In this document: positions 1 through 64,000 of the stretch, piece by piece
Layout of the letters: every line of letters starts with the position of its first letter
How positions within the stretch are numbered: position 1 is the stretch's first letter
DNA from: Deltaproteobacteria bacterium
GTDB lineage: Bacteria > Desulfobacterota > Desulfobacteria > Desulfobacterales > C00003060
Length of the DNA stretch: 64,000 nt
Assembly: GCA_019307135.1 (NCBI GenBank)
Contig: JAFDKF010000028.1
Span: 3,535 to 67,534 of the forward strand
Direction: 5' to 3'
Notes under the pieces: generated by a model
What the model was told of the DNA's origin: nothing
Seen by the model: only the letters and a program-made list of their open reading frames with translations
Database searches by the model: none
Program-made: the position numbers and the translations under genes

Positions 1-859
1 CATCGACAATCTTGAATTCATACCCGTGCTGTCTGGCAATTTGACTGATGGCCCGTGTGTCTTTTGGAAAGCATGACCCGCCAAAACCCGGCCCGGGATG
101 TAAGAACTTACGACCGATCCGTCCATCAAGCCCCATGCCCTTGGCCACCCTGTGCACGTCTGCACCCACATGCTCACAGATGGTTGCCATCTCGTTGATG
201 AAGGATATTTTCGTGGCCAGGAAGGCGTTGGATGCGTACTTGATCATTTCGGCTGTAGCCACATCCGTAATCACAAAGGGGGTCTCAATCAGGTAGAGGG
301 GATTGTAAAGGTCCTGGAGGATAGCGATAGCCTGTTCGCTCTCGGCACCGATTACGACCCTGTTGGGGCGCATGAAATCCTCAATGGCCGACCCTTCCCT
401 CAAAAATTCAGGGTTAGAGGCAACGTCAAAGGGACAGGGTTCGGCCTGGTTTTCCTTGATGATAGCCTTAATCAACTTCCCGGTGCCTACAGGAACCGTA
501 CTCTTTGTCACCACTACCTTGTAGCCATTCATGGTCTGGCCTATTGATCTGGCCACCTCCTCCACATACCTCAGGTCGGCGCTCCCCTCCTGGTCCGATG
601 GGGTGCCAACGGCAATAAGAATCACCAGGGCATTTCGCACACCCTCCTTGATATCTGTGGTAAAAGAGATGCGGCCTTCATTCATATTTTTTTCAATAAG
701 TTCTGCAAGTCCGGGCTCGTAGATCGGGACTTTTCCCTGGTTCAGCATACTAATCTTTGGTGCACCCCTGTCTACACAGGTTACCCTGAGTCCGAACTCG
801 GAGAAACAGGCTCCAGTGACAAGGCCCACATACCCTACGCCAACCACGCAGATATTCAT
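1..859 (-). CDS. ugd: UDP-glucose 6-dehydrogenase, N-terminal ~286 codons (3' end lies beyond window start)
   Basis: Absent from the ORF track because it is open at the window edge. My reverse translation from ATG 857-859 gives MNICVVGVGYVGLVTGACFSEFGLRVTCVD..GKVPIYEPGLAELI..ALVILIAVGTPS..VVTKSTVPVGTG, the classic UDPGDH N-terminal Rossmann pattern. Confidence 0.85.
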   Translation of the reverse strand, partial: MNICVVGVGYVGLVTGACFSEFGLRVTCVDRGAPKISMLNQGKVPIYEPGLAELIEKNMNEGRISFTTDIKEGVRNALVILIAVGTPSDQEGSADLRYVEEVARSIGQTMNGYKVVVTKSTVPVGTGKLIKAIIKENQAEPCPFDVASNPEFLREGSAIEDFMRPNRVVIGAESEQAIAILQDLYNPLYLIETPFVITDVATAEMIKYASNAFLATKISFINEMATICEHVGADVHRVAKGMGLDGRIGRKFLHPGPGFGGSCFPKDTRAISQIARQHGYEFKIVD

Positions 860-1367
860 TGAATCGTACCCCTTTGAGTTGTCATAACATAACGACGGTT
901 ATTAAGGTATTGCAAGTCCCTGAGAATTTCTAAGAGAATATTTCTCGGTCTGAAAAGGGCTTTTTAGCCTCCTTTTTGTTTCTTGTCAATCCAGGAGTTC
1001 TCACCAGTTTCTCCAATTCTTGGGAGCCTTGTATGAATTGGTCTCTGTCAGTCACTCTTCAAAAAGCATTAGTCTGACATTTTTCGGGTGTGTTTTAGGC
1101 GCAACCAGAGGACAGGCCTTGCAAAGACTTGCAATCCCACAAGAAACAACGAGATTGGCCGATTTGTGCCGGTCCCTTTTTCGGCATTCCTGGGCTCTTT
1201 CGCCGTTGCACCTTGACGAACAGTCGAATTTACATTAAACAATCAATGGGTTGACCGGCCTGATCTCCTCAACCCAGATCGGCAGGGCGGAAGCTTCACA
1301 CTTTCTTCTATGGTGAATGTTGGCAAGCAACAAAAAGGCCCTTGGATCCTCAGCAGGAAGAGCCCTC

Positions 1368-2498
1368 ATGGCTGAAAAAACGAAATTTGCATTTTGCCTG
1401 TTTAAATATTTTCCCTTTGGTGGGTTACAGCGAGACTTTCTGCGAATAGCCAAGGTCTGTCTGGAGCGTGGTCATCAAGTGGATGTGTATACCGGTTCCT
1501 GGCAAGGGGAGATACCGGATGGTTTGGACGTTTCAATACTTCCTCTTCGGGGTTTTACAAATCACCGGCGCTATGAATCCTTTGCTAAAAGGCTCAGTGA
1601 GTCTTTGGCTGCAAAGCACTATGATGCTGTCGTCGGATTCAACAAGATGCCCGGTTTGGATGTCTATTTTGCATCGGATACTTGTTTTGCCGCGAAAGCA
1701 AGTGCAAGAAGCTTTTGGTACCGTTTGACGGGACGCTGTCGGAGTTTTTTGCGTTTGGAGCGAGCCGTTTTCGATAGGGAGTCAAAGACAGAGATTCTAT
1801 TGATCTCCGAACAAGAAAAGGGGTTTTTCATGGACTATTACGGCACTGCCGAAGAGCGTTTTCATTTGTTACCTCCAGGAATTACCAGGGATCGCTTAGC
1901 GCTCCATAACGCTGCGGAGGTCCGTGCTGAATTGCGTTGTGAATTGGCTATCAGATGCGATCAGAACATCGTTTTAATGGTTGGCTCCGGCTTTAGGACC
2001 AAGGGTGTTGATCGCGCGATTCGAGCCATGTCAGCTTTACCTCCCAAGCTTCGTGGAAAAACGGTTTTATTGATCGTGGGTAAAGATAAATCCAAGCCTT
2101 TTCGGCGATTAGCCAAACGATTAGGTATTGCAGAGCAAATACGTTTTGTCTGTGGTCGCGAGGATGTGCCACGGTTTTTTGTGGCAGCGGATCTTTTGCT
2201 ACACCCTGCCTACAGTGAAAACACTGGTACGGTTTTAATTGAGGCAATGGCAGCAGGATTACCGGTCCTGGTTACTGATGTTTGTGGCTACAGTTATCAT
2301 ATTGAACGTGCCGGTGCTGGAGAATTAGTCCCTTCACCCTTTAAGCAAGAAACACTCAACGAACTGTTGGCCTCCATGTTAACTTCTGAGAAAAAAAGTC
2401 AGTGGCAACGCAGTGGCAGGGAGTATGTTGCCAATACCGATGTCTTTAGTCTGCCGGAAAAAGCTGCGGACATTATTGAACAGGTGGCAGCATGCTAG
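1368..2498 (+). CDS. waaG: LPS core glucosyltransferase I (WaaG/RfaG-like, GT4 fold)
   Basis: ORF 1317..2498. KFAFCLFKYFPFGGLQRDFLRIA, FNKMPGLDVYFA, DLLLHPAYSENTGTVLIEAMAAGLPVL and SLPEKAADII are collinear with E. coli WaaG as I remember it. Start moved to ATG 1368 (AGGAAG 7 nt upstream; matches the WaaG N-terminus). Confidence 0.85.
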   Translation: MAEKTKFAFCLFKYFPFGGLQRDFLRIAKVCLERGHQVDVYTGSWQGEIPDGLDVSILPLRGFTNHRRYESFAKRLSESLAAKHYDAVVGFNKMPGLDVYFASDTCFAAKASARSFWYRLTGRCRSFLRLERAVFDRESKTEILLISEQEKGFFMDYYGTAEERFHLLPPGITRDRLALHNAAEVRAELRCELAIRCDQNIVLMVGSGFRTKGVDRAIRAMSALPPKLRGKTVLLIVGKDKSKPFRRLAKRLGIAEQIRFVCGREDVPRFFVAADLLLHPAYSENTGTVLIEAMAAGLPVLVTDVCGYSYHIERAGAGELVPSPFKQETLNELLASMLTSEKKSQWQRSGREYVANTDVFSLPEKAADIIEQVAAC

Positions 2499-3310
2499 TG
2501 TTACCCAAGGCTTGGATAGAGTACTGGCAGGGCCAAGATGTCTTCGAGCAGTTATCAGCTCTAGAAGGCAGGGTCTATCGCGAACAAGATGGCCGTAAAA
2601 CGTTACGTTTTACCTTTAACGGCAAGAATTATTTCGCCAAGTTCCATCACGGGGTAGGCTGGAAAAAGATAATAAAAAATTTGCTGCAATTGCGTCTGCC
2701 AGTACTCGGCGCACAAAACGAATGGCGCGCTATCCAACGCCTTGAGGAATTGGGTATCAAAACCACGCGCTTAGTGGGATATGGTAAAAGAGGTTGGAAT
2801 CCTGCACGCCTTGAATCCTTTGTTATCACAGAAGAATTGGCTAATACCGTAAGCCTTGAGGATTTTTGTCGAGACTGGCCAACATCACCACCCAGTTATG
2901 CCTTGAAACGCGCCTTGATCACGGAAGTGGCAAAAATTGCTCGAACACTTCATGAAAATGGGATTAACCATCGGGATTTCTACATCTGCCATTTTTTGCT
3001 CGATATTTCGGCAGGGCCGGACAGGATTGATCCACGCCATTCAAGTCTTTATCTCATCGACTTGCACCGCATGCAGATACGCGACTGTATCCCAAGACGT
3101 TGGCGAGTTAAAGATATCGGCTCTTTGTACTTTTCGAGCATGGACATTGGTTTAACGAAGCGTGATTTATTGCGATTTATTTGGGTGTACAGAAACAAGC
3201 CATTACGAGCGACGCTATCTGAAGATAAAGTCTTTTGGCGGCAGGTGAAAAGACGTGCGATTGCGCTTTATAGTGAATTCTTTCAAAAAGATCCGACGCT
3301 CCTTTGGTGA
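2492..3310 (+). CDS. waaP: LPS core heptose(I) kinase
   Basis: LRFTFNGKNYFAKFH, IIKNLLQLRLPVLGAQNEW, GINHRDFYICHFLL, IDLHR and GSLYFSSMDIGLT are collinear with E. coli WaaP. Overlaps the waaG stop by 7 nt. Confidence 0.85.
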   Translation: MLVLPKAWIEYWQGQDVFEQLSALEGRVYREQDGRKTLRFTFNGKNYFAKFHHGVGWKKIIKNLLQLRLPVLGAQNEWRAIQRLEELGIKTTRLVGYGKRGWNPARLESFVITEELANTVSLEDFCRDWPTSPPSYALKRALITEVAKIARTLHENGINHRDFYICHFLLDISAGPDRIDPRHSSLYLIDLHRMQIRDCIPRRWRVKDIGSLYFSSMDIGLTKRDLLRFIWVYRNKPLRATLSEDKVFWRQVKRRAIALYSEFFQKDPTLLW

Positions 3311-3403
3311 TTCAGTGAATTCGCGTATTGTGAGACGATTACGAAAGGAACATTCGAGATTACACGGGAAATCACAACCTTTCGTGGAACTCTTTATTCA
3401 TGT

Positions 3404-4141
3404 TTGCCAGCTACCGGAGGAGAATGCTTGAACATTCCCTATCGAACCAAGGAAAAATGGATCGGCAAGTTTGTTGCCGGTAAGAACGTACTCGACCTGG
3501 GATGCGTGTGCCACGAACTGGACAAGGGGGACCGGCCGTGGCTGCACGGATTCATCTGCAAGCATGCCGAAAGCGTTCTCGGCGTGGACTACTTGCCCGA
3601 CGAGGTCGTCAAAATGCAGGAGCGCGGCTACCGGGCAATCTGCGAAAACGTCGAGGAAATGAATATCGGAAAGACATTTGATGTCGTAGTCGCCGGAGAC
3701 ATCCTGGAACATCTATCTAACTTGGGAAGGTTCTTTGAACGAGTTCAGGCACATCTAAAACCCGGCGGACTGCTGCTAGTGACCACGCCGAATCCTTTGA
3801 CCTTCGTTCGCTTTGTTCGCGTCCTGCTTAAAGGCAAGGAAGGGGCCAACCGCGAACATACCTGCTGGTTCACTAGCAAGGTGCTACGGCAACTGGCCCA
3901 ACGTTATGGGTTTTCCGTCGCTGAAGAGGCCTACCTGGACGATATACGCTTGTCGTATACCCTGTTTCCGAGGATTCCTACGCACGGCGGGGTGGTCAGA
4001 CGGACCTTCCGCCGGTTTTACAAATTTTCCGGCAGATTGTTGTGGCAACCAGCCGTACTGACCAATTCCCTGTTGTGCCTCGTCCGGCCGCAACTAGCCG
4101 AGACGCTCTGCATGGCGTTTACATACGAGGAAAAACCGTAA
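3404..4141 (+). CDS. class I SAM-dependent methyltransferase
   Basis: Motif I VLDLGCVCH, then DVVVAGDILEHL and LKPGGLLLVTTPN. The start is TTG with no in-frame ATG nearby, so the 5' end is uncertain. Confidence 0.7.
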   Translation: MPATGGECLNIPYRTKEKWIGKFVAGKNVLDLGCVCHELDKGDRPWLHGFICKHAESVLGVDYLPDEVVKMQERGYRAICENVEEMNIGKTFDVVVAGDILEHLSNLGRFFERVQAHLKPGGLLLVTTPNPLTFVRFVRVLLKGKEGANREHTCWFTSKVLRQLAQRYGFSVAEEAYLDDIRLSYTLFPRIPTHGGVVRRTFRRFYKFSGRLLWQPAVLTNSLLCLVRPQLAETLCMAFTYEEKP

Positions 4142-4163
4142 GGGACTAAATAGTGATGGTTTT

Positions 4164-5087
4164 CTAATGACTAAATGAGGAACGGAGAACTAATCGGATA
4201 TATTTTTTCAAATACGACCACTCCAATAACATTCGTGGGGCCACTTTAAGCGCTCTACGGTAATAGTGCATGGCAGCTTCCCGCTCTCCACCCAGATAGA
4301 AAATGCGAAACAAAGACAGACAACGCTTCGCATAGTACATTCGCCGATATTTAAATAACTCGGATGGCAAGATTTTTCTGTCAAACAGCACATCAACCAC
4401 TCGAAGACCTACGTCGCGAGCGATGTTCGTATTATAACGAAGGCTATCGGAGTGTTTGCAGATTCTAGCTATCGGCGTATCGATAACACGACAGTCATGT
4501 AATGCGAGTACTTGAGCGAAGACAGGAATATCCTCAACATTTCTTAGGTCTTCACAATACTTGATCGCGTTGAATATACGCCGGTGCATCAATGTGGCAC
4601 CATTCGAGATACTGATCTTTTTGTTGAGATAGGCCAGAAACCTTTGCTCGGGTTCATGGGGCAACCGCTTAACGTGATGAATTTTTTCATCGCCTTTGTC
4701 GCTGACCGATATATGGCCGCCAATTAACAAATCAACATCTCCCTCCTCATCCAGATGTTTACGCACTCGGCTGAGCGCACCATCAACCATTTCGTCATCC
4801 GCATCAAGAAAGATGAGGTATCTGCCTTTGCTCAGCCGAATACCCCTATTACGCGTTGCTGCAAGGCCACCATTGTCTTGATATTCGTAATGAACAAGAT
4901 TTGGATGCCTTGATGAATAATACTTGATGACTGGTTCGGAATCATCGGTCGACCCATCATTAACTACAACAATTTCGAAATCATCTCCATCCTGAGCCAA
5001 TACAGACTCAATGGCTCGCCCCACAGTATGTGCATAGTTGTAGCAAGGAATAACAACACTAAATAAAGGCTGACTCATTGCACTCAT
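4164..5087 (-). CDS. family 2 glycosyltransferase
   Basis: FSVVIPCYNYAHTVGRAIESVLAQ, FEIVVVNDGSTDDS and FLDADD (DxD) are GT-A/GT2 hallmarks. Confidence 0.8.
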   Translation of the reverse strand: MSAMSQPLFSVVIPCYNYAHTVGRAIESVLAQDGDDFEIVVVNDGSTDDSEPVIKYYSSRHPNLVHYEYQDNGGLAATRNRGIRLSKGRYLIFLDADDEMVDGALSRVRKHLDEEGDVDLLIGGHISVSDKGDEKIHHVKRLPHEPEQRFLAYLNKKISISNGATLMHRRIFNAIKYCEDLRNVEDIPVFAQVLALHDCRVIDTPIARICKHSDSLRYNTNIARDVGLRVVDVLFDRKILPSELFKYRRMYYAKRCLSLFRIFYLGGEREAAMHYYRRALKVAPRMLLEWSYLKKYIRLVLRSSFSH

Positions 5088-5110
5088 TCAAGAAATCATT
5101 AATATGGCCC

Positions 5111-6574
5111 TTAGAGCTTTATACTTGTGAGTTGATCACGAAACATTCTGGCGACTTCTGGCAAGTCCGTCCAGTTTTTCATCAAGCGCTTGCAGTCCCG
5201 TCGAAATGCTCGGCGGAATCGCCATCTGAGTCGATGTTCACACATACCATCCACATCGATAATGGAAAGACCTTCATTTGCAACGATAAAGTTCGTTGCC
5301 TTGAAATCGCCATGACTAATGGATGCATCGGCGAACAACTGGAGAAGTTTCCCGAACCGTTTCACCAAACCTTCTCGGTTAATCTCTCTTGCCCTGTCCG
5401 AGTGGAGCAAACGGTAAGCATCAATACCATCCACATATTCCATTATGAAGTAGGCCTTAGACCGAAAAGGGCCCCATCGTTTTTCCAAAAGCACGATCGG
5501 TTTGGGCGTAGGAATCCCCAGGAGGGCCAATCGGTGAGCATTACGCCACGAGACCCAGGCCCGGCTGGGGCGAAAGCAGCGCTTGATGGCATGCCAGGCA
5601 TTCTTGATATTGTACCGTTTGACCACCAGGCGTTGTCCACCCACTTCCACCAACGCCACAGTGGAGGTATTTCCGTCTTTCAGCAGCCTGCTTGCATCAA
5701 TCACTGGATCCGGATCATCCAAGAAGCAGGCCATTTTCTCCTTATAGAAGTCCCGGTCACAAACCATAAAACGCTCCCAGGCTTTTCGGCAAGCAAAGGC
5801 GGAGGATTCGCGATAGATTTTCTTAAGGTAATCCTTTTTTCTGCAATTTCGCTGGCTATGAACTTCTTTCATCAAGCTGGCGACCAGGCCGTGTCCCACA
5901 GGCCACGCTCTTCTTTCAGCGTACACCTGAAAAACTTTAGGAATCAACCAGTCAAACCGTGGATAGAGTTGAGCAAAGAATAACCCCATGTTTCTCAGAC
6001 TCTTTGCTTCCGGCAACGGCTTCCCCATCTGTCGTGTATCAACAGCATTACCATCGATTGTATAAATATCATCCCCACTTATCAGGAAGTTTCCTAAGTG
6101 CAGGTCATCCTGTTTAAGGCCAGCCTCGTGTTGATCAGCGATTGCGGCCACTGCCCGGCTTAGGAGTTCGCCACGTTGGTCAGTAGTCTTTGCCTGTTCC
6201 CAGGCTGCGGTAACATTTTGTACCGGTATAATTCGCTGAAAACCTAAAACCGGTGTATTATCAGGTGGAAGCACGCCCCTAAACATCAAGGCAGGCGTCT
6301 TGATGCCAGCAGCTCTAAAGGCACTTAGTCCCCTCTCTTCTCGGACACAATGCCGCTTAGCACTCCGACGGTCCAAAAAAAACTTAACAACGACCTGCTT
6401 ACCATTCCATTCACCAAAACACACAAGGCGTTTTCCTGGCAATACACGCAACACCCGGGTACAAACCAATTCACTAGGCTGGCCATTGCATTCCAATTTC
6501 AAGCGAAACGGAACCATCATAGAGCGCCCGGCAGAACGAAGATATTGACTGTCTACAGTTGACCCCATATTCAT
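5111..6574 (-). CDS. two-domain lipopolysaccharide kinase (Kdo/WaaP family), tandem kinase folds
   Basis: The N-terminal half has VVVKFF..QDDLHLGNFLI..IDGN. The C-terminal half has LVVKRYN..AWVSWRNAHRLALLGIPTP..YFIMEYVDG..HGDFKATNFIV..IDVDG. That gives two catalytic-loop/DFG-like sets in one 487-aa ORF. Confidence 0.7.
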   Translation of the reverse strand: MNMGSTVDSQYLRSAGRSMMVPFRLKLECNGQPSELVCTRVLRVLPGKRLVCFGEWNGKQVVVKFFLDRRSAKRHCVREERGLSAFRAAGIKTPALMFRGVLPPDNTPVLGFQRIIPVQNVTAAWEQAKTTDQRGELLSRAVAAIADQHEAGLKQDDLHLGNFLISGDDIYTIDGNAVDTRQMGKPLPEAKSLRNMGLFFAQLYPRFDWLIPKVFQVYAERRAWPVGHGLVASLMKEVHSQRNCRKKDYLKKIYRESSAFACRKAWERFMVCDRDFYKEKMACFLDDPDPVIDASRLLKDGNTSTVALVEVGGQRLVVKRYNIKNAWHAIKRCFRPSRAWVSWRNAHRLALLGIPTPKPIVLLEKRWGPFRSKAYFIMEYVDGIDAYRLLHSDRAREINREGLVKRFGKLLQLFADASISHGDFKATNFIVANEGLSIIDVDGMCEHRLRWRFRRAFRRDCKRLMKNWTDLPEVARMFRDQLTSIKL

Positions 6575-6627
6575 AATGACTTATCGCCATTCTTTTTTCT
6601 GAGTACGGTTTACCCCACTTCAGATCG

Positions 6628-8247
6628 TTACGCATTATCCTCCAAATTTAGAGTCTTGTGGAATTCCGGAGAACAATAAATGATAGCGATATTCTTTTTC
6701 CCCGTGAATTCCTTAACCTTTTTATAATATTCGAGTTCAGGGATCAAGTTCTTTCTCTTTACAGAAACTCTGACGATGATGAGATCCATCTGCTTTGCAA
6801 GTGCGAATTGTTCCATGCCAACATAATCATGACTCTCATTCATATGCCATATATCACCTCTTTGGCTACTCACATATTCGCTACTTCCTTCTCCTCCGCC
6901 ATAGATTTCTCTACCCGCATAGAATAAGAACCTCGCATCGGTGGCAATCATTTTGGCTTTATGAAACTCAGACGTCTTTGCCAACCATTCGCCGGCCATG
7001 CTTATGACCTTATCTTGTTTCGCAAGCACGCTAACGCACTTACAAACAGGCGATACAAGAAAAACGATGACAAAAACAGTTGCAAGGAATGTAGGCATTG
7101 AAGATCGCTTCAGGAACGCGAACATCCGTTCCATCCCCACACCAATCCAGGGATATAAGAGAAATGCAGGTGCAAACAAAAATCTGGTTGATACATTATC
7201 CCTCACAATAAGCGTATAATAGACCATCAAAAGGTAGAAGATCACCAGCCCAAGCACAAATACGCGAGTTTGCCGGAGTGAATGCCTGAAGCCCCAAAAA
7301 AGGGGGATAACAAAGAAGGGAAAGAGTACTTTGATGAGCGTCTGAAGGAGCCCGAAGAGATAAATAATGGGTATGTAGTGCCTGGCAATTGCAGCGAAAT
7401 TTTGGTGCAACCCGGAAAATGGTGAAGAGCTTTCCAAAGTTTTGAGCTTCTCATAAATCCGATAATAATTGTCGAGAAATCCAAGATGCAAGAGGTCTCG
7501 TAGCTCTCCCATGACCTGGTCCAGCCTATTTAGAGAGACCCCCTCCGGCCCCAGTGCTACAAAAAAGATCAGAAAAAGAAGAAGGGGAAAAGCGATCCAT
7601 ACAAGAATTCCTTTGAGAAGAGGACCTCTCTCCTGCGGCTTCCACACGCCCAGGCATATGAAGAAAAGAAGGTATACAGGAATCAAAATGACTCCTTCGA
7701 TCCTGAAGAGAAAGGAAAACCATGAAAAAAAGACAGCCATAAAAAAAAATACCAGCCTTGTTGATCGAATGGCGCGCTGAGCAAAATAGACTGCCCATGC
7801 GAAAAGAAATACAAAAGAGGGGCCGCGGATCACCTCCATAGCCCAATAATTGGCTAAAGGGGCGAGGGCGAACGTAAGGCACCCCCAAAAGGCTACCTTA
7901 CGGTCGAAGAGGTCGTTAGCCAGAAGGTACAGGGGAATAAGTGCCAGAACTAATGAGGTGATAGAGATGAGCCTGGCCGCTGCAACCCAATGAGGGACGA
8001 AATAATGTACGAATGCTATCACCAACGGATAAAAGGGCATAGGGTATAGGGCCAGCCCCTCTCTGAAATTTCCCAATGCAAATTGTTGAGCGGCAGAAAT
8101 ATAGAGTATGCCATCAGGGTTGATAACCTTATTGGACAGAGCGATTGAAACCTTTATGACAGCGGAGAGGCAAAGGACAAAAAACAACCCCCGTTTACTT
8201 TCAGACCATTTCGAAACATTTCTCAACATCATATCCATTCTCATCAT
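6628..8247 (-). CDS. polytopic GT-C glycosyltransferase (ArnT/PMT, GT39/GT83-like)
   Basis: About 11-12 predicted TM helices over the first ~400 aa, followed by a soluble C-terminal domain. The first periplasmic loop (NPDGILYISAAQQFALGNF) resembles the ArnT/PMT loop-1 motif. Lies in an LPS context. Confidence 0.55.
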   Translation of the reverse strand: MMRMDMMLRNVSKWSESKRGLFFVLCLSAVIKVSIALSNKVINPDGILYISAAQQFALGNFREGLALYPMPFYPLVIAFVHYFVPHWVAAARLISITSLVLALIPLYLLANDLFDRKVAFWGCLTFALAPLANYWAMEVIRGPSFVFLFAWAVYFAQRAIRSTRLVFFFMAVFFSWFSFLFRIEGVILIPVYLLFFICLGVWKPQERGPLLKGILVWIAFPLLLFLIFFVALGPEGVSLNRLDQVMGELRDLLHLGFLDNYYRIYEKLKTLESSSPFSGLHQNFAAIARHYIPIIYLFGLLQTLIKVLFPFFVIPLFWGFRHSLRQTRVFVLGLVIFYLLMVYYTLIVRDNVSTRFLFAPAFLLYPWIGVGMERMFAFLKRSSMPTFLATVFVIVFLVSPVCKCVSVLAKQDKVISMAGEWLAKTSEFHKAKMIATDARFLFYAGREIYGGGEGSSEYVSSQRGDIWHMNESHDYVGMEQFALAKQMDLIIVRVSVKRKNLIPELEYYKKVKEFTGKKNIAIIYCSPEFHKTLNLEDNA

Positions 8248-8332
8248 TTGAGTAATCTGTGACAGAATTCAACTCTATTACAGGAAATATCTATAGACAT
8301 TATGGAAAATTAAATGATGAAATGAATGCCAA

Positions 8333-9211
8333 CTAATAATCCAAAGAATTATCTTTAAGTATCTGGCCAGCATTTAGCGCCTCAAGTTCTTTCTTAAAAC
8401 GCTTTAAGCCTTTTCTGATGGTCTTTTTCCTGGAACCTAATTCAGGATGGAGCACCGCCGTAGCATGGTTAAGATGAACAACATACCGGCCAAGGAACTC
8501 TGAAGGAAGAAAAACCATTTTATATCCTTTATCGACTAGCTTCTTGTGCATTACCTTGCCGGCTGTTTCTGCTCCATCGGAAAATCTGAGGTTCATTTTT
8601 TCTATCAAATCCATACGATAGAGTGCGCAGTGGCTGCGCAAATAATAGTAGTCTTTTCCTTTTCCCTCCGAGGTTATATCGGTTTTGCCGATCAAACGAT
8701 AATAGCCACTTTGTCGCTGGTTTTCGATATCCTTAGCTTTATCGGTTTTGCCGATCAAACGACAGTAACCAATTCGCCGTTGATATTCGATAGCCTTTCC
8801 TAAGCGTTTCATAAAAGAAGGTTTTTTCTCCAGTTTCCAAGAACCAACCCCGGCGACAACCGGTTCTTTTTCTATTTCTGTTAATAACACATCCAGCCAT
8901 CTTGGATCCTTAAATAATGTATCTGTATGGATAGAAAAAACATAAGGCGTAGTGACCCGTTCTAAGGCAAGATCTAAAGCTCTGGAGTGAGATAAAGATG
9001 GGGTATCATCAAGTGCCTTCTTCCTTTCGATAAGTTCGATCCACTTCAGGCTTCTCAGATAGTCGAGTGATTCATCTTGAGAGTCATTGTCAATAACTAT
9101 GACATGGACCTTTTGCAGATCGGTATGTTTACGCAACAGACGTAAACACAGTTTGGTAAGCAGTAAGGTTTTATAGTTTGGTATTAGAACTGTAACTTTA
9201 GGATCAGGCAT
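8333..9211 (-). CDS. family 2 glycosyltransferase
   Basis: VTVLIPNYKTL..VIVIDNDSQDES..HTD is the GT2 pattern. Contains an internal 21-aa-spaced repeat (GYCRLIGKTD / GYYRLIGKTD). Confidence 0.75.
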   Translation of the reverse strand: MPDPKVTVLIPNYKTLLLTKLCLRLLRKHTDLQKVHVIVIDNDSQDESLDYLRSLKWIELIERKKALDDTPSLSHSRALDLALERVTTPYVFSIHTDTLFKDPRWLDVLLTEIEKEPVVAGVGSWKLEKKPSFMKRLGKAIEYQRRIGYCRLIGKTDKAKDIENQRQSGYYRLIGKTDITSEGKGKDYYYLRSHCALYRMDLIEKMNLRFSDGAETAGKVMHKKLVDKGYKMVFLPSEFLGRYVVHLNHATAVLHPELGSRKKTIRKGLKRFKKELEALNAGQILKDNSLDY

Positions 9212-9346
9212 GTCGTCTCTTTAATGTTTGATTCTGCAAAATGTACATAATTGCGTGATAAACCATTTCAACTTTGATATCTGCCATTCGAGATTCTTGA
9301 ATCTTAACATGGTTGTCTTTGTAAGGAAGTTACGAAACCACCAGTC

Positions 9347-10267
9347 TCACGCCTTTTTCGATCGGACCCTCCTTTTTTCTCTGCGGCGTTGTCGCCTGGC
9401 CAGATCTTCCGGGTATAAATGTGGATAGTGCCGTTTCCACCGTTTGTGAAACCAAAACCACTGCTCCGGATATGCCCTTACCGCCTTTTCGATAGCTGAG
9501 GTCATAATCTGTGTATTTGCCTTTGAGTCACTATGCACGTCATCTGTTCTCTTCAGGGTAAGAGCTGGTTCTACGACTAAGGTTAGCCCGGCGTCCGCTT
9601 CTCTGATACAGAAAACTGGCAGGACTGGGCAATCGTATCGTCTAGCCAGTAAAGCAGCGACGGGAGTTGCATTAACGGTTCGGCCGAAAAAAAGAACTTC
9701 AACTCCTTCTGAGCGTTTAGTTTCCTGGTCGATCAATAATCCCACCGCTCTTCCTTGGTGCAGCGTCCGAGCCATTTTGGGCAATGCTCGTTTCTTGTAC
9801 AGGATAATATTCCCAAAATGACCCCGAAACCTATGAATCCACCGATCAACAAGCTTGGACTCAATCTGCCTGGCCACCAATACTAGGGGCTTCTGGATGT
9901 AACAAGAAACAAATAGGTGAGACATTTCCCAGTTCCCTATGTGACCTGAAATCATGATAACGCCTTTTGGACTTCCTATAGCATTAAGCAGATTCCCTTT
10001 GCCCTTGATTCGGACTTTGCGCAGTATGTCCTCCCTGGAAAAACACGTCATTTGACAAATCTCCAGAACAGTAACCCCCAGGTGTTGAAAAATATGCCTG
10101 GAGAGTCTCCGGATGCGATCCAGGGACCATTCAGGATGGGTAAATTGCAAATTGCGCCTCACGATGCGTCGATGACGCAGATCCACACAGTATACAAACA
10201 TTCCCAGTAATTTGCCCACACGAGCAATGTGCTTTTGCGGAATATTTGCAATAAAATCTGTTAACAT
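9347..10267 (-). CDS. lpxL: lipid A secondary (lauroyl/myristoyl) acyltransferase, LpxL/HtrB family
   Basis: About 300 aa with an N-terminal anchor, the HIGNWE acyltransferase motif (HX4D/E type) and a C-terminal YPEQWFWFHKRWK typical of LpxL/LpxM/LpxP. Confidence 0.7.
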   Translation of the reverse strand: MLTDFIANIPQKHIARVGKLLGMFVYCVDLRHRRIVRRNLQFTHPEWSLDRIRRLSRHIFQHLGVTVLEICQMTCFSREDILRKVRIKGKGNLLNAIGSPKGVIMISGHIGNWEMSHLFVSCYIQKPLVLVARQIESKLVDRWIHRFRGHFGNIILYKKRALPKMARTLHQGRAVGLLIDQETKRSEGVEVLFFGRTVNATPVAALLARRYDCPVLPVFCIREADAGLTLVVEPALTLKRTDDVHSDSKANTQIMTSAIEKAVRAYPEQWFWFHKRWKRHYPHLYPEDLARRQRRREKRRVRSKKA

Positions 10268-10342
10268 GCTCCGTAAGAGCCTTGAGGCTTACCCGGTCTT
10301 TGTTGCCCTTGTTCTTCTCTTTTCCCCGCCATACGTATCCCC

Positions 10343-10390
10343 ATAAAATCGCTTCGCGATTTTAGACGACGCGGCTTCGCCGCTGAAAAA
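10343..10390. repeat. two-hairpin element, family E (ATAAAATCGC-n3-GCGATTTTA plus GC hairpin plus A-run), copy 1
   Basis: ataaaatcgcttcgcgattttag..gcggcttcgccgc tgaaaaaa. A second copy lies at 61703-61757. Confidence 0.6.
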
Positions 10391-10600
10391 ATAAGGATAA
10401 CAAGTAACAAAGAGTAGCTGAGCTGTCAATGCCCAACACAAGGGGCATTGTAGAGGATCTTGCGCAAGCCCTAAGAGGGAATGGAAATCCTGGAGCGCGC
10501 CATCGAGGCCATCGCCCCGAACGACACGGGCGTGACCTTGAAATCACGATATGTTGAGACCATTGCTTGCTTGACACACAAGCCTTATTTTTCTATGATT

Positions 10601-10766
10601 GTATACTTGTAAAAGGAATTCTTTACTGGATTCCCGCCTTCGCGGGAATGACGATTGGGTGCAAGTACCTGTCATTCCCGCGGAGGCGGGTACTGTTCTC
10701 AAGGCTTAAGCCGCAATCCAGTGAATAGTCGCAAAACATGATTTGCCCCAACTTTTTGAGAACTTA
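10601..10766. mobile_element. MITE-like palindromic element, family A, degenerate copy
   Basis: Core ggattcccgccttcgcgggaatgacg..gtcattcccgcggaggcggg, plus the right end ccagtgaatagtcgcaaaacatgatttgccccaactttttgagaacttac. A 24-nt insertion is present and the left end is decayed. Confidence 0.6.
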
Positions 10767-10812
10767 CGGAAATCAGGAACAAAATCGCATAGATGAATAA
10801 CATGCTCAAGGA

Positions 10813-11820
10813 ATGAGAATACTGCTTGTTCAGACAAGTTTCCTGGGAGATACAATTCTCTCTACTCCTGTTATTTCTGGCATCAAAAAGATTTATCCCG
10901 ATGCTGAGCTCTGGATGATGACAACACCGCTTGCCTCCTCGCTTGTCGTGCGCGATCCGCTTCTTGCTGGAGTTCTTACGTATGACAAGCGAGGACAGGA
11001 TGCAGGATTCTCTGGTCTGCTGCGAATGGAACGTCGAATCAGGGCGATGAGGTTTGACAGGGTGTATTCGCTTCATCGTTCTTCCCGCACGTCGATGCTG
11101 CTCTGGCTTTGCGGCATTCCAGTTCGCATCGGATTTGCGAATGCCAGGCTCAGCTTTCTCTATCATGAGATACGAGAACGAAATCCTAAAGACCATGATG
11201 TAGTCCGCAATCTGTCATTGCTTTCCGGGGAGGCTCCTCTCGAGTCACTGGAAGCGGAGCTCCGTTTATTCCCGCCCTTGAGAGACGAGCTTGACAATGA
11301 CATTAACAGAATGCTGCCTCAGCCTGCTGGTTATGTGGTACTTGTACCCGGAAGTGTTTGGAAAACCAAGATGTGGCACTGGAAGGGGTATCGTGAGGTA
11401 GCTCAGTTTTTGCTCAAACGAGGTTTTGCGGTGGTTCTCCTGGGAGCGCCATCAGATGAAGAGGTGAACGCCATGGTGGCTCAGGGGCTTGAAGTCGTCA
11501 ATTTTGCAGGAAAAACGAGTATCGCAGACGCGATGTACATTATAAAGAATGCAAGGCTCGTTGTGTGTAACGACAGTATGGCCCTTCATATTGCTTCTGC
11601 ATTTAAGGTTCCGAATGTTGCGATTTTTTGTGCGACATCCCCGCAATTTGGATTTTGTCCATGGAAGAATAAGGCAATCGTGATGGAAAAAGACCTTGCT
11701 TGCAAGCCTTGCAGCCGGCACGGGGGAAAAACGTGCCCAACGGGAACTGAGGCTTGCATGAAGGAACTTTCACATGTTGAAGTAATAAGCGCGACTAAAA
11801 CATTGCTGGATATTCAATGA
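10813..11820 (+). CDS. ADP-heptose:LPS heptosyltransferase (GT9)
   Basis: MRILLVQTSFLGDTILSTPV, VVLVPGSVWKTKMW and VVCNDSMALHIASAF are GT9 signatures. WaaC versus WaaF cannot be decided. Confidence 0.8.
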   Translation: MRILLVQTSFLGDTILSTPVISGIKKIYPDAELWMMTTPLASSLVVRDPLLAGVLTYDKRGQDAGFSGLLRMERRIRAMRFDRVYSLHRSSRTSMLLWLCGIPVRIGFANARLSFLYHEIRERNPKDHDVVRNLSLLSGEAPLESLEAELRLFPPLRDELDNDINRMLPQPAGYVVLVPGSVWKTKMWHWKGYREVAQFLLKRGFAVVLLGAPSDEEVNAMVAQGLEVVNFAGKTSIADAMYIIKNARLVVCNDSMALHIASAFKVPNVAIFCATSPQFGFCPWKNKAIVMEKDLACKPCSRHGGKTCPTGTEACMKELSHVEVISATKTLLDIQ

Positions 11821-12524
11821 GTACGGCACTAACCAAGACATATGATTCGTATCATTTCGGATTGGCATCGGATCTTGCTGACCGACAATTGAAACAGCTC
11901 GTTAGACTATTCAATACGCCTACAAATACCGTTGATTCGGTCCTTGGCGGAAGAAGCTCAGTTACCATTGCCCAGATTGAAGGGATAGGATCTGTGGTCG
12001 TTAAGTATTATACCCGCGGAGGGCTTCTTCGATACATGGTCAAACGAAGGTACGTGAAGTGGGGGGAAACCCGTTGCCAGACTGAGTATGAGCTATTGCA
12101 AAAAGTAAGGAACCTCGGTGTAAGTGCCCCCGAACCGATTGCCTATGCCTTCCAGGGCAGCTTGTTTTATAAAGGGTGGCTGGTAACCAGAGAGATTAAA
12201 CAGAAACAAACACTTGCTGAACTCAGTTGTGCAGATGAGGAACATGCTCAGATTGCGATGAAAGAGCTCATCAATCAGGTCTCCACTCTTGTCAACAATA
12301 ATATCTTTCATGTCGATTTGCATCCTGGCAATGTATTAGTGGACAGTCATGACCGCGTATTTCTCCTTGATTTTGACAAGGCCTGTCTTTCTCGGAAAAA
12401 CAAGAATAAGCTGCGAGATCAATACCTCAGTCGTTGGCGGCGCGCGGTAATCAAGCATCGGTTGCCGGAGATGCTCTGCGAAATGATGTGCACCGGACTT
12501 GGCAAAAATTACGAAGCTGAGTGA
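11817..12524 (+). CDS. Kdo kinase (KdkA)-like small LPS kinase
   Basis: 235 aa with VVKYYTRGG, FHVDLHPGNVLV and LLDFDKA. Size and motifs fit 3-deoxy-D-manno-octulosonate kinase. ATGA overlap with the upstream GT9. Confidence 0.55.
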   Translation: MSTALTKTYDSYHFGLASDLADRQLKQLVRLFNTPTNTVDSVLGGRSSVTIAQIEGIGSVVVKYYTRGGLLRYMVKRRYVKWGETRCQTEYELLQKVRNLGVSAPEPIAYAFQGSLFYKGWLVTREIKQKQTLAELSCADEEHAQIAMKELINQVSTLVNNNIFHVDLHPGNVLVDSHDRVFLLDFDKACLSRKNKNKLRDQYLSRWRRAVIKHRLPEMLCEMMCTGLGKNYEAE

Positions 12525-13594
12525 ACAATGGAGAGATAGCTATGGTCACCACTTCCACTCAAAAGCCACCTTCGGATGCTTCGATTCTGCTCATCCTGAT
12601 GGGATCTCTGGGGGATGTGGTGCGAGGGCTCTGTTTAGTGTCTCATATTAAGAATAATCTGCCACAGAGCAGGGTAACGTGGCTCATAGAGCCTAAATGG
12701 GCTGAACTGGTGGACTTTCATCCACAGATTGATAAAATGATTGTCTTTAACCGTCCCAGGGGTGTTCCAGCGGTATGGAATCTGTATAAGGATTTAGCTC
12801 AAGAACACTTTGATATTACCCTCGACCTTCAGCGTCACTTTAAGAGTGGCTTTTTCTCGCTGCTTTCCAGGGCAAAAAGACGGGTTGGTTTTAATCGACG
12901 AAATGCAAAGGAGTTTAATTGGCTCTTTAATAATGAACAAATTGATTACGTTAGCGACGAATTGCCTAAATTGCGTCATTATCTGAAGTTTACAGAATAC
13001 CTGGGGTTATCCGAACCAACTTTACTGGAATTCGGGTTTTCTTCGCTTGATTTGAAGGTTACTGTGCCGAGTATCGTCACTGAGATAAGCGATCCCTTTA
13101 TCGCTGTTGTGATGGGCTCCTCCTGGGAGTCAAAAGACTGGATATTTGAAGGGTATTGTGAATTGGTGAAAGATATTCTCTCTTCTGGAGAGAGGCAGGT
13201 TGTGCTCCTTGGCGATCATTCGAAGCGGACTTCTGCTGCCAGGCTCTTTGAAAAGATTGGCTCCTCAAGGCTGATCAATCTGGTTGGCAAGACATCTCTT
13301 CTTGAACTTGTCGCCGTACTCAAGGCGGCCGCAGCCGGTGTCGGCCCCGACTCCGGACCTGCTCATCTGGCGGCAGCGGTAGGGACTCCGTATGTATCGA
13401 TTTTTGGTCCAACATCCCCGAGACGAGTAGCACCCTATGGAAGTGAACACCTTGTGGTTCAGTCCGCAGTAAGCTGTGCTCCCTGTTATAAGAAGCGATG
13501 CCCTGGTCTTGACAGGCTCTGCATGCGCCTTGTGAGTGTTGAAGCGGTGGAGGAAAAACTTTCGGAAGCGCTTGCGATGCGTGGTGATAGATAG
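12521..13594 (+). CDS. ADP-heptose:LPS heptosyltransferase (GT9), second copy
   Basis: ILLILMGSLGDVVRGL, AVVMGSSWESKDW and GPDSGPAHLAAAVGTPYVSIFGPTSP. Start is GTG 12521 or ATG 12542. Confidence 0.8.
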   Translation: MNNGEIAMVTTSTQKPPSDASILLILMGSLGDVVRGLCLVSHIKNNLPQSRVTWLIEPKWAELVDFHPQIDKMIVFNRPRGVPAVWNLYKDLAQEHFDITLDLQRHFKSGFFSLLSRAKRRVGFNRRNAKEFNWLFNNEQIDYVSDELPKLRHYLKFTEYLGLSEPTLLEFGFSSLDLKVTVPSIVTEISDPFIAVVMGSSWESKDWIFEGYCELVKDILSSGERQVVLLGDHSKRTSAARLFEKIGSSRLINLVGKTSLLELVAVLKAAAAGVGPDSGPAHLAAAVGTPYVSIFGPTSPRRVAPYGSEHLVVQSAVSCAPCYKKRCPGLDRLCMRLVSVEAVEEKLSEALAMRGDR

Positions 13595-13625
13595 CCATAA
13601 CAACTTAGCAAATGAGGGTTCTTAT

Positions 13626-14657
13626 ATGAAGACAAAGACGCTAGCTGAATTGGCAGGGCATGTTGGTGGGCGGGTTTGTGGGGACGCAAGTTTGACAATT
13701 TCCTCTGCATCGACACTTGAGCGGGCAGGCGAGGGGAATATCAGCTTTCTTGCCAACCCCAAGTATGCCAAACTACTGAGAACTACCAAAGCCACGGCTG
13801 TGGTGGTGGGAGAGGAGCATGAATCCCTGGCTGCGCTACTAGTAGTAGATGATCCGTACTACGCGTTTACACAAATAGTTGTTCTATTGCACGGACACAG
13901 GGAACACAAAAAAACGGGAATCAGCAGCAAAGCTTCCATAGCCGAAACAGCCGTAGTGGGCAGGGATACTCACATCCATGATTTTGTGACTATTAGCGAT
14001 AGTGTTCGAATTGGCCACAGGTGTGTTCTTTATCCCGGGGTGTTTATCGGGCCGGATGTCGAGATAGGTGACGATTGTGTTCTTCACCCAAATGTGGTCA
14101 TTTATGAGCGGTGTGAGATTGGAAACAGGGTAATTATTCAAGCGAATGCAACAGTCGGAGAGGATGGGTTTGGATTTGCGACACATAAGGGTGAGCACCA
14201 CAAGATTCCACACATAGGCAGGACTCTCATTGAGGACGACGTGGAGATTGGGTCAGGATCTGCCATTGAGCGCGGAGCATTTGATGATACTGTGATAGGT
14301 GCTGGAAGTAAGCTCGGGGATTCGGTGGTGATAGGCCATGGGACAAGAGTCGGTCCGTATTGCCTGATTGTGGCCCAGGTGGGCATTGCGGGTTCCACAA
14401 CCCTGGGGCATCATTGTGTGGCCGGAGGACAGGTTGGTATTACCGGCCATATCAGAGTCGGAAACAGGGTTACTATTGCAGGTCAATCCGGGGTAATGGG
14501 CGACCTACCGGACGGTGCCGTGGTGTTCGGCACACCTGCCTTTGATGCAAAGAAAGCAAAGCGTGCATATGTAGTGCTCAAGTCCCTGCCTGACATGCAG
14601 AAGAGTTTCCGGGAGCTTGAAACTCGCGTCTCCAGTCTTGAAAAAACCGAGAAGTGA
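13626..14657 (+). CDS. lpxD: UDP-3-O-acylglucosamine N-acyltransferase, paralog outside the canonical cluster
   Basis: ORF 13536..14657 trimmed to ATG 13626 (MKTKTLAELAGHV). Has left-handed beta-helix hexapeptide repeats, GEDGFGFA, DDVEIG and VIGHG. Confidence 0.85.
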   Translation: MKTKTLAELAGHVGGRVCGDASLTISSASTLERAGEGNISFLANPKYAKLLRTTKATAVVVGEEHESLAALLVVDDPYYAFTQIVVLLHGHREHKKTGISSKASIAETAVVGRDTHIHDFVTISDSVRIGHRCVLYPGVFIGPDVEIGDDCVLHPNVVIYERCEIGNRVIIQANATVGEDGFGFATHKGEHHKIPHIGRTLIEDDVEIGSGSAIERGAFDDTVIGAGSKLGDSVVIGHGTRVGPYCLIVAQVGIAGSTTLGHHCVAGGQVGITGHIRVGNRVTIAGQSGVMGDLPDGAVVFGTPAFDAKKAKRAYVVLKSLPDMQKSFRELETRVSSLEKTEK

Positions 14658-14664
14658 TAGGAGG

Positions 14665-15474
14665 CTATTTTTTCACCTTACTTTTACGATGCTGGATATA
14701 TGCATCGCGAAGCGCCTCGTACGGATTAATGGCTGCCTTCTTGAGAGACTCGTAATCACCGATTTTGAAAGATTTCTCGTTTACGACCTCGTAGGCCTTG
14801 ATCCCCACGGCCGCTTCCATGGGTTCAACGTAAAAAACAGGATTCAAGAAGTAATCTCCGACCAAACCAACGGAGTCGCGCAGGGTGGAGGGGCCCAGAA
14901 AGGGCCACACAATGTAAAACCCGTTGCCGATTCCATAGACCCCAAGCGTCTGACCCAGGTCCTCCTCACTGGGATTCAGTTTGGGGTATTTTTTTGCCGG
15001 GTTTCCAAAGCCAAGCACGCCCACTGTGCTATTTAACAGGAAACGAACAGATTCGGCACCTGCCGCTTGCCATTTCCACTGAAGGATGCAACTAACCAAT
15101 CGGATCGGTGTGGTGAGGTTGGTGAAAAAATTTTTTACACCAGTCCTGACCGGGCTGGGAACTACCGCTCTGTATCCCCTGGCCACAGGCTTCAGAATCC
15201 AGAAGTAGAACTTGTCATTGAAGTGAAACATGCCCCGGTTCCAGAATGCCAGGGGGTCTGCCACCTGCACCTCATCTTCTTCAAATTCATCGTCAAAGAG
15301 ATCGAGTTCATCGTCAGAAAAAGCGTCATCAGAATCATCCTCAATGCCGGGGGCTGACGGAATCTGTTCCGCTTCGGCAGTTGTTATTTGCGAGTTCTGA
15401 TGAGCACACCCTGCCGAGAAAAAAGCGGAAACCAAAACAACCAGCAACAGATAGTTCAGTTGTTCTTTGGCCAT
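14665..15474 (-). CDS. mlaA: MlaA/VacJ outer-membrane lipoprotein
   Basis: DPLAFWNRGMFHFNDKFYFWILKPVARGYRAVVP..VKNFFTNLTTP is the VacJ signature. ATG 15474 gives the lipobox FFSAGC. Confidence 0.85.
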   Translation of the reverse strand: MAKEQLNYLLLVVLVSAFFSAGCAHQNSQITTAEAEQIPSAPGIEDDSDDAFSDDELDLFDDEFEEDEVQVADPLAFWNRGMFHFNDKFYFWILKPVARGYRAVVPSPVRTGVKNFFTNLTTPIRLVSCILQWKWQAAGAESVRFLLNSTVGVLGFGNPAKKYPKLNPSEEDLGQTLGVYGIGNGFYIVWPFLGPSTLRDSVGLVGDYFLNPVFYVEPMEAAVGIKAYEVVNEKSFKIGDYESLKKAAINPYEALRDAYIQHRKSKVKK

Positions 15475-15540
15475 ATTCTCAAAAAGTGGAGTTGTCAATA
15501 TTCACCACAGAGCACACGGAGACCGCAGATTAATGAATTT

Positions 15541-15734
15541 ATGGCATCCTTCATTTAGTAGTTTACACTCTGATCATGAGTTTTTTAGTAAATTTTTCAG
15601 TTTCTAAGCTGTCATTCCCGCGAAAGCGGGAATCCATAAAGGATACAACCACCGGATTCCCGCCTTCGCGGGAATGACGAATCAAACATACTCTAAAAAG
15701 TGTAAACTACTTTCGTCGAAATATGAAACATGCC
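15541..15734. repeat. family C shell (ATGGCATCCTTCATT..GTTTACAC inverted ends) enclosing a family A core
   Basis: Left end atggcatccttcatttagtagtttacac, right end agtgtaaactac..aaatatgaaacatgcc. The interior holds gtcattcccgcgaaagcgggaatcc and ggattcccgccttcgcgggaatgacg. Confidence 0.6.
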
Positions 15735-15778
15735 GAATTTATTATATTTTTTCTCTGCGCTCTCTGCGTCCTCTGTGG

Positions 15779-18289
15779 TTAATTATTTTTCTCCTCTTCC
15801 CCAAACGGCTTAAAAACGACTAACAGTTGTGGCAGCAGCGTCAGGTCGGCAATTAAGGCAATTAACATTGCCAATCCTGTCAGAAGGCCGAAATATATAC
15901 TCGGAATGAAATTGGACAAAACCAGGATTGAAAAACCGATGATGATCGTCACTGACGTATAGTACATGGCGTGGCCGATGGTTCCGTGGCAGCGATGAAC
16001 CGTCTTAATATAATTCCGATCGACTTTGAACTCATGTTTGAATCTGTGGATATAGTGAATCGTGTCATCGACAGCAATCCCTACACTAATTGCCGCGATT
16101 GTAATTGTCATCATGTCAAGGGGAATATTCAGCCAGCCCATGACACCAAGGACTACACCAATGGGAAGCATATTGGGAAAAATGGCGATGAGCGCTATTT
16201 TCAAAGACTTGAACAGGATCAGAAACATGCTCATCAACGCTAGTACGACTACTCCCAGAGTCAGGACCTGTGAACTGAACAGGCTCTGGAGCATATTGTT
16301 GTATAACACCAGCATCCCGGTTAAATGTGCATGCTCTTTCTTGATACCCAGTTTGCTGACCAGGTCATGTCGGATCTCTTTCAGCAACTTATCCCGCTTT
16401 AATGATTTTTCTGAATCCCTGACTCGGATTGAGAAACGGACCTCATCATTCTCCACGGACACATAAGGTTTTACCACCGTGCTTTTGAACTCGTCAGGTA
16501 TTTTGCTGTACAGCAGGGCCAGTGCAAAATTGTCTAACTCCTTGCCGTTGTTTAACTTTCTGCCGATCTTCATTATCGTTTCCAGTGACAGGACCTTGCC
16601 GGTTTCCGGCAGGCTGTCAAGATAATCATGGATTTTCTCAACCTGGGCCATCTTGTCAGAAGTAAACCAGTATTTCTCATCGTGTTGTGCTTCATCGAAT
16701 TCATCAAAGTCCTCAAATTCATCCTCATTTTGGGCGTCGGTTTCAGGTGCAACCTTTTGTGCTAATGCTTCGGGTTCATCCAATTCGATAATCACATCCA
16801 GGGGGGTGGTGCCACCCAGATTTTGATCAATAACTTTCATGCCCTGATAGATCTCGGTCGTATGTTTAAAGTAATCAATAAAACTGTTTTCAACCGCCAG
16901 CCTTGAGATCCCGATGGCACTGACAATAAAGGTAATACAACTTATTACCATTATCATGACGCCATGGGCTTCGGTGAATCTGGCTAAAAATGATGTCAAT
17001 GAGAAGTGTGAGTTCCGTCTGGCCTGTGGAGTTCCTTTTTTCATCAGCATTAACAGGGCAGGAAAGAGCAGGAATGTCATTACGAGAGAGAGGGTAATAC
17101 CGGCACTCATCATCCAGCCAAAGGTTATAACTGGCAGGATATCGCAGAGCAGCAGCGAACCAAACCCGGCGATAGTAGTCAGCGCGGCATACAGGCAGGG
17201 CCTCAGCATCAAAGAGACGGCATCGAGGATAAGCTTCCGGTGCTCAGCTTCAGGGTTATTGAAATGGAGTTCGCGGTACCGCACGATCAGATGGATCGTA
17301 ATCGCCATGGTGATGATAAGCTGTAAGGATATAAAGTTAGAGGATATAACAGTGACCTCCCAGCCAAACAATCCCAGCAGCCCCATCATAGAAATTGCAG
17401 AAAAAGCACAGCAGAGGATGGGCAAAAAGATCCAGCGCATTTTTCTAAAAACAACGCTTAAGGCGACGACCAGGAGAAAAAAAACCCCGAGACCGAATGT
17501 CTTAAGGTCGTTTTTGATAAACCTGATCAGGTCGTCTGCGATCATGCTAATACCGCCCAGAAAAAGTTCGGCATCCTGACGGTAGTTGTCCATAATCGCA
17601 CGAATTGCAGCAATATCCTGATGCCGGGCTTTTTTCATCTTGTCCCGGTGTTTTTGAAATTGCACGGCAACTTTTTTGAATTCAGCGACCTCTGCCGCAG
17701 ACAGCCGGTTAGTGGCTTGTTTTTCCCGCAAATGGTTGCGACGGGCCAGTAGATCCTGATAGATCTCATCGATCGGGAATTTGATCTGGAGTGCTGTCGT
17801 CTTAAGATCGGGGCTGACCAGCAGGTTTTGGTAGAGGGGACTCTTGCTGAACTCGATCCTGGCCAGTTTTTTGTCAACCGTTGGCGATTCGAGAGTCGGG
17901 AGATTGCTGGCCAGTTCCTTGAGCGGCACAGGCGGGCTTTCCAGCAAAGGGACATCCAGTATTGAAACTACCGATGACACCCGTTCCACCTGCTTTAATT
18001 CGTCCCGCAGTCGGGTCAGGTTTGCCAGCACCTTATCTGAAAACAAATCGTTTTTGGGGACATAGGCCATCAATAAATAATCTTGTAGTCCATAGCGCGA
18101 ATTAATAAGCCGCGAGTAACGCAGGTCTATGTCATGCTCGAGAACCAGCGTTTCCGCTGATGCGTCAAGCTTGAAGTCCTTAGCCTTATAGCCGAGGAAA
18201 GAAACCACCGCCAGAAGACAGATAATGACGAGTCCCGGCCGCTCAAGGATGACCTTGTCGAAAAAACGTCTCGGCAGTGAATGAAGCAA
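15779..18289 (-). CDS. RND-superfamily MMPL/HpnN-like transporter (COG1033-type predicted exporter)
   Basis: 836 aa with two 6-TM bundles (approx aa 260-415 and 690-825), each preceded by a large soluble domain. This is the MMPL/SSD-type layout. Start is TTG. Confidence 0.8.
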   Translation of the reverse strand: MLHSLPRRFFDKVILERPGLVIICLLAVVSFLGYKAKDFKLDASAETLVLEHDIDLRYSRLINSRYGLQDYLLMAYVPKNDLFSDKVLANLTRLRDELKQVERVSSVVSILDVPLLESPPVPLKELASNLPTLESPTVDKKLARIEFSKSPLYQNLLVSPDLKTTALQIKFPIDEIYQDLLARRNHLREKQATNRLSAAEVAEFKKVAVQFQKHRDKMKKARHQDIAAIRAIMDNYRQDAELFLGGISMIADDLIRFIKNDLKTFGLGVFFLLVVALSVVFRKMRWIFLPILCCAFSAISMMGLLGLFGWEVTVISSNFISLQLIITMAITIHLIVRYRELHFNNPEAEHRKLILDAVSLMLRPCLYAALTTIAGFGSLLLCDILPVITFGWMMSAGITLSLVMTFLLFPALLMLMKKGTPQARRNSHFSLTSFLARFTEAHGVMIMVISCITFIVSAIGISRLAVENSFIDYFKHTTEIYQGMKVIDQNLGGTTPLDVIIELDEPEALAQKVAPETDAQNEDEFEDFDEFDEAQHDEKYWFTSDKMAQVEKIHDYLDSLPETGKVLSLETIMKIGRKLNNGKELDNFALALLYSKIPDEFKSTVVKPYVSVENDEVRFSIRVRDSEKSLKRDKLLKEIRHDLVSKLGIKKEHAHLTGMLVLYNNMLQSLFSSQVLTLGVVVLALMSMFLILFKSLKIALIAIFPNMLPIGVVLGVMGWLNIPLDMMTITIAAISVGIAVDDTIHYIHRFKHEFKVDRNYIKTVHRCHGTIGHAMYYTSVTIIIGFSILVLSNFIPSIYFGLLTGLAMLIALIADLTLLPQLLVVFKPFGEEEKNN

Positions 18290-18324
18290 GTCCCTGTATT
18301 TTCAATAGGTTGCAGAATTTCCGA

Positions 18325-18473
18325 GTAACTTCTCAAAAAGTCTGGGTAATAGCTACTGGATTCCCGCCTTCGCGGGAATGACGATTGGCTGCAAATGCCT
18401 GTCATTCCCGCGAAGGCGGGAATCCAGTGAATAGTCGCAAAACATGATTTGCCCCAACTTATTGAGAAGTTAC
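18325..18473. mobile_element. MITE-like palindromic element, family A, full 149-bp copy
   Basis: The terminal inverted repeat gtaacttctcaaaaagtctgggtaa / ..ccccaacttattgagaagttac flanks two GC hairpins (attcccgc-cttc-gcgggaat). Same length and layout as 38257-38405. Confidence 0.7.
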
Positions 18474-19070
18474 TTTTCCGAGACGTTTATTTTCCGGTTC
18501 TTCGAGTTTTTCCAGAAGGTCGTCAATAGTGCCGCTGCTAAGGACCTGGTTAAATTGCGACCGGTAGGTTGTGATAAGGCTGACACCCTCGATCTCTATA
18601 TCATAGATCTTCCAGTTATGTTTTGATTTATATAGCTTGTATAACATGGATATTTTGTTGTCTTTTGAGATGAGGTCGGTTGGGATGTGAATTTTTTTCT
18701 TGACCTGAACAGGCGCATTATAGACGATCTTTTCATCTGTATAATTATAACGGGTCAGTTTTTCGAGATATGACTCCTTCAAACGTTTGATAAAAAGCTC
18801 CTTAAATCTCTCCTTCTTCTCTTTGGCCAGGCCGGGCCAGTACTTTCTCCCCAAAGTCAGCTTAGCCATTAGGGAAAAATCAAAGATTGGCGTAACGATT
18901 TCGATGATTGCTTTTTTCTTTGCTTCTATTTCAAGTTCTTTTTTTTGCAAGACCGAAATCACGGCCTCGAGCTTGCTTCTTAATGTCTCCTCGGCAGCAC
19001 TTTTATCATCCGCTATGACCGTCTGGCTCAACATCAGCAAGCTCAAAACAGCATACAGCAGGCTTTTCAT
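18459..19070 (-). CDS. mlaC: MlaC/Ttg2D-family periplasmic lipid-binding protein
   Basis: Signal peptide MKSLLYAVLSLLMLSQTVIA, then FDFSLMAKLTLGRKYW, F..LFIKRLKESY and WKIYDIEIEGVSLITTYRSQF match the MlaC pattern. The last 7 codons and the stop lie in a repeat element. Confidence 0.75.
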   Translation of the reverse strand: MKSLLYAVLSLLMLSQTVIADDKSAAEETLRSKLEAVISVLQKKELEIEAKKKAIIEIVTPIFDFSLMAKLTLGRKYWPGLAKEKKERFKELFIKRLKESYLEKLTRYNYTDEKIVYNAPVQVKKKIHIPTDLISKDNKISMLYKLYKSKHNWKIYDIEIEGVSLITTYRSQFNQVLSSGTIDDLLEKLEEPENKRLGKVTSQ

Positions 19071-19200
19071 AATTCATTCCTTTTTTTGCATATTGCGTCT
19101 TGCTCATATGCATTCCAACGGGACTCATTTTATGTCCCTCTGTACCAAGAACCCTGCTAATGTCATAAATAGAGAGGTTTTCTTTGCGCAATGCGATGAC

Positions 19201-19248
19201 GGGTTCACGGTTCAGAGGTTCAGGGTTCACCGAAAATCTGAACCGTTG
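19201..19248. repeat. GTTCAC-word hairpin fragment
   Basis: gggttcacggttcagaggttcagggttcaccgaaaatctgaaccg. Confidence 0.5.
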
Positions 19249-19274
19249 ATTCGCAAGTTCTGACTGGAGAAGGC

Positions 19275-19340
19275 ATGAGAATAGATCGATTTGAGGATAT
19301 TGAGGCATGGCAGTTGGCCCGGGAGCTAACTCGCAAGGTC
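19275..19340 (+). pseudogene. remnant of a four-helix-bundle (23S rRNA intervening-sequence type) protein gene
   Basis: ATG 19275 reads MRIDRFEDIEAWQLARELTRKV, the conserved N-terminus of that family. The frame then runs straight into a GTTCAC-word repeat and stops. Confidence 0.5.
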
Positions 19341-19581
19341 GTAACCATTCACGGGTTCAATGGTTCAGGGGTTCAGGGTTCACCGAACAAATGTTGAGAG
19401 CTGACCCCTTGTCACCGCCCGGTTGATGATTGAAAAAACAATCGACAATCGACAACCCCTGGCCCAGACCTGATTTACGGAGGCAGCAGCCTCTTCCAAT
19501 CAAGTCGCACCAGGGCGGGCGTAAATCGACAATCAAAAAAGGTAACCCTGAACGGTGAACTCTGAACCTGTGAACGCCTAC
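19341..19581. repeat. GTTCAC-family palindromic element (241 bp)
   Basis: Ends are gtaaccattcacgggttca.. and ..ctgaacctgtgaacgcctac. The interior holds caatcgacaatcgacaacc and aatcgacaatc words. Confidence 0.65.
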
Positions 19582-19668
19582 TTGATAGTTAAGCAAGGGG
19601 ATAAGTAGGCTTAAATTAGGAGAAAGGGTTGCTGCTTCGCATTCGGCAAGACCTGGATCGGCATCTTT

Positions 19669-20439
19669 TCAGTATCCAATATTTTCATGGTTCCCTTTCT
19701 TCCAGAAGATGTTTTTTTCAATAATCGCTCCATTGCTCATTGTATAGCATGAGGTGGAGCCCGAGATTCTTTTTGAAAGATAGGTGGAGTATTTATCGCT
19801 GAATTTAATTCTTTCGTCTAAAGCCTCTGAATAGACACCGGCCAGCCCGAGTATAAGCTCGCACACTTCCCTCACCGCATATTCATCCCCGACATGGGCG
19901 CAGATATAGTCGCAGAGATGGTTTTCTCTGACATAGCGCTCAAAAAGGGGGCTCGCCGTTCTCCTGACAAGGAACCTGAGGCCGCAGGCAGCGGCGATAG
20001 AAAGATCAAGCGCGTCATCAAAGACAAAGGCTATCCGGTCACGGGTAATCTCATATATACTTTCGATATGGTTGACGGCTTCGATCTTATTGGGCAGGCT
20101 GTAATACACAAACTGGAAGTGTTCTCTTCTGGAAAGCTCAAACGCAGACTTATTGTTCTGGCCCGTGATAATGCCAAACAAAGGAAGTTCATCGGACTTC
20201 AGCCAGTGGCCAAACCTGAGCAGGTTGGTCCCCATTGAATCAGGCTCAGCATATGCGCTGTGCGTGCCCTCCCCTTTTACGCCGGCATTAAACACACCGT
20301 CCCAGTCAAAAAGGTATACTTTTATGTTTTTAAGCTTTTCCGCTATCTGCGAAGCAGGTGTGATGAACTCGCCCCCGGCTTCTGAAAAAACCTTTTCAAC
20401 ACTTTCTGAAGATGTATTCACCTGGGTTGAGCGGTTCAA
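19669..20439 (-). CDS. HAD-superfamily phosphatase, divergent KdsC (Kdo-8-P phosphatase)-like
   Basis: Collinear with KdsC blocks: LFDWDGV (DxDGV), IITGQ, PNK, FDDALD, AVREVCELILGLAG. About 45 aa N-terminal and 50 aa C-terminal extensions. Start is TTG 20439 or GTG 20421. Confidence 0.6.
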   Translation of the reverse strand: MNRSTQVNTSSESVEKVFSEAGGEFITPASQIAEKLKNIKVYLFDWDGVFNAGVKGEGTHSAYAEPDSMGTNLLRFGHWLKSDELPLFGIITGQNNKSAFELSRREHFQFVYYSLPNKIEAVNHIESIYEITRDRIAFVFDDALDLSIAAACGLRFLVRRTASPLFERYVRENHLCDYICAHVGDEYAVREVCELILGLAGVYSEALDERIKFSDKYSTYLSKRISGSTSCYTMSNGAIIEKNIFWKKGNHENIGY

Positions 20440-20621
20440 CGTTCACAGTTCCCGGTTGAAGAGCCCTAACTGCTGTTAGCAAGAGGATAACGCGTCAATA
20501 GGGACGAATGTTATGTTTCACCCAATGGCTGAAAGAGGCTAATCTGAGCATTCTGTTATAAAGCTAAGCATATCAATAGATTATAACCTTTGAACCTTGA
20601 ACCCTGAACCTGGAACCGATC
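20425..20621. repeat. GTTCAC-word inverted arms around a ~125-bp interior
   Basis: Left arm ggttgagcggttcaacgttcacagttcccggttgaag, right arm cctttgaaccttgaaccctgaacctggaaccgatc. Confidence 0.5.
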
Positions 20622-20634
20622 ACTTTAGTATTCA

Positions 20635-21660
20635 TCAAGAGAGCAGGTCCTGTTTTATAAGGTCCTGGACATCTATCATTCCGATGAATTCATCATTGTC
20701 CAGAACAATGATATTATCGACCTGCCTGTCCTTGAAAATCTTTACAGCTTGGTACAGGAGCTCGTCTCCGCTAACCGTGAGCGGGGGATTATATGAAAAA
20801 TCGGACATCTTTTTGTTCATAAAGGATTCTGGATCGCGATTGAGCTGTCTTCTTAAGTCGCCGTCAGTAAAAATACCGGTAACCCTGCCGCTGTTATCAA
20901 GCACGGCAACAGCCCCCAGCCTGGAATCGGTCATCTGGACCATTGCGTCGAACACGGTATCCTTCAAGCGAACCGCGGGTTTTGCTTCTCTTATGATTTC
21001 TTTCACGCGCGTGGTCATGAGCTGCGTGTGTATCTCAAACTCCCTGATCCCGACCGTTGTGAAACTGTTTTCAGTAAGCTGTTTCATGACCTTCCAGGGA
21101 ACCGTGCAGGTATGGACGCCAATGTTTATGGCGTTCCGGACATGCTCCGGGTGCCGGACGGATGAAAACATGATTTTTGTATCATAGCCGTAAAATTCAA
21201 CAGCCTCCACGCACTGCTCTATCAAGGCAAGGGCGTCATGTCCTTCATCCTGAAGGCGTCCGACCAGGGGACAGACATAATCAGCGCCAGCGGCCATTGC
21301 CATATATGCCTGCTGGAGTGTGTACACCAGATGGACATTCACTCTCATCCCTTCATCTTTCATTTGCTTGCACGCCCTGACGCCTTCCAGGGAAACAGGG
21401 GTTTTAAAAACCGTTTTTCCCTTATCCAGCCCCAGTCCTATAAGACGGTGAGCCTCCTTCACGATCTCTTCACTGGTATCGCCCAGCGCTTCAATCTGCA
21501 GTACAGGAACTATCTTGGACAGTCTTACGATTGTGCCGTCAACATCGGTAATGCCGTGACGATGCATGAAAGTAGGTGTTGTTGTCAGGCCGGCCAGAAA
21601 ACCGAGTTTAAACGCCTCTTCAATCTCCTTTATGTCTGCTGAATCTAAATAAAGTTCCAT
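20635..21660 (-). CDS. fructose-6-phosphate aldolase/transaldolase (TalC/FSA)-type TIM barrel fused to a KdsD-type CBS pair
   Basis: aa 1-215 read MELYLDSADIKEI..GLTTTPT..TVFKTPVS (Schiff-base Lys position)..GADYVCPLVGR, collinear with E. coli FsaA. aa 225-341 form two CBS motifs containing GIFTDGDLRR, the KdsD/GutQ C-terminal signature. Confidence 0.8.
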   Translation of the reverse strand: MELYLDSADIKEIEEAFKLGFLAGLTTTPTFMHRHGITDVDGTIVRLSKIVPVLQIEALGDTSEEIVKEAHRLIGLGLDKGKTVFKTPVSLEGVRACKQMKDEGMRVNVHLVYTLQQAYMAMAAGADYVCPLVGRLQDEGHDALALIEQCVEAVEFYGYDTKIMFSSVRHPEHVRNAINIGVHTCTVPWKVMKQLTENSFTTVGIREFEIHTQLMTTRVKEIIREAKPAVRLKDTVFDAMVQMTDSRLGAVAVLDNSGRVTGIFTDGDLRRQLNRDPESFMNKKMSDFSYNPPLTVSGDELLYQAVKIFKDRQVDNIIVLDNDEFIGMIDVQDLIKQDLLS

Positions 21661-21731
21661 GGTAAAAATTCTCTTTCCTTTTGGTTTATTCCTGAAGGTT
21701 TCTTAAAAGTCATAAAATATTTACGGGTTAA

Positions 21732-22568
21732 TCATCTCCTCTGTTTAACTTCTATTTCATGAATATCCAGTAAAGGCCTTACAAAATCTTCCACGTCATA
21801 AACGTTGAGCATGCTTGACGCGTCACACAGCGCTTTTTCAGGCTCGGGGTGCGCTTCAATAAAGATGCCGTCCACGCCCGCGGCAACCCCTGCCCGCGAA
21901 AGGGTCGGCAGGAATTCCCTTGAGCCGCCCCTCGGATCCGCGCTTGGTATGCCGTATCTGCGCACGGAATGGGTAATGTCAAAGATCACCGGGAAACCGG
22001 TCTGGTTCAGGTGATAAAAACTCCTTGGATCAACAATAAGGTCGTTGTATCCGAAGGTGTAGCCCCTTTCAGTAAGGAGTATCCGGTCGTTCCCGAAATC
22101 GATGGCTTTCTGTGCCGGCTTCATCATATTGTCAGGCGCAAGGAACTGCCCGTGTTTTATATTGATCACCTTCCCTGTTTTCGCGGCAGCCTCGATCAGG
22201 GACGTCTGCATGCACAGGTAGGCAGGGATCTGGATAACATCCAGCACCTCCGCTGCCGCCGGGACCTGTTCCGAAAAGTGCACGTCGGATATAACCGGGA
22301 GGTCAAACTCTTTTTTTATCCTGCCAAGCAGTTTCAACCCCTCCTCAAAACCAGGCCCCCTGTAATTCTGTGAGGTGCTCCTGTTGTCTTTTTCAGCCGA
22401 AGACTTGTAAATAAGGGGAAGGTCCAGCCGTTCACAGGTCTCCTTCAAAACTTCCGCTGTCTTCATCATCAGGCTCTCTTCTTCAACAACACAGGGGCCT
22501 GCAATGAGGAAAAGCTTTTCACTGCCGCAACTGATATTTTTAACCTGTACGATCTTTTTGCGCTTCAT
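21732..22568 (-). CDS. kdsA: 3-deoxy-8-phosphooctulonate (Kdo-8-P) synthase
   Basis: LIAGPCVVE, YKSSAEKDNRSS-like, DVHF, IPAYLCMQT, FDITHS and GIFIEAHPEP form the KdsA pattern. Confidence 0.9.
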   Translation of the reverse strand: MKRKKIVQVKNISCGSEKLFLIAGPCVVEEESLMMKTAEVLKETCERLDLPLIYKSSAEKDNRSTSQNYRGPGFEEGLKLLGRIKKEFDLPVISDVHFSEQVPAAAEVLDVIQIPAYLCMQTSLIEAAAKTGKVINIKHGQFLAPDNMMKPAQKAIDFGNDRILLTERGYTFGYNDLIVDPRSFYHLNQTGFPVIFDITHSVRRYGIPSADPRGGSREFLPTLSRAGVAAGVDGIFIEAHPEPEKALCDASSMLNVYDVEDFVRPLLDIHEIEVKQRR

Positions 22569-22573
22569 CTATC

Positions 22574-22714
22574 GTAACCGTTCACGGGTTCAGAGGTTCA
22601 GTTAAAAGAATAGAGGTCAGAGATCAGAGGTCGGAGGTCTGGCTTCTGATCTCTGACTTCTGAACTCTGATCTCTGACTTCTGAACGGTGAACTCTGAAC
22701 CTGTGAACGCCTAC
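22574..22714. repeat. GTTCAC-family palindromic element (141 bp), nested arms
   Basis: Outer arms gtaaccgttcacgggttcagaggttcag / ctgaacggtgaactctgaacctgtgaacgcctac. Inner arms gaggtcagagatcagaggtcggaggtc / gatctctgacttctgaactctgatctctgacttc. The element starts 6 nt from the kdsA ATG. Confidence 0.75.
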
Positions 22715-22751
22715 CCGGATTTATATGTAACAAAAGAAACTGTTGACGCGG

Positions 22752-22780
22752 AGTATGTCCCAAGGCTTACAGGGTGTCAA
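22752..22780 (-). promoter_or_regulatory. candidate sigma70-like promoter upstream of the kdsA hairpin element
   Basis: The minus strand reads TTGACA-17 nt-CATACT. The transcript would carry the 141-nt palindrome as its 5' leader. Confidence 0.3.
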
Positions 22781-22836
22781 GTTAATTGTGAATACTGCAT
22801 GTTGCACTGTTTTATGATGATAAATACCGGCTCGAT

Positions 22837-23595
22837 TTACTCATAAAAGGAACGATTTGCCCTGATAATTTTTTCTACTTCCGGAATATCTTCCGGTCTG
22901 TCAACCCCGATACTTTTGTATTCAGTTTTTACTATATGAATCGGTATCCCGTTTTCAAGAAGGCGGAGTTGCTCGAGCTTTTCCGTCTGCTCCAGATATC
23001 CGGGCCCCAGTTCCACGAATTTTTTAAGGGTTCTCATCCGGAACGCGTAAATCCCGATGTGCAGAAAAAATTCCACTTTTTTATTGTCCCGCGGATACGG
23101 TATTGGGGACCGTGAGAAGTATAACGCCCTGAGATTGTTGTCAAAAACAACCTTGACGCGATCAGCGCTGTCTTTTTCACCCTGTGTGATCCTCCTTACA
23201 GGCGTTGTCACCTGCACAGCAGGATCGGAAAACGGCTGGATTAACCTTGTCAGCACATGCGGATCAAGCGCGGGTTCATCCCCCTGGATATTTATGACAA
23301 CATCATCTTCCTGAATAACATCAAGCCCTTCAGCGGCTTCAAGCACACGGTCGGATCCGCTCGGGTGGTCAGGGCTTGTCATTACCGTATCAACATCATT
23401 GGACTTTGCGTCGTTAAAAATCTTTTCGCTGTCGGTTGCAAGCACAACGCGTTGTAATATTTGACATTTTTTTGCCTGATTATAAACACGCCAGTACATT
23501 TTTCTGCCTTCGATTGCAGCGAGCGGCTTACCCTCAAAACGTGTTGAGCCGTAGCGGCACGGTATAATACCGTAGCAGGATGGAAGTTCAGTCAT
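22837..23595 (-). CDS. kdsB: 3-deoxy-manno-octulosonate cytidylyltransferase (CMP-Kdo synthetase)
   Basis: ORF 22837..23628 trimmed to ATG 23595. IIPCRYGSTRFEGKPL, ATDS, VINIQGDEP and LEQLRLLENG. Confidence 0.9.
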   Translation of the reverse strand: MTELPSCYGIIPCRYGSTRFEGKPLAAIEGRKMYWRVYNQAKKCQILQRVVLATDSEKIFNDAKSNDVDTVMTSPDHPSGSDRVLEAAEGLDVIQEDDVVINIQGDEPALDPHVLTRLIQPFSDPAVQVTTPVRRITQGEKDSADRVKVVFDNNLRALYFSRSPIPYPRDNKKVEFFLHIGIYAFRMRTLKKFVELGPGYLEQTEKLEQLRLLENGIPIHIVKTEYKSIGVDRPEDIPEVEKIIRANRSFYE

Positions 23596-23614
23596 GGTTT
23601 TACCTAAAGTGATC

Positions 23615-23712
23615 GGTTCAAGGTTCACGGTTCACGGTTCACGGTTCACGGTTCACGGTTTTAACCTCTGAACGTTGAACCGTTGAACCTTGAACCGTTG
23701 AACCGCTCAACC
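23615..23712. repeat. heptamer array (GGTTCAC)x5 paired with GTTGAAC-word arm
   Basis: ggttcaaggttcacggttcacggttcacggttcacggttcacgg tttta acctctgaacgttgaaccgttgaaccttgaaccgttgaaccg. Confidence 0.75.
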
Positions 23713-25003
23713 TAGATTTTACTCGTTTGTTCAGGTATTCGGTTATAAGCCCACACGCCCGGGCCGTCCCCCCCTGACGCGTTTTAACGTACTTAAGCGC
23801 GGCCTCTTGTACTTTTTTACGGTCAGGCGGCTGCTCTATCTCCCGGGCAAGCGTGTCCGCTGCCTCCTTCCAGTCAGAAACTTCACGGAGCAAACCCTGT
23901 TCCACTATTTCCAGGCCTACCCAGGAAAAGCTTTCCCAGTACCGGCCGATCACAGGTATTACTCCGCATAGCAGTGCTTCAAGAAAGTTCTGGCCGCCGA
24001 GCGGAGCAAGTGAACCTCCGACAAAAATAGCCGCGGCCAGCTGGTAGGCCATGGTCAATTCGCCAAATGTATCCCAGAGGATCACAGAACCTTTTTGAAC
24101 AGGTGGCCCTGTTTTTGACCGGAGCAACCACGGTATTTTAAGACGGTCAAGTGTCTTTGCCCACACCCCGATCCTGTGCATATGGCGTGGGAACAGCCCG
24201 ATTACTGTTTCAGGATGCCGGCCCGAGATGTCCGCAATGATCTTTTCAATGTCATCCTCTTCTTCCTGCCGGACAGAGCCCAGGACAAGAAACGGCGCGT
24301 CCGCCGGGATGATCTGCTTTACCCTGTTCTCCCCCGCGGGCGTATTCACGCTGTCTGCCGCCCGGTCGAATTTAATGTTCGGCATTGCACTGACCCTCTC
24401 TCTGCCGAATATCGCGGCAAACCGGTTTGCGTCATCTTCAGACACGGCAAGAATCCTGTCAGGGCTAAGTGAACGCGTAAGGGACGGCCATACCGTGTAT
24501 CTTTTTACATATTTTTCAGTAAGCCTGCCGTTTATGACACATATTTTACAGCCGCTTTTTTTCAGGGCTGACAGATGGCCGGGCCAGATTTCCGTCTCAA
24601 GAAGGACCATAAGCCGGGGCTGTATTTTCCGGACAGCTTTTTCCATAATTGAGGGACGGTCAAAAGGGAAATAGGCGGTTTCCGCTGTAATGCCCCTTGT
24701 GTTTGGCGTAATGTCACTGACAGCCTTTTCCAGTATTCCCATCCCCTGGACCGTGTTTGTTGTCAGGACAATTTTTACAGGATTTTCAGGATACAATGTT
24801 TTTAAAATCGACCATGCCAGGAAGGATTCGCCGACAGAGGCGGCCTGGATCCACAGGTCCGCAGGTCCGGATATTTCCCTTTTAAGAACCCGCTGGTCAA
24901 AACCGTCCGCAAGCCGTCTGTTTAACCTTAAAGCGGGGATGACAAGTCTCCATAAGAAATCATACAGAAGAAATGCGGTTTTTTCGGTTATTCCTGAAGG
25001 CAC
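23639..25003 (-). CDS. waaA: Kdo transferase
   Basis: WIQAASVGE, a GT30 Kdo-transferase N-domain and FVGGSLAPLGGQN. GTG start. The last ~25 codons (SRLSGSTVQGSTVQRSEVKTVNREP) are encoded by a heptamer repeat. Confidence 0.9.
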   Translation of the reverse strand: MPSGITEKTAFLLYDFLWRLVIPALRLNRRLADGFDQRVLKREISGPADLWIQAASVGESFLAWSILKTLYPENPVKIVLTTNTVQGMGILEKAVSDITPNTRGITAETAYFPFDRPSIMEKAVRKIQPRLMVLLETEIWPGHLSALKKSGCKICVINGRLTEKYVKRYTVWPSLTRSLSPDRILAVSEDDANRFAAIFGRERVSAMPNIKFDRAADSVNTPAGENRVKQIIPADAPFLVLGSVRQEEEDDIEKIIADISGRHPETVIGLFPRHMHRIGVWAKTLDRLKIPWLLRSKTGPPVQKGSVILWDTFGELTMAYQLAAAIFVGGSLAPLGGQNFLEALLCGVIPVIGRYWESFSWVGLEIVEQGLLREVSDWKEAADTLAREIEQPPDRKKVQEAALKYVKTRQGGTARACGLITEYLNKRVKSRLSGSTVQGSTVQRSEVKTVNREP

Positions 25004-25032
25004 GTATCAGGTTCCTCAAGCTTAATATAAGC

Positions 25033-25237
25033 GTAGGCGTTCACAGGTTCAGAGTTCACCGTTTCAGCCGTCGTAGCCTGCCGACTTCGCCATAGTAGCC
25101 ATAGGCTACGACGGCTGAAACGGCTACTATGGCGAAGTCGGCTCAGGGTTATCTTTCTTTCGTTAACCTTGCTTGTAGGACGGTTCAGATTTCGGTGAAC
25201 CCTGAACCTCTGAACCATTGAACCAATGAACGCTTAC
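25033..25237. repeat. GTTCAC-family palindromic element (205 bp) with interleaved-stem core
   Basis: Ends gtaggcgttcacaggttcagagttcaccg / cggtgaaccctgaacctctgaaccattgaaccaatgaacgcttac. For the core see the finding at 25064-25142. Confidence 0.7.
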
Positions 25238-25238
25238 C

Positions 25239-25829
25239 TCAAGACGTGAAATAAATAAAGGTGAAGAAATAGAACACTGCGAAAGATATGAGCACTGCTA
25301 TCAGGTTCCAGTGTCCATTGTTTTGCAAAAGAATGTTCCATCTGAAAAACCATAATAATTTCCAGTCAACCCGCTTAAAGGACGGCACGAACCGGTTTAC
25401 ATTTAGGCAATAATTTTCATATGCTTGCCCAAACAGTATCCGTAACTTTCTTTCCTCGCGTTTTACGCGGTTCACCATATAAAAATAATACAGCACAACA
25501 AAAACAAGGATTACCCAAACATTTCCGGTAAGGAGCAAGTAACCTAGTAATAGAAAAAAACGGCCGATGTACATCGGGTTTCTCATCAACATATAAAGCC
25601 CTTTAACGGCGAGTGTTCTATTTTTCTCCAGAGAAGCGAAGCACCAAAGCTGGATCAATTCACCGAATAGGCTCATAACAAGTCCCACGAAAAACCAAGA
25701 TGACTTTATTTGTGGGATCAAAATTATGAAGAAAACCAAAAAAATCGGATACCGAAGTTTTAACAGGGCCGATCTTAATACCTTATTGTTGAAAATTTCA
25801 TGGGTTCGATTCACTATATTATCGAGCAT
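25239..25829 (-). CDS. ICMT/Ste14/PEMT-family membrane methyltransferase
   Basis: 5-6 TM helices and the C-terminal motif GLYMLMRNPMYIGRFFLLLGY..EERKL, typical of isoprenylcysteine carboxyl methyltransferase-like enzymes. Confidence 0.75.
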   Translation of the reverse strand: MLDNIVNRTHEIFNNKVLRSALLKLRYPIFLVFFIILIPQIKSSWFFVGLVMSLFGELIQLWCFASLEKNRTLAVKGLYMLMRNPMYIGRFFLLLGYLLLTGNVWVILVFVVLYYFYMVNRVKREERKLRILFGQAYENYCLNVNRFVPSFKRVDWKLLWFFRWNILLQNNGHWNLIAVLISFAVFYFFTFIYFTS

Positions 25830-25936
25830 GTTACCTTCCTTCGGAACTTAGGGGCTTCGCCCCAATTGGAGTATTGGAGTACTGGAGTGATGGATTTACA
25901 TGACAGCAATATATTCCCATCAAATAGGCCATTATT

Positions 25937-26073
25937 TCAATAGGTTCTAAAATTTCTGAGTAACTTCTCAAAAAGTTCGGGTATGTTTATTATGAGCCAG
26001 TTTGCTGGATGCCCGCTTTCGCGGGCATGACGGGGGATTTATTACATTCGTCATTCCTGCGAAGGCGGGAATC
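25937..26073. mobile_element. MITE-like element family A, right end truncated
   Basis: ttcaataggttctaaaatttctgagtaacttctcaaaaagttcgggta..ggatgcccgctttcgcgggcatgacg..gtcattcctgcgaaggcgggaatc. Its left flank is shared with the 18.3 kb copy. Confidence 0.6.
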
Positions 26074-26685
26074 ACGTCTAACCATATCACGGATGGACTT
26101 TATTGCCCTGCCAGGCAGCCATAGATCGCTCAGGGTCTTGCCCAGGGCAAGCCTTCTCCTCTCCTTATTGGTCATGCTCTCAGGGTTAAGCTTTCCTTTT
26201 ACCTTGAGAAAACCCATTCGGTCAATGCTCGCCAGGAAATCCTTGAGCTTCCCTGGCCGTGGGATGTAAAGGCATGATGCGAAGTCTACGAGGTACGGAA
26301 GCCCACTATCGTCTATGCCGTAATTTCTCCTGTTCCTCAGGTCCAGATGCAGAACCCCCCTCTGGTGCATCTGCTCAATAATCTTTGAGAGTTTCTCAAA
26401 GTAGGCGCCATCTGGCTTCTTTGTTGTCGCTCTGAGGTTTTCGCCCCCCATATAGGATGTGACGAGAGTGTACCTATCTGGCCTGCCGGTGAGCTTTGGT
26501 ATACCGGATATGTCCTTTAGCCTTGAGTAGATAAAAGCCTCCCAGGAGACGAGCAGTATCCCCATCATGCGCACAGGCCAGGCTTTGTTCCTGTAAGTCT
26601 TTTCCACAAGGCATCTGCCATCAAGACGCATCAATGAAACATCAGGCCCGTAGATACGTTTCTTTTTAAAGACCATCTGTGTCAT
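25990..26685 (-). CDS. small RIO/Kdo-kinase-like protein kinase fold
   Basis: VEKTY..(Lys), catalytic loop VLHLDLRNRRN and DFASC (DFG-like). The C-terminal ~20 codons and the stop lie in a MITE-like repeat. Confidence 0.55.
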   Translation of the reverse strand: MTQMVFKKKRIYGPDVSLMRLDGRCLVEKTYRNKAWPVRMMGILLVSWEAFIYSRLKDISGIPKLTGRPDRYTLVTSYMGGENLRATTKKPDGAYFEKLSKIIEQMHQRGVLHLDLRNRRNYGIDDSGLPYLVDFASCLYIPRPGKLKDFLASIDRMGFLKVKGKLNPESMTNKERRRLALGKTLSDLWLPGRAIKSIRDMVRRDSRLRRNDECNKSPVMPAKAGIQQTGS

Positions 26686-26748
26686 ATGTTCACCAGGTAT
26701 CTCATTTCCTCTGTTGACAAGAACCTAGCTCCGCTTCGCTACGCAACT

Positions 26749-26838
26749 GGCCTCCGGCCGGTAGGCTTCCGGCCTCCGGCTCGTAGAGCCTACGCCTCGG
26801 AGAGCTCGTAGAGCCTACAGCTCGGAGAGGCCTACGCC
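26749..26838. repeat. direct word repeats (cctccggcc x2, tcgtagagcctac x2, ctcggagag x2)
   Basis: Read directly in the spacer between the kinase-like and SGNH genes. Confidence 0.5.
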
Positions 26839-28295
26839 CCGGAGGGAATAGTAGAACGGAAGTACCTCGACAATTCTTCGGCCACCGCAACGTGCCCAAG
26901 GGGGGTCCAATGCTGGTCGTAGGTGTAGTAAACCTGACGACCTCGCGCCGCCAGGCTCTGCAGCGCAGCGGTGGCGCTAACAAATCCGACGCCCTGGCTT
27001 TGGCAAAACTCGCGCAGGACATTCTCCTGGGAGTCCAGTCGGTCGTACAGTTTCTTCTTGAATTCTTTCGGCGCAGGCAGCCCGCGTTTTTTGAGTGAAG
27101 CAAACCCGTGCAGATGTTCCGGCGAAATATTTTCTTTTACCAGGGGCATTACTACATGGGGTTTACTCGGAGCGTATGCGAAAACCAGGCGGATCGTCTC
27201 CCGATCGCAGAGATCCTTGATCATTTTAAAAACCTTGACCGTGCTGGTCCAGCCGAAGGATTGGCGAAACTCGCATTCGGTCCAGTATAGGCGCATGAGA
27301 CGCTTGGGCTTGAAAGCGTAATATCTGGCACCAGGACCCGGTGGCACCGCAACGGGCATCCAGGAAAGTATTTCAGCACCCCGAACCGGGCCGTCGGCAT
27401 TGATAGGACCCAGGTGCTTGATAAAACCGGTTTTGAAACCTATTACAACGGGGGAGTATTTGATGGCTTTCACAATCCGTTTATCCAAAGGTTGGCCCGG
27501 GTTGCTCGAACCCTTTTCAAGCCTGACGCCTTTGAAGTCATTTCCTTCGTAAATCATGAAGATGGCCACCTTTGGTTTGAGGTCCAGGCCAAACGCCCGA
27601 AACGTGTTAAGATAATAGTCCGGCCGGCCACCCGAAATCCCCAAATTGTAGACGCTGCGGTTCAGTTTTTTCCCCAGGAGAACTGGCCACGGTTCATCGT
27701 CGGACACCCGTGACCCCTCTGTGAAGGAATCACCCATTGTCACAATATCATACTGTTCAAGGCTGGTGAGGTTCCGGTATCCACGGACATCGGTTGTTAG
27801 GGTGACGTCAACCGTAGGGTATCCTGCCGCGGGGTCGGGATAGGAGCGGGCAGTAGGTGGGGCGTCGGTGTAACGAATTTTATAGAAACTGTTAGGGGGA
27901 CGGTGACGTACGACATCATGAACGCGCTCCCCGGGCCAATTTTTTCTGAACTTAACTTGCTTTTCGATATAACGCGGTTTGCGAATAAGCTGACTCAGGA
28001 CATGGATCGCCAGCGTTGCAAGGATAACCGAGAACACGAGGGCTGCAACGCGAAAGGCCACTTGTTTCCCGCTGAGCTTCATTGAGGCCCAAAGGGCATA
28101 AGCAACCAGCCAGAGGATTGGCGTGAGGAAAAAGAGAATAGAAAACCACTCCACGGAGTATCTGCCAAGCAGGACATGGCGGTGTTCCGCGATTAGCTCC
28201 ACGACATTGCTGGGAAAAAGCCAAATGCAGAAACTGAGCGAGGCAATACCTAACGCCAAATAGATTTTAACCCGTTTTCCCTTTACCTTTTCCAT
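26832..28295 (-). CDS. membrane-anchored SGNH/GDSL-type hydrolase or acyltransferase (AlgJ/AlgX-like)
   Basis: Three N-terminal TM helices. SGNH blocks MGDSFTEG (I), NLGISGG (II), EGND (III) and YDQHWTPLGH (V, DxxH/DxHW as in AlgJ). Confidence 0.6.
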   Translation of the reverse strand: MEKVKGKRVKIYLALGIASLSFCIWLFPSNVVELIAEHRHVLLGRYSVEWFSILFFLTPILWLVAYALWASMKLSGKQVAFRVAALVFSVILATLAIHVLSQLIRKPRYIEKQVKFRKNWPGERVHDVVRHRPPNSFYKIRYTDAPPTARSYPDPAAGYPTVDVTLTTDVRGYRNLTSLEQYDIVTMGDSFTEGSRVSDDEPWPVLLGKKLNRSVYNLGISGGRPDYYLNTFRAFGLDLKPKVAIFMIYEGNDFKGVRLEKGSSNPGQPLDKRIVKAIKYSPVVIGFKTGFIKHLGPINADGPVRGAEILSWMPVAVPPGPGARYYAFKPKRLMRLYWTECEFRQSFGWTSTVKVFKMIKDLCDRETIRLVFAYAPSKPHVVMPLVKENISPEHLHGFASLKKRGLPAPKEFKKKLYDRLDSQENVLREFCQSQGVGFVSATAALQSLAARGRQVYYTYDQHWTPLGHVAVAEELSRYFRSTIPSGA

Positions 28296-28323
28296 CCAGC
28301 AATTCTTTCGCCATTTATTTTTC

Positions 28324-28427
28324 GTAACCGTTCACAGGTTCACCGTTCACCGTTCAGATTTTCGGTGAACCCTGAACCCTGAACCCTAAACCCTGAACCC
28401 TGAACCTCTGAACCCGTGAACGGTTAC
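28324..28427. repeat. GTTCAC-family palindromic element, compact 104-bp copy
   Basis: Perfect 12-nt termini gtaaccgttcac / gtgaacggttac. The arms are made of ggttcac and gaaccct heptamers. Confidence 0.8.
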
Positions 28428-28438
28428 AAAAGTTGTTT

Positions 28439-28597
28439 CTAAAACAATGCATAGATAAATGGTGCTACTGCACTGCTCTCCGTAAAAACGATCAGGGCAC
28501 CCAAAAGAACTAGAACCAGCACAATGGGCAACAACCAATAGCGCTTTCCAACCTTCAAGAATTCCCAGAATTCGGCTATGATGGATTGATTCGCCAT
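28439..28597 (-). CDS. DUF5989-family small membrane protein
   Basis: ORF 28439..28672 trimmed to ATG 28597. MANQSIIAEFWEFLKVGKRYWLLPIVLVLVLLGALIVFTESSAVAPFIYALF matches the DUF5989 consensus I recall (..KKFWLLPII..LGGL.V...S.VAPFIYTLF). Confidence 0.65.
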   Translation of the reverse strand: MANQSIIAEFWEFLKVGKRYWLLPIVLVLVLLGALIVFTESSAVAPFIYALF

Positions 28598-28614
28598 GTC
28601 TCTCTCCCTAACCC

Positions 28615-28803
28615 GGATAAACCGGAAATCCGAAGCACGAAATTCGAAACTCGAAACAAATCCAAAATCCAAATCTTCGAATGTTCAAAACATGGAATCT
28701 AAACTATTCGAGATAATTATGGTTGTGGATTCAGTTTTGGTCATTTGAATTTTGAAAATTGAAAATTTGTTTCGGATTTCGATATTCGGATTTCGAATTT
28801 ATT
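28615..28803. repeat. CGAAATCCGAA-family palindromic element, copy 1
   Basis: Left arm ataaaccggaaatccgaagcacgaaattcgaaa, right arm tttcggatttcgatattcggatttcgaatttatt. Confidence 0.7.
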
Positions 28804-28840
28804 TTCTCCCATAAAAAGTACGAAATAAATTATTAACGGA

Positions 28841-29242
28841 TTAATACCGTTTTAGAAACCGTTCCTTGGGTTGTACAGGCTCAGTGCGGTCTACCCAGTA
28901 AGACGAAGCCTTTTTGTCAGGCATGACAGGAAGTGGACGTCCACCGAAGATCCGCTTTATGAGAGCCGAAGGGGTAATCACCAGATAATATGCCAGGGTG
29001 AGCATCAGGATGGTTACGATTGTGCCCAGGAAGTGAGCAATCTTTAGCCAGCCAACATAGACAGGCTTTAGACGGGAAGGAATCACTATGAAACCACACC
29101 CTAAAATAGACAATAAACCAAAGAGGCAAGTAGGAAGAAGCTTTTCGCTCCAAAGCCCCAAAGCGCACAGACACCCGAACAAAACAAAGGCAACGAGTCC
29201 GAATTTCCGGGTTTCTTTGCTATTAGTCGAGGTCCAGTTCAT
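28841..29242 (-). CDS. SxtJ-family membrane protein
   Basis: ORF trimmed to ATG 29242. RKFGLVAF..GLW..LKPVYVGWLKIAHFLGTIVT..YYLVITPSALIKRIFGGRPL..SYW fits SxtJ. Overlaps the carbamoyltransferase stop. Confidence 0.65.
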   Translation of the reverse strand: MNWTSTNSKETRKFGLVAFVLFGCLCALGLWSEKLLPTCLFGLLSILGCGFIVIPSRLKPVYVGWLKIAHFLGTIVTILMLTLAYYLVITPSALIKRIFGGRPLPVMPDKKASSYWVDRTEPVQPKERFLKRY

Positions 29243-31049
29243 TACGCCAGTCTTCACTTTCCTCCCAGGACGGTTGTTCTTTCTTAAATAGCATACAATC
29301 TTCCATGACCAGTACGTCCATCTCGGTCCGCATAAAACACCGGTAAGCATCTTCCGGCGTACAGATGATGGGTTCGCCTCGGACGTTGAAACTCGTATTG
29401 ACTATCACGGCACAACCGGTCAATCTCTCAAATTCTGAGATGATGGCATGGTAGTCCGGCTTCTGGTTTTGATTCACTGTCTGGAGGCGAGCCGAATAAT
29501 CCAGGTGAGTCACAGCGGGCATGTCGCTTCTTTTCACCTTGAGGCGCTCCAGCATTGAGATCCCCTCGCTGGAAGGCTGAGGAAGACGTCTTCCCTCTCT
29601 GACACTTGCTACTAGAAGCATATACGGGGTTGGCCTGTCTATGTCAAAGTATTCGGATGCCTTTTCCTCTAATACAGAAGGGGCAAAAGGCCTGAAAGAT
29701 TCGCGATACTTTATTTTGAGGTTCATGACGGTCTGGGTATCTTCCCGCCTGGGGTCTCCAAGAATGCTTCTTGCCCCCAAAGCCCTTGGCCCAAACTCCA
29801 TCCGTCCCGTCATATATCCCACGATCTTTCCTTCAGTGATCTGCTCGGCAATGATTTCGGCTCTCTTACCCGAGTCGAGTTCATGATACGGGCAATCTTT
29901 ACTTTCGAGGAAGGATTTGACTGTTTCATTGGAAAAAGAAGGTCCAAGATATGATCCTTGCTGGCTATCATGTCCGGTAGCATTTGGCCTTTCATTTCCG
30001 AGATATCGGTGCCAAACGGATAGGGCTGCCCCCAGCGCTCCACCGGCATCGCCAGCAGCAGGCTGTATCCAGATATCTTCAAAAGGACCTTCCCTCAGTA
30101 TGCGGCCGTTAGCAACGCAGTTAAGGGCCACTCCGCCTGCAAGGCACAGATTCTTTTGATTCGTTTTTTTGTGAACATGGTTTGCCATTCTTAAGACGGT
30201 CTCTTCGGTAACGGCTTGAATACTTGCCGCAATGTCCATTTCCCTTTGGGTGATATCCGTTTCGGGTTTGCGGCAAGGTCCACCAAAGAGTTTGGCAAAG
30301 CGCCTGTTCGTCATGCGCAGGCCGCCCAGGAAATCAAAGTAAGAAAGATTTAACCGGATGGAGCCATCTTCTTTCAGATCTACCAGTTCCGAGAGGATGA
30401 GATCTTTGTACCGAGGCACGCCGTATGGGGCCAGGCCCATGAGCTTGTATTCGCCCGAGTTTACTTTGAACCCAGTAAAATAAGTAAAGGCAGAATAAAG
30501 CAACCCTAGAGAATCGGGGAAATGGAGTTCTTTTAGCAAAGTGATGTCCTTATCCTTTCCAAACCCGCAACTTGCGGTGGCCCATTCCCCAACGCCGTCA
30601 ATGGTCAAAATGGCTGCCTCGTTAAAAGGCGATGGATAAAAGGCGGAGGCGGCGTGGGCTTCATGGTGCTCCGTAAAGAGGACATCCCCTTCATAGCCTG
30701 TTTCTCTTTGAATGACTTTGGGAATGTGTAGCTTCTGACCAAGCCACAGAGGCATGGCTTCCAGCCACGATCGAAGGCCTCTAGGAGCTACCGTCAAGTA
30801 ACTCATAAGGAGACGCTCGAAAGTCAGGAAGGGTTTGTCATAGAAAACTACGTAATTCACGTCTTGAATCGTAATGCTTGCTTCATCCAAACAGTATTTG
30901 ATCGCATTCTTCGGGAATTTTGGATCGTGCTTTTTTCGTGTAAATCGTTCCTCTTGGACGGCGGCCAGAATATTGCCGTCTCGGACAAGACAGGCGGCGC
31001 TGTCATGGTACAAGCAGGAAATGCCGAGTATGTATATGTTATCCCACAT
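29223..31049 (-). CDS. NodU/CmcH-family carbamoyltransferase
   Basis: ILGISCLYHDSAACLVRDG..AAVQEERFTRKKHD, HHEAHAASAF, GGVALNCVANG and NTSFNVRGEPI form the full-length two-domain (Kae1-like plus YrdC-like C-terminal) pattern. Confidence 0.9.
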   Translation of the reverse strand: MWDNIYILGISCLYHDSAACLVRDGNILAAVQEERFTRKKHDPKFPKNAIKYCLDEASITIQDVNYVVFYDKPFLTFERLLMSYLTVAPRGLRSWLEAMPLWLGQKLHIPKVIQRETGYEGDVLFTEHHEAHAASAFYPSPFNEAAILTIDGVGEWATASCGFGKDKDITLLKELHFPDSLGLLYSAFTYFTGFKVNSGEYKLMGLAPYGVPRYKDLILSELVDLKEDGSIRLNLSYFDFLGGLRMTNRRFAKLFGGPCRKPETDITQREMDIAASIQAVTEETVLRMANHVHKKTNQKNLCLAGGVALNCVANGRILREGPFEDIWIQPAAGDAGGALGAALSVWHRYLGNERPNATGHDSQQGSYLGPSFSNETVKSFLESKDCPYHELDSGKRAEIIAEQITEGKIVGYMTGRMEFGPRALGARSILGDPRREDTQTVMNLKIKYRESFRPFAPSVLEEKASEYFDIDRPTPYMLLVASVREGRRLPQPSSEGISMLERLKVKRSDMPAVTHLDYSARLQTVNQNQKPDYHAIISEFERLTGCAVIVNTSFNVRGEPIICTPEDAYRCFMRTEMDVLVMEDCMLFKKEQPSWEESEDWRNELDLD

Positions 31050-31052
31050 TAT

Positions 31053-31226
31053 TCAGCTTTCTATCGGCTTTGCTTCATCGATGAGCATGATGGGAATGTC
31101 ATCCTTTATTTCATAAAGGAGTTTGCACTTGTCACAGATAAGTCCATCTTTTGTTTCATTCAGATAAATGTCCCCTTTGCATTTGGGACAGGCCAAGATA
31201 TCCAACAACTCCTGACTGATTGCCAT
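31053..31226 (-). CDS. Trm112/YcaR (UPF0434) zinc-ribbon protein, 57 aa
   Basis: Below the ORF-track size cutoff. My translation is MAISQELLDILACPKCKGDIYLNETKDGLICDKCKLLYEIKDDIPIMLIDEAKPIES. GGAGG RBS upstream. E. coli ycaR sits beside lpxK/kdsB. Confidence 0.75.
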   Translation of the reverse strand: MAISQELLDILACPKCKGDIYLNETKDGLICDKCKLLYEIKDDIPIMLIDEAKPIES

Positions 31227-31260
31227 GATTTTACCTCCTTTTGTAAAAAAACGGTTAAAT

Positions 31261-31555
31261 GGTTGAGTAGTCGAGTGGTCAAGTGGTCAAGTGGTCAAGT
31301 GGTCAAGTGGTCACTTGTCACTTGTCACTTGTCACTTGTCACTTGTCACTTGTCACTTGTTATTTGTTATTTGTCATTTGTTATTTGTCATTTGTTATCA
31401 GGGAAAGTGAGCTAAAGTGAGCTAAAGTGCCTAAAGTTGAAAACCCCAATTCCGCATTCCGTACTCTTTTCAAGGCGTGAGCCGCAAATCCGCATTCCGT
31501 ACGTTCCTGGTTCACAAACAACCACTCAACTACTCAACTACTCGACCACTCAACC
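31261..31555. repeat. composite microsatellite mosaic inside a GGTTGAG-word hairpin
   Basis: Outer arms ggttgagtagtcgagtggtc / actactcgaccactcaacc. The interior holds (ggtcaagt)x4, (gtcactt)x6, (gttattt/gtcattt)x5, (gagctaaagt)x2+gcctaaagt and ccgcattccgtac x2. Confidence 0.8.
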
Positions 31556-32487
31556 AGATCCCGGATCCACTCATACTCCGTTAGGAGCCCCTCTTGGATC
31601 AACACTTTCGGCTTATATCCCAGTTTTTCTTTAGCCTTGGTCATATCGGCCATGGTGTGCCGCACATCCCCCTTTTGCTTAGCCTGATAGTCTATCTCCA
31701 GTTCTCTGCCCGCTATCTCCTTTATTATTTCAATGACCCCATTCAGAGTAATACGTGAGCCTCCCCCAATATTGAATACCTCGCCTGGAAGAGCTTTTTC
31801 TAAAGCCAGCCAGTTTGCCTCTACAATATCGTCCACGTGAGTGAAGTCTCTGCTCTGTTCACCATCCCCGTATACCTTAAGAGGTTTGTCCTGCAAGGCC
31901 CATGTAAAGAAGCGATGAAAGGCCATGTCTGGTCGCTGCCGGGCACCATAAACCGTGAAATATCGCAGTGAAACCGCTGGTATTCCAAAATTTTTGCAGT
32001 AAAGAAAACAAAGGTGTTCTGCAGCCAACTTTGAAACACCATACGGGGAAACCGGACACGGCAGGGAAGATTCCCTCATGGGAAGATCTCTGGTATCTCC
32101 GTAAACCGAAGAGGAGGAAGCATAAACAAATTTGTTGACAGGTCTTTCCCTGCATGCCTCAAGGAGCATCTGGGTGGCAACAATATTGTTATCAGAGTAA
32201 ATCTTAAAGTTTTGTCCCCAACTTGCCCGCACCCCCGCCTGGGCCGCTTGATGAAAAACGACATCAACCCCGTCCAAAAGCTTTGTCAAGTCCACTTGAA
32301 CAAGGCTCGCTTCAACAAACTCAAAATTCTGATGCTTCCTCAAATCAGCAATACTTGCTTCCTTTATGGATCTAGGATAGTAATCCATAAAATTATCGAT
32401 GCCTACAACCTCAAATCCTTTTTCAATCAAATATTCGCACAAATGCGATCCAATAAAACCAGCCGCCCCTGTCACTAAAGACTTCAT
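31534..32487 (-). CDS. NAD-dependent nucleotide-sugar epimerase/dehydratase (extended SDR)
   Basis: MKSLVTGAAGFIGSHL (GxxGxxG), SSSSVYG and YGVSKLAAE (YxxxK). The stop codon lies in a repeat arm. Confidence 0.85.
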   Translation of the reverse strand: MKSLVTGAAGFIGSHLCEYLIEKGFEVVGIDNFMDYYPRSIKEASIADLRKHQNFEFVEASLVQVDLTKLLDGVDVVFHQAAQAGVRASWGQNFKIYSDNNIVATQMLLEACRERPVNKFVYASSSSVYGDTRDLPMRESSLPCPVSPYGVSKLAAEHLCFLYCKNFGIPAVSLRYFTVYGARQRPDMAFHRFFTWALQDKPLKVYGDGEQSRDFTHVDDIVEANWLALEKALPGEVFNIGGGSRITLNGVIEIIKEIAGRELEIDYQAKQKGDVRHTMADMTKAKEKLGYKPKVLIQEGLLTEYEWIRDLVEWSSS

Positions 32488-32569
32488 TTTGCCCCCCCCC
32501 CTTTTGCAACCTCGAGGTTAAAGAAAGCTCCATTTACTCTTGCTGTTAACTCATTATTTTGGGATGAAT

Positions 32570-33685
32570 CTAAGGGATAATTTGGCTCTTTAAATACCTT
32601 GTAAAGGCTTCTATATCATCCCCAAACGAGATGGAAATCGCAAGAACAAAGAGTTGCGGCATTGATGGAATCTCCGTCAAAATATTCACGTAATCCTTCT
32701 CGGTCGTGATGATGTTGTCCACATTCAGGTCCCTGGCCCTTCTCCAAATGAGCCCCAGATCGTGATGGGCGTACCGATGATGGTCCGGAAACTCCAAGAA
32801 ACCAGCGACATGGCCTTCAAGCTTGGCAATGGTTTCACGAAAGAACTCATTTCGGGCAATACCAGAAAAAGCAAAAAGCCTTCGTCCCTTCAAACTCGCT
32901 AGATCGAGGGCCTTCTTTCGGGCAGGCACAAACAGCGTTTCAGGTACATGCATGCACCTGAAAATCGGACGCCCCTGGACATAGGGCTCAATCATAGAGC
33001 TCCCTCGAGTCAAATTGCTGTCTTCTGTCCATCGAGTTAGGACGAAGGCACTGGCTCGTTTTATCTGTTCCACAGGTTCCCGCAGTGTGCCCCTTGGAAT
33101 GCAATAGCCATTGCCAAAGGGCCGTGTGCTGTCTAAAAGCAATAGGTCTAAATCCCTTTTCAAAGGCAAGTGCTGAAACGCATCGTCAAGGACCAGGACT
33201 GATGCGCCGAACCTGCTAATGGCCCGTCTGCCAGCCCGATAGCGGTCCTTTCCCACGAGCAAAGGGGTCCCCTTGAGCTTTGAGGCAAGGAGTTGCGGTT
33301 CGTCACCCGATGCCCGCAGTCCCATAAATGTGGTCTTACCATCTGACACAATTCCTCCGGAACGTTGTGTATAACCACCATATCCCCTGCTGATGACAGC
33401 TACCTTTAGGCCAAGCCCTTTCAATAGACTTGACACATAGTGCACCATAGGGGTCTTTCCAGTGCCGCCCATGGTTATATTGCCTATGGATACAACCTTG
33501 CACGGGAGACTCTTCTGCTCAAGAATACCATTCTCGTAGAGATGTATCCTGGATCTTGCCGCCAGTTGGTATACCTGGGAACATGCGTAAAGTACCCATT
33601 CAGAAGGTGATGAAAAGGCCGATTCAGCAACATCCCCTTGAGTCATCACCCGCTGTATGGAATTGCGGATTAAGGAAAAGCCCAT
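32570..33685 (-). CDS. lpxK: tetraacyldisaccharide 4'-kinase
   Basis: VVSIGNITMGGTGKTPMV P-loop, ISRGYGG, GDEP and VLDDAFQH. Confidence 0.9.
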   Translation of the reverse strand: MGFSLIRNSIQRVMTQGDVAESAFSSPSEWVLYACSQVYQLAARSRIHLYENGILEQKSLPCKVVSIGNITMGGTGKTPMVHYVSSLLKGLGLKVAVISRGYGGYTQRSGGIVSDGKTTFMGLRASGDEPQLLASKLKGTPLLVGKDRYRAGRRAISRFGASVLVLDDAFQHLPLKRDLDLLLLDSTRPFGNGYCIPRGTLREPVEQIKRASAFVLTRWTEDSNLTRGSSMIEPYVQGRPIFRCMHVPETLFVPARKKALDLASLKGRRLFAFSGIARNEFFRETIAKLEGHVAGFLEFPDHHRYAHHDLGLIWRRARDLNVDNIITTEKDYVNILTEIPSMPQLFVLAISISFGDDIEAFTRYLKSQIIP

Positions 33686-33698
33686 ACGTCAACCATGT

Positions 33699-34775
33699 TC
33701 AACTGGTATTGAGTAGCATGAGGGTGCCAAGACATGCAAATATGGCGTTGGTTAACCAGGCGGCTATCATTGGTGGCAATATCTCGCCATATCCCAAGGA
33801 TAAACAGAAGCTGTAAAGGGTCCAGTAAAGGAATGCCATCCCAATACCGTAAACAACACTACTGGCAAACCCTTCTTTCTTTTTTCTCCACAAGGCCAGG
33901 CCAGTCCCCACAATGCTCATGATAACACAAACAAGTGGAAAAGCTATTTTGGCGTTGAGGTCCACCCTGTAGCTGGTGGCATCGTATCCTTCTTCTTCCA
34001 CCTCCTGTATGTATGCAGACAGCTCACCATAACTCATTTCTTCACACTTCTTCACCACCCTCTTCAGGTCTTCGGGAACAAATTCAAGCCTTGCAGGACT
34101 TTCTACCCGATAGGTTACTTTGTAGCTTCTATCATCCTTCACCAGGTCCTGCTCGACAACATTGAACAAATGCCATCTTCCTCCCTTGTAAACACCCTTT
34201 TGAGCATCAATCCGCTTTGTCAGGCGGAAGCCCTCGTCAAAATAATTCAGTGTTACGCCGAATATAGTCTCATTAGAGGGCTTAAAATATGTAATGTGGG
34301 AAATGGAGCGATTACCTTTGATCCAGATATTCTTTTCCCTGGAAGTAACCGCAGATTCTTTTTTGACTTCACTGTGCCATATTTTATTTGCTCTCCCCAT
34401 AGTTATCGGGACCAACACCTCGCAAAAGAAGAAAAGCAGAGCACTGAATATCAGCCCCAGAACAAGGACAGGCTTGAACAGATAAAAAACGCTCACCCCA
34501 CCACTTTTCAAGGCTACTATCTCATTACTGTTGACCATTAGGCCAAAGACTATGAGCACAGCCAGCAACACCCCCACTGGCGTTATCTGTGCCACTATAA
34601 AAGGAATCTTGAGCGCAAAAAAAGCAAGGGCCCTTGAGATGGGCAGCCTGGCCTCCAGAAAATTGTCGATCTTTCCAAAAAAATCGACGGCCATATATAT
34701 GCCCACGACAGTGGCCACGACTATACAAAAATACTTCAGTAATTCCCTGGTCAGGTACTTGTGAATTATCGTCAT
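33699..34775 (-). CDS. lptG: LPS export ABC permease LptG
   Basis: ORF 33699..34901 trimmed to ATG 34775 (MTIIHKYLTRELLKYF). YjgP/YjgQ family, 6 TM plus a periplasmic beta-jellyroll. Second of the lptF-lptG pair. Confidence 0.75.
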   Translation of the reverse strand: MTIIHKYLTRELLKYFCIVVATVVGIYMAVDFFGKIDNFLEARLPISRALAFFALKIPFIVAQITPVGVLLAVLIVFGLMVNSNEIVALKSGGVSVFYLFKPVLVLGLIFSALLFFFCEVLVPITMGRANKIWHSEVKKESAVTSREKNIWIKGNRSISHITYFKPSNETIFGVTLNYFDEGFRLTKRIDAQKGVYKGGRWHLFNVVEQDLVKDDRSYKVTYRVESPARLEFVPEDLKRVVKKCEEMSYGELSAYIQEVEEEGYDATSYRVDLNAKIAFPLVCVIMSIVGTGLALWRKKKEGFASSVVYGIGMAFLYWTLYSFCLSLGYGEILPPMIAAWLTNAIFACLGTLMLLNTS

Positions 34776-34776
34776 A

Positions 34777-34881
34777 GTTACCGTTCGCCGTTCACTGTTA
34801 ACCGTTGTCCGCCTTATCGAGCGCATCTGGTCATTACGACCTTCTGTTTGTCGGTGAACGGAAAACGGTGAACGGTCAACC
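34777..34881. repeat. GTTCAC-word hairpin exactly filling the lptF-lptG junction
   Basis: Arms gttaccgttcgccgttcactgttaaccgttg / cggtgaacggaaaacggtgaacggtcaacc. Contains the lptF TGA and ends 2 nt from the lptG ATG. Confidence 0.7.
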
Positions 34882-36060
34882 CTCACGCTTTTCAATACCA
34901 ATTCTGTCGCATTGCGTGTTAACGAAACGGGTCAGTCCTGGCAAGAGGGGGCGTTCTTTTGCACTCAAGATGAGTAGATATAGACCAACAGACCCGATCA
35001 CCAGGTTAGGGCCCCACATGCAAACGACCGGCGGGCATACCCCTGCCTCGCCAAAGACCCAGCCCGCAGACAGAAATATGTAGTAAATTAGAAAGAAAAA
35101 CAGACCAAGAACCATCCCAAAAGATCGCTTTGCAGACTTTGATTGAACTCCCAGGGGGACTGCTATAAGTCCAAAGACAAAACATGCAAAGGGGATGGAG
35201 AATTTTTTGTGATATTCCATCAACGTCAAATAGTATTTTGCATTTTTCCTGGCAGCTTCCCTTAAACTGTGGCGTAATTCCCCCAAACTCATCTCTTTTC
35301 TCCCTTTTTGGCCATGTTTTCTTGCAGATAGAACCTGGGCGACTTCAAGCTTAAAATCATAGATATCGAAGCTAACAGAATGTGCGGTTTTATTCTTCTG
35401 GTCCACCTTATTGATAATCCCGTTGAACAGTCTCAACCGGAAGGTCAGTCTTTCCGGATCGAAAAAAAACTTCCCCTTGGGAGCAACAACAGTGCTTACC
35501 GTTCCTGGAGTCTGCCGGTCTTCAATAAAAACATCGCCCAGGGTCTTGTCTTGCGCGTCGATTTTACCCACATACAGCATAACATTCTTGAAACTGTCGT
35601 TGAATGTCCTCTCTTTTAGCCCTATGTCAATATTCGATTTGGCGGCTTCAAACAGCAACGCCTTAAAAGAAAGCCTCCCCCACGGCGACCCATATATACA
35701 CATAAAACCGGTCACCAAACACCCCATAAGACAAAAGACGAATACGGGAAAAAGAAGCCTGAAGATGCTAAGCCCTGCCGATTTCAGTGCAGTGATCTCA
35801 TTGTCATTTGACAATCTCAGAAAAGCAAGTAGCACACCCATCATGATCGACATAGGAAGAACAAAAACCAGGAAAGAAGGTATGGAGCAGATCAACATGA
35901 GGAGGACAGAAGAGACACTCACCCTATGGTTCACGATCAGGTCCGTAACATCGAGTATCTCGGCCATCAGGAAAATAAGGGTAAACAAGATCAGGTTGAT
36001 GAGAAAGGGAGGTATCATCTCCCTGAAGACATATCTGTTGATATGGGTGTTCAGTTTCAT
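34876..36060 (-). CDS. lptF: LPS export ABC permease LptF
   Basis: MKLNTHINRYVFREMIPPFLINL; YjgP/YjgQ family architecture. First of the pair. Confidence 0.75.
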   Translation of the reverse strand: MKLNTHINRYVFREMIPPFLINLILFTLIFLMAEILDVTDLIVNHRVSVSSVLLMLICSIPSFLVFVLPMSIMMGVLLAFLRLSNDNEITALKSAGLSIFRLLFPVFVFCLMGCLVTGFMCIYGSPWGRLSFKALLFEAAKSNIDIGLKERTFNDSFKNVMLYVGKIDAQDKTLGDVFIEDRQTPGTVSTVVAPKGKFFFDPERLTFRLRLFNGIINKVDQKNKTAHSVSFDIYDFKLEVAQVLSARKHGQKGRKEMSLGELRHSLREAARKNAKYYLTLMEYHKKFSIPFACFVFGLIAVPLGVQSKSAKRSFGMVLGLFFFLIYYIFLSAGWVFGEAGVCPPVVCMWGPNLVIGSVGLYLLILSAKERPLLPGLTRFVNTQCDRIGIEKREG

Positions 36061-36134
36061 CTGGGGTGTGAATCACAGCTGTTGGCAATGAGAAAATCCA
36101 TGTCCGTCTGCTACGTATTTAGCTTTGGGGAAAA

Positions 36135-36164
36135 GGTGTCAGGTTTCGGGTTTCAGGTGTCAGG
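36135..36164. repeat. GGTTTCAGG/GGTGTCAGG word array (single arm)
   Basis: ggtgtcaggtttcgggtttcaggtgtcagg. Confidence 0.5.
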
Positions 36165-36176
36165 ATCGAGAAACTT

Positions 36177-37934
36177 TCATCTGTTATCGTCAAACTGCAT
36201 TTCGTGAAGCTTAGAATACTCACCACGGAGGGCCAAGAGTTCCTCGTGTTTGCCCTCCTCTACAATCGTCCCGTTCACAATCACGATGATCCGATCAGCA
36301 TGTCGAACAGTGGAAAGCCTGTGGGCGATCACAAAGGTCGTCCGCCCCTTCATCAAATTTTCAAGGGCACGCTGAACAGCCAGTTCCGACTCAGTATCGA
36401 GTGAGGAGGTGGCTTCGTCCAGAATCAGGATAGGGGCATTCCTCAAAAGCGCACGGGCAATGCAAATGCGCTGCTTTTCCCCCCCGGAAAGCCGTACACC
36501 ACTTTCGCCGACAATAGTGTCGAACTTGTCGTGAAAACTTTGAGTGAAATCATAAGCGTAGGCGGCCCTGGCAGCTGCAATGATGTCGGCCTCTGACGCA
36601 TTAAGATTGCCATAGGTAATATTGTTTCTAATGGTATCATTGAAAAGAATGGGGTCTTGCGTGACAATGCCTGTCTGTCTGCGAAGAGAGCCAATGGTCA
36701 CATCCCGGACATCATGCCCGTCAATGAGGATTGCCCCTTCGGTCACATCATAAAAGCGCGGAATCAAATTCACCAGGGTGGTCTTGCCACCGCCGCTGAC
36801 GCCTACCAGGGCTATAACTTCGCCGCTTTTCACCTCAAGATTGATGTTTCTCAGGACCAGTTGCTCGTCATATTTGAAAGACACATTTCGGAAAACCACT
36901 CCGTGATCCTTTGGCTCGAGCTCCACAGCATCCTGCCGCTCTATAATGTCCGAATCAGTATCGAGAATGTCATAGATTCGAACAGCCGCAGCCAGGCCTT
37001 CCTGGATAACGTTGTTCAGTGGACTGATTCTCTTGACAGGCGCATACAACATGATGAGCGCGGCCATAAAAGAAAAGAAGGTCCCTGGTGTCGAGGTCCC
37101 CGTGATCACCTTGTATCCACCGTACCAGATAATAAAAGTGATGCCGATGCCACCTAGCAGTTCCATCACGGGCGAAGACATCGATTTTATCTTTACAGCT
37201 TTCATTTCATACTTGAACAACTGAAGGGTTCTTTCAAAAAAACGCTTATTTTCGTACGGTTCCATCGCAAATGCCTTTACGATTCTCGTCCCCGTAAAGG
37301 TCTCATGGAGAAGGGAACTCATGTCTGCAATGGCTTCCTGGCACCGGGTGCTGAACTGCCGTACGCGCCTGCCGAATTTCACAATAGGAACTACGGCAGC
37401 AGGAAAAACAGTGATTGCAATCAAGGCCAGTTTCCAGTCCCGGTAAAAGATGACGAATAGCAGGCCTATGATTGTAAAGGAATCTTTTAACAGTGCTGTA
37501 ACAGCATTGGACACCATCCCTTTGACAATGTTAACGTCGTTGATAATCCTTGCCATCAGGACGCCAGTCTCATGTTTGTGGAAAAAGGATAAGGGCAGCA
37601 TCTGAATGTGACTGTAAAGCTGATCACGCAATCTCTTGATAATGCTTTGGCCTACATAATTCATGAGATATGCCTGTCCAAAGTAGGCAGCCCCTCTCAA
37701 TATGTAGAGCATGATGATGGCAAGGGGGAGGAGCTTCAACATCCTAACATTTTTATTAAAAAAGATTTCGTCCAGTACAGGCTTGACAAGATAGGCCGTT
37801 GCTGCGGTCAATGATGCCACCAGCATCATGCACAACATGGCCACAAGGAGACGAAGCCACTGTAATTTTACAAGCGCCAGAATTCTCCGGTATATTTTTG
37901 ATGAATCTGTGCGACGTTTCTTGTTCTTAGCCAT
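36177..37934 (-). CDS. msbA: lipid A/LPS flippase ABC transporter (fused TMD-NBD)
   Basis: ORF trimmed to ATG 37934. Six-TM exporter domain, Walker A GVSGGGKTT, LSGGEKQRICIARAL and ILILDEATSSLD. Position between lpxB/DUF374 and lptFG-lpxK. Confidence 0.85.
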   Translation of the reverse strand: MAKNKKRRTDSSKIYRRILALVKLQWLRLLVAMLCMMLVASLTAATAYLVKPVLDEIFFNKNVRMLKLLPLAIIMLYILRGAAYFGQAYLMNYVGQSIIKRLRDQLYSHIQMLPLSFFHKHETGVLMARIINDVNIVKGMVSNAVTALLKDSFTIIGLLFVIFYRDWKLALIAITVFPAAVVPIVKFGRRVRQFSTRCQEAIADMSSLLHETFTGTRIVKAFAMEPYENKRFFERTLQLFKYEMKAVKIKSMSSPVMELLGGIGITFIIWYGGYKVITGTSTPGTFFSFMAALIMLYAPVKRISPLNNVIQEGLAAAVRIYDILDTDSDIIERQDAVELEPKDHGVVFRNVSFKYDEQLVLRNINLEVKSGEVIALVGVSGGGKTTLVNLIPRFYDVTEGAILIDGHDVRDVTIGSLRRQTGIVTQDPILFNDTIRNNITYGNLNASEADIIAAARAAYAYDFTQSFHDKFDTIVGESGVRLSGGEKQRICIARALLRNAPILILDEATSSLDTESELAVQRALENLMKGRTTFVIAHRLSTVRHADRIIVIVNGTIVEEGKHEELLALRGEYSKLHEMQFDDNR

Positions 37935-37960
37935 ACTGGATATGAAATAGGAAAAGATTT

Positions 37961-38169
37961 CCACCTGTGCGGTTAAGAAACTATACAAAACCAATCACGA
38001 AAACACGAAAGTACGAAAACACGAAATAAAACGTGAGTTATTCTCGTTCCCATGCTCTGCGTGGGAACGTAAGCGTCCAGCGGTAGGGTTACAACGCAGA
38101 GCATTGTAACCAGTATATCGTCGTGCTGTCCGAAGGTATGACCTGGGCAAACTGTCCAACCGCACAGGT
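37961..38169. repeat. inverted-repeat-bounded element containing two hairpins with complementary loops
   Basis: ccacctgtgcggtt (37961) pairs with aaccgcacaggt (38158). The interior holds acgaaaacacgaaagtacgaaaacacgaaa words and hairpins at 38045-38069 and 38087-38111. Confidence 0.55.
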
Positions 38170-38256
38170 CGAAAGATTTGAACGGAGGACCTAAAAAACC
38201 CTTTCTTAAAAGGTTATTTTATTCCTTTAACTTTAGGCACCTTAGCTCACTTTGGG

Positions 38257-38405
38257 GTAACTTCTCAATAAGTCCGGGTAATCGCTGCTGGATTCCCGCC
38301 TTCGCGGGAATGACGATTGGGTGTAAGTGGCTGTCATTCCCGCGAAAGCGGGAATCCAGTAAATAGTCGTGAAATCTGATTTACCCGAACTTATTGAGAA
38401 GTTAC
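38257..38405. mobile_element. MITE-like palindromic element, family A, full 149-bp copy
   Basis: A 25-nt terminal inverted repeat, gtaacttctcaataagtccgggtaa / ttacccgaacttattgagaagttac, flanks the two attcccgc..gcgggaat hairpins. Confidence 0.75.
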
Positions 38406-38415
38406 ACTTTGGGTG

Positions 38416-39102
38416 TTAGTCTATCGCGTGACCATAGTATAGGTCCACAAATTTTGTGATTCGATTCAGTTCTGCTTCAAGGTTTGCGCGATAGACCTCT
38501 TTTGTCTCTGCATCGACTTTGCACGGGACTGAAATAGGTGTGCCATAGATAACTCTACCTTCAGTAAACGGACAGGGAAGCATAAACCGATCCCAACTGG
38601 CAAAGATCTTTATCCTCTCTGCGCTGTAGCTGAGAGGTACAATAGGATATCCTGTCTTTTGAGCCAGAGTTATAACGCCGGGCTGAACCCTGAACCGGGG
38701 GCCCCTTGGACCATCCGGAACCACAACTCCGGGGCAAATCTCTTCCTTAAGGGCCTTGATTAACCTTGCCAGAGCTCGAACGCCGTGCCGTGAGGTGGAA
38801 CCCCGGATTGTCTTATGGCCTTGACGCTTCAGTATTTGCGCAATGATCTCCCCGTCCTTGGATTTGCTGACGAGGATGGCGGCACCCAACCGCTTGTAAA
38901 GGTAGCTAAGCATAAGTATTCTCGAATGCCAAAAGGCAAAGATAAATCTCCCTGACTCGATCTCCGCCCTGGCCTTATCAAAGTCAATAGTCCGAATGCG
39001 GATCGTGCTGCAAATCAGGTCGGTCAAACCTTTCCCGAGCCAGCCGACCAGCCACCACTTCAACGTATTCCGTATGGGGTTAATTGAGTTTGTTGGGTTC
39101 AT
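38416..39102 (-). CDS. DUF374-family (lysophospholipid acyltransferase-like) protein
   Basis: FAFWHSRILMLSY..LVSKSKDGEIIAQILKRQGHKTIRGSTSRHG..VVPDGPRGPRF fits the DUF374 pattern. ATG 39102 chosen because upstream codons (NPTNSMNPTNPTNSTNP) are repeat-encoded. Confidence 0.7.
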   Translation of the reverse strand: MNPTNSINPIRNTLKWWLVGWLGKGLTDLICSTIRIRTIDFDKARAEIESGRFIFAFWHSRILMLSYLYKRLGAAILVSKSKDGEIIAQILKRQGHKTIRGSTSRHGVRALARLIKALKEEICPGVVVPDGPRGPRFRVQPGVITLAQKTGYPIVPLSYSAERIKIFASWDRFMLPCPFTEGRVIYGTPISVPCKVDAETKEVYRANLEAELNRITKFVDLYYGHAID

Positions 39103-39197
39103 TGGGTTTGTTGAGTTTGTCGGGTTTGTCGGGTTCATTGAGTTTGTCGGGTTATAACTCAACAAACACAAGAAACCATGTAAACTCAACAAACACG
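39077..39197. repeat. family D hairpin (GGGTTYATTGAG/GGGTTTGTYG words, loop, AACTCAACAAACAC words), copy 1
   Basis: The central ggttataactcaacaaacacaagaaac is shared with copy 2. Contains the lpxB stop and the DUF374 ATG. Confidence 0.7.
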
Positions 39198-40334
39198 GTT
39201 GCCCGAAAGCAACCTGATGGCCACCTCCGCAGCCCGTTTCGAGGCCCCTGGAGCGCCCAGACTCTGTGCAACATGACGCAGCTTGTGCCGGATTTCAGCA
39301 AGCCCTTTTTCGTCTCTGAGCATCTGTGACGCCTGGTGGGCAATCTTTTTGGCTGACGCTTCGTGCTGAATCAGCTCTGGCACGATCGGTCTTTCAGCAA
39401 CCAGGTTGGCCATGCCAATATGTTTTACGCGAATCAGGCGCTTTCCAAGCCAGTAACTGAGAGGCGATACCTTATACACGATAATCATAGGCGTGCCCGC
39501 TATGGCCGCCTCCAATGTCACGGTCCCAGAAGCTGTTATGACCAATGAGGCCTCATCCAATACATCTCGAAGCCCATCGCGCAGGATCAAAAACCTTGCG
39601 GTTCCCCCCTCAACAATGGTCTCTACGAGGGTCCTGTCCACCGAAGAGGCCACAGGTATAGCAAAGCGGATACCTGGAAGCTGTTCCGAAAGAATATCTG
39701 CCGCATGCACCATGGTGGGAAGGAGACGCGTAATCTCCCCGTTTCGGCTTCCAGGCAGCAGCCCGATCAGCAAGCTGTCCCCCTTGAGATTTCCCTTTTT
39801 CTCCCTCGATGTCCCGGACGTCATGCTGTCCAGTAAAGGATGCCCAACAAAGGTCACGGGGACATGCCATTTCTTGTAAAAGGCTACCTCAAAAGGGAAA
39901 ATCACGACCATATGATCAACCACATTCTTGATCTTTTTTACCCTCCCGGTCCGCCACGCCCATACTTGCGGACTAATGTAATACATGACAGGGATACCCA
40001 GTTTTTTGGCACCAGCGGCAACGTGCAGGTTAAAGTCCGGAAAATCGATCAAAATAAGGAGATCGGGGCGAATTTTACTTAGCCCTTTCTTGACAACCCT
40101 GAGAGCACTCAGAATGACTCTGAACTTCAAAAAGGCCTCCGAAATCCCGACGACAGCTATTTGGGAATTGTCAACCATCAGGCGAACGCCGGCCTGTTGA
40201 AGGGCGTTTCCACCTATACCAAAGAAATCGAGCTCTCGATTGAGAGCCCGAATAGCCTTTACCAGATGCGCACCGTGCATGTCACCGGAGGCTTCTCCGG
40301 CGATAATCATTATCTTTTTGTCTTGCAACTTCAC
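39186..40334 (-). CDS. lpxB: lipid-A-disaccharide synthase
   Basis: IMIIAGEASGDMHGAHLV, DFPDFNL, YYISPQVWAWR and LPGSR. Start is GTG (or ATG 40313). Confidence 0.9.
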   Translation of the reverse strand: MKLQDKKIMIIAGEASGDMHGAHLVKAIRALNRELDFFGIGGNALQQAGVRLMVDNSQIAVVGISEAFLKFRVILSALRVVKKGLSKIRPDLLILIDFPDFNLHVAAGAKKLGIPVMYYISPQVWAWRTGRVKKIKNVVDHMVVIFPFEVAFYKKWHVPVTFVGHPLLDSMTSGTSREKKGNLKGDSLLIGLLPGSRNGEITRLLPTMVHAADILSEQLPGIRFAIPVASSVDRTLVETIVEGGTARFLILRDGLRDVLDEASLVITASGTVTLEAAIAGTPMIIVYKVSPLSYWLGKRLIRVKHIGMANLVAERPIVPELIQHEASAKKIAHQASQMLRDEKGLAEIRHKLRHVAQSLGAPGASKRAAEVAIRLLSGNRVC

Positions 40335-40405
40335 AACTCATCGTTCGCTTATTAAATTCGTACTTAGATTAATTCTTATATGGACCTAAATCTTTATCCC
40401 GTTTT

Positions 40406-40527
40406 GGTTTCAGGTTTCAGGGCACATGTAGGTTTCAGGTGTCAGTGTTCTCAGGAAAGAGAAACGCAAAAACTGAAACCTGACACCCGACACCTGGAAC
40501 CTGGTTTCTGAAACCCGAAACCTGAGG
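40406..40527. repeat. GGTTTCAGG-word hairpin
   Basis: Arms ggtttcaggtttcagggcacatgtaggtttcaggtgtcag / ctgaaacctgacacccgacacctggaacctggtttctgaaacccgaaacctgagg. Confidence 0.7.
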
Positions 40528-40595
40528 AGTATATAGATTCTCAAAATTAACAAAAGTCTATCCCTATTAAGCGAATGATAAGAGGTCACTTTAGC

Positions 40596-41549
40596 TCACT
40601 TTAGGCACTTCAATGTCTCCTCGATCTGGTCCATGATGCTAAGGGCAACCCGCAGGGCATTCCGCCCGTCTCTCCCCGATACCAACGGGGCCTCACGATT
40701 TCTTACGGACCGTATAAATGCCTCCAGCTCAGATTCCAGGGAATCGGCTTTCTCAAAGCTTGTTCGTTGCAAAGACATGCCGGGGATGGGAAGCTCGGTA
40801 CCCTTCCCGTCCTTCCGGACAATCGTAATCTCATGATTCGCATAATCGACCGAAACATAGGTATCTTTCTGGAAAATACGTATCTTTCGCATGTTTTTCA
40901 GGGAAATACGGCTGGCAGTTATATTGGCAACACAGCCATTCTCAAAGACAAGCCGCACGTTGGCGACGTCCACGCAAGAAGATATGACCGGAACACCTGC
41001 CGCATGAATGCTCTTGAGTTCTGACCTGACAAAACTTAATATGATATCGATGTCATGGATCATCAAATCTAAAACTACATCCACTTCGGTTCCCCGTTCC
41101 TTAAAAACACTCAAACGGTGAGACTCTATGAAGAGGGGACGGTCCACGACTTCCCTCAGGGCTATCACCGCGGGATTGAATCGCTCCAGATGCCCCACCT
41201 GGATGATTGGGCCGTGGGAATCTGCAATCTTTATTAGAGCATCTGCCTCCTCAAGAGTCTCTGTTATGGGCTTTTCGATCAAGACATCCACATTATTTTC
41301 CAAGAAATCACGGCTAATGTAAAAATGAAGGGGGGTGGGTACCACCACACTCACTGCGTCTACTTCACCTATGAGATCTCTGTAATCGGTAAAAGATTCC
41401 GTTCCAAGCCGTTTTGCAACGTTTTGCGCCCTTTCGGTAATGATGTCCACCACACCCGCAAGCTTCACCCCATCCATCCGGGCATATTTCTCAGCGTGAA
41501 ACCTGCCGAGGTATCCGACTCCCACGACGCCTACACGTAACTCTTTCAT
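40596..41549 (-). CDS. Gfo/Idh/MocA-family NAD(P) oxidoreductase (candidate GnnA-type UDP-GlcNAc 3-dehydrogenase)
   Basis: LRVGVVGVGYLGRFHA Rossmann motif, EKP motif (LIEKPIT) and GHLERFNP. Sits between lpxI and lpxB. Confidence 0.8.
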   Translation of the reverse strand: MKELRVGVVGVGYLGRFHAEKYARMDGVKLAGVVDIITERAQNVAKRLGTESFTDYRDLIGEVDAVSVVVPTPLHFYISRDFLENNVDVLIEKPITETLEEADALIKIADSHGPIIQVGHLERFNPAVIALREVVDRPLFIESHRLSVFKERGTEVDVVLDLMIHDIDIILSFVRSELKSIHAAGVPVISSCVDVANVRLVFENGCVANITASRISLKNMRKIRIFQKDTYVSVDYANHEITIVRKDGKGTELPIPGMSLQRTSFEKADSLESELEAFIRSVRNREAPLVSGRDGRNALRVALSIMDQIEETLKCLK

Positions 41550-41559
41550 AGCTTGCTCA

Positions 41560-41625
41560 GTAGCGTGCCCCCTCTGTGGGGCACATCCCCAAAGGCAATC
41601 GTGGGGGACAGAGCCCCCACGCTAC
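41560..41625. repeat. REP-like three-way structure (outer stem gtagcg/cgctac enclosing two G/C hairpins)
   Basis: gtgcccc-ctctgt-ggggcac and cgtggggg-acagag-cccccacg. Confidence 0.55.
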
Positions 41626-41634
41626 AAACCCTCA

Positions 41635-42441
41635 CTATTCTACACCTATAATCACAATCCCGCTTCGATCAGCCAGTGCAACCATCTCTTCCCTGCCAAA
41701 GACCACCGTCTTGCCTGCCTCAACGGCCAGGACCGACGCTCCAACATCACGCATGGTCTCAATGGTTTTGACCGCGACGGCCGGCATGTCGAATCGCATA
41801 TCCTGGTTGGGCTTACTTGCCTTCACAACGACCGTTTTTTCCTTTCCAAGCCCCCCTCCTCGCGTTATGGTGGCATCAGTACCATCAATAGCCTCAACCG
41901 CCATCACTGACCTGTCCCGAACCACCACAGTCTGGCCAATATCCAACCTTCCAATCTCCTTGACTATACGCCATCCGAAATGTACATCGGCCATCTCGGA
42001 CCTGGTCGGCTTGCGCCGTGTCCAGCATCCTCTTTTTGCCAGGAGTTCGGGCACCAAGAAAGTAGAAGGGTGAATGGTTATCCCCTCTTTTTCCAACTCG
42101 CCGGCAAAGGCCCGCAGGAGTCCATCGTCCTGCGTATGATCCATAGTGGCCAGTACCTTCAGAGCCCTCAGGTCCGGCCTCACCCCTGAAAACATCTTGG
42201 TCTTGGTGATGGCCCCAGCCAATACCGCATCACTGACTCCATTTTCCTTAAAAAATGCAATAAGTCGCTTCAATTGGCCGATCTTTACCCACCTTATCGC
42301 CTCTACAAGGTTTTCCAGTCGGGGATCGGTTTCCCCAACATGGGCTATTGCGTAAACCTTCAACCCCCTTTCCCTGGCCGCCTTTGAAAAAATGCCGGGG
42401 AACTGCCCGCTCCCGGCTATGAGTCCGATTTTTGGGTTCAT
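41635..42441 (-). CDS. lpxI: UDP-2,3-diacylglucosamine pyrophosphatase LpxI (DUF1009)
   Basis: ORF trimmed to ATG 42441. KIGLIAGSGQFP, EIGRLDIGQTVVV and AVEAIDGTDATI are collinear with Caulobacter LpxI as I recall it. Confidence 0.8.
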   Translation of the reverse strand: MNPKIGLIAGSGQFPGIFSKAARERGLKVYAIAHVGETDPRLENLVEAIRWVKIGQLKRLIAFFKENGVSDAVLAGAITKTKMFSGVRPDLRALKVLATMDHTQDDGLLRAFAGELEKEGITIHPSTFLVPELLAKRGCWTRRKPTRSEMADVHFGWRIVKEIGRLDIGQTVVVRDRSVMAVEAIDGTDATITRGGGLGKEKTVVVKASKPNQDMRFDMPAVAVKTIETMRDVGASVLAVEAGKTVVFGREEMVALADRSGIVIIGVE

Positions 42442-42535
42442 TGAGTTCATTGAGTTCATTGAGTTTATTGGGTTTATTGGGTTTATTGGGTCATAACTCG
42501 ACAAACTCAAGAAACTCAACCAACACAATAAACCC
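42434..42535. repeat. family D hairpin, copy 2
   Basis: (ttcattgag)x3 (tttattggg)x3 tcataactcgacaaactcaagaaactcaacc. Contains three in-frame ATGs, the last being the lpxI start. Confidence 0.7.
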
Positions 42536-42546
42536 CAAAAACCGTG

Positions 42547-43320
42547 TTATCTCGTTATCCCCCGCTCAGAGGACTTGATAAATTCTATAAAATTAACAAC
42601 CTCCGGTATCTGATCTACCTCAGCAGCAACCCTTTCAATCCCTTCGTTCAAGGTCAATTCTAGCCGAAACAGGATTCGATAGGTCCTCTTGAGGGCATGC
42701 ATGGTCTCTGTTGAAAAGCCATGCCGCTTCAAACCCACGGCATTCAACCCGTGGAGTCTGGCGCGGGGTGTGCCGGATGCCAGTACGTATGGCGGAATAT
42801 CCTTTGTCACACCAGTCACGCCACCTATAAAGGCATAGTCTCCGATCCGCACAAACTGGTGAACGGCTACAAAGGCACCCAGGGTGGCACAATCTCCCAC
42901 CCTGATGTGGCCGGCAAGGGTGGCAGCATTTGCAAAGATCACCTTTTGCCCGGTCAAGCAATCATGCGCAATGTGCGTGTAGGCCATCAAAAAATTCTCT
43001 TCGCCGATCTCGGTGATTCCGCCGCCGGCCTCAGTCCCCCTGTGAATTGTCACAAATTCTCGGACTGTGGTTCCCCGACCAATCTTTACGACCGACTTCT
43101 CTCCCCCAAATTTCAGGTCCTGAGGAACAGCACCTATGGCTGCGTGTTGAAATATTTTGCAATCAGCCCCGATGGTCGTGTACTGATCTATGGTAACGTG
43201 AGGGCCAATGATAGTGCCTGCATGTATTTTGACGTCACCGGCTATTACGGAATACGGTCCGATCTCAACATTAGAATCTATCTCGGCCCCGGGATCAACG
43301 ATTGCAGTAGGATGTATCAT
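42547..43320 (-). CDS. lpxA: acyl-ACP:UDP-GlcNAc O-acyltransferase
   Basis: MIHPTAIVDPGAEIDSNVEIGPYSVI, hexapeptide repeats, HIAHDC and a C-terminal helical domain. Confidence 0.9.
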   Translation of the reverse strand: MIHPTAIVDPGAEIDSNVEIGPYSVIAGDVKIHAGTIIGPHVTIDQYTTIGADCKIFQHAAIGAVPQDLKFGGEKSVVKIGRGTTVREFVTIHRGTEAGGGITEIGEENFLMAYTHIAHDCLTGQKVIFANAATLAGHIRVGDCATLGAFVAVHQFVRIGDYAFIGGVTGVTKDIPPYVLASGTPRARLHGLNAVGLKRHGFSTETMHALKRTYRILFRLELTLNEGIERVAAEVDQIPEVVNFIEFIKSSERGITR

Positions 43321-43763
43321 GGTTCTTCTCCTATCATGGCCATGACCTCAGCCTCCGCAACCAGAGTTCCGGCCACAGTCGCCTTACCGGACATCTTGAA
43401 AACGTTCACGCGTCTTTTGATAGGAATTATTTCTAAGATGAGCTGGTCTCCTGGAATCACAGGTTTTCTGAAACGGGCCTTATCAATGCCCATAAAATAG
43501 ATCAGTTCTTTCCTCTTCTCCTCAGAACGAGAAGCATTAGCAAGGATTGCTCCTGCCTGCGCCATGGCTTCAACGATCAGCACGCCTGGCATAATGGGTG
43601 TCCCTGGAAAGTGTCCCTGGAAGAATGGTTCATTCATGGTTACATTCTTGAGGCCAACAATACGCTCATCGGGTACCATTTCTACGATCCGATCAACCAG
43701 AACAAAGGGATACCGATGGGGCAAAAGCTCCATGATCTTTCGAATGTCATATACCGTTTCCAT
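43317..43763 (-). CDS. fabZ: 3-hydroxyacyl-ACP dehydratase
   Basis: LPHRYPFVLVDRI, FFQGHFPGTPIMPGVLIVEAMAQ. 4-nt overlap with lpxA. Confidence 0.9.
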   Translation of the reverse strand: METVYDIRKIMELLPHRYPFVLVDRIVEMVPDERIVGLKNVTMNEPFFQGHFPGTPIMPGVLIVEAMAQAGAILANASRSEEKRKELIYFMGIDKARFRKPVIPGDQLILEIIPIKRRVNVFKMSGKATVAGTLVAEAEVMAMIGEEP

Positions 43764-43838
43764 GTGTCATTTCCTTCCAACAGCTTGCCTGTGATTACAA
43801 TTGCTTAACATCAAACGGAAAAGCCGTTGACATGTTGA

Positions 43839-44066
43839 GTGCCTAAAGTGAACTAAAGTGAGCTAAAGTGCCTAAAATTTAATGCATAAAACACACAACT
43901 CTGCCTCGATCATCATTTGGGCCAATCTGTGGGAGCGGCTTTCCGGCCGCGACGGTCGCGGCAAGAATGCCGCTCCCACACAAATGAAGAAGTACCCGAA
44001 ACCATGATCAAGGCCAACAATTCAATAAGCTGTAAGTCCTTGAACTTTAGGCACTTTAGACACTTT
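43839..44066. repeat. CTAAAGTG-word arms enclosing a TGTGGGAGCGGC REP-type hairpin (43928-43980)
   Basis: Arms gtgcctaaagtgaactaaagtgagctaaagtgcc / actttaggcactttagacacttt. Inner hairpin tgtgggagcggctttccggccgcgacggtcgcggcaagaatgccgctcccaca. Confidence 0.7.
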
Positions 44067-44071
44067 GTATT

Positions 44072-45094
44072 CTATGACTTTTCCATCTTCTCAATTCGTT
44101 TCTCCAATTCTCTTAGCTTTTTTTTCATATCCGGAAGCTTGGGGATAATGCTGGACGCTTTTAACCAAAGCCGATGGGGCATTCCCGGGAAACCGGATAC
44201 AATCTGGCCGTCCTGTATCGACTTGGCAATCCCTGCCTGGGGGCCGATTGTGACCCCGTTGCCAATGGTGACATGTTCTGCCACTCCTGCCTGCCCAGCG
44301 AGTATCGCATGATTTCCAATCATTACACTGCCTGATATGCCTACCTGTGCAACAAGGACTGTATCCTCGCCCACCACTACATTGTGAGCGATGTGAACCA
44401 GATTATCTGTCTTGACGCCCCGCTTGATCCACGTCCTCCCAAAGGTCGCCCTGTCGATTGCATTGCAAGCGCCGATCTCCACATCATCATCGATGCGCAC
44501 GGTACCAACCTGTGGAATCCTATAATACCGATCACCATCAGATGCGAAGCCAAAACCATCGCTCCCGATCACAGAACCTGCATGGATCATTACTCTGCTG
44601 CCGATTTCGCATCGTTCCAGAATCGATACATTGGGATACACAACGACATCATCCCCTATCGCCACGCCATTGGCAACCACAACCCCGGGATATAAAGTGA
44701 CGCGGTCACCCAGAGTCACATAGTCTCCAATAAACACACACGGATACACGGAAACATCAATGCCACATTTGAAATCCTTGCCCACATGGGCGTCCTGACT
44801 GATCCCAATCACCGGGCGGCAAACCGGATGAAACAAGGTAGATACCTTGGCCAGGGCCAAAGAGGGATTTTCAACACGCACAAGGATCTTTTTGGATTCG
44901 CAGACCCCGTGCGAGACGATCACAGCAGCTGCCCGGGTCTCGTCAACGCGCTTCTTGTAGCTGGCAGATGCAGCAAAGGTGATATCATCCGGACCGGCAT
45001 TTTCAAACGGAGCAACACCTCTGATGATGAAGTCACCATCACCTACAACCTCACCCCGGACCAGTTCGGCAATCTTATGTACAGGCAGTTCCAT
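44072..45094 (-). CDS. lpxD: UDP-3-O-acylglucosamine N-acyltransferase (canonical skp-lpxD-fabZ-lpxA position)
   Basis: Hexapeptide repeats, GSDGFGFA, DDVEIGA and HIAHNVVVG. Confidence 0.9.
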   Translation of the reverse strand: MELPVHKIAELVRGEVVGDGDFIIRGVAPFENAGPDDITFAASASYKKRVDETRAAAVIVSHGVCESKKILVRVENPSLALAKVSTLFHPVCRPVIGISQDAHVGKDFKCGIDVSVYPCVFIGDYVTLGDRVTLYPGVVVANGVAIGDDVVVYPNVSILERCEIGSRVMIHAGSVIGSDGFGFASDGDRYYRIPQVGTVRIDDDVEIGACNAIDRATFGRTWIKRGVKTDNLVHIAHNVVVGEDTVLVAQVGISGSVMIGNHAILAGQAGVAEHVTIGNGVTIGPQAGIAKSIQDGQIVSGFPGMPHRLWLKASSIIPKLPDMKKKLRELEKRIEKMEKS

Positions 45095-45112
45095 TGTTCG
45101 TTATTCAAGAAT

Positions 45113-45165
45113 TGTGGGAGCGGCTTTTCAGCCGCGAAGCTCGCGGCAAGAATGCCGCTCCCACA
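45113..45165. repeat. TGTGGGAGCGGC REP-type hairpin, second copy (same orientation)
   Basis: tgtgggagcggcttttcagccgcgaagctcgcggcaagaatgccgctcccaca. With 43928-43980 it brackets lpxD. Confidence 0.7.
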
Positions 45166-45168
45166 AAT

Positions 45169-45741
45169 CTATTGTTTTTTCTTTGACTCCGCCGATTCGC
45201 CTTCTTTCTTGCCACGCTTTGCATCCATGGCATTGTATTCTTCTATGACCTTGTCGGTGATGTCAATGGCGTTGGGTGCGTAAACCACGCCCCCTACACG
45301 ACGATCAATAATCAACGAGTACCCGCCAGCTTTCCCTGTTCTTTCAACTATCTCAAAAACATCTTTCTGGATTTGCCCTAGAAGATTGATGTTGAGATCT
45401 CTTAGAACATCCTGATATCGCCTCTGGAGAGACTTCAGGTCATTAACCTTGACACGCAGGTCCTGTTCCTTTGCCTCGCGTGCCTCATTACTCATGACCA
45501 GGGCCTTTTGATCCAGGGTCTTCCTTAGCTCTTCAATCTCAGCCCCTTTCTTCTTGAGAATCTGTTCCATTTTCTTTCCCTGGCTCTTGATCTCAACGGA
45601 TGACCGCTTACCAGGATTGGATTTGTCGATTATCTTCTGGAGATCGATGACTCCTATTTTTTGCACCTCGGCCCCATAAGCGATTCCGCTCAGGCCAAAT
45701 AAACAAAGGGTTAACGTTAAGAATAGGTTGCGAATATTCAT
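45169..45741 (-). CDS. skp: periplasmic chaperone Skp/OmpH
   Basis: ATG 45741 with a GGAGG RBS. Signal peptide, Lys/Glu-rich coiled coil and the OmpH position between bamA and lpxD. Confidence 0.8.
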   Translation of the reverse strand: MNIRNLFLTLTLCLFGLSGIAYGAEVQKIGVIDLQKIIDKSNPGKRSSVEIKSQGKKMEQILKKKGAEIEELRKTLDQKALVMSNEAREAKEQDLRVKVNDLKSLQRRYQDVLRDLNINLLGQIQKDVFEIVERTGKAGGYSLIIDRRVGGVVYAPNAIDITDKVIEEYNAMDAKRGKKEGESAESKKKQ

Positions 45742-45758
45742 GAAAAACCTCCTTTTTT

Positions 45759-45884
45759 GGTCATTAGTCATTGGTTGCTGGAAACTGGAAACTGGTTATT
45801 GATTTCAGCTTCTTTCAATTCCGAATTGCGAATTCGGTATGTTCCGCATTCGTGCTAACTAATCACTGACCACTGAACACTGAC
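45759..45884. repeat. word mosaic (gtcattagtcatt, ggaaact x2, gaattgcgaattc, cactgaccactgaacactgac)
   Basis: Read directly in the bamA-skp spacer; the arms are loosely complementary. Confidence 0.5.
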
Positions 45885-48536
45885 TCAAAACGCCATCCCC
45901 ATTGAGAACTCCCAGCTATGATCGCCTTTCTGATCTTGTTTATCATCCAAAATGTAGCCATACTCCAAACGGATGGGGCCCATGGGCGAATACCATCGAA
46001 AACCATAGCCTGCACTTCTTCGCAGCTCTCCGAGGTCTATATCTTCTCTATTGTCATAGGCGTTGCCCGCATCGTAGAAAAGGACCCCCATGAGACCTGC
46101 ATCTTTTACGAGCGGAAAGATAAACTCCACGTTGAACTGCACCATCTTGTTGCCGCCTATCTTATTGTTCTCACGATCCCTCGGGCTGATATCCCGCCAG
46201 TCATAACCCCGCACCGAGCTCATGCCGCCCAGGTAGAAACGCTCCCAATCAGGCATCTTGTAATCATCTGGATCGTCCTGCAGGCCATCGCCTATGTAGC
46301 CTATGCGGCCATGCAGGAAACCGACTGTACCCCAAAAAAGGGGAATATACCATCCGGAATCCGCAACATACTTGGTAAACCCAATATCTCCGCCCATAGG
46401 TGTTCCTGCGTGTTTGACCATAATGCTGTTGTTCGAACCTTCAGTGGGATTGAAAATGCGGTCCCTTGAATCGCGGCGCAGGATGGCGGTTATCGTATGG
46501 CCAACGTTTTCCCCCTCCATCTTCTGGATAGACTTCGCGGCCTCATCAGTATCAATATTCTTGATGTCCGCCCGGTCATAGTTGTATGACAGGGATGCCC
46601 GGGTGTAATCAAAAACGGGGTACCCAAACCGAAGGGTGCCCCCGAGGCTGTCCTTGTCATAGGTATCATAGTCCCGAGTAGTGTCGTAAAGATCAAAACC
46701 TGCTGACAGGGGAATATCAAAGAGCCAGGGTTCAGTAAAGCTCAGTGTATAACTGGTGCTTCTTCCGCCCAGTTGGGCCCTCACATTCAGGATCTGGGCA
46801 CGTCCAAACAGGTTTCTCTGTGAAATCGAAACCATACCAAACAGGTTTTCCATGGAGCTGTATCCTGCACCAAAGCTGAAAGCGCCTGTCGGTTTTTCAG
46901 TTACACCAATCTTGAGAATCATCTTGTCGTCAGCGCTTCCCTTGGTGGTATTTACCTTGATATCCTCAAAAAACTCGAGACGGTAAAGATTTCGTACCCC
47001 ACGCTTTAAGCGCCTGCCGCTGAACAATTCCTGCTCATACACCTCCAACTCTCTGCGAATGACCTTGTCACGGGTCTGGGTATTGCCCGTTATGATGATC
47101 TTTTCAAAATAGACCAGTGGTCCCTTGTTGATCAAATATGTGACGTTGGCTGTAAGTTTCTTCGGGTCCCGGTCAATACGCGGTAAAATATCTGCATAGG
47201 CATAACCTGCATCTGAGTATATGTCTTGAAGCGTCAAAACGTCTTCTCGTACAATTTCGCGGTTGTAAACATTTTCCTCAGTAATCTTTATCTTTTTTAA
47301 CAGTTCGCTTTTTGGCTGAATCAAAGCCCCCTCAATGTCCACCTCGCCAACCTTGAACCGGGGTCCTTCATCAATCTTGATGTTGATATGAATCCACTTT
47401 CCCTCATAGGTCAGCTTTGGCTCAGCTACTTTTGCTTGAATGTAACCATGATTATGATAGTGTCCGGCTATCCTGGACACGTCCAGGTCCAAGACTTCAT
47501 GATCCAGATCTCCTGACGAAGTAAGCCACGAGAAGAACCCTTTCTCCTGGGTCTTCATGAAGTCCTTCAATGTCTCGCTGTCATAGGCCTTGTTCCCTTC
47601 AAAACAAATGGCCTTAATGTATACCTTTTCACCCTCTGTGATGATAAAATCAAGATCAGCACGATTCTCTGACACAGGCTTTGTCTCATAGGTCACCTTG
47701 ATATAATGATACCCTTTTTCCTTGTAAAGATTTTCAATTTGACTCAGGTCGCCTTGAACCTTGTTTATGTTCAAGATGGAACCTGACCTGACGCTGATGA
47801 CATCTTTGATTTTTTCATCATCGAACTCTTTGTTACCCTCAATTCCGATATTGCGGATGGTTTCGTTTTCAGCAACCCGAAAAGTGACCACTTTGCCTTG
47901 TGGAGTACTGGAGACTTCCACGCGAACATCACCAAAATATCCCATTTTGTAAATTGACTTTAGATCATCCCGAAGATGCTTTGCCAGATAGATATCTCCC
48001 TTCTTGGTCTTCATGACTCTTTTGATCGCCTCAGATTCTATCCGTTTGTTCCCTGTGATGATGATCTCTGCCACCTTTTCCCGCCTGAAAACCTTCATCC
48101 CAAGGTCTCTGGTTAGCCTTTGAACAGAATCAAGCAAGGTCTCAAGGCCCTCCCCTTCAACATAAACGGGCCCTGGAGGAGCATCCCCGTATGATTCCAT
48201 AACCTTGACATCCAAACTGAAGCGTTTACCAATCCTGGTAAAACTCCCCCATATCACAAAATCAGCCCCCACACGGAGCCCCAATGTCCGCAAAAGCTTT
48301 AGGTCGCCTTTCTCAGTGCTGGGCAGTCTTTCAAGTGGTTCGCCAGCATCGATAACCACGACTCCTTCGTCTCTTAGTTGCTTTTCAACAAGATCCCGGA
48401 TCTGACCCTTTAAGTAGTCGAGCCTTTCCGAGGCGTGAACTTCGAACGGAAGGACAACGACACGAATCTCCTCCTGAGCTATCGCGCTGGCTCCAGAAAG
48501 CAGCAGTATTGACGCAAACAACAACCACTTGAGCAT
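45885..48536 (-). CDS. bamA: outer-membrane protein assembly factor BamA
   Basis: Signal peptide, five POTRA-like repeats, a C-terminal 16-strand barrel with RGY motif (VRGYDW) and a terminal ..FSMGMAF. ATG 48536. Confidence 0.9.
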   Translation of the reverse strand: MLKWLLFASILLLSGASAIAQEEIRVVVLPFEVHASERLDYLKGQIRDLVEKQLRDEGVVVIDAGEPLERLPSTEKGDLKLLRTLGLRVGADFVIWGSFTRIGKRFSLDVKVMESYGDAPPGPVYVEGEGLETLLDSVQRLTRDLGMKVFRREKVAEIIITGNKRIESEAIKRVMKTKKGDIYLAKHLRDDLKSIYKMGYFGDVRVEVSSTPQGKVVTFRVAENETIRNIGIEGNKEFDDEKIKDVISVRSGSILNINKVQGDLSQIENLYKEKGYHYIKVTYETKPVSENRADLDFIITEGEKVYIKAICFEGNKAYDSETLKDFMKTQEKGFFSWLTSSGDLDHEVLDLDVSRIAGHYHNHGYIQAKVAEPKLTYEGKWIHINIKIDEGPRFKVGEVDIEGALIQPKSELLKKIKITEENVYNREIVREDVLTLQDIYSDAGYAYADILPRIDRDPKKLTANVTYLINKGPLVYFEKIIITGNTQTRDKVIRRELEVYEQELFSGRRLKRGVRNLYRLEFFEDIKVNTTKGSADDKMILKIGVTEKPTGAFSFGAGYSSMENLFGMVSISQRNLFGRAQILNVRAQLGGRSTSYTLSFTEPWLFDIPLSAGFDLYDTTRDYDTYDKDSLGGTLRFGYPVFDYTRASLSYNYDRADIKNIDTDEAAKSIQKMEGENVGHTITAILRRDSRDRIFNPTEGSNNSIMVKHAGTPMGGDIGFTKYVADSGWYIPLFWGTVGFLHGRIGYIGDGLQDDPDDYKMPDWERFYLGGMSSVRGYDWRDISPRDRENNKIGGNKMVQFNVEFIFPLVKDAGLMGVLFYDAGNAYDNREDIDLGELRRSAGYGFRWYSPMGPIRLEYGYILDDKQDQKGDHSWEFSMGMAF

Positions 48537-48543
48537 CCTCACC

Positions 48544-49233
48544 TCAATCTATTTCCACTACCTTTCCGTCTACCAGTGTCACCCTGCGGGACAACTTATC
48601 AGCCAACTTCATATTGTGGGTGACTACCACCGCTGTAATGGCATCATTACGGTTCAACGAGATCAAAAGATCATGTATCGACTCAGCGGTCCTTGCATCC
48701 AGATTACCAGTGGGCTCGTCCGCCAACAGGATCGATGGTTTCAATACCAGAGATCTGGCCACAGCCACCCTTTGCTGCTCTCCCCCTGATAGTTCCCCAA
48801 TATGATGTCCAAGACGATCCTTCAGACCAACCCGAGTCAGGATAGCTTCGGCCCGCTCACACGCCTCTTTGGTATTCATACCTCTAATCAAGGCGGGCAT
48901 CATGGTGTTTTCCAGAGCATTGAATTCTGGCAGCAGGTGGTGAAATTGAAACACAAAGCCGATGGTCTGATTGCGAAAAGAGGCGAGTCTTCGCTCGTCG
49001 TAAGTAAAAACGCTTTCTCTCTTATAGTGGACCTCGCCATGGTCTGGTCGTTCTAAGGTACCCAGCACATGGAGAAATGTTGACTTACCCACACCAGAAG
49101 CCCCCACAATAGCAACCATCTCTCCCTCGTAAATTTTCAGATCTACACCTCGCAATACGTCCACACGATTACCATTGGTAATAAAGGATTTTCGGACATC
49201 TATGACATCTATCAGTGGCTGCTGGCTATTCAT
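48544..49233 (-). CDS. lolD: lipoprotein-releasing ABC ATPase
   Basis: GASGVGKST, LSGGEQQRVAVARSL, LLADEPTGNLD. Adjacent to a LolC/E permease. Confidence 0.8.
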   Translation of the reverse strand: MNSQQPLIDVIDVRKSFITNGNRVDVLRGVDLKIYEGEMVAIVGASGVGKSTFLHVLGTLERPDHGEVHYKRESVFTYDERRLASFRNQTIGFVFQFHHLLPEFNALENTMMPALIRGMNTKEACERAEAILTRVGLKDRLGHHIGELSGGEQQRVAVARSLVLKPSILLADEPTGNLDARTAESIHDLLISLNRNDAITAVVVTHNMKLADKLSRRVTLVDGKVVEID

Positions 49234-50455
49234 ACCTGATGGCTGCTGCAGGGTCCAATCTGGACGCCTGATAGGAGGGATAGAGGGTGGCCAAAAAGCT
49301 GATGGCTATGGCAGACAGGGCTATCAGGGCCACATCGCCCACCTGCACCCTGACGGGAAGCGTAGAAATGTAGTACACATCGCTCGGAAGTTTCACAAAT
49401 TCGTACCGCTTCAATAGAAAACAAAGCACGCTGCCTCCCGCTATTCCGAGGATGGTACCAACAACACCTATGACAAGACCATTCAACATAAAAATCTTCA
49501 TGATGCTCTTACTACTGGCACCCATGGATTTGAGTATTGCAATATCTTTTGTCTTCTCCATGACCATCATAATCAGGGTGCTGATGATATTGAAGGCGGC
49601 TACCAAAATAATCAAGACCAGGATGATAAACATCACAACCTTTTCCAGTTTCAAGGCCGAAAAAAAACTCTTGTTCATTTGCATCCAGTCCTGTGTCCAA
49701 TAGGCAGTACCCAGACGATCCAGAACAGACCTTGAGATCTTATCAACACTGTAAATGTCATCCACCTTAACCTCTATGCCATGAACCGACTGCCCGAGCC
49801 TGAGGAGTCGCTGGGCCGACTCAATGGAAACGTAGGCAAAGGATGTGTCATAGTCGTACATGCCTGAATCAAAAAGACCCACGACCTTAAACTTCTTCAT
49901 ATGAGGTATGCGACCTCCAACGGGGGTCAGGCTGCCACCAAAGGGTGATACGACGTACACTTCGTCTCCCGGATACGCCGTCAACAGCCGGGAAAGCTCC
50001 TTTCCCAGTATGATGCCGGCTGGCACCTCACTGGCCCCCAAAAGCCGCAAATCGGTCTCCTTCACACTCTTTTCCAGGTCTACTACTCGTCCGGCCCGCG
50101 AAGGATCAATCCCTCTCAAGACAGCCCCGGAAACGCGAGAACCACGACGGAGCATGACCTGGCTGTAAATAAAAGGAGCTGTAGCTCTTACACCCTCCAC
50201 GGCCTCAATCTTTGCCATGACCTCATCATGTTGGTCTAACTTGCCAATGCGGCTCATGACCCTGATATGGGCATTTGCCCCCAATATCTTGGACTTAATG
50301 TCTGTCCCGAATCCCGTCATCACCGCCAGTACGACCATCATGGCCATTACTCCAAGCATAACCCCAGCGACGGAAATGAATGTGATAACGGAAATAAAAG
50401 CCTGTTTTCGTCTGGCCCGAAGATATCGAAAGCCGATAAAAAATTCAAATGACAT
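49226..50455 (-). CDS. lipoprotein-releasing system permease LolC/LolE
   Basis: MacB/FtsX-type: TM1, a large periplasmic domain, then a C-terminal FtsX 3-TM bundle (KDIAILKSMGA). Confidence 0.8.
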   Translation of the reverse strand: MSFEFFIGFRYLRARRKQAFISVITFISVAGVMLGVMAMMVVLAVMTGFGTDIKSKILGANAHIRVMSRIGKLDQHDEVMAKIEAVEGVRATAPFIYSQVMLRRGSRVSGAVLRGIDPSRAGRVVDLEKSVKETDLRLLGASEVPAGIILGKELSRLLTAYPGDEVYVVSPFGGSLTPVGGRIPHMKKFKVVGLFDSGMYDYDTSFAYVSIESAQRLLRLGQSVHGIEVKVDDIYSVDKISRSVLDRLGTAYWTQDWMQMNKSFFSALKLEKVVMFIILVLIILVAAFNIISTLIMMVMEKTKDIAILKSMGASSKSIMKIFMLNGLVIGVVGTILGIAGGSVLCFLLKRYEFVKLPSDVYYISTLPVRVQVGDVALIALSAIAISFLATLYPSYQASRLDPAAAIRYE

Positions 50456-50468
50456 GATTGGTTGTCTC

Positions 50469-50620
50469 GTTAAGCCGGTTGAGCCGGTTAAGCCGGTTTA
50501 TTGGTTGCTGGTCACTGGTTACTGGTTACTCGATGCTGGATGCTGGATACTCGTTACTGGTTACTGGGGTTGCCTTTCATTCCGCAATCCGCAATCCGCA
50601 TTCGTCTCATTCCGCAATCG
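50469..50620. repeat. one-stranded microsatellite mosaic (no inverted partner)
   Basis: (gttaagccg/gttgagccg)x3, (ggttactg/ggtcactg)x5, (gatgctg)x2, (ccgcaat)x3-4. Confidence 0.7.
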
Positions 50621-50624
50621 AACA

Positions 50625-52097
50625 CTAATGACGTCTCAATTGCGGAAATAGAACCACTTCACGAATAGAAGCCGCATTGGTCAGCAGCATTACAAATCGG
50701 TCTATCCCAACACCTTCGCCTGCTGTCGGAGGCATGCCGTATTCGAGTGCCGTCACGTAATCTTCATCCATATAGTGAGCTTCTTGGTCACCAGCCTCTC
50801 GGTCGGCAACTTGATCCAAGAAGCGCCTTTTTTGGTCAACCGGATCATTCAATTCCGAAAACCCGTTGGCAATCTCCCGCCCTCCAATAAAGAGTTCAAA
50901 TCGCTCTGTCATGTTAGAGTCTGAACTGCTCCTCCTGGCAAGGGGTGAGATCTCCACCGGATACCCTATGACAAACGTCGGTTCAATGAGCTTCGGTTCT
51001 ACCAACACATCAAATAATTTCGTGAGGATATTGCCAACTCGCCTTGTTTTTCTAATCTCAATCCCTTCTGATCTGGCAAAATCGAGCAAACGCTCGCGAT
51101 CATCCAACATAGAAGCTTCAATGCCGCCCAGCTCGCTCAAAGCATCTCTCAGCCTTAACCGAGGCCATGGCCCGGTCATATCAATCGCGTTACCCTGATA
51201 CGTAAAGTGCGTATCTCCCAAAACTTGCCGGGTCACGAATACAAACATCTCCTCGGTAAGCGACATAAGGTCCTTGTGGGTCGCGTAGGCTTGATAGAAC
51301 TCCAGCATTGTAAACTCGGGATTGTGCTGGGTTGAGATCCCCTCGTTCCTAAAACTGCGATTAATTTCAAAGACCCGATCAAATCCCCCTATCACCAATC
51401 GCTTCAGGTAAAGCTCTGGTGCAATCCGTAAGAAAAGCTCCATCCCCAGGGCATCGTGGAAGGTCTTGAAAGGAGCTGCCTCAGCCCCCCCAGGTATGGG
51501 TTGCATCATAGGCGTCTCCACCTCTAAGAAACGTTGCTCCAAGAGAAAATCTCGGAAGGCTTGAATGATGCGCGCCCTCTTGATAAAGATATCCCGAACA
51601 TTCGGGTTCATGATGAGATCAAGGTACCTTTGACGGTAGCGTTTTTCCGGATCCCTTAATCCGTGGAACTTCTCGGGAAGAGGTCTGATAGCCTTGCAAA
51701 GGAGTCGAATCTCCTTGGCCAAAATGGTCCACTCGCCCGTCCTGGTCTGAAACACATTTCCTTTTATCCCAATAAAGTCGCCAACATCGAACTGTTTGAA
51801 TAAGGCATATGCCTCCTTGCCAATCTCGTCTCGTTTTATGTAGGCCTGAAGCTGTCCTGTATAATCTCTAAAATGAATAAAGGTCGCCTTTCCAAAAGAC
51901 CTGAGTCCGGTTATGCGGCCTGCCATGGCAAACATGGCCGTACTGTCCACGGCCCCTGCCCGCTCATCAATGTACCCTTTTACGGCATCAACCGTGTGTG
52001 ACACCTTGAGGTCGTTGGGATAAAGCTCAATACCCTGATCAGCCAACGCCCTTGACTTCTCACGTCGCTGGCGGATTACTTCACTCGTTTCGTCCAT
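50625..52097 (-). CDS. lysS: lysine--tRNA ligase, class II
   Basis: OB-fold N-domain, FLEVETPMM, FRNEG and GEGVGIDRFVMLL. ATG 52097 preferred over TTG 52145. Confidence 0.9.
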   Translation of the reverse strand: MDETSEVIRQRREKSRALADQGIELYPNDLKVSHTVDAVKGYIDERAGAVDSTAMFAMAGRITGLRSFGKATFIHFRDYTGQLQAYIKRDEIGKEAYALFKQFDVGDFIGIKGNVFQTRTGEWTILAKEIRLLCKAIRPLPEKFHGLRDPEKRYRQRYLDLIMNPNVRDIFIKRARIIQAFRDFLLEQRFLEVETPMMQPIPGGAEAAPFKTFHDALGMELFLRIAPELYLKRLVIGGFDRVFEINRSFRNEGISTQHNPEFTMLEFYQAYATHKDLMSLTEEMFVFVTRQVLGDTHFTYQGNAIDMTGPWPRLRLRDALSELGGIEASMLDDRERLLDFARSEGIEIRKTRRVGNILTKLFDVLVEPKLIEPTFVIGYPVEISPLARRSSSDSNMTERFELFIGGREIANGFSELNDPVDQKRRFLDQVADREAGDQEAHYMDEDYVTALEYGMPPTAGEGVGIDRFVMLLTNAASIREVVLFPQLRRH

Positions 52098-52181
52098 AGT
52101 GGAGCTGTCCGTCTTCGTAGGGTAAGACCTTAGAATTTGTGTCAAGTCTTATCACACTGCCTTTTTTGACATAGGTAGTTT

Positions 52182-52305
52182 CTTGAGTTCGTTGAGTTCG
52201 TTGTGTTTGTTGTGTTAAAGTCCTATGAACTCAATAAACTCAATAAACACTACAAACACAATAAACACAATAAACACAATAAACACAATAAACACAATAA
52301 ACACT
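52182..52305. repeat. GAGTTCGTT/GTGTTTGTT arm paired with (AAACACAAT)x5 nonamer array
   Basis: Left arm cttgagttcgttgagttcgttgtgtttgttgtgtt, right arm gaactcaataaactcaataaacactacaaacacaataaacacaataaacacaataaacacaataaacac. Confidence 0.75.
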
Positions 52306-52502
52306 TCGTTATTCGATTCGCGATTGAGCTAACGTATTTGCCTGGAGGTGTCAAGATAAAAGGCCCGGCGGGTCTATTCGGAAACTCTACAACTTACTGA
52401 AACTATAGCACTTTATTAGCCTGGTTGCAATTCCAAGAAAGGAATGGAAGAAAGGAATGGAAGCGAACTAAGAGTTCCTTAGAAGTAACTCCAACCACCG
52501 CC

Positions 52503-53714
52503 CTATCCGCCAACTATGCTCGCCATCTTGAAAATAGGCAAATACATGGAAACAACCAGCCCACCGATGGTAACACCCAAAAACGCCATCATAAACGGCT
52601 CAATCATAGCGGTCAGATTCCCAACTGCAGCATCTACCTCATCATCGTAAAAATCGGCTATTTTTCCCAGCATGGCATCCAGGGCCCCTGTAGACTCTCC
52701 CACTGCCACCATCTGACACACCATGGACGGAAACACCCCGCTCTCACTCATGGGGTCTGCCATCGTGCGCCCCTCTGTGATAGCCGATTGGACCTTGTAA
52801 ATAGCCGCTTCAACGGTCTTGTTGCCCGCCGTCTTTGCCACTATGTCCAGTGCCTCCAAGATGGGCACCCCGCTGCTGATCATGGTGCTCATGGTCCGCG
52901 TAAACTTGGCCACGGCGACCTTGCGCAAGAGGGAGCCGAAGACAGGCAGCTTGAGCATAATGTCGTCCACCAACACACGTCCCTTTTCAGTGGAATAAAA
53001 CCGCTTGAATGCAAAAACAAAAACCACGACTGCGCCGATTATGTAATGGATATTGCCTTTGACAAAGTTGCTAATGCCCACCACGATCTGGGTAGGGGCT
53101 GGAAGGGCCCCCCCAAAATCAGCAAACATCTTCTGAAAAACCGGGATTACAAAGACCAAGATCACACCGACCACGAGAGCGGCGATAACAAGGACAATAA
53201 TGGGATAGGTCATGGCTCCCTTGACCTGTTTCTTCAGTTTCATGGCCTTTTCCATGTAACCGGAAAGGCGATCCAAGATTGTATCTAAGATGCCGCCCAC
53301 TTCGCCGGCTGCAACCATGTTAACAAACAGGTCGTCAAAAATATTGGGGTATTTTCCCAGGGCATCCGCAAGGGTTGAGCCTTGTTCCACAGAGTCCTTG
53401 ATCTCCTTCAAGGTTTTCTTAAAGGTTTTGTTCTCTTGCTGGGAGTACAGAATATCAAGGCTCTGAATCAGCGGGAGTCCGGCATCGATCATGGTTGCAA
53501 ATTGTCTTGCAAACACCACCACCTCGGCTGTTTGCACCTTGGGTTGCATGAAGGAGACATTTTCAAAAAGATCCTTCGGCTTTTCCTTTATCTTCGTAGG
53601 TTTTATCTGCATACGACCCAGTTGCGCACGCACTGCCCTCTCATGAGGGGCCTCTATTTCACCCTTCTGGGTTGTCCCCTTCCTGTCTTCTCCTTTCCAA
53701 ATAAAGACCGGCAT
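52503..53714 (-). CDS. pilC: type IV pilus / T2SS platform protein (PilC/GspF family)
   Basis: Two T2SSF repeats (FARQFATMIDAGLPL.. and FTRTMSTMISSGVPI..) and 3 TM helices. Confidence 0.85.
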   Translation of the reverse strand: MPVFIWKGEDRKGTTQKGEIEAPHERAVRAQLGRMQIKPTKIKEKPKDLFENVSFMQPKVQTAEVVVFARQFATMIDAGLPLIQSLDILYSQQENKTFKKTLKEIKDSVEQGSTLADALGKYPNIFDDLFVNMVAAGEVGGILDTILDRLSGYMEKAMKLKKQVKGAMTYPIIVLVIAALVVGVILVFVIPVFQKMFADFGGALPAPTQIVVGISNFVKGNIHYIIGAVVVFVFAFKRFYSTEKGRVLVDDIMLKLPVFGSLLRKVAVAKFTRTMSTMISSGVPILEALDIVAKTAGNKTVEAAIYKVQSAITEGRTMADPMSESGVFPSMVCQMVAVGESTGALDAMLGKIADFYDDEVDAAVGNLTAMIEPFMMAFLGVTIGGLVVSMYLPIFKMASIVGG

Positions 53715-53975
53715 AGTTCACCTCATTCTATGATTGACGATTTTCGATTGACTATTGACTATTTGAAGAACAAGCTCTTGATTCTTGAATTGTAAATCTT
53801 TAATTTATCATCAATGTTCCTCAAATACAACAGTAGCTTCCGTCCTCGTGTCCATCCATGAATGTCATGCAAAAAGCCGGCCACTCAACAGGTTTTCAAT
53901 TCACAAATGGCGGATTTCTCGATAAGCAAGGCCGCTCTGGTGGAATAGCCTTGCCATAAAGTGTACAAAATCTTG

Positions 53976-54004
53976 TTGACAAGCCCAAAATGGGTTGATA
54001 AAAA
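53976..54004 (+). promoter_or_regulatory. candidate sigma70-like promoter for the PxxKW gene
   Basis: TTGACA-17 nt-TAAAAA, about 37 nt upstream of ATG 54041. Confidence 0.35.
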
Positions 54005-54040
54005 CGCCAAGATTTTTGCTATCGAAGGGGGGTGATTCCG

Positions 54041-54319
54041 ATGGTTTGTACAAGTGTAAAGAAAGGGTTGGAGTGCATCTTTATGACCAAGAAAGGTTGT
54101 TCCTTTAATGGTGGGGTTTGCCACCAAATCGTGGAGGAATGCCATGGATGTAGCCGAGCTTCAGAGTTCGTTTCCGGCTGGTATTGCACGGCCTGTCCGG
54201 ATCCTTTGGTCAAGTGGAGAAATGGCGATTGCAACTTCGCCACCCACGTTACAAAGGAAACCCAGACCAAAAATACTAAGATCAATCCACTCAAGGCGTC
54301 CAAGAGAAAGACCCGCTAG
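54041..54319 (+). CDS. PxxKW-family cysteine-rich small protein
   Basis: ECIFMTKKGCSFNGGVCHQIVEECHGCSRA..GWYCTACPDPLVKWRNGDCNFATHV. The Cys spacing and P..VKW motif fit my recollection of that family. GGGGG RBS before ATG 54041. Confidence 0.5.
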   Translation: MVCTSVKKGLECIFMTKKGCSFNGGVCHQIVEECHGCSRASEFVSGWYCTACPDPLVKWRNGDCNFATHVTKETQTKNTKINPLKASKRKTR

Positions 54320-54334
54320 GTTTAGAGATCAGTG

Positions 54335-54356
54335 GTCAGTGGTCAGTTCCACTGAC
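54335..54356. terminator. 8-bp stem hairpin between convergent genes (word-derived); no clear U-tract
   Basis: gtcagtgg-tcagtt-ccactgac lies between the PxxKW stop and the aminotransferase stop. Confidence 0.25.
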
Positions 54357-55549
54357 TAAACCAGCTTCCCAAGAGCATCCTCTATTCTGTCGAGCCCTTC
54401 CTTTATGGTTCCAAGACCTGTTGCATAGGAAAATCTTATAAAACTGTCATCACCAAAGGCTATTCCTGGTACCAGGGCCACTCGTGCTGCGGCTAAAAGG
54501 TGCTCACAAAGGCCGGCGGAACCCTTTATGGTTGTTCCTTCCGTCTTGGCACTGAAATAATAGCTGAAATTCGGAAATGCATAGAAGGCCCCGCCAGGCA
54601 CATTGCAATGGACTCCTGTAATGGCATTCAAGCGCTGTAATAGGTATCTCCGCCGCTCGTCAAAGGCCTGGACCATGGTTTGGATGAAACCTTGTGGTCC
54701 GTTCAAGGCCGCAACCGCAGCCTTCTGTGCTATGGAGTTGGGGTTTGAGGTGCTCTGGCTCTGGATTTTTGTCATCCCTGCAATGACTTCACGCGCTCCG
54801 GCCACATATCCGATGCGCCAGCCCGTCATCGCATAGGTCTTGGATAGCCCATTTACGACAAAGGTCTTAGATTTTACCTCCTCACTCACCTGGGCAATGC
54901 TGCAAAAGGATCTATCGTCAAAGATCAGTTTTTCATAGATTTCATCTGAAACGACCCCAATATCATATTTTAAGATCACCTTGGCCAAGGCATCCAACTC
55001 GGATTCGGTGTAGACCGAACCAGTCGGGTTGGAAGGGCTGTTGAGAATCAACAGTTTTGTTCGAGGCGTAATGGCCGTCTCAAGAGACTCTGGCGACAAT
55101 TTAAAATCATCTGCTTCCCCTGTTCTAACAATCACAGGATCAGCACCAGCAAGAATCACAATCGGTGGATAGGATACCCAGTACGGGGCAGGGATTATCA
55201 CCTCATCGCCTGGGTTCAACAAGGCATGAGCCAGGTTGTAGAGAACGTGTTTTCCTCCACAGGAAACCATTACCTCGTCACGTTCGTAACTGAGGGTGTT
55301 ATCGCGCCGAAATTTTTCTATGATAGCATCTTTAAGCTCAGGAATACCACCCACGGCCGTATATCGTGTAAATCCATCCTCCATGGCCCGCATGGCCTCA
55401 TCCCTGATGTGTCTGGGGGTATCAAAATCGGGTTCTCCAACACCGAAGCTGATCACATCCACACCCGCCTGTCTCATGGACACAGCCTTTGCGTTTATGG
55501 CCAGGGTAGGAGACGGCTTGATCGCCTTGATTCGTTCGGACAAGAACAT
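54356..55549 (-). CDS. class I/II PLP-dependent aminotransferase (aspartate aminotransferase-like)
   Basis: ORF trimmed to ATG 55549 (GAGGAGGGG RBS). GEPDFDTP, LLILNSPSNPTG and SKTYAMTGWRIGY (PLP lysine). Confidence 0.85.
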   Translation of the reverse strand: MFLSERIKAIKPSPTLAINAKAVSMRQAGVDVISFGVGEPDFDTPRHIRDEAMRAMEDGFTRYTAVGGIPELKDAIIEKFRRDNTLSYERDEVMVSCGGKHVLYNLAHALLNPGDEVIIPAPYWVSYPPIVILAGADPVIVRTGEADDFKLSPESLETAITPRTKLLILNSPSNPTGSVYTESELDALAKVILKYDIGVVSDEIYEKLIFDDRSFCSIAQVSEEVKSKTFVVNGLSKTYAMTGWRIGYVAGAREVIAGMTKIQSQSTSNPNSIAQKAAVAALNGPQGFIQTMVQAFDERRRYLLQRLNAITGVHCNVPGGAFYAFPNFSYYFSAKTEGTTIKGSAGLCEHLLAAARVALVPGIAFGDDSFIRFSYATGLGTIKEGLDRIEDALGKLV

Positions 55550-55663
55550 TAGCCCCTCCTCAATCTCCTCGAACCTTTTCTCTTGACCGAGGGTATGAGC
55601 CTGCTTAAAATGAAAATTTAGTCCATGTTTTTCGTGAATCGTGAAAAAAAGGTAACAGTTCAC

Positions 55664-55760
55664 CGCAGAGTTCGCAGAGAACGCAGAGACAATTCGTGCT
55701 TTCGTACCTTCGTGATTGAGCTATAGTGAACAAATAACGATTCCCGAATAACGAAACCTC
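55664..55760. repeat. word mosaic ((cgcagag)x3, cgtgctttcgtaccttcgtg, (aataacga)x2)
   Basis: Read directly in the divergent spacer between the aminotransferase and ClC genes. Confidence 0.5.
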
Positions 55761-55772
55761 CAGTACCAAAGA

Positions 55773-58061
55773 TTGAATAAAAAGGCAATTCCTTTGAAAA
55801 AGAAAAAGTGGCCCAGCTATTCTATGCTGAAGATCAGAAGTACCCGCATTACCATGGCAGGGAAATGGATATTCTACTATGTCCTGATAGGGCTCATTGC
55901 CGGTCTGGGCGCTATGGCCTTTCAGTATCTATGCCAGATGGGCTCGCATATCTTCATGGATCAAATAGCAGGCTACCGCCCGCCCCCGCCTGCTGGAGAG
56001 CCTCACCTTTTCCACCCAACGGACACACCCTTTAATCGCTGGATGCTCTTCTTTCTCCCGGCTCTGGGAGGCATTATGAGCGGATGGCTTGTGTATACCT
56101 TTGCACCCGAGGCAGAAGGCCATGGCACGGATGCGGCCATCGATGCCTATCACAATAAGGGCGGGTTTATCCGAGGAAGAATACCTTTTATCAAGACCAT
56201 CGCCTCTGCGATCACCATAACCTCTGGCGGCTCAGGAGGTCGCGAGGGGCCCATCGCTCAAATCGGGGCCGGATTTGGCTCGTTCCTTGCGACAAAGTTG
56301 AAACTCTCTGATCGGCAGCGTCGCATCATGTTGGCGGCAGGCATAGGAGCAGGCGTGGGAAGCATCTTTCGGGCACCCCTTGCCGGGGCCCTCTTTGCAG
56401 CCGAGGTGCTCTACCGTGACCCGGAATTTGAATCAGAGGTGATCATCCCGGCTGGCATCTCTTCGGTCGTTGCGTACTGCCTCTTCTGCCTCTTCTTCGG
56501 ATGGGGTTCGCTATTTGAATCTCAGGATTTTATTTTTCAAAACCCCTTGGAACTGGGGCCTTACATTGTGCTTGCATTCGTCTTGGTTGGAGGCGGGATC
56601 CTGTATATCAAGTCCTTTTATGGAGTCCAACGCATCGCCAGGGCTGTAAAGATCCCAAATCATATCAAGCCGGCCATTGGAGGTCTGTGTACAGGGGCCA
56701 TCGGTTTTTTTCTCCCTGAAACCTTGTCCTTTGGTTACGGTTTTGCCCAAATAGCCTTAGACAATCAACTGCCCACACTTCTTCTCCTTGGCATAGCCAT
56801 AGGAAAAATATTCACCACCTCTTTTTCCATCGGTTCCGGGGGCAGCGGTGGTGTCTTTGGCCCGTCTGTTGTCATCGGCGGAGCCTTGGGAGGGGCAGTA
56901 GGCAGGACCTTCCATGCCATTGTGCCAGGGATTGTGACACAGCCTGGGGCCTTTGTGGTGGTTGGCATGGCAGGGTTCTTTGCCGCTGTTTCCAATGCCC
57001 CAATCTCAACCATTATCTTTGTTAGCGAGATGACGAACTCATATCATCTGCTGCTGCCCAGCCTGCTGGTTTGCTCCCTTGCTTTCTTGCTTTCACGGAA
57101 ATGGACCATTTATGTAAAGCAGGTACGAACCAAGATAGACTCCAATGCACACCGCGGAGACTTTTTTGTTGACGTTCTTGGCACCATTCGGGTGAAAGAA
57201 CTTATGCCTCAGGTGAGAAAGGTCGAATTGGTCCCTGAAGATATGCCGTTTTCGGCTTTCAGAAAGATGTTTTCTTCGACCGATCAGCATTACTTCCCGG
57301 TGGTGAACAAGGAAAACAGGCTGACGGGCATTTTCTCCATTAACGATATTCGAGGCATCCTCTTCGATCAGGCAATTGGCGATCTTGTGGTCATGGAAGA
57401 TATCGCCAACCCGGATATCATCGTCACAACACCCTCTGAAGATCTGAATGAAGTACTCAAGAAATTTACCATTCGCAACCTTCACAGGCTCCCTGTTGTC
57501 AAGGAAGAAGACCACACGATTTTGATAGGGATGCTAGATCGCAGGGAGGTCATCCAGTATTACAACCAGAAGGTTCAAGAAATCAAATCGACATACCATA
57601 GAGTCGAGATAGAATCAGATCGTGAAGTCAGCCAACTAAAAAACGTACCCGTAGGCCGGGCTATGAGGCGAGAAATAGAAACGATCCGCTCAGATATGCC
57701 ACTCAGACAACTCAGGGAATTTGTATACCACAGCAAGTTTAATACCTTTCCTGTAGTTGATGCCCCGGGCCAGTTGATCGGTATACTTTCCTTATCCGAC
57801 TGCCAGAAAACCTTTGATGAAAATGCCGAGAAAGCGTTGACCGCCCAAGACATCGCTACGCATGATGTGGTGACTGTGACCGAAGATGACAGTCTATTTT
57901 TAGCCCTGACGAGAATTATCCAAGGAGATTTTTCCGTTCTCCCTGTGGTGAACAAACAGAATCCAAAACACATCACGGGAGTTATCAGCCGAAGGGATAT
58001 CATGTCTGCCTATGACGATATTGTCATCAGGAAGGTCCTGATAGACGAGTCAGCGGCCTGA
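55773..58061 (+). CDS. ClC-family chloride channel/antiporter with two C-terminal CBS pairs
   Basis: GSGGREGP, GKIFTTSFSIGSGGSGGVFGPS and a ~10-12 TM core, then four CBS motifs. TTG start; alternatives are ATG 55824 and 55854. Confidence 0.85.
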   Translation: MNKKAIPLKKKKWPSYSMLKIRSTRITMAGKWIFYYVLIGLIAGLGAMAFQYLCQMGSHIFMDQIAGYRPPPPAGEPHLFHPTDTPFNRWMLFFLPALGGIMSGWLVYTFAPEAEGHGTDAAIDAYHNKGGFIRGRIPFIKTIASAITITSGGSGGREGPIAQIGAGFGSFLATKLKLSDRQRRIMLAAGIGAGVGSIFRAPLAGALFAAEVLYRDPEFESEVIIPAGISSVVAYCLFCLFFGWGSLFESQDFIFQNPLELGPYIVLAFVLVGGGILYIKSFYGVQRIARAVKIPNHIKPAIGGLCTGAIGFFLPETLSFGYGFAQIALDNQLPTLLLLGIAIGKIFTTSFSIGSGGSGGVFGPSVVIGGALGGAVGRTFHAIVPGIVTQPGAFVVVGMAGFFAAVSNAPISTIIFVSEMTNSYHLLLPSLLVCSLAFLLSRKWTIYVKQVRTKIDSNAHRGDFFVDVLGTIRVKELMPQVRKVELVPEDMPFSAFRKMFSSTDQHYFPVVNKENRLTGIFSINDIRGILFDQAIGDLVVMEDIANPDIIVTTPSEDLNEVLKKFTIRNLHRLPVVKEEDHTILIGMLDRREVIQYYNQKVQEIKSTYHRVEIESDREVSQLKNVPVGRAMRREIETIRSDMPLRQLREFVYHSKFNTFPVVDAPGQLIGILSLSDCQKTFDENAEKALTAQDIATHDVVTVTEDDSLFLALTRIIQGDFSVLPVVNKQNPKHITGVISRRDIMSAYDDIVIRKVLIDESAA

Positions 58062-58811
58062 AGTGTACTTTACTTCCCTTAAGAACAGCCCGTGGGCAGG
58101 TGCTGTTATCCCGGCTTGTTTGCGGTCCTTTGATATCAGAATATCCTCAAAGGCCCCTGGCGGGATTTTCCTAAGCCCCACATCAACAAGAGTTCCCACA
58201 ATGTTTCGTACCATGTGCCGCAGGAACCCGTCGGCTTCAATACTGAAGACCACGTAACAATCCGCATCCTTTCCGGTCAGGCTTACATCTATTGCGGTCC
58301 GAACGGCATGGGATCGGGGGCTACCAGCTCCCTCGAAGGCTGAAAAGTCGTGCTCACCCTTCAGGCAAAGCATAGCTGTCCTCATCGCATCGAGGTCAAG
58401 GGGTTTTCTGATGTGCCATGCATACTGCCTGAAGAGGGCAGCCGGGGTGGGCCGATTCAAGATACGGTAATCGTAGACCTTGCTCCGAGCATCGTATCGA
58501 GCATGAAACGTCTCGTCAACCGCTGCACAATCTTTGATGACAATATCTGGAGGAAGGAGGCTGTTCAGGCCTTTTGCAAAGACATCAGACGTGAGTCTCG
58601 TCTCCAGGCAAAAGCTCGCCACCTGGCCTGTGGCATGTACCCCGGCATCGGTTCGTCCGGAACCAATCAGCGTGACGGGCTGTTCTGTCATCGTCTTCAG
58701 CGCATCCTCTATGGTCCCCTGAATCGTACATGTATTACTCTGACGCTGCCAGCCATGATAGCCTGTGCCGTCATATTCGATAATGAGCTTGAAGTTCTGC
58801 AATAGAATCAA
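58050..58811 (-). CDS. truA: tRNA pseudouridine(38-40) synthase
   Basis: IEYDGTGYHGWQRQ, GSGRTDAGVHA, RHMVRNIVG. TTG start. Convergent 12-nt overlap with the ClC gene. Confidence 0.9.
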   Translation of the reverse strand: MILLQNFKLIIEYDGTGYHGWQRQSNTCTIQGTIEDALKTMTEQPVTLIGSGRTDAGVHATGQVASFCLETRLTSDVFAKGLNSLLPPDIVIKDCAAVDETFHARYDARSKVYDYRILNRPTPAALFRQYAWHIRKPLDLDAMRTAMLCLKGEHDFSAFEGAGSPRSHAVRTAIDVSLTGKDADCYVVFSIEADGFLRHMVRNIVGTLVDVGLRKIPPGAFEDILISKDRKQAGITAPAHGLFLREVKYTSGR

Positions 58812-58947
58812 GTGCCTAAAGTGAGCTAAAGTGCCTAAAGTGCCTAAAGTGCCTAAAATTAAAGGAACAAAACTAGATTTTAAAAAAGCTTCTACAAATC
58901 CTCAACTTTAGCTCACTTTAGGCACTTTAGCTCACTTTAGCTCACTT
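58811..58947. repeat. nonamer hairpin (GCCTAAAGT/GAGCTAAAGT)x5 vs (ACTTTAGCTC/ACTTTAGGC)x5
   Basis: The arms at 58811-58857 and 58904-58947 exactly fill the argC-truA spacer. Confidence 0.8.
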
Positions 58948-58948
58948 A

Positions 58949-59986
58949 TTAAATAGGAAAAGGGACCTGATCCAGGCCAGCTGTCTCGGCGAGTCCGACC
59001 ATGATATTCATATTCTGGACAGCTTGACCAGAGGCCCCTTTGACAAGGTTGTCAATCGCTGAGATCAGAACCAGGCGCCTGGTCCGCTCGGCCACCTGAA
59101 ATCCCACATCGCAGTAGTTGGTGCCTCTTACGTACATGGTGTTCGGGAATTTGCCCCTCGGGCAGATCCGGACAAAAGGCTTGTCCGCATAGAAGGAATC
59201 AAGGTAGGAGGCCACATCCTGGGTCAAGACATCCTCCTTCAACCCAACGTAGATCGTAGTTAGCATCCCCCTGGTCATGGGCACCAGGTGCGGCGTGAAA
59301 GTTATGTGGATAGTGCGATCCGCAAAGATACTCAAGACCTCGTCCATCTCCGGGTTATGGCGGTGCTCGGCCACTTTGTACGCCCTAAGGCCTTCGTTCA
59401 CCTCACAAAAATGCGTTGCCAGACTGACGGAACGTCCGGCGCCACTCGTGCCTGACTTGGAATCCGCAACAATGCTCTCAGGGTCAATAAACGGGGCCTT
59501 GATTAACGGCAGCAGAGGGAGAAGGACGCTCGTGGGATAACAACCCGGGTTCCCAACCAGAGAGGCTTTTTGAATATCGTCAAAACAGATCTCAGGAAGC
59601 CCGTAGACCGCTGTTGCAAGCAAATCCTTGGCCTGATGGGGCTCATACCAGGCCTCATACAGGGCAGGGTCCTTGAACCTAAAATCCGCGCTCAGGTCAA
59701 TGACCTTTTTCCCCCGGTCAATGAGTCCGGGCACAACCCCCATGGATGCCTTGTGCGGAAGCGCCGTAAATATGACGTCGGCCGCCTCGGATAAAGCCTC
59801 TTCTGAAAAAGCCTGGCAGGTCAAATTAACAATCCCGGCCATGGCAGGATAGATATCGGAAAAGGGTCGTCCAGCATACTGGCGAGAGGTAATCATCGTC
59901 AGTTCTGCATCGGGATGGCCTGACAAAATCCTTACCAGCTCCGCACCTGCATAGCCGGTCCCACCAATAACTGCCACATTAAGCAT
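58949..59986 (-). CDS. argC: N-acetyl-gamma-glutamyl-phosphate reductase
   Basis: VIGGTGYAGAEL, GNPGCYPTS (active-site Cys), DNLVKGASGQAVQN. GGAGG RBS. Confidence 0.9.
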   Translation of the reverse strand: MLNVAVIGGTGYAGAELVRILSGHPDAELTMITSRQYAGRPFSDIYPAMAGIVNLTCQAFSEEALSEAADVIFTALPHKASMGVVPGLIDRGKKVIDLSADFRFKDPALYEAWYEPHQAKDLLATAVYGLPEICFDDIQKASLVGNPGCYPTSVLLPLLPLIKAPFIDPESIVADSKSGTSGAGRSVSLATHFCEVNEGLRAYKVAEHRHNPEMDEVLSIFADRTIHITFTPHLVPMTRGMLTTIYVGLKEDVLTQDVASYLDSFYADKPFVRICPRGKFPNTMYVRGTNYCDVGFQVAERTRRLVLISAIDNLVKGASGQAVQNMNIMVGLAETAGLDQVPFPI

Positions 59987-60023
59987 GTTACCTCCAGGAA
60001 AAGTGAGCTAAAGTGCCCTATAG

Positions 60024-60098
60024 TGGTTTATTGGTTAAGTTGTCGATTGGTTGAGTGGTTACCGACTTAACTGCTCAACTACTTAACAACTCAACTAA
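60024..60098. repeat. GGTTAAGT/GGTTGAGT word hairpin
   Basis: Arms ggtttattggttaagttgtcgattggttgagtggttacc / gacttaactgctcaactacttaacaactcaac. Confidence 0.55.
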
Positions 60099-60356
60099 AT
60101 TCAAAATATGTTAAGGAATTTCCTTTGTCAAATCAAAACGCAATTGCCGCCGTTTGCCAAATGCGGGGTATTTCGAGATTCATACACTGCTATGAATAAA
60201 TCCGAATATCCAATTTCGTATTTTCCAGATTGTCCGGGTTAGGTGATTAAGGGTAAGCTTTATAGTTTGGGCTTGACCGCGGATAGGAAAAAAGGGTTGA
60301 AGGTGGGAGAAAAACAGGCAAGCAAGGTCATGGACAAAAGTTGTCACTCGTGTCCA

Positions 60357-60575
60357 TTACTTGAATCGATATGTAATTCTCCCCCGGGACAAGTCATACG
60401 GTGAGAGTTCTACAGTTACAAGGTCTCCGGGCAGGATTTTGATAGAGTACTTCCGCATTTTTCCACAGGGATGGGCCAGCACCTGATGCTTATTCTCCAA
60501 CTCCACCTTATAGGTGCCGTGCGACATGTTCTGAATGACCTTGCCCTTTACCTCGATGGCTTCTTCTTTGGCCAT
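60357..60575 (-). CDS. infA: translation initiation factor IF-1
   Basis: [48 protein letters not shown]. Confidence 0.9.
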
Positions 60576-60664
60576 AATCAATTCACCCTCTTCTTCTAGT
60601 GTTTGTTGTGTTTACACTGAAACTCTCAGCCCCTCCCTTTCAAAAATTGTAAATGACCAGCCAG

Positions 60665-61054
60665 CTATCGCTTTGAATACTGGAAACGAGCACGTGCGCC
60701 CTTTTGCCCGTATTTTTTCCTCTCTTTCACCCTGGCATCACGCCTGACAATGCCTGCCTTCTTCAGTATTGGCCTGAACTCTGGATTGAACTGAAGCAAA
60801 GTCTTCGTAATACCATGCCGAATGGCGGCCGCCTGTCCGGAAACACCGCCACCCGTGACATTGACTTTCACGTCAAAGCTACCATAGGTATCTGTCAGGA
60901 CGAAGGGCTGTTCTACGACCATCTTGGCAGTCTCCCTGCCAAAATAATCTTCGATGGTTCGATTGTTAATGGTGATGATACCTTTTCCAGGCTTTAGCCA
61001 CGTTCTGGCCACAGAAGTCTTCCGTTTTCCAGTACCGTAATAAGATTCTGCCAT
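60665..61054 (-). CDS. rpsI: 30S ribosomal protein S9
   Basis: [56 protein letters not shown]. Confidence 0.95.
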
Positions 61055-61071
61055 GAGATACTCCAATACCC

Positions 61072-61500
61072 CTATAGTTGCAGTCTTTCGGGTTGCTGTG
61101 CCACATGCGGGTGTTCGGGTCCAGCATAAACCTTTAGTTTCTTCAACATGTTACGCCCGAGTCTGTTCTTGGGAAGCATCCCCCTTACTGCGCGAATCAC
61201 CAAATCCTCAGGTCGCTTTTGCAAAAGTTGCTTGGCGGTCATCGATTTAAGGCCACCAACATAACCGCTGTGGCGATAATAGAGCTTTTCATTCCATTTC
61301 TTACCAGTCAAGGCGACTTTGTTTGCGTTTATCACAATCATGTGGTCGCCAGTGTCAACGTGCGGTGTGTAGATGGGCTTATGCTTTCCCCGGAGGCGGC
61401 CAGCAACAAAACTGGCCAGTCTGCCCAAGATACACTCGCTGGCATCCACAACGTACCACTTTCTCTCCACTTCTGCCGGTTTTGCACTATACGTTTTCAT
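61072..61500 (-). CDS. rplM: 50S ribosomal protein L13
   Basis: [43 protein letters not shown]; forms an operon with rpsI. Confidence 0.95.
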
Positions 61501-61542
61501 TATTCAGTCTTTTCGCATCCTCATAGCTTTTCCAAAACCTAA

Positions 61543-61571
61543 ATTTTATTCTTTTTGCAAGCCTATGTCAA
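61543..61571 (-). promoter_or_regulatory. sigma70-like promoter for rplM-rpsI(-infA)
   Basis: The minus strand reads TTGACA-17 nt-TAAAAT, about 43 nt upstream of the rplM ATG. Confidence 0.45.
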
Positions 61572-61664
61572 GATAAAAATGCCAACGAGAAACTTAAAAT
61601 TACTTATCTGAAAATCTGTGCTTACAAACTGCGTGCCCCTACCTGGACGTACCGACTATTTTGT

Positions 61665-61693
61665 TTGACATCTTACCCTATTTCCAATACATT
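61665..61693 (+). promoter_or_regulatory. candidate sigma70-like promoter for the CYTH gene
   Basis: TTGACA-17 nt-TACATT. The leader would include family E hairpins. Confidence 0.3.
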
Positions 61694-61702
61694 GCACAAG
61701 TT

Positions 61703-61757
61703 ATAAAATCGCTCCGCGATTTTATGTGACGTCCCGCTACAAGCGGGACTCAAAAAA
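61703..61757. repeat. two-hairpin element family E, copy 2
   Basis: ataaaatcgctccgcgattttat..gtcccgctacaagcgggac tcaaaaaagg. Confidence 0.6.
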
Positions 61758-61836
61758 GGAAATTCCTATACTGTGAACATACGTCCCATCTCAGCAATTC
61801 CTGAATGTCAAGAAGCTATCATCAAGCAAAAGTCCT

Positions 61837-62478
61837 ATGATTTCAATGCCTCGTAAAAATTCCGAGACGCTGCACGGTCCCCTCGAAATTGAGGTGAAGT
61901 TTCATCTGCCCGAGATCAAGCCCATACGAGACCGCATGCTTGCCATGGGTACCACCCACTGTGGCCGAGTGTTTGAAACCAACGTCAGGTATGAAGATGC
62001 ATCAAAGAGTCTCAAGAAACAAGGCATTCTCTTGAGACTCCGAAAAGATGATCGAATCCGGCTGACCTTTAAGTCAAGTCTCTCTCGCCCTGATACTCAA
62101 TTTAAGATACACCGAGAGCTGGAGGTAGAAGTGGGTGATTTTGATGTCTGCCACTCCATTTTACAGGGTCTGGGCTTTCACCCGGAGCAGGCATACGAGA
62201 AATGGCGGGAGACCCTTGTTTTTGACAACACGAATCTCCTTATCGACACAATGCCCTACGGTATGTTCCTCGAAATTGAGGGACAAAAATCTCACATCCG
62301 CAATATGGCAGATCGGCTTGGCCTGAAGTGGGAAGAAAGGATTTTGCTGAATTACCTGGAGATCTTTGAAATTGTTCAGCGTGAAGAGGGCCTCCCTTTC
62401 AGGGATATAACCTTTGAGAACTTCAAAGCAACACATTTGGACATAAGAAAATACCTCCCTTTACTCTATGCAGAGTAA
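61837..62478 (+). CDS. CYTH-domain protein (class IV adenylate cyclase / triphosphatase-like)
   Basis: The EIEVKF (ExExK) motif at the N-terminus and ~200 aa size fit the CyaB/ThTPase family layout. Confidence 0.7.
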   Translation: MISMPRKNSETLHGPLEIEVKFHLPEIKPIRDRMLAMGTTHCGRVFETNVRYEDASKSLKKQGILLRLRKDDRIRLTFKSSLSRPDTQFKIHRELEVEVGDFDVCHSILQGLGFHPEQAYEKWRETLVFDNTNLLIDTMPYGMFLEIEGQKSHIRNMADRLGLKWEERILLNYLEIFEIVQREEGLPFRDITFENFKATHLDIRKYLPLLYAE

Positions 62479-62542
62479 CTCCTGGAAGGGAGCATTCCCG
62501 GGTTTTTATTGACCTCAGCCATGACGTTTTGCTTGCATCAAG

Positions 62543-62774
62543 AAACCGGAAAATCCGAAATCCGAAATCCGAAGCACGAAACAAATACAAATGACCAAAG
62601 CACAAAATCCTAAACAATATGACATAGAAAATCAAAGGCTTGCATTGGCAAAAAAGACAATACTGCGTCAAGGTGAATAAACGTTTTGAACATTTGATAT
62701 TTGAATTTCGAATTTGTTTGCGGCTTACGCCTTGAAAACAGTACGGATTTCGATATTCGGATTTCGGATTTATT
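62543..62774. repeat. CGAAATCCGAA-family palindromic element, copy 2
   Basis: Left arm aaaccggaaaatccgaaatccgaaatccgaagcacgaaacaaatacaaatgaccaaa, right arm ttgaatttcgaatttgtttgcgg..cggatttcgatattcggatttcggatttatt. Confidence 0.7.
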
Positions 62775-62820
62775 CACAGCGGTGTGAGAATTTGCCAATG
62801 CTCGCGTCTTGGGGTGAACA

Positions 62821-63591
62821 ATGAAGAGACTGTCAGTGCTGTCCCTGAATCTCCGGTTTGGTCTTGCTGACGACGGCCCCAATGCGTGGGACCATCGCAA
62901 ACAGAGCGTGGTGAAGCTTTTTAAGAGACAAAGTCCTGATTTGATTGCCACTCAGGAAGCCAATCATTTCCAGATCGATTTCTTAGCCGAGAACCTGCCT
63001 GAATACAGCTACACAGGGAGACGGCACCCTGCTCCCAAATTCTGGCAGGACAATATCCTGTTTTATCGCAAAACGATCGTTTGCAAGGATAATCTCCACT
63101 TTTTCTTGAGTCAAACACCCCATATCCCGAGCCGGTCTTTTGGAAGCCGCTATCCCAGGCAGGGCACCCTTGGGCTTTTCCATCTCAACAGCCAACCCTT
63201 AATTTGTATTGACACCCACTTTGATTTTGAGACACCCGCCCAGATGGGAGCCGCGCGGGTGATCAAGGAACAACTGGCATCATATGATCATGAGATTCCA
63301 ACCATTCTCATGGGCGATTTCAACGCCACACCCGAAAGCCTTTGCTATCAATGGCTGACGGGCAAAGAGGTCGATGGAAAAAATGGCTTGGATTTTAGTG
63401 AAACCTTTACGATGCCCTATCCCAGCACATTCCATCGATTCACGGGGGAGCCGGCTGGCGGTTACATTGACTGGATATTGTACAGGGGACCTGTCCGCCT
63501 TAAAGCTTGTGAGGTCCTGCAAGGGCCGGTAGACGGGACCTACCCTTCAGACCACTTTCCTGTAACAGCCATCTTTGAGTTAGGCGCTTAG
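62821..63591 (+). CDS. endonuclease/exonuclease/phosphatase (EEP) family protein
   Basis: SLNLRFG, LIATQEA, GDFN and a C-terminal SDHFPV. Confidence 0.8.
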   Translation: MKRLSVLSLNLRFGLADDGPNAWDHRKQSVVKLFKRQSPDLIATQEANHFQIDFLAENLPEYSYTGRRHPAPKFWQDNILFYRKTIVCKDNLHFFLSQTPHIPSRSFGSRYPRQGTLGLFHLNSQPLICIDTHFDFETPAQMGAARVIKEQLASYDHEIPTILMGDFNATPESLCYQWLTGKEVDGKNGLDFSETFTMPYPSTFHRFTGEPAGGYIDWILYRGPVRLKACEVLQGPVDGTYPSDHFPVTAIFELGA

Positions 63592-63644
63592 CGACGTAAC
63601 ATCGACAAGAGATTGTCGGTATGACATAATTTTTTGTATTTATT

Positions 63645-63926
63645 TGGCATCCTTCATTCCTCGGTTTACACTTATCAAGGATGCGGGCGCCAAGAGATAA
63701 GTTCTTTTGTTCCTACTTTTTGGTGTCAGGTGTACTTTTTGGTGTCGGGTGTCAGGTTTCAGGTGTCAGGTGCAAGAAACACTGACACCTGAAACCTGAA
63801 CACTGAAACCTGAAACCTGAAACCTGAAACCCCAAATCTGAAACCTGAACACTGAAACCTGAAACCTGAAACCTGGGGTGGTGAAAAAAAGTGTAAACTA
63901 CTTTATGGCGAAAATGAAGGATGCCA
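63645..63926. repeat. family C shell enclosing a GGTGTCAGG / GAAACCT-heptamer hairpin core
   Basis: Shell tggcatccttcatt..ggtttacac / gtgtaaactac..aaaatgaaggatgcca. Core ggtgtcaggtgt..ggtgtcgggtgtcaggtttcaggtgtcagg versus (gaaacct)n. Confidence 0.7.
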
Positions 63927-64000
63927 TTTATTTTAATTAAAATTGATGGTCTCGTAAAAATTCCAAATTAGACGGCAAAGTAAAAAACTCCAAATTCAAG

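What the first reader, a model, noticed from the sequence alone, without database searches (positions are those of the whole stretch)
20635..21660. The kdsD slot of the Kdo operon holds an FSA/transaldolase-type barrel fused to a KdsD-type CBS pair
Seen in sequence: the minus-strand order is waaA-kdsB-kdsA-(this gene)-kdsC-like. It covers every Kdo step except arabinose-5-phosphate (A5P) isomerase. This 341-aa ORF ends in a CBS pair carrying GIFTDGDLRR, which I recognise as the KdsD/GutQ C-terminal signature. The N-terminal 215 aa are not a SIS domain. They are collinear with E. coli fructose-6-phosphate aldolase/TalC (MELYLD.., TVFKTPVS at the Schiff-base lysine, GADYV.P.VGR). Established knowledge (from memory): FSA can form D-arabinose-5-phosphate from glycolaldehyde plus glyceraldehyde-3-phosphate in vitro. 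Inference: a domain swap kept the KdsD regulatory module but replaced the isomerase with an aldolase. That would give a non-orthologous supply of A5P, or of a variant sugar phosphate, for KdsA. I do not know of a described pathway of this kind.
Basis: partly seen in the sequence, partly recalled or inferred. Interest (0 to 1): 0.8.

Follow-up and report, generated by a model that had tools for sequence, protein, structure and literature searches.

The report
Transaldolase-like enzyme replacing KdsD in Kdo operons
In this bacterium's operon for Kdo, an essential lipopolysaccharide sugar, the usual first enzyme is replaced by a modified transaldolase-type barrel fused to that enzyme's regulatory tail; this undescribed enzyme family always sits next to the Kdo-8-phosphate synthase gene and probably supplies its sugar-phosphate substrate in a new way.

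Summary
ORF 20635-21660 (-) encodes 341 aa: a TAL_FSA barrel plus a KdsD-type CBS pair, with no SIS domain. It lies in waaA-kdsB-kdsA-X-kdsC' inside a roughly 30-kb LPS locus. The barrel is closer to small transaldolases than to FSA. It keeps the Schiff-base Lys86, Asp6, Glu57 and the phosphate site. Three active-site residues are switched in every member: Thr110 to His, Ser130 to Cys and Phe132 to Leu.

All 80 best genome hits carry the full-length fusion, in Bacteroidota and Desulfobacterales; up to about 590 species matched. A kdsA and/or kdsC-like gene is directly adjacent in 49 of 60 fully flanked loci. Eight distant clades (30-60% identity), three lacking the CBS pair, all follow a bona fide KDO8P synthase gene. 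None of 54 canonical transaldolase loci do.

No SIS-type kdsD lies in the window or in any related locus. No paper found describes the family.

Best reading: X supplies arabinose-5-phosphate to KdsA by Schiff-base chemistry, in place of KdsD. The reaction is unresolved: glycolaldehyde plus GAP, or ribose-5-P 2-epimerisation. I could not test genome-wide absence of KdsD.

The parts
20635..21660 (-). Gene X: 341-aa fusion of a transaldolase-like barrel and a CBS pair (includes the stop codon at 20635-20637).
   Evidence: ORF. Pfam TAL_FSA + CBS x2. AF2 model with pLDDT 89.5.
21025..21660 (-). TAL/FSA-fold TIM barrel, residues 1-212. Key codons: Asp6 21643-21645, Thr28 21577-21579, Glu57 21490-21492, Lys86 21403-21405, Asn108 21337-21339, His110 21331-21333, Cys130 21271-21273, Leu132 21265-21267, Arg135 21256-21258, Ser167 21160-21162, Arg169 21154-21156.
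   Evidence: Alignment to TacTal, BsTal, TmTal and FsaA. Codon coordinates. Foldseek top hits 1vpx, 3r8r and 3s0c.
20638..21024 (-). KdsD/KpsF-type CBS pair, residues 213-341, containing GIFTDGDLRR.
   Evidence: NCBIfam TIGR00393, NF008141 and NF008581 are the best matches for this part. PDB 4o9k, 3k2v and 3fna match best. tblastn with E. coli KdsD residues 205-324 gives E = 1e-10.
21732..22568 (-). kdsA, KDO-8-phosphate synthase (Cys-type, i.e. metal-dependent class, judged from the GPCVVE motif), directly upstream of X.
   Evidence: NF003543 at 336.7 bits (cutoff 242) and TIGR01362 at 322.6 bits (cutoff 314).
19669..20439 (-). kdsC-like HAD phosphatase (longest ORF). Homology to relatives starts at residue 7. 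The original ATG overlapped the stop codon of X.
   Evidence: NF007019 KdsC at 50 bits. tblastn with E. coli KdsC gives E = 1e-9. It is the conserved downstream partner in 46 of 72 loci.
22837..23628 (-). kdsB, CMP-Kdo synthetase.
   Evidence: NF003952 at 304 bits (cutoff 193).
23639..25003 (-). waaA, Kdo transferase.
   Evidence: Pfam Glycos_transf_N. NF004388 at 206 bits, below its cutoff.
20421..20627 (-). 207-nt MITE-like insertion (a 200-nt element plus a 7-bp target duplication, TGAATAC). It separates X from kdsC-like and is absent from 98%-identical relatives.
   Evidence: blastn against L009 and L010. Junction sequences. Hairpin fold.

Best explanation
Gene X encodes the enzyme that feeds D-arabinose-5-phosphate (A5P) to KDO-8-phosphate synthase. 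It is a non-orthologous replacement of the SIS-type isomerase KdsD/KpsF, within a three-gene cassette kdsA-X-kdsC'.

Shown:
- X is a small-transaldolase-fold barrel. It keeps the complete covalent-catalysis and phosphate-binding apparatus: Asp6, Glu57 (= TacTal Glu60), Schiff-base Lys86, Asn108, Arg135, Ser167 and Arg169.
- Three active-site positions are switched in every member: Thr110 to His, Ser130 to Cys, Phe132 to Leu.
- X carries a KdsD-type CBS pair.
- Barrels with this signature, with or without the CBS pair, lie directly after a bona fide KDO8PS gene in every clade examined. Canonical transaldolases do not.

Inferred:
- The unchanged distance between Lys86 and the phosphate site fits an aldose-5-phosphate bound through C1. 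That is fructose-6-P minus its C1 hydroxymethyl group, which is exactly A5P.
- The three switched residues are those that, from the literature (recalled, not tested here), bind the donor C1-OH (Ser), hold the catalytic water (Thr), and decide whether the enamine is protonated (Phe versus Tyr).
- I therefore propose Lys86 iminium/enamine chemistry on a two-carbon glycolaldehyde unit, with His110 as the added proton donor/acceptor, releasing A5P.
- The glycolaldehyde unit could come from free glycolaldehyde plus GAP, as E. coli FSA does. Or it could come from ribose-5-phosphate, giving net C2 epimerisation with or without transient C2-C3 cleavage.
- I rank these two routes about equal. Only the first has a precedent in this fold. 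Only the second uses universal metabolites, which suits a self-contained, horizontally transferred cassette.
- The CBS pair probably keeps whatever feedback sensing it performs in KdsD.
For: Domains and residues
- Domain architecture.
- In 50 family members His110 and Leu132 are invariant and Cys130 occurs in 42 of 50. Asp6, Glu, Lys86, Asn108, Arg135, Ser167 and Arg169 are invariant.
- In a comparison of 41 signature barrels with 126 canonical transaldolases, positions 110, 130 and 132 are the only ones that separate the groups. Positions 110 and 132 defined the groups; 130 is independent (95% Cys versus 4%). 23 other positions, including all catalytic and phosphate residues, are shared.

Synteny in 80 species
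- kdsA lies directly upstream in 43 of 68 loci.
- kdsC-like lies directly downstream in 46 of 72 loci.
- At least one of the two is adjacent in 49 of 60 loci with both flanks.
- No other gene family is conserved nearby.

Distant clades (30-60% identity)
- P0273 clade: kdsB-kdsA-X.
- P0260 clade: kdsA-rSAM-X.
- P0255 clade: kdsB-kdsA-X-kdsC, with overlapping stop and start codons.
- P0258 clade: kdsA-X.
- L101 fusion, and the CBS-less barrels L100, L102 and L103: all follow kdsA.
- The neighbouring synthases tested (L095, L097, L100, L102, L103) pass the KDO8PS equivalog NF003543.

Control
- 0 of 54 canonical TSF transaldolase loci have kdsA within 1 kb upstream, against 8 of 8 signature clades (Fisher p = 3e-10).

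No SIS-type KdsD nearby
- There is no tblastn hit to the E. coli KdsD SIS domain in the 64-kb window, in the 80 genome loci or in the distant-clade loci (L180-L183 by Pfam labels only).
- The window nevertheless holds most LPS genes: lpxB/D/K, lptF/G, an msbA-like gene, waaA, kdsA/B/C' and two GT9 genes.

Precedents
- E. coli has the order kdsD-kdsC, mirrored here by X-kdsC'.
- FSA makes A5P from glycolaldehyde + GAP (PMC9947464).
Against: - I could not test genome-wide absence of a SIS-type KdsD. Only the window and up to 10 kb either side of each related gene were searched.
- No activity data exist.
- About 17% of fully flanked loci (10 of 60) have neither kdsA nor kdsC' nearby, for example Thermoflexibacter ruber (L024). 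The separately fetched locus of bacterium 336/3 (L003) also lacks both.
- Free glycolaldehyde is not a known abundant metabolite, and the cassette carries no gene to make it.
- Ribose-5-P 2-epimerisation by a class I aldolase fold has no precedent.
- Phe132 to Leu enlarges the donor pocket rather than shrinking it, which is not obviously what a glycolaldehyde donor needs.
- In distant clades the cassette sits in glycan clusters with radical-SAM, SDR and methyltransferase genes. The product there might be a modified sugar.
Confidence: 0.6

Rival explanations
1. One reading: X is an FSA-type lyase that condenses free glycolaldehyde with glyceraldehyde-3-phosphate to make A5P.
For: - E. coli FsaA catalyses exactly this reaction and is used as an 'Ara5P aldolase' in vivo (PMC9947464).
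- The stereochemistry of the fold gives the D-arabino configuration (established knowledge).
- His110 could play the role of FSA Tyr131.
- The kdsA linkage is strong.
Against: - The FSA-specific residues Gln59, Leu107, Ala129 and Tyr131 are all absent.
- The barrel is closer to transaldolases.
- No glycolaldehyde-forming gene is conserved near X in 80 loci.
- Self-contained four-gene operons such as L180 imply substrates from central metabolism.
Confidence: 0.27
2. A canonical KdsD exists elsewhere in the genome. X is an accessory, CBS-regulated (trans)aldolase that tunes pentose-phosphate or GAP pools, or removes excess A5P, for Kdo synthesis.
For: - Genome-wide absence of KdsD was not tested.
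- The catalytic residues of transaldolase are largely kept.
- Three canonical or near-canonical transaldolase loci (L107, L121, L126) also lie near Kdo genes.
Against: - Thr110 and Phe132 are invariant in the 126 canonical transaldolases compared, and both are replaced in X.
- Transaldolase does not produce Ru5P or A5P.
- Cassettes carry X but never a SIS gene.
- NCBIfam transaldolase and FSA equivalog cutoffs are not reached.
Confidence: 0.2
3. X makes a different aldose phosphate, so the cassette produces a Kdo-like but non-Kdo ulosonic acid.
For: - In distant clades the cassette is embedded in glycan clusters with radical SAM/SPASM, SDR, 2-hydroxyacid dehydrogenase and methyltransferase genes.
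- The KdsC-like protein of the main family is very divergent: 50 bits against a cutoff of 208.
Against: - The adjacent synthases tested pass the KDO8PS equivalog model.
- The window operon continues into kdsB and waaA inside a lipid A/core locus. This implies genuine Kdo for lipid A.
Confidence: 0.08
4. X is a non-covalent ribulose-5-P to A5P isomerase that evolved on the transaldolase scaffold. Glu57 and His110 would act as the base pair and Lys86 as an electrostatic catalyst, in the manner of triosephosphate isomerase.
For: - It would keep the same overall reaction as KdsD.
- The Glu/His/Lys triad is invariant.
- It uses a universal metabolite.
Against: - The complete Schiff-base apparatus, including Asp6 and Thr26/27, is conserved exactly as in transaldolases. 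That is unexpected if covalent catalysis had been abandoned.
- No precedent exists in this fold.
Confidence: 0.08

Closest known systems
Small (about 215-aa, decameric) transaldolases: Thermoplasma acidophilum TacTal (3S0C), B. subtilis (3R8R), T. maritima (1VPX)
   Same: - Same fold: Foldseek TM 0.87-0.92 on the target, 32-34% identity.
- Same Asp6, Glu60, Lys86, Asn108, Arg135, Ser167 and Arg169.
   Different: - Thr110 to His, Ser130 to Cys and Phe132 to Leu (plus Asn28 to Thr in the main family).
- A C-terminal CBS pair.
- Always next to kdsA, which canonical transaldolases are not.
- Below the NCBIfam family cutoffs.
E. coli fructose-6-phosphate aldolase FsaA/FsaB (TalC/MipB)
   Same: - Same fold, the same N-terminal MELYLD motif and the same Schiff-base lysine.
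- FSA is the only enzyme of this fold known to make A5P, from glycolaldehyde + GAP (PMC9947464).
   Different: - Only 24-26% identity; 68 bits against 128 bits for transaldolase.
- Lacks Gln59, Leu107, Ala129 and Tyr131.
- FSA has no CBS pair and no Kdo gene context.
KdsD / KpsF / GutQ arabinose-5-phosphate isomerases (SIS + CBS pair)
   Same: - C-terminal CBS pair with the GIFTDGDLRR motif.
- Gene position immediately before kdsC (E. coli kdsD-kdsC).
- Presence in both LPS and capsule-type Kdo clusters, as with kdsD and kpsF.
   Different: The catalytic SIS domain is entirely absent and is replaced by an unrelated TIM barrel.
Single-domain arabinose-5-P isomerases (SIS only; E. coli c3406, Bacteroides fragilis API). 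Recalled from memory, not tested.
   Same: They show that the CBS pair is dispensable for A5P supply. The CBS-less signature barrels (L100, L102, L103) are the parallel case here.
   Different: Different catalytic fold.

Membership tests
Transaldolase/FSA superfamily (Pfam PF00923) | Sequence match above the Pfam gathering score, and the TIM-barrel fold. | tested here: met
   121.5 bits against a cutoff of 27. Foldseek probability 1.00 to 1vpx, 3r8r and 3s0c.
Transaldolase/FSA superfamily (Pfam PF00923) | Schiff-base lysine on strand beta-4 and the phosphate site Arg135/Ser167/Arg169. | tested here: met
   Lys86, Arg135, Ser167 and Arg169 align and are invariant in the family.
Transaldolase proper (EC 2.2.1.2, small subfamily) | Thr110 (catalytic-water holder), Ser130 (donor C1-OH binder) and Phe132 (non-protic residue over the enamine). 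| tested here: not met
   His, Cys and Leu in all or nearly all members. Canonical enzymes have T 100%, S 94% and F 100%.
Transaldolase proper (EC 2.2.1.2, small subfamily) | Score above the curated NCBIfam cutoff. | tested here: not met
   TIGR00875 at 171.6 against 245.95. TIGR02134 at 58.7 against 281.95.
Transaldolase proper (EC 2.2.1.2, small subfamily) | Dihydroxyacetone transfer between F6P/S7P and GAP/E4P. | not testable with these tools
   Requires an enzyme assay.
Fructose-6-phosphate aldolase (FSA) | Gln59 and Tyr131 as the acid-base pair, with the Leu107/Ala129 donor pocket. | tested here: not met
   X has Glu, Leu, Asn and Cys at these positions.
Fructose-6-phosphate aldolase (FSA) | Score above the NCBIfam FSA equivalog cutoffs. 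| tested here: not met
   NF009299 at 101.7 against 214. NF009296 at 99.7 against 306.
KdsD/KpsF/GutQ arabinose-5-phosphate isomerase | N-terminal SIS (sugar isomerase) domain. | tested here: not met
   No SIS hit in Pfam. NCBIfam KdsD models match only residues 216-337. tblastn with the E. coli SIS domain finds nothing.
KdsD/KpsF/GutQ arabinose-5-phosphate isomerase | C-terminal CBS pair with the GIFTDGDLRR motif. | tested here: met
KdsD/KpsF/GutQ arabinose-5-phosphate isomerase | Supplies A5P for KdsA (rescues a kdsD gutQ mutant). | not testable with these tools
   Only gene-context evidence is available.
KdsD/KpsF/GutQ arabinose-5-phosphate isomerase | Is the only A5P source in the genome (no paralogous KdsD). 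| not tested
Only up to 10 kb either side of each locus and the 64-kb window were searched.

The most novel reading that the evidence does not exclude
X is a pentose-5-phosphate 2-epimerase. It binds ribose-5-phosphate through a Lys86 aldimine at C1 and forms the enamine, either by C2 deprotonation or by transient retro-aldol cleavage to enzyme-bound glycolaldehyde enamine plus GAP. It then regenerates the sugar with the D-arabino configuration, using His110 as the new proton donor. If so, the first committed step of Kdo synthesis in up to several hundred Bacteroidota and Desulfobacterales species would be a previously unknown reaction (R5P to A5P) on an aldolase scaffold, bypassing ribulose-5-P and the SIS isomerase altogether.
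Probability: 0.22. Interest if true: 0.9.

Novelty: new variant of a known kind. Interest (0 to 1): 0.72.

Why it matters
A5P isomerase (KdsD) is treated as the universal first committed step of Kdo and LPS synthesis, and as an antibiotic target. If X does this job, that step is done differently in whole lineages of Gram-negative bacteria, by an enzyme family currently annotated only as 'transaldolase' or 'CBS domain protein'.

It would close an annotation gap in metabolic reconstructions of many Bacteroidota and sulfate reducers. It would give a natural example of a three-residue switch that re-purposes transaldolase. It might also provide a natural A5P-forming aldolase or epimerase of use to synthetic glycolaldehyde-assimilation pathways.

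The hypothesis is directly testable. Cultured hosts exist (Thermonema rossianum DSM 10300, Thermoflexibacter ruber DSM 9560, Xanthocytophaga flavus NT2B1), and so does an E. coli A5P-auxotroph assay.

Tried and rejected
1. 'Slot' comparison. I looked for relatives with waaA-kdsB-kdsA-kdsD-kdsC by taking KdsB homologues and reading their contexts. In other Desulfobacterales kdsB is followed by unrelated genes or by glmS. No like-for-like slot exists, and the kdsA-X-kdsC' unit looks like an inserted cassette.

2. Genome-wide search for KdsD. This is not possible with the tools. I judged the remaining homologue search unable to answer, because it lists only the best 120 hits, and I did not spend it.

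3. Phages. tblastn of a marine-clade fusion against 50,697 phage records found only canonical TalC, with no match covering at least 80% of the query. The cyanophage paper that mentions kdsA, kdsB and talC (PMC12801897) does not link them.

4. Literature. Seven full-text searches found no paper on a transaldolase-CBS protein or on an alternative A5P source for Kdo.

5. A search for a fourth conserved partner, such as a glycolaldehyde source, in 80 loci found none.

6. An 11-sequence alignment of CBS-less barrels was too diverse for a collection scan. It was replaced by a 4-sequence alignment.

7. Ordinary transaldolase: rejected as the primary reading because of the signature residues and the context control.

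8. Covalent Ru5P isomerisation through Lys86: rejected on chemical grounds. It would give a dead-end Heyns or Amadori adduct.
Full report
**1. Observation**

The 341-aa ORF at 20635-21660 (-) is real. Pfam finds a TAL_FSA domain at residues 3-201 (121.5 bits) and two CBS domains (from residue 219 on), with no SIS domain.

NCBIfam matches the N-terminal part to the fsa_talC_mipB model at 171.6 bits, below its cutoff of 245.95. It matches the C-terminal part best to KpsF/GutQ (TIGR00393), KdsD and GutQ, over residues 216-337 only.

The neighbours on the same strand are:
- waaA (23639-25003)
- kdsB (22837-23628)
- kdsA (21732-22568), which passes the KDO8PS equivalog models
- downstream, a divergent KdsC-like HAD phosphatase (19669-20439)

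The motif GIFTDGDLRR is identical in E. coli KdsD.

**2. The locus**

The window between about 10.8 and 42 kb is an LPS super-locus. It holds two GT9 heptosyltransferases, an LPS kinase, lpxD, mlaA, an MMPL transporter, mlaC, kdsC', X, kdsA, kdsB, waaA, lpxK, lptF, lptG, an msbA-like ABC exporter, DUF374 and lpxB. Every Kdo step is encoded there except A5P isomerase. A tblastn search with the E. coli KdsD SIS domain finds nothing in the 64 kb.

**3. What the barrel is**

By sequence it is closer to the small decameric transaldolases than to E. coli FSA. B. subtilis 3R8R scores 128 bits, T. maritima 1VPX 119 bits and T. acidophilum 3S0C 109 bits, against 68 bits for FSA 1L6W.

An AlphaFold model (pLDDT 89.5) gives the same ranking by fold. 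Transaldolases reach TM 0.87-0.92 at 32-34% identity, and FSA has 24-26% identity.

Aligned to TacTal, X keeps Asp6, Glu (X residue 57 = TacTal 60), the Schiff-base Lys86, Asn108 and the phosphate site Arg135/Ser167/Arg169. It has Thr for Asn28, His for Thr110, Cys for Ser130 and Leu for Phe132. The FSA-diagnostic residues Gln59, Leu107, Ala129 and Tyr131 are all absent. The label 'FSA-type' is therefore not supported.

**4. The family and its signature**

The 120 best database hits all have the TAL_FSA + CBS architecture at 64-100% identity. Sources name them only 'transaldolase (family protein)', 'TalC/MipB family fructose-6-phosphate aldolase', 'CBS domain-containing protein' or 'hypothetical protein'. 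In 50 members His110 and Leu132 are invariant and Cys130 occurs in 42.

An exhaustive search of 50%-identity representatives found three further groups:
- Full-length fusions at 30-40% identity that keep Lys86 and the His/Cys/Leu trio.
- Stand-alone barrels of about 215 aa with the same NEKNHCL or TEKNHCL signature.
- A degenerate clade that has lost Lys86 and the phosphate site.

I compared 41 signature barrels with 126 canonical transaldolases. Positions 110, 130 and 132 are the only ones that separate the groups, and 23 positions including all catalytic residues are shared. Positions 110 and 132 defined the groups. Position 130 is an independent confirmation (95% Cys against 4%).

From the literature (recalled from memory), these three positions hold the catalytic water, bind the donor's C1 hydroxyl, and decide transferase versus lyase behaviour. 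TalB F178Y and TacTal E60Q/F132Y gain aldolase activity; PDB 4xz9 appears.

**5. Distribution and synteny**

All 80 best loci encode the full-length fusion. Eleven are Desulfobacterales or 'Deltaproteobacteria'. The rest are Bacteroidota (Cytophagales, Flavobacteriales, Bacteroidales, Sphingobacteriales), apart from two MAG records not labelled as either phylum (L052 'bacterium'; L076 'Agrobacterium sp.'). The cultured species are Thermonema rossianum, Thermoflexibacter ruber and Xanthocytophaga flavus.

- kdsA lies directly upstream on the same strand in 43 of 68 loci with enough flank.
- The KdsC-like gene lies directly downstream in 46 of 72 loci.
- Of 60 loci with both flanks, 49 have at least one partner adjacent and 28 have both.
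- Clustering all neighbouring ORFs shows that only these three families are conserved around X. kdsB comes next, in 11 loci.
- No locus has a hit to the KdsD SIS domain.
- Cassette KdsA proteins are 61-77% identical between the two phyla, whereas KdsB is about 40%. This suggests the three genes travel together. That is an inference.

**6. Deep conservation and a natural control**

Contexts of distant clades:

| Clade or locus | Gene order |
|---|---|
| P0273 marine clade | rSAM/SPASM - SDR - kdsB - kdsA - X - ABC transporter |
| P0260 clade | kdsA - rSAM - X - glycosyltransferases |
| P0255 clade | kdsB - kdsA - X - kdsC, overlapping stop/start codons, in a polysaccharide cluster |
| P0258 clade | cytidylyltransferase ... 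kdsA - X |

A metagenome scan seeded with CBS-less barrels returned 80 loci. The four with the His/Cys/Leu signature (L100, L102 and L103 without CBS; L101 with CBS) all follow a DAHP_synth_1 gene. In L100 and L102 the stop and start codons overlap. These neighbours, and those of L095 and L097, pass the KDO8PS equivalog NF003543.

Of the 54 loci that carry a canonical Thr/Ser/Phe transaldolase and have at least 1 kb upstream, none has kdsA within 1 kb. One (L126) has a canonical kdsA-kdsC-kdsD(SIS+CBS) cluster a few kb away. Eight of eight signature clades against none of 54 gives Fisher p = 3e-10. The kdsA linkage is therefore a property of the modified active site, not of the transaldolase fold or of the CBS pair.

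**7. Interpretation**

A self-contained Kdo operon needs four functions: A5P supply, KDO8P synthase, KDO8P phosphatase and CMP-Kdo synthetase. In these cassettes X is the only candidate for the first. It stands where kdsD stands before kdsC in E. coli and usually carries KdsD's own regulatory module. I therefore conclude, at about 0.6-0.65, that X supplies A5P to KdsA.

The retained Lys/Asp/Glu apparatus argues that covalent iminium/enamine chemistry is kept. The unchanged distance between lysine and phosphate site fits an aldose-5-phosphate bound at C1, which is F6P without its hydroxymethyl group, i.e. A5P. Two reactions fit:

- (a) Glycolaldehyde + GAP to A5P. E. coli FSA does this in vitro and in engineered pathways (PMC9947464).
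- (b) Ribose-5-P to A5P, by C2 epimerisation through the same enamine.

Route (a) has precedent but no visible glycolaldehyde source. Nothing of the kind is conserved in 80 loci. Route (b) uses a universal metabolite but is unprecedented.

A non-covalent Ru5P isomerase is a weaker third option. Covalent Ru5P isomerisation is chemically excluded because it would give a dead-end amino-sugar adduct.

**8. What remains open**

I could not search whole genomes, so I cannot say that these organisms lack a SIS-type KdsD. The attempt to compare the 'slot' in close relatives failed, because kdsB contexts in other Desulfobacterales are unrelated. About one locus in six has X without Kdo neighbours. In distant clades the surrounding genes hint at modified sugars.

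**9. Novelty**

Seven full-text searches found no description of a transaldolase-CBS protein, of this signature, or of a non-SIS source of A5P for Kdo. No solved structure carries the signature: the closest PDB entries are canonical transaldolases. I classify X as a new functional variant within a known superfamily and a variant of a known pathway. If route (b) is true, the reaction itself would be new.

Noticed in passing
window 20421-20627 (-): A 207-nt insertion (a 200-nt element plus a 7-bp target-site duplication, TGAATAC) sits exactly at the junction of X and kdsC'. In 98%-identical relatives (L009, L010) the stop codon of X and the ATG of kdsC' overlap (TGATG). Here the coupling is broken, and kdsC' must start at a GTG or TTG created at the downstream duplication. 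The element has heptamer-repeat inverted ends and folds as a long hairpin.
   Followed up: partly
window 19549-19568, 20591-20617, 22682-22701, 23615-23655, 28366-28406: Tandem heptamers (GGTTCAN)n recur in or next to the gaps between LPS genes: 12 matches against 0 expected. One array overlaps the kdsB start and the 3' end of waaA. This looks like a REP/MITE-like repeat family.
   Followed up: partly
P0245, P0246, P0256, P0265; loci L098, L099: A clade of TAL-CBS fusions (32-40% identical to X) has lost Lys86 (Arg or Ser instead), Asp6, Arg135 and Arg169 (Ser167 is lost in three of the four) but keeps a very KdsD-like CBS pair. It is probably a pseudo-enzyme. The one context seen is next to a Peptidase_M61 gene, with no Kdo genes on these short contigs.
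   Followed up: partly
L094-L097, L100-L103, L180-L183: In distant clades the kdsA-X pair is embedded in polysaccharide clusters. A radical SAM/SPASM protein recurs, along with SDR, 2-hydroxyacid dehydrogenase, methyltransferase and cytidylyltransferase genes. This hints at modified Kdo-type sugars in capsules or O-antigens.
   Followed up: no
L009-L088 versus the window: Cassette KdsA is 61-77% identical between Desulfobacterales and Bacteroidota, and X is 63-71%. KdsB is only 37-42%. The kdsA-X-kdsC' unit seems to have moved between phyla as a block.
   Followed up: partly
L107, L121, L126: Three canonical or near-canonical transaldolase genes lie near Kdo genes. L107 (signature NEKTTCF) abuts a canonical kdsC. 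L126 lies 1.7 kb downstream of kdsA-kdsC-kdsD(SIS+CBS). These may be remnants of the association from which the signature subfamily arose.
   Followed up: no
L001 (CP070768.1) versus L002 (CP070789.1): In one of two closed Desulfobacterales MAGs, kdsB is split (172 + 52 aa) and several neighbouring genes are truncated. The sister genome has them intact. Long-read indel errors are more likely than real pseudogenes.
   Followed up: no
L076: A locus labelled 'Agrobacterium sp. 719_389' MAG has the same arrangement and identities as the Bacteroidia locus L068. It is probably a mis-binned contig.
   Followed up: no
window 25239-25829 and 25990-26685 (-): Between waaA and the SGNH/carbamoyltransferase genes lie a PEMT/ICMT-like membrane methyltransferase and a small kinase-like protein (weak Pkinase hit). 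These are possible lipid A or core modification genes.
   Followed up: no

Follow-up and report, generated by a model that had tools for sequence, protein, structure and literature searches.

O-carbamoyltransferases of the TobZ type convert carbamoyl phosphate and ATP to carbamoyl-AMP, and the carbamoyl group is then moved to an acceptor hydroxyl. TobZ, GdmN and NovN, which belong to antibiotic pathways, are soluble, stand-alone enzymes with small-molecule acceptors and without membrane partners, while NodU and NolO of Nod factor synthesis, members of the same superfamily, carbamoylate a sugar hydroxyl, and the papers and records consulted on them name no SxtJ or DUF5989 partner. In the saxitoxin clusters of cyanobacteria, the carbamoyltransferase gene forms part of the run sxtI-sxtJ-sxtK-sxtL (1839, 405, 165 and 1281 bp, respectively; PMC2679770), and no biochemical test of SxtJ, SxtK or SxtL is reported in the studies of 2009-2010 (PMC2885083, PMC2679770) or of 2025 (PMC12300590). 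The Pseudomonas core cluster encodes WapO (PA5005), a putative 7-O-carbamoyl-heptose transferase with carbamoyl phosphate as donor, and carB has been linked to colistin phenotypes (PMC8005017, PMC13552734); the Pseudomonas precedent cited in a sequence-only reading of the present locus is real. The wapO-wapH-mig14-dnpA operon, as described, contains no SxtJ, DUF5989 or SGNH partner, unlike the locus analysed here.

Four genes resembling sxtI-sxtJ-sxtK-sxtL

The window (the whole 64-kb stretch of DNA that was analysed) comes from an uncultured Desulfobacterota relative. Four co-oriented genes on its minus strand (26832-31049) encode a carbamoyltransferase (CT), an SxtJ-like protein, a DUF5989 protein and an SGNH hydrolase (Table 1), and domain matches bear out the run as first proposed. 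Compared by gene type, order and size, the run parallels sxtI-sxtJ-sxtK-sxtL gene for gene, and the first three are of nearly the same length as their sxt counterparts, at 1827, 402 and 159 bp here. The counterpart of sxtL is a longer subtype of 487 aa, whereas SGNH partners in relatives are of ~430 aa. The surroundings also differ, as the sxt genes serve a toxin pathway while no such pathway accompanies the window genes, which lie in an LPS cluster.

Table 1. Positions of the cassette genes and of neighbouring features in the window
Feature	Position	Strand	Evidence
Cassette as insertion/deletion block	26686-31051	-	absent from L103
O-carbamoyltransferase, SxtI/NodU/TobZ family, 608 aa	29223-31049	-	Pfam, motifs, full-length structure alignment
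SxtJ-family small membrane protein, 133 aa, three helices and tail	28841-29242	-	transitive profile match, position
DUF5989 protein, 52 aa, one TM segment	28439-28597	-	Pfam PF19451
SGNH hydrolase, 487 aa, inner-membrane anchored	26832-28295	-	Pfam Lipase_GDSL_2 and ALGX
Trm112/YcaR-like zinc-ribbon protein	31053-31226	-	Pfam Trm112p
Kinase-like protein, weak Kdo-kinase/Bud32 similarity	25990-26685	-	NCBIfam PRK12274 3e-18, Kdo kinase 8e-7, both below cut-off
ICMT/PEMT-family membrane methyltransferase	25239-25829	-	Pfam; NCBIfam TIGR04571 2e-12, below cut-off
WaaA, Kdo transferase	23639-25003	-	Pfam Glycos_transf_N
GT4 (waaG-like) and Kdo/WaaP-family kinases	1317-3310, 5111-6574, 11817-12524		

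Judged by its sequence, the CT is a complete enzyme of the TobZ/GdmN type. It carries both Pfam domains (Carbam_trans_N, E 2e-104; Carbam_trans_C, E 1e-71), the solved structures of GdmN, NovN and TobZ align across its whole length (E 5e-87; range ~1e-87 to 1e-73) with the same two-domain architecture, and alignment with these enzymes shows that the HHEAH and GPRALGARS motifs are retained, the latter being also the GPRALG(A)RS motif of SxtI. Unlike these antibiotic enzymes, the window CT has membrane partners; since no hydrophobic or TM segment was found in the CT itself, it is taken to be cytoplasmic. The trio-type CTs form a clade with 51-92% identity inside it against 26-40% to NodU/NolO, and the NCBIfam NodU score of the window CT is 156 bits against a cut-off of 1000.

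The SxtJ-like reading frame begins (ATG at 29242) before the CT stop at 29223, confirming a claimed overlap, which amounts to 20 nt here and to 17-20 nt in the window and most relatives. The Pfam SxtJ match of this protein lies under the gathering score (20.7 < 24.4 bits); nevertheless, its orthologue profile reaches a Paludisphaera gene annotated by PGAP as ‘SxtJ family membrane protein’ (E 4e-26), and membership of this family (9,538 clusters at 50% identity) was therefore accepted by transitivity. Its C-terminal tail is conserved, basic and disordered, with a net charge of +6. The DUF5989 protein scores 85 bits against a cut-off of 27 and is the likely counterpart of SxtK.

The SGNH protein, the likely counterpart of SxtL, starts with three TM helices, which a beta-rich linker joins to the catalytic domain; its AF2 model (pLDDT 91.9) has SGNH/GDSL folds as Foldseek matches. 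GDS188-190, GND251-253 and H462 are invariant, D460 and G222 are present in >=90% of sequences, and the catalytic order is canonical (Ser first, D-x-H last). The N-terminus and loop 2 are rich in K/R, and single-TM SGNH partners in relatives are clearly N-in/C-out. From this charge distribution, the catalytic domain is predicted to face the periplasm.

A near-obligate trio and its commonest partner

A survey of related loci covered 80 CT-anchored loci, in which the presence of a gene was counted only where the locus had room for it. SxtJ follows the CT in 75/75 such loci and DUF5989 is present in 68/70, with the order of the trio unchanged. This recurrence is far beyond chance expectation and makes CT-SxtJ-DUF5989 a near-obligate trio, upholding the earlier claim of a widespread trio with no assigned substrate. 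The gene that most often joins the trio encodes a membrane-anchored SGNH hydrolase: it lies <=2.5 kb from the trio in 19 of the 36 loci with >=3 kb on both flanks, across phyla and on either side, and the family ranks first among immediate downstream neighbours (13/61).

The limits of the cassette are marked by contig L103, a close metagenomic relative that is otherwise colinear and lacks exactly these four genes between the Trm112 and kinase genes. By blastn and tblastn, L103 319-539 corresponds to window 31274-31052 and L103 673-1280 to window 26685-26078. The four genes therefore behave as one cassette that is gained or lost together. Both boundary genes are kept in L103, namely Trm112 upstream (3 nt before the CT start) and the kinase-like gene downstream; Trm112, which the range given in the sequence-only reading (26832-31226) takes in, is thus a flank outside the cassette.

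The SGNH gene might instead be a chance neighbour without functional ties to the trio, its product being an enzyme like AlgX, AlgJ or PatB that removes O-acetyl groups from LPS or a glycan or transfers acyl groups to it. Consistent with this, half of the trios have no adjacent SGNH gene, homologues stand alone in L002, L089 and L090, and a short Pfam ALGX match (29 bits against a cut-off of 26.5; residues 429-482) spans a D-x-H-W motif. AlgX/AlgJ/PatB systems, like the AT3-SGNH proteins OafA/OafB, share with the window protein an SGNH fold, predicted here to lie at the periplasmic face of the inner membrane, and an exported glycan as the presumed target. Nevertheless, none of these proteins, AlgX, AlgJ and PatB included, appears in the first 50 Foldseek matches of the model, and the cassette, unlike periplasmic O-acetylation systems, has a canonical catalytic order and no MBOAT/AT3 acyl-transfer partner. 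Independence is rendered improbable by these differences, by the joint loss in L103, by the position shared with sxtL and by the adjacency across phyla, which extends to a non-glycan cluster of Ralstonia.

A further alternative is a trans-membrane carbamoyl relay, in which the cytoplasmic CT would load a carrier or the membrane proteins, the carbamoyl group would pass through SxtJ, DUF5989 and the three-helix SGNH domain, and the periplasmic SGNH protein would be the true carbamoyltransferase acting on mature LPS or glycan, by analogy with O-acetylation by AT3-SGNH and PatA/PatB systems. The pairing of a donor enzyme in the cytoplasm with an SGNH domain in the periplasm, the inheritance of the components en bloc and nearly invariant residues in the SGNH membrane domain (W25, S29, G44-R45-Y46-S47), which suggest more than an anchor, would suit such a relay. 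It is nevertheless highly improbable, as the solved homologues GdmN, NovN and TobZ carbamoylate their final acceptors directly, the trio lacks an adjacent SGNH gene in ~half of loci, the membrane parts offer few helices (3 + 1 + 3) and, in general enzymology, a carbamoylated serine is usually too stable to react further.

Genomic setting and candidate acceptors

The cassette is embedded in a ~50-kb lipid A/Kdo/core/Lpt/Bam/Lol cluster. The flanks are as previously described, with the epimerase and lpxK genes on the Trm112 side and the kinase, ICMT and waaA genes on the other, followed by kdsB and kdsA; the waaG- and waaP-like genes and core kinases claimed for the window are likewise present as GT4 and Kdo/WaaP-family genes, along with GT9 heptosyltransferases. 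Among named proteins, the methyltransferase is closest to LmtA, which methylates the 1-phosphate of lipid A. Syntenic contigs (L093, L094, L103, L104) reveal a variable slot upstream of waaA, which anchors it; this slot is filled by the cassette in the window, by only the kinase and LmtA-like genes in L103 and by ArnT-like and deacetylase genes in L093/L104. An LPS acceptor is thus partly supported by immediate neighbours resembling Kdo kinase and LmtA and by a slot in which close relatives carry other genes for LPS modification. As in the case of wapO, a NodU/CmcH-family CT gene lies near WaaP-family kinases in a core/LPS cluster, a likeness of family and context.

The proposal of an LPS target has support in this lineage, in view of the waaA slot and of at least six different LPS-linked arrangements of the module (L006, L059, L078, L047/L057, L086, L087 and gammaproteobacterial L088), but not as a general rule. 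Instead of the preferential LPS linkage proposed as a test, LPS genes were found within 10 kb at only 10/80 CT-anchored loci (70/80 without) and at 0/15 loci outside Desulfobacterota; the module and LPS genes occur together in Desulfobacterota and, among Gammaproteobacteria, in the single MAG L088. Among ~220 neighbouring genes, GT2 (11), GT4 (9), epimerases (8), AsnB-like (8), Polysacc_synt_2 (4), RmlC (4) and Wzy_C (3) were tallied.

Since these neighbours are mostly general glycan genes rather than lipid A/core genes, the same cassette may carbamoylate another exported envelope component (O-antigen, an EPS or capsule repeat unit, periplasmic glucan or peptidoglycan), its site in the LPS cluster then reflecting a supercluster for the outer membrane in general, or a place where insertions are tolerated, rather than the substrate. 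The exosortase EPS locus of the Paludisphaera cassette agrees with this, and the cassettes of Sinorhizobium (S. meliloti) pSymB and Methylomirabilales, which have a two-component system alone beside them and no glycan genes nearby, suggest a housekeeping acceptor. Such an acceptor is possible but on the unlikely side for this bacterium, as the genes next to the window cassette are not those of O-antigen or EPS synthesis but are similar to modifiers of lipid A and Kdo, relatives carry ArnT-like genes in the slot and Kdo/WaaP-family kinases are repeatedly adjacent (L006, L087, L088). The least probable alternative is the tailoring of a small secreted metabolite instead of a glycan; it has a precedent in sxtIJKL of saxitoxin biosynthesis and a parallel in the small-molecule-like Ralstonia cluster (second CT, ATP-grasp enzyme, MFS exporter, alpha/beta hydrolase), but the 64-kb window holds no biosynthetic core genes for such a compound and LPS genes flank the cassette.

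Proposed O-carbamoylation pathway

The preferred reading, to which a probability of about one half is given, is that the four genes constitute one sxtI-J-K-L-type O-carbamoylation cassette, with a tethered CT, a lipid A-core acceptor and an SGNH protein that edits after export. The CT would be held at the cytoplasmic face of the inner membrane by DUF5989 and by SxtJ with its conserved basic cytoplasmic tail, where it would meet an acceptor that is either membrane-bound or due for export; a flipping role of the two small membrane proteins, as suggested earlier, finds no support. In this genome, the acceptor would be lipid A-core (the Kdo/heptose region), carbamoylated before flipping by MsbA, in parallel to the putative action of WapO on heptose II of Pseudomonas. 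Once exported, the carbamoylated product would be edited by the SGNH domain on the periplasmic side, most likely by carbamoyl removal, as proposed for SxtL, although another ester is possible. The match of the four genes to sxtI-J-K-L, which extends to gene content, order and size, makes carbamoyl chemistry the most likely field of action of the SGNH protein, and not the acylation or deacylation of LPS envisaged by the sequence-only reading.

For the family as a whole, the CT identity of 65-92% to the 80 loci of many phyla is more readily reconciled with an acceptor that the carriers share, or with recent transfer, than with core sugars that differ between lineages. The varied contexts (EPS, two-component system, ATP-grasp/MFS) imply that family membership does not predict the acceptor; for this bacterium, gene context indicates that the cassette probably decorates LPS, a reading that is partly supported.

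Gene content of the cassette and its likeness to sxtIJKL

The cassette is made up of an O-carbamoyltransferase (CT) gene, an SxtJ-like gene and a DUF5989 gene (together the trio), and a gene for an SGNH hydrolase. On the basis of its domains, alignment and motifs, the CT is a predicted O-carbamoyltransferase of the NodU/CmcH/TobZ family. It matches Carbam_trans_N (Kae1-like) with 350 bits and Carbam_trans_C (YrdC-like) with 240 bits (cut-offs 24 and 27), aligns over its whole length with the solved enzymes GdmN, NovN and TobZ (residues 12-593 on GdmN), and retains both the HHxxH metal motif (HHEAH) and the GPRALG motif (GPRALGARS). A scan of the CT for hydrophobic segments found none. The start of the SxtJ-like gene overlaps the CT stop by 20 nt. 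Its product falls below the gathering threshold of PF19588 (20.7 vs 24.4 bits, E 7e-4); many of the SxtJ-like orthologues of 65-77% identity carry this domain, and a profile from the orthologues matches the PGAP entry 'SxtJ family membrane protein' at E 4e-26. A profile search started from SxtJ itself yielded close relatives without names and nothing further. The DUF5989 protein, of ~50 aa and encoded after SxtJ, matches PF19451 with 85.2 bits (threshold 27). These domain, motif and profile matches confirm the genes as first named from the sequence, and the flanking genes on both sides are likewise, by domain and family matches, as that reading described them. The identity of the cassette is regarded as secure with high confidence.

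Coordinates of the features of the window discussed in the text
Feature	Position	Strand	Product	Basis or remark
Trm112/YcaR-like gene	31053-31226	-		One of five genes in 26832-31226
CT gene	29223-31049	-	608 aa	Carbam_trans_N and Carbam_trans_C
SxtJ-like gene	28841-29242	-	133 aa	Orthologue profile and position after CT
DUF5989 gene	28439-28597	-	52 aa	PF19451
SGNH gene	26832-28295	-	487 aa	SGNH/GDSL blocks and fold
FSA-CBS fusion gene	20635-21660	-	341 aa	Fructose-6-phosphate-aldolase/transaldolase domain and KdsD/KpsF-type CBS pair
Region noted with the FSA-CBS fusion	19669-20439	-		
LpxD paralogues	13536-14657; 44072-45094			
DUF374 gene	38416-39192	-		7-nt overlap with lpxB, ahead of msbA
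Outer-membrane supercluster	about 1300-50500			
Segment replaced in contig L103	26686-31051			133-nt spacer in L103
Segment differing in contigs L093 and L104	25004-31051			
Repeat-bearing spacers (examples)	28366-28421; 31266-31395; 23614-23660; 28625-28800; 39077-39153			Short tandem repeats

In the saxitoxin clusters of cyanobacteria, sxtI (O-carbamoyltransferase, 1839 bp) is followed by sxtJ (405 bp), sxtK (165 bp) and then sxtL (GDSL lipase, 1281 bp) (PMC2679770). The window quartet shares the four gene types, their order and their sizes (1827, 402, 159 and 1464 bp), and would thus be the sxtIJKL gene set, with DUF5989 corresponding to SxtK and the SGNH protein to SxtL, as family, size and position indicate. 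In many relatives, the SGNH gene encodes ~430 aa. In the saxitoxin literature, SxtJ and SxtK are assumed to be partners of SxtI, and SxtL is a proposed decarbamoylase. The families are already catalogued and the recurrence of the trio has been noted in that literature; a literature search for 'DUF5989' and 'SxtJ family' found no mention of either term.

Short tandem repeats of 7-10 nt, resembling the cyanobacterial STRR heptamer repeats, occur in many intergenic spacers of window 20000-40000 (for example, TGAACCC x7.7, GTCACTT x12.3 and AGTGGTCA x6). Such repeats lengthen the SxtJ-DUF5989 spacer to 243 nt, compared with ~14 nt in relatives.

Recurrence of the trio and architecture of its proteins

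Scanning genomes with the CT gave more than 587 relatives, and the best 80 loci (65-92% identical) were analysed. These are mostly from Desulfobacterota, the closest being a SEEP-SRB2 'Deltaproteobacteria' MAG (92%), together with loci from Planctomycetes, Nitrospinota, Fibrobacterota, Eisenbacteria, Aminicenantes, KSB1, Cytophagia, Calditrichaeota and Magnetococcales. Profile searches of these 80 loci placed SxtJ after the CT wherever there was room for it (75/75) and DUF5989 in 68 of the 70 loci with room, and the CT/SxtJ overlap is typically 17-20 nt among related loci. The SxtJ family itself numbers 9,538 representatives at 50% identity (E <= 1e-3) in public data. Of the 36 loci that offer at least 3 kb to each side, 19 proved in an iterative search to have an SGNH-family gene no further than 2.5 kb from the trio; this gene may lie on either side of the trio and is sometimes duplicated, and Lipase_GDSL_2 is the most frequent family directly downstream of the trio (13/61 neighbours). 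The trio is therefore a fixed unit, with the SGNH gene as its usual companion.

In a plasmid collection, CT identity is 57-60% in Sinorhizobium/Ensifer, Gemmatirosa and planctomycetes and 51-52% in Ralstonia, and then falls to at most 40% for NolO and 26-31% for NodU. SxtJ is present at the Sinorhizobium, Paludisphaera, Gemmatirosa and Leisingera loci, as is DUF5989 in those checked. At the Ralstonia solanacearum locus, on the megaplasmid (L105), DUF5989 was not found, and the 51%-identical CT is followed by a 68-aa single-TM protein (10860-11066) whose weak similarity to SxtJ (E 0.002) is confined to the last helix and the tail. This short protein hints that SxtJ may need no more than its last TM helix and the tail to function.

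The AF2 model of SxtJ has helices at 3-31, 35-53 and 59-98, followed by a conserved, basic tail (99-133, +6) that is modelled with low confidence and in which Y115, W116, R119 and R132 are invariant; by the positive-inside rule, the tail is probably cytoplasmic. DUF5989 has one TM segment behind an amphipathic N-terminus. The flipping role which the sequence-only reading had offered for these two small membrane proteins found no evidence, and a flippase was rejected on the grounds of their 3 + 1 helices and the lack of similarity to any transporter family.

The AF2 model of the SGNH protein (pLDDT 91.9) opens with three helices at the N-terminus, followed by a beta-rich linker and the SGNH domain; blocks I, II, III and V are present along with their Ser, Gly, Asn and His. 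Among 63 homologues, GDS188-190, GND251-253 and H462 never vary, at least 90% preserve G222 and D460, and the first-loop residues W25, S29 and G44-R45-Y46-S47 are nearly invariant. Every partner SGNH protein examined has one to three TM segments at its N-terminus; the charge distribution of the family and its single-TM signal-anchor variants argue for a periplasmic catalytic domain. A Foldseek search with the model, which agrees with AF2 on the SGNH fold, returned generic SGNH/GDSL hydrolases. Crocagin is a carbamoylated peptide natural product, and the top structural match was CgnD of the crocagin pathway (PDB 8a2n; E 2e-6, TM 0.57 on target).

The enzyme had at first been labelled AlgJ-like, a label that did not survive. 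An acyltransferase of the AlgX/AlgJ/PatB type was rejected as the match to the ALGX profile spans just 54 residues, AlgJ compares in sequence with the SGNH protein at E 0.94, and AlgX, AlgJ and PatB are all outside the top 50 Foldseek matches. Furthermore, the residue order is the canonical Ser...D-x-H, whereas that type expects D-x-H before the Ser nucleophile.

The LPS setting of the cassette

The cassette lies in an unusually complete outer-membrane biogenesis supercluster covering ~1.3-50 kb of the window. Its blocks are, in order, (i) GT4 with a Kdo/WaaP kinase, a methyltransferase, GT2, a second kinase, an ArnT-like PMT_2 and an LpxL-like gene; (ii) two GT9 heptosyltransferases on either side of a Kdo-family kinase, LpxD, MlaA/MlaC and an MMPL protein; (iii) KdsC-like, FSA-CBS fusion, KdsA, KdsB and WaaA; (iv) an LmtA-like ICMT and a kinase-like gene, then the cassette; (v) Trm112, epimerase, LpxK, LptG/F and MsbA; and (vi) DUF374, LpxB, LpxI, LpxA, a second LpxD, Skp, BamA and LolCDE-like genes. 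The two genes that come next downstream of the cassette show similarity, in both cases below cut-off, to a Kdo kinase and to LmtA, the methyltransferase of lipid A phosphate. Four kinase-like genes and two LpxD paralogues are present in total, the lipid A genes include LpxI in place of LpxH, and DUF374 is an uncharacterised family within the lipid A operon.

The FSA-CBS fusion occupies the expected place of the arabinose-5-phosphate isomerase KdsD (kdsC-like <- FSA-CBS <- kdsA <- kdsB <- waaA) and might provide an aldolase route to arabinose-5-P for Kdo. The fusion is found widely across Desulfobacterota and Bacteroidota. Directly after it in a Bacteroidales MAG comes an orthologue (46% identity) of the window KdsC-like gene, an arrangement that a second genome does not share.

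Related contigs place the cassette in a variable slot. L103, a metagenomic contig of 81-97% nucleotide identity to the window, has the order epimerase - Trm112 - kinase-like - ICMT - waaA, with a short spacer in place of the cassette; the four cassette genes are one indel unit. The slot upstream of waaA holds the cassette, the kinase and the LmtA-like gene in the window and just the kinase and the LmtA-like gene in L103. L093 (1-2900) and L104 (335-3086), whose waaA regions are ~98% identical to that of the window, carry an ArnT-like PMT/PMT_2 GT-C glycosyltransferase there, accompanied in L104 by a polysaccharide deacetylase. Because these contents differ, the slot looks like a strain-variable island of LPS-modifying functions, of which the cassette is one interchangeable content. 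Per-gene GC and GC3 gave no clear foreign signature for the cassette and its neighbours, the SGNH gene being slightly richer (0.53) and inside the spread of its neighbours. Promoter and terminator counts in 19.5-33.8 kb equal those of shuffled sequence and therefore no operon boundaries can be called there; scanned in full against Rfam, the window returned 0 hits.

Across genomes, the LPS link is recurrent, in a minority of loci. Loci were scored by tblastn with the window LPS proteins, plus jackhmmer and Pfam for Kdo-family kinases. Of the best 80 CT-anchored loci, 10 have lipid A, Kdo, core or Lpt genes no more than 10 kb away (~12%, uncorrected for phylogeny), which is only a few-fold above our own rough expectation of 3-5%; all 10 are from Desulfobacterota, as against 0/15 loci of other phyla. 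Simple inherited synteny is disfavoured by the variety of the arrangements, which include a Kdo kinase directly upstream (L006), lptFG-waaA-lpxK-GT2-trio-lpxL-GT9 (L059), lptF-quartet-AsnB-GT9 (L078), and the trio with a WaaL-like Wzy_C gene, at least one intervening gene and lptFG (L047, L057); the remaining loci are L041, L045, L046, L052 and L063. Among loci found via the SGNH protein, 3/9 are LPS-linked: L086 (GT4, two Kdo kinases, GT9, PMT_2, LpxL, Trm112), L087 (three Kdo-family kinases and GT4 genes) and L088, a gammaproteobacterial MAG (lptF-lptG-RDD-SGNH >< SxtJ-CT-Kdo kinase). Kdo-family kinases are adjacent in L006, L087 and L088.

The closest LPS precedent is WapO/PA5005 of Pseudomonas, the putative transferase of the 7-O-carbamoyl group on heptose II, encoded in the wapO-wapH-mig14-dnpA operon beside heptose kinases (PMC8005017, PMC13552734); wapO deletion in P. 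aeruginosa lowers the colistin MIC eight-fold (PMC13552734). The window CT gene similarly lies inside an LPS core/lipid A cluster with core kinases nearby but, unlike the cassette, the wapO operon is devoid of SxtJ, DUF5989 and SGNH genes.

General glycan genes predominate among the other neighbours of the cassette; the ~220 neighbours include GT2 (11), GT4 (9), epimerases (8), AsnB-like (8), Polysacc_synt_2 (4), RmlC (4) and Wzy_C (3). An exosortase EPS locus on a Paludisphaera plasmid carries the cassette, the quartet of S. meliloti pSymB (SGNH<>SxtJ-DUF5989-CT; KEM44_09010-09025 in strain ABS7) and that of a Methylomirabilales MAG each have a two-component system as sole companion, and the R. 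solanacearum cluster holds a CT, the 68-aa TM protein, SGNH, a second CT, an ATP-grasp enzyme and an MFS transporter. Since the CT-SGNH pairing is kept in non-glycan settings too, it points to a role of the SGNH enzyme in carbamoyl chemistry and not on LPS acyl chains. For this genome, the lipid A-core of LPS is the best single guess for the acceptor on genomic context, at about even odds.

A possible two-sided editor, and the significance of the cassette

On a more far-reaching view, the cassette would act as a two-sided envelope editor. At the cytoplasmic face, a membrane-docked CT-SxtJ-DUF5989 complex would write a carbamoyl group onto the lipid A-core or some other molecule that is exported, and the SGNH partner would then remove or re-position it in the periplasm. 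In the most radical form, the carbamoyl group would be relayed across the membrane, with the SGNH domain as the real transferase. The saxitoxin sxtIJKL genes would, on the same reading, descend from a copy, since co-opted, of an ancient module for envelope modification. Taken as a whole, this proposal is unlikely, with a probability of about 0.12.

No function has been demonstrated for SxtJ, SxtK (DUF5989) or SxtL since the description of the saxitoxin cluster, even as the SxtJ family spans ~9,500 clusters at 50% identity. With four genes that move together, and with a carbamoyltransferase predicted to be cytoplasmic and a hydrolase predicted to face the periplasm, these functions should now be directly testable, and the carriers include cultured, tractable bacteria (Sinorhizobium meliloti pSymB, Ralstonia solanacearum and Paludisphaera). 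The analysis usefully adds the block indel, the probable two-sided topology, a partner of the sxtL type and hosts that are tractable. If the LPS reading is true, sulfate-reducing Desulfobacterota would join Pseudomonas in having a carbamoylated lipid A-core, which may bear on membrane charge and resistance to cationic peptides.
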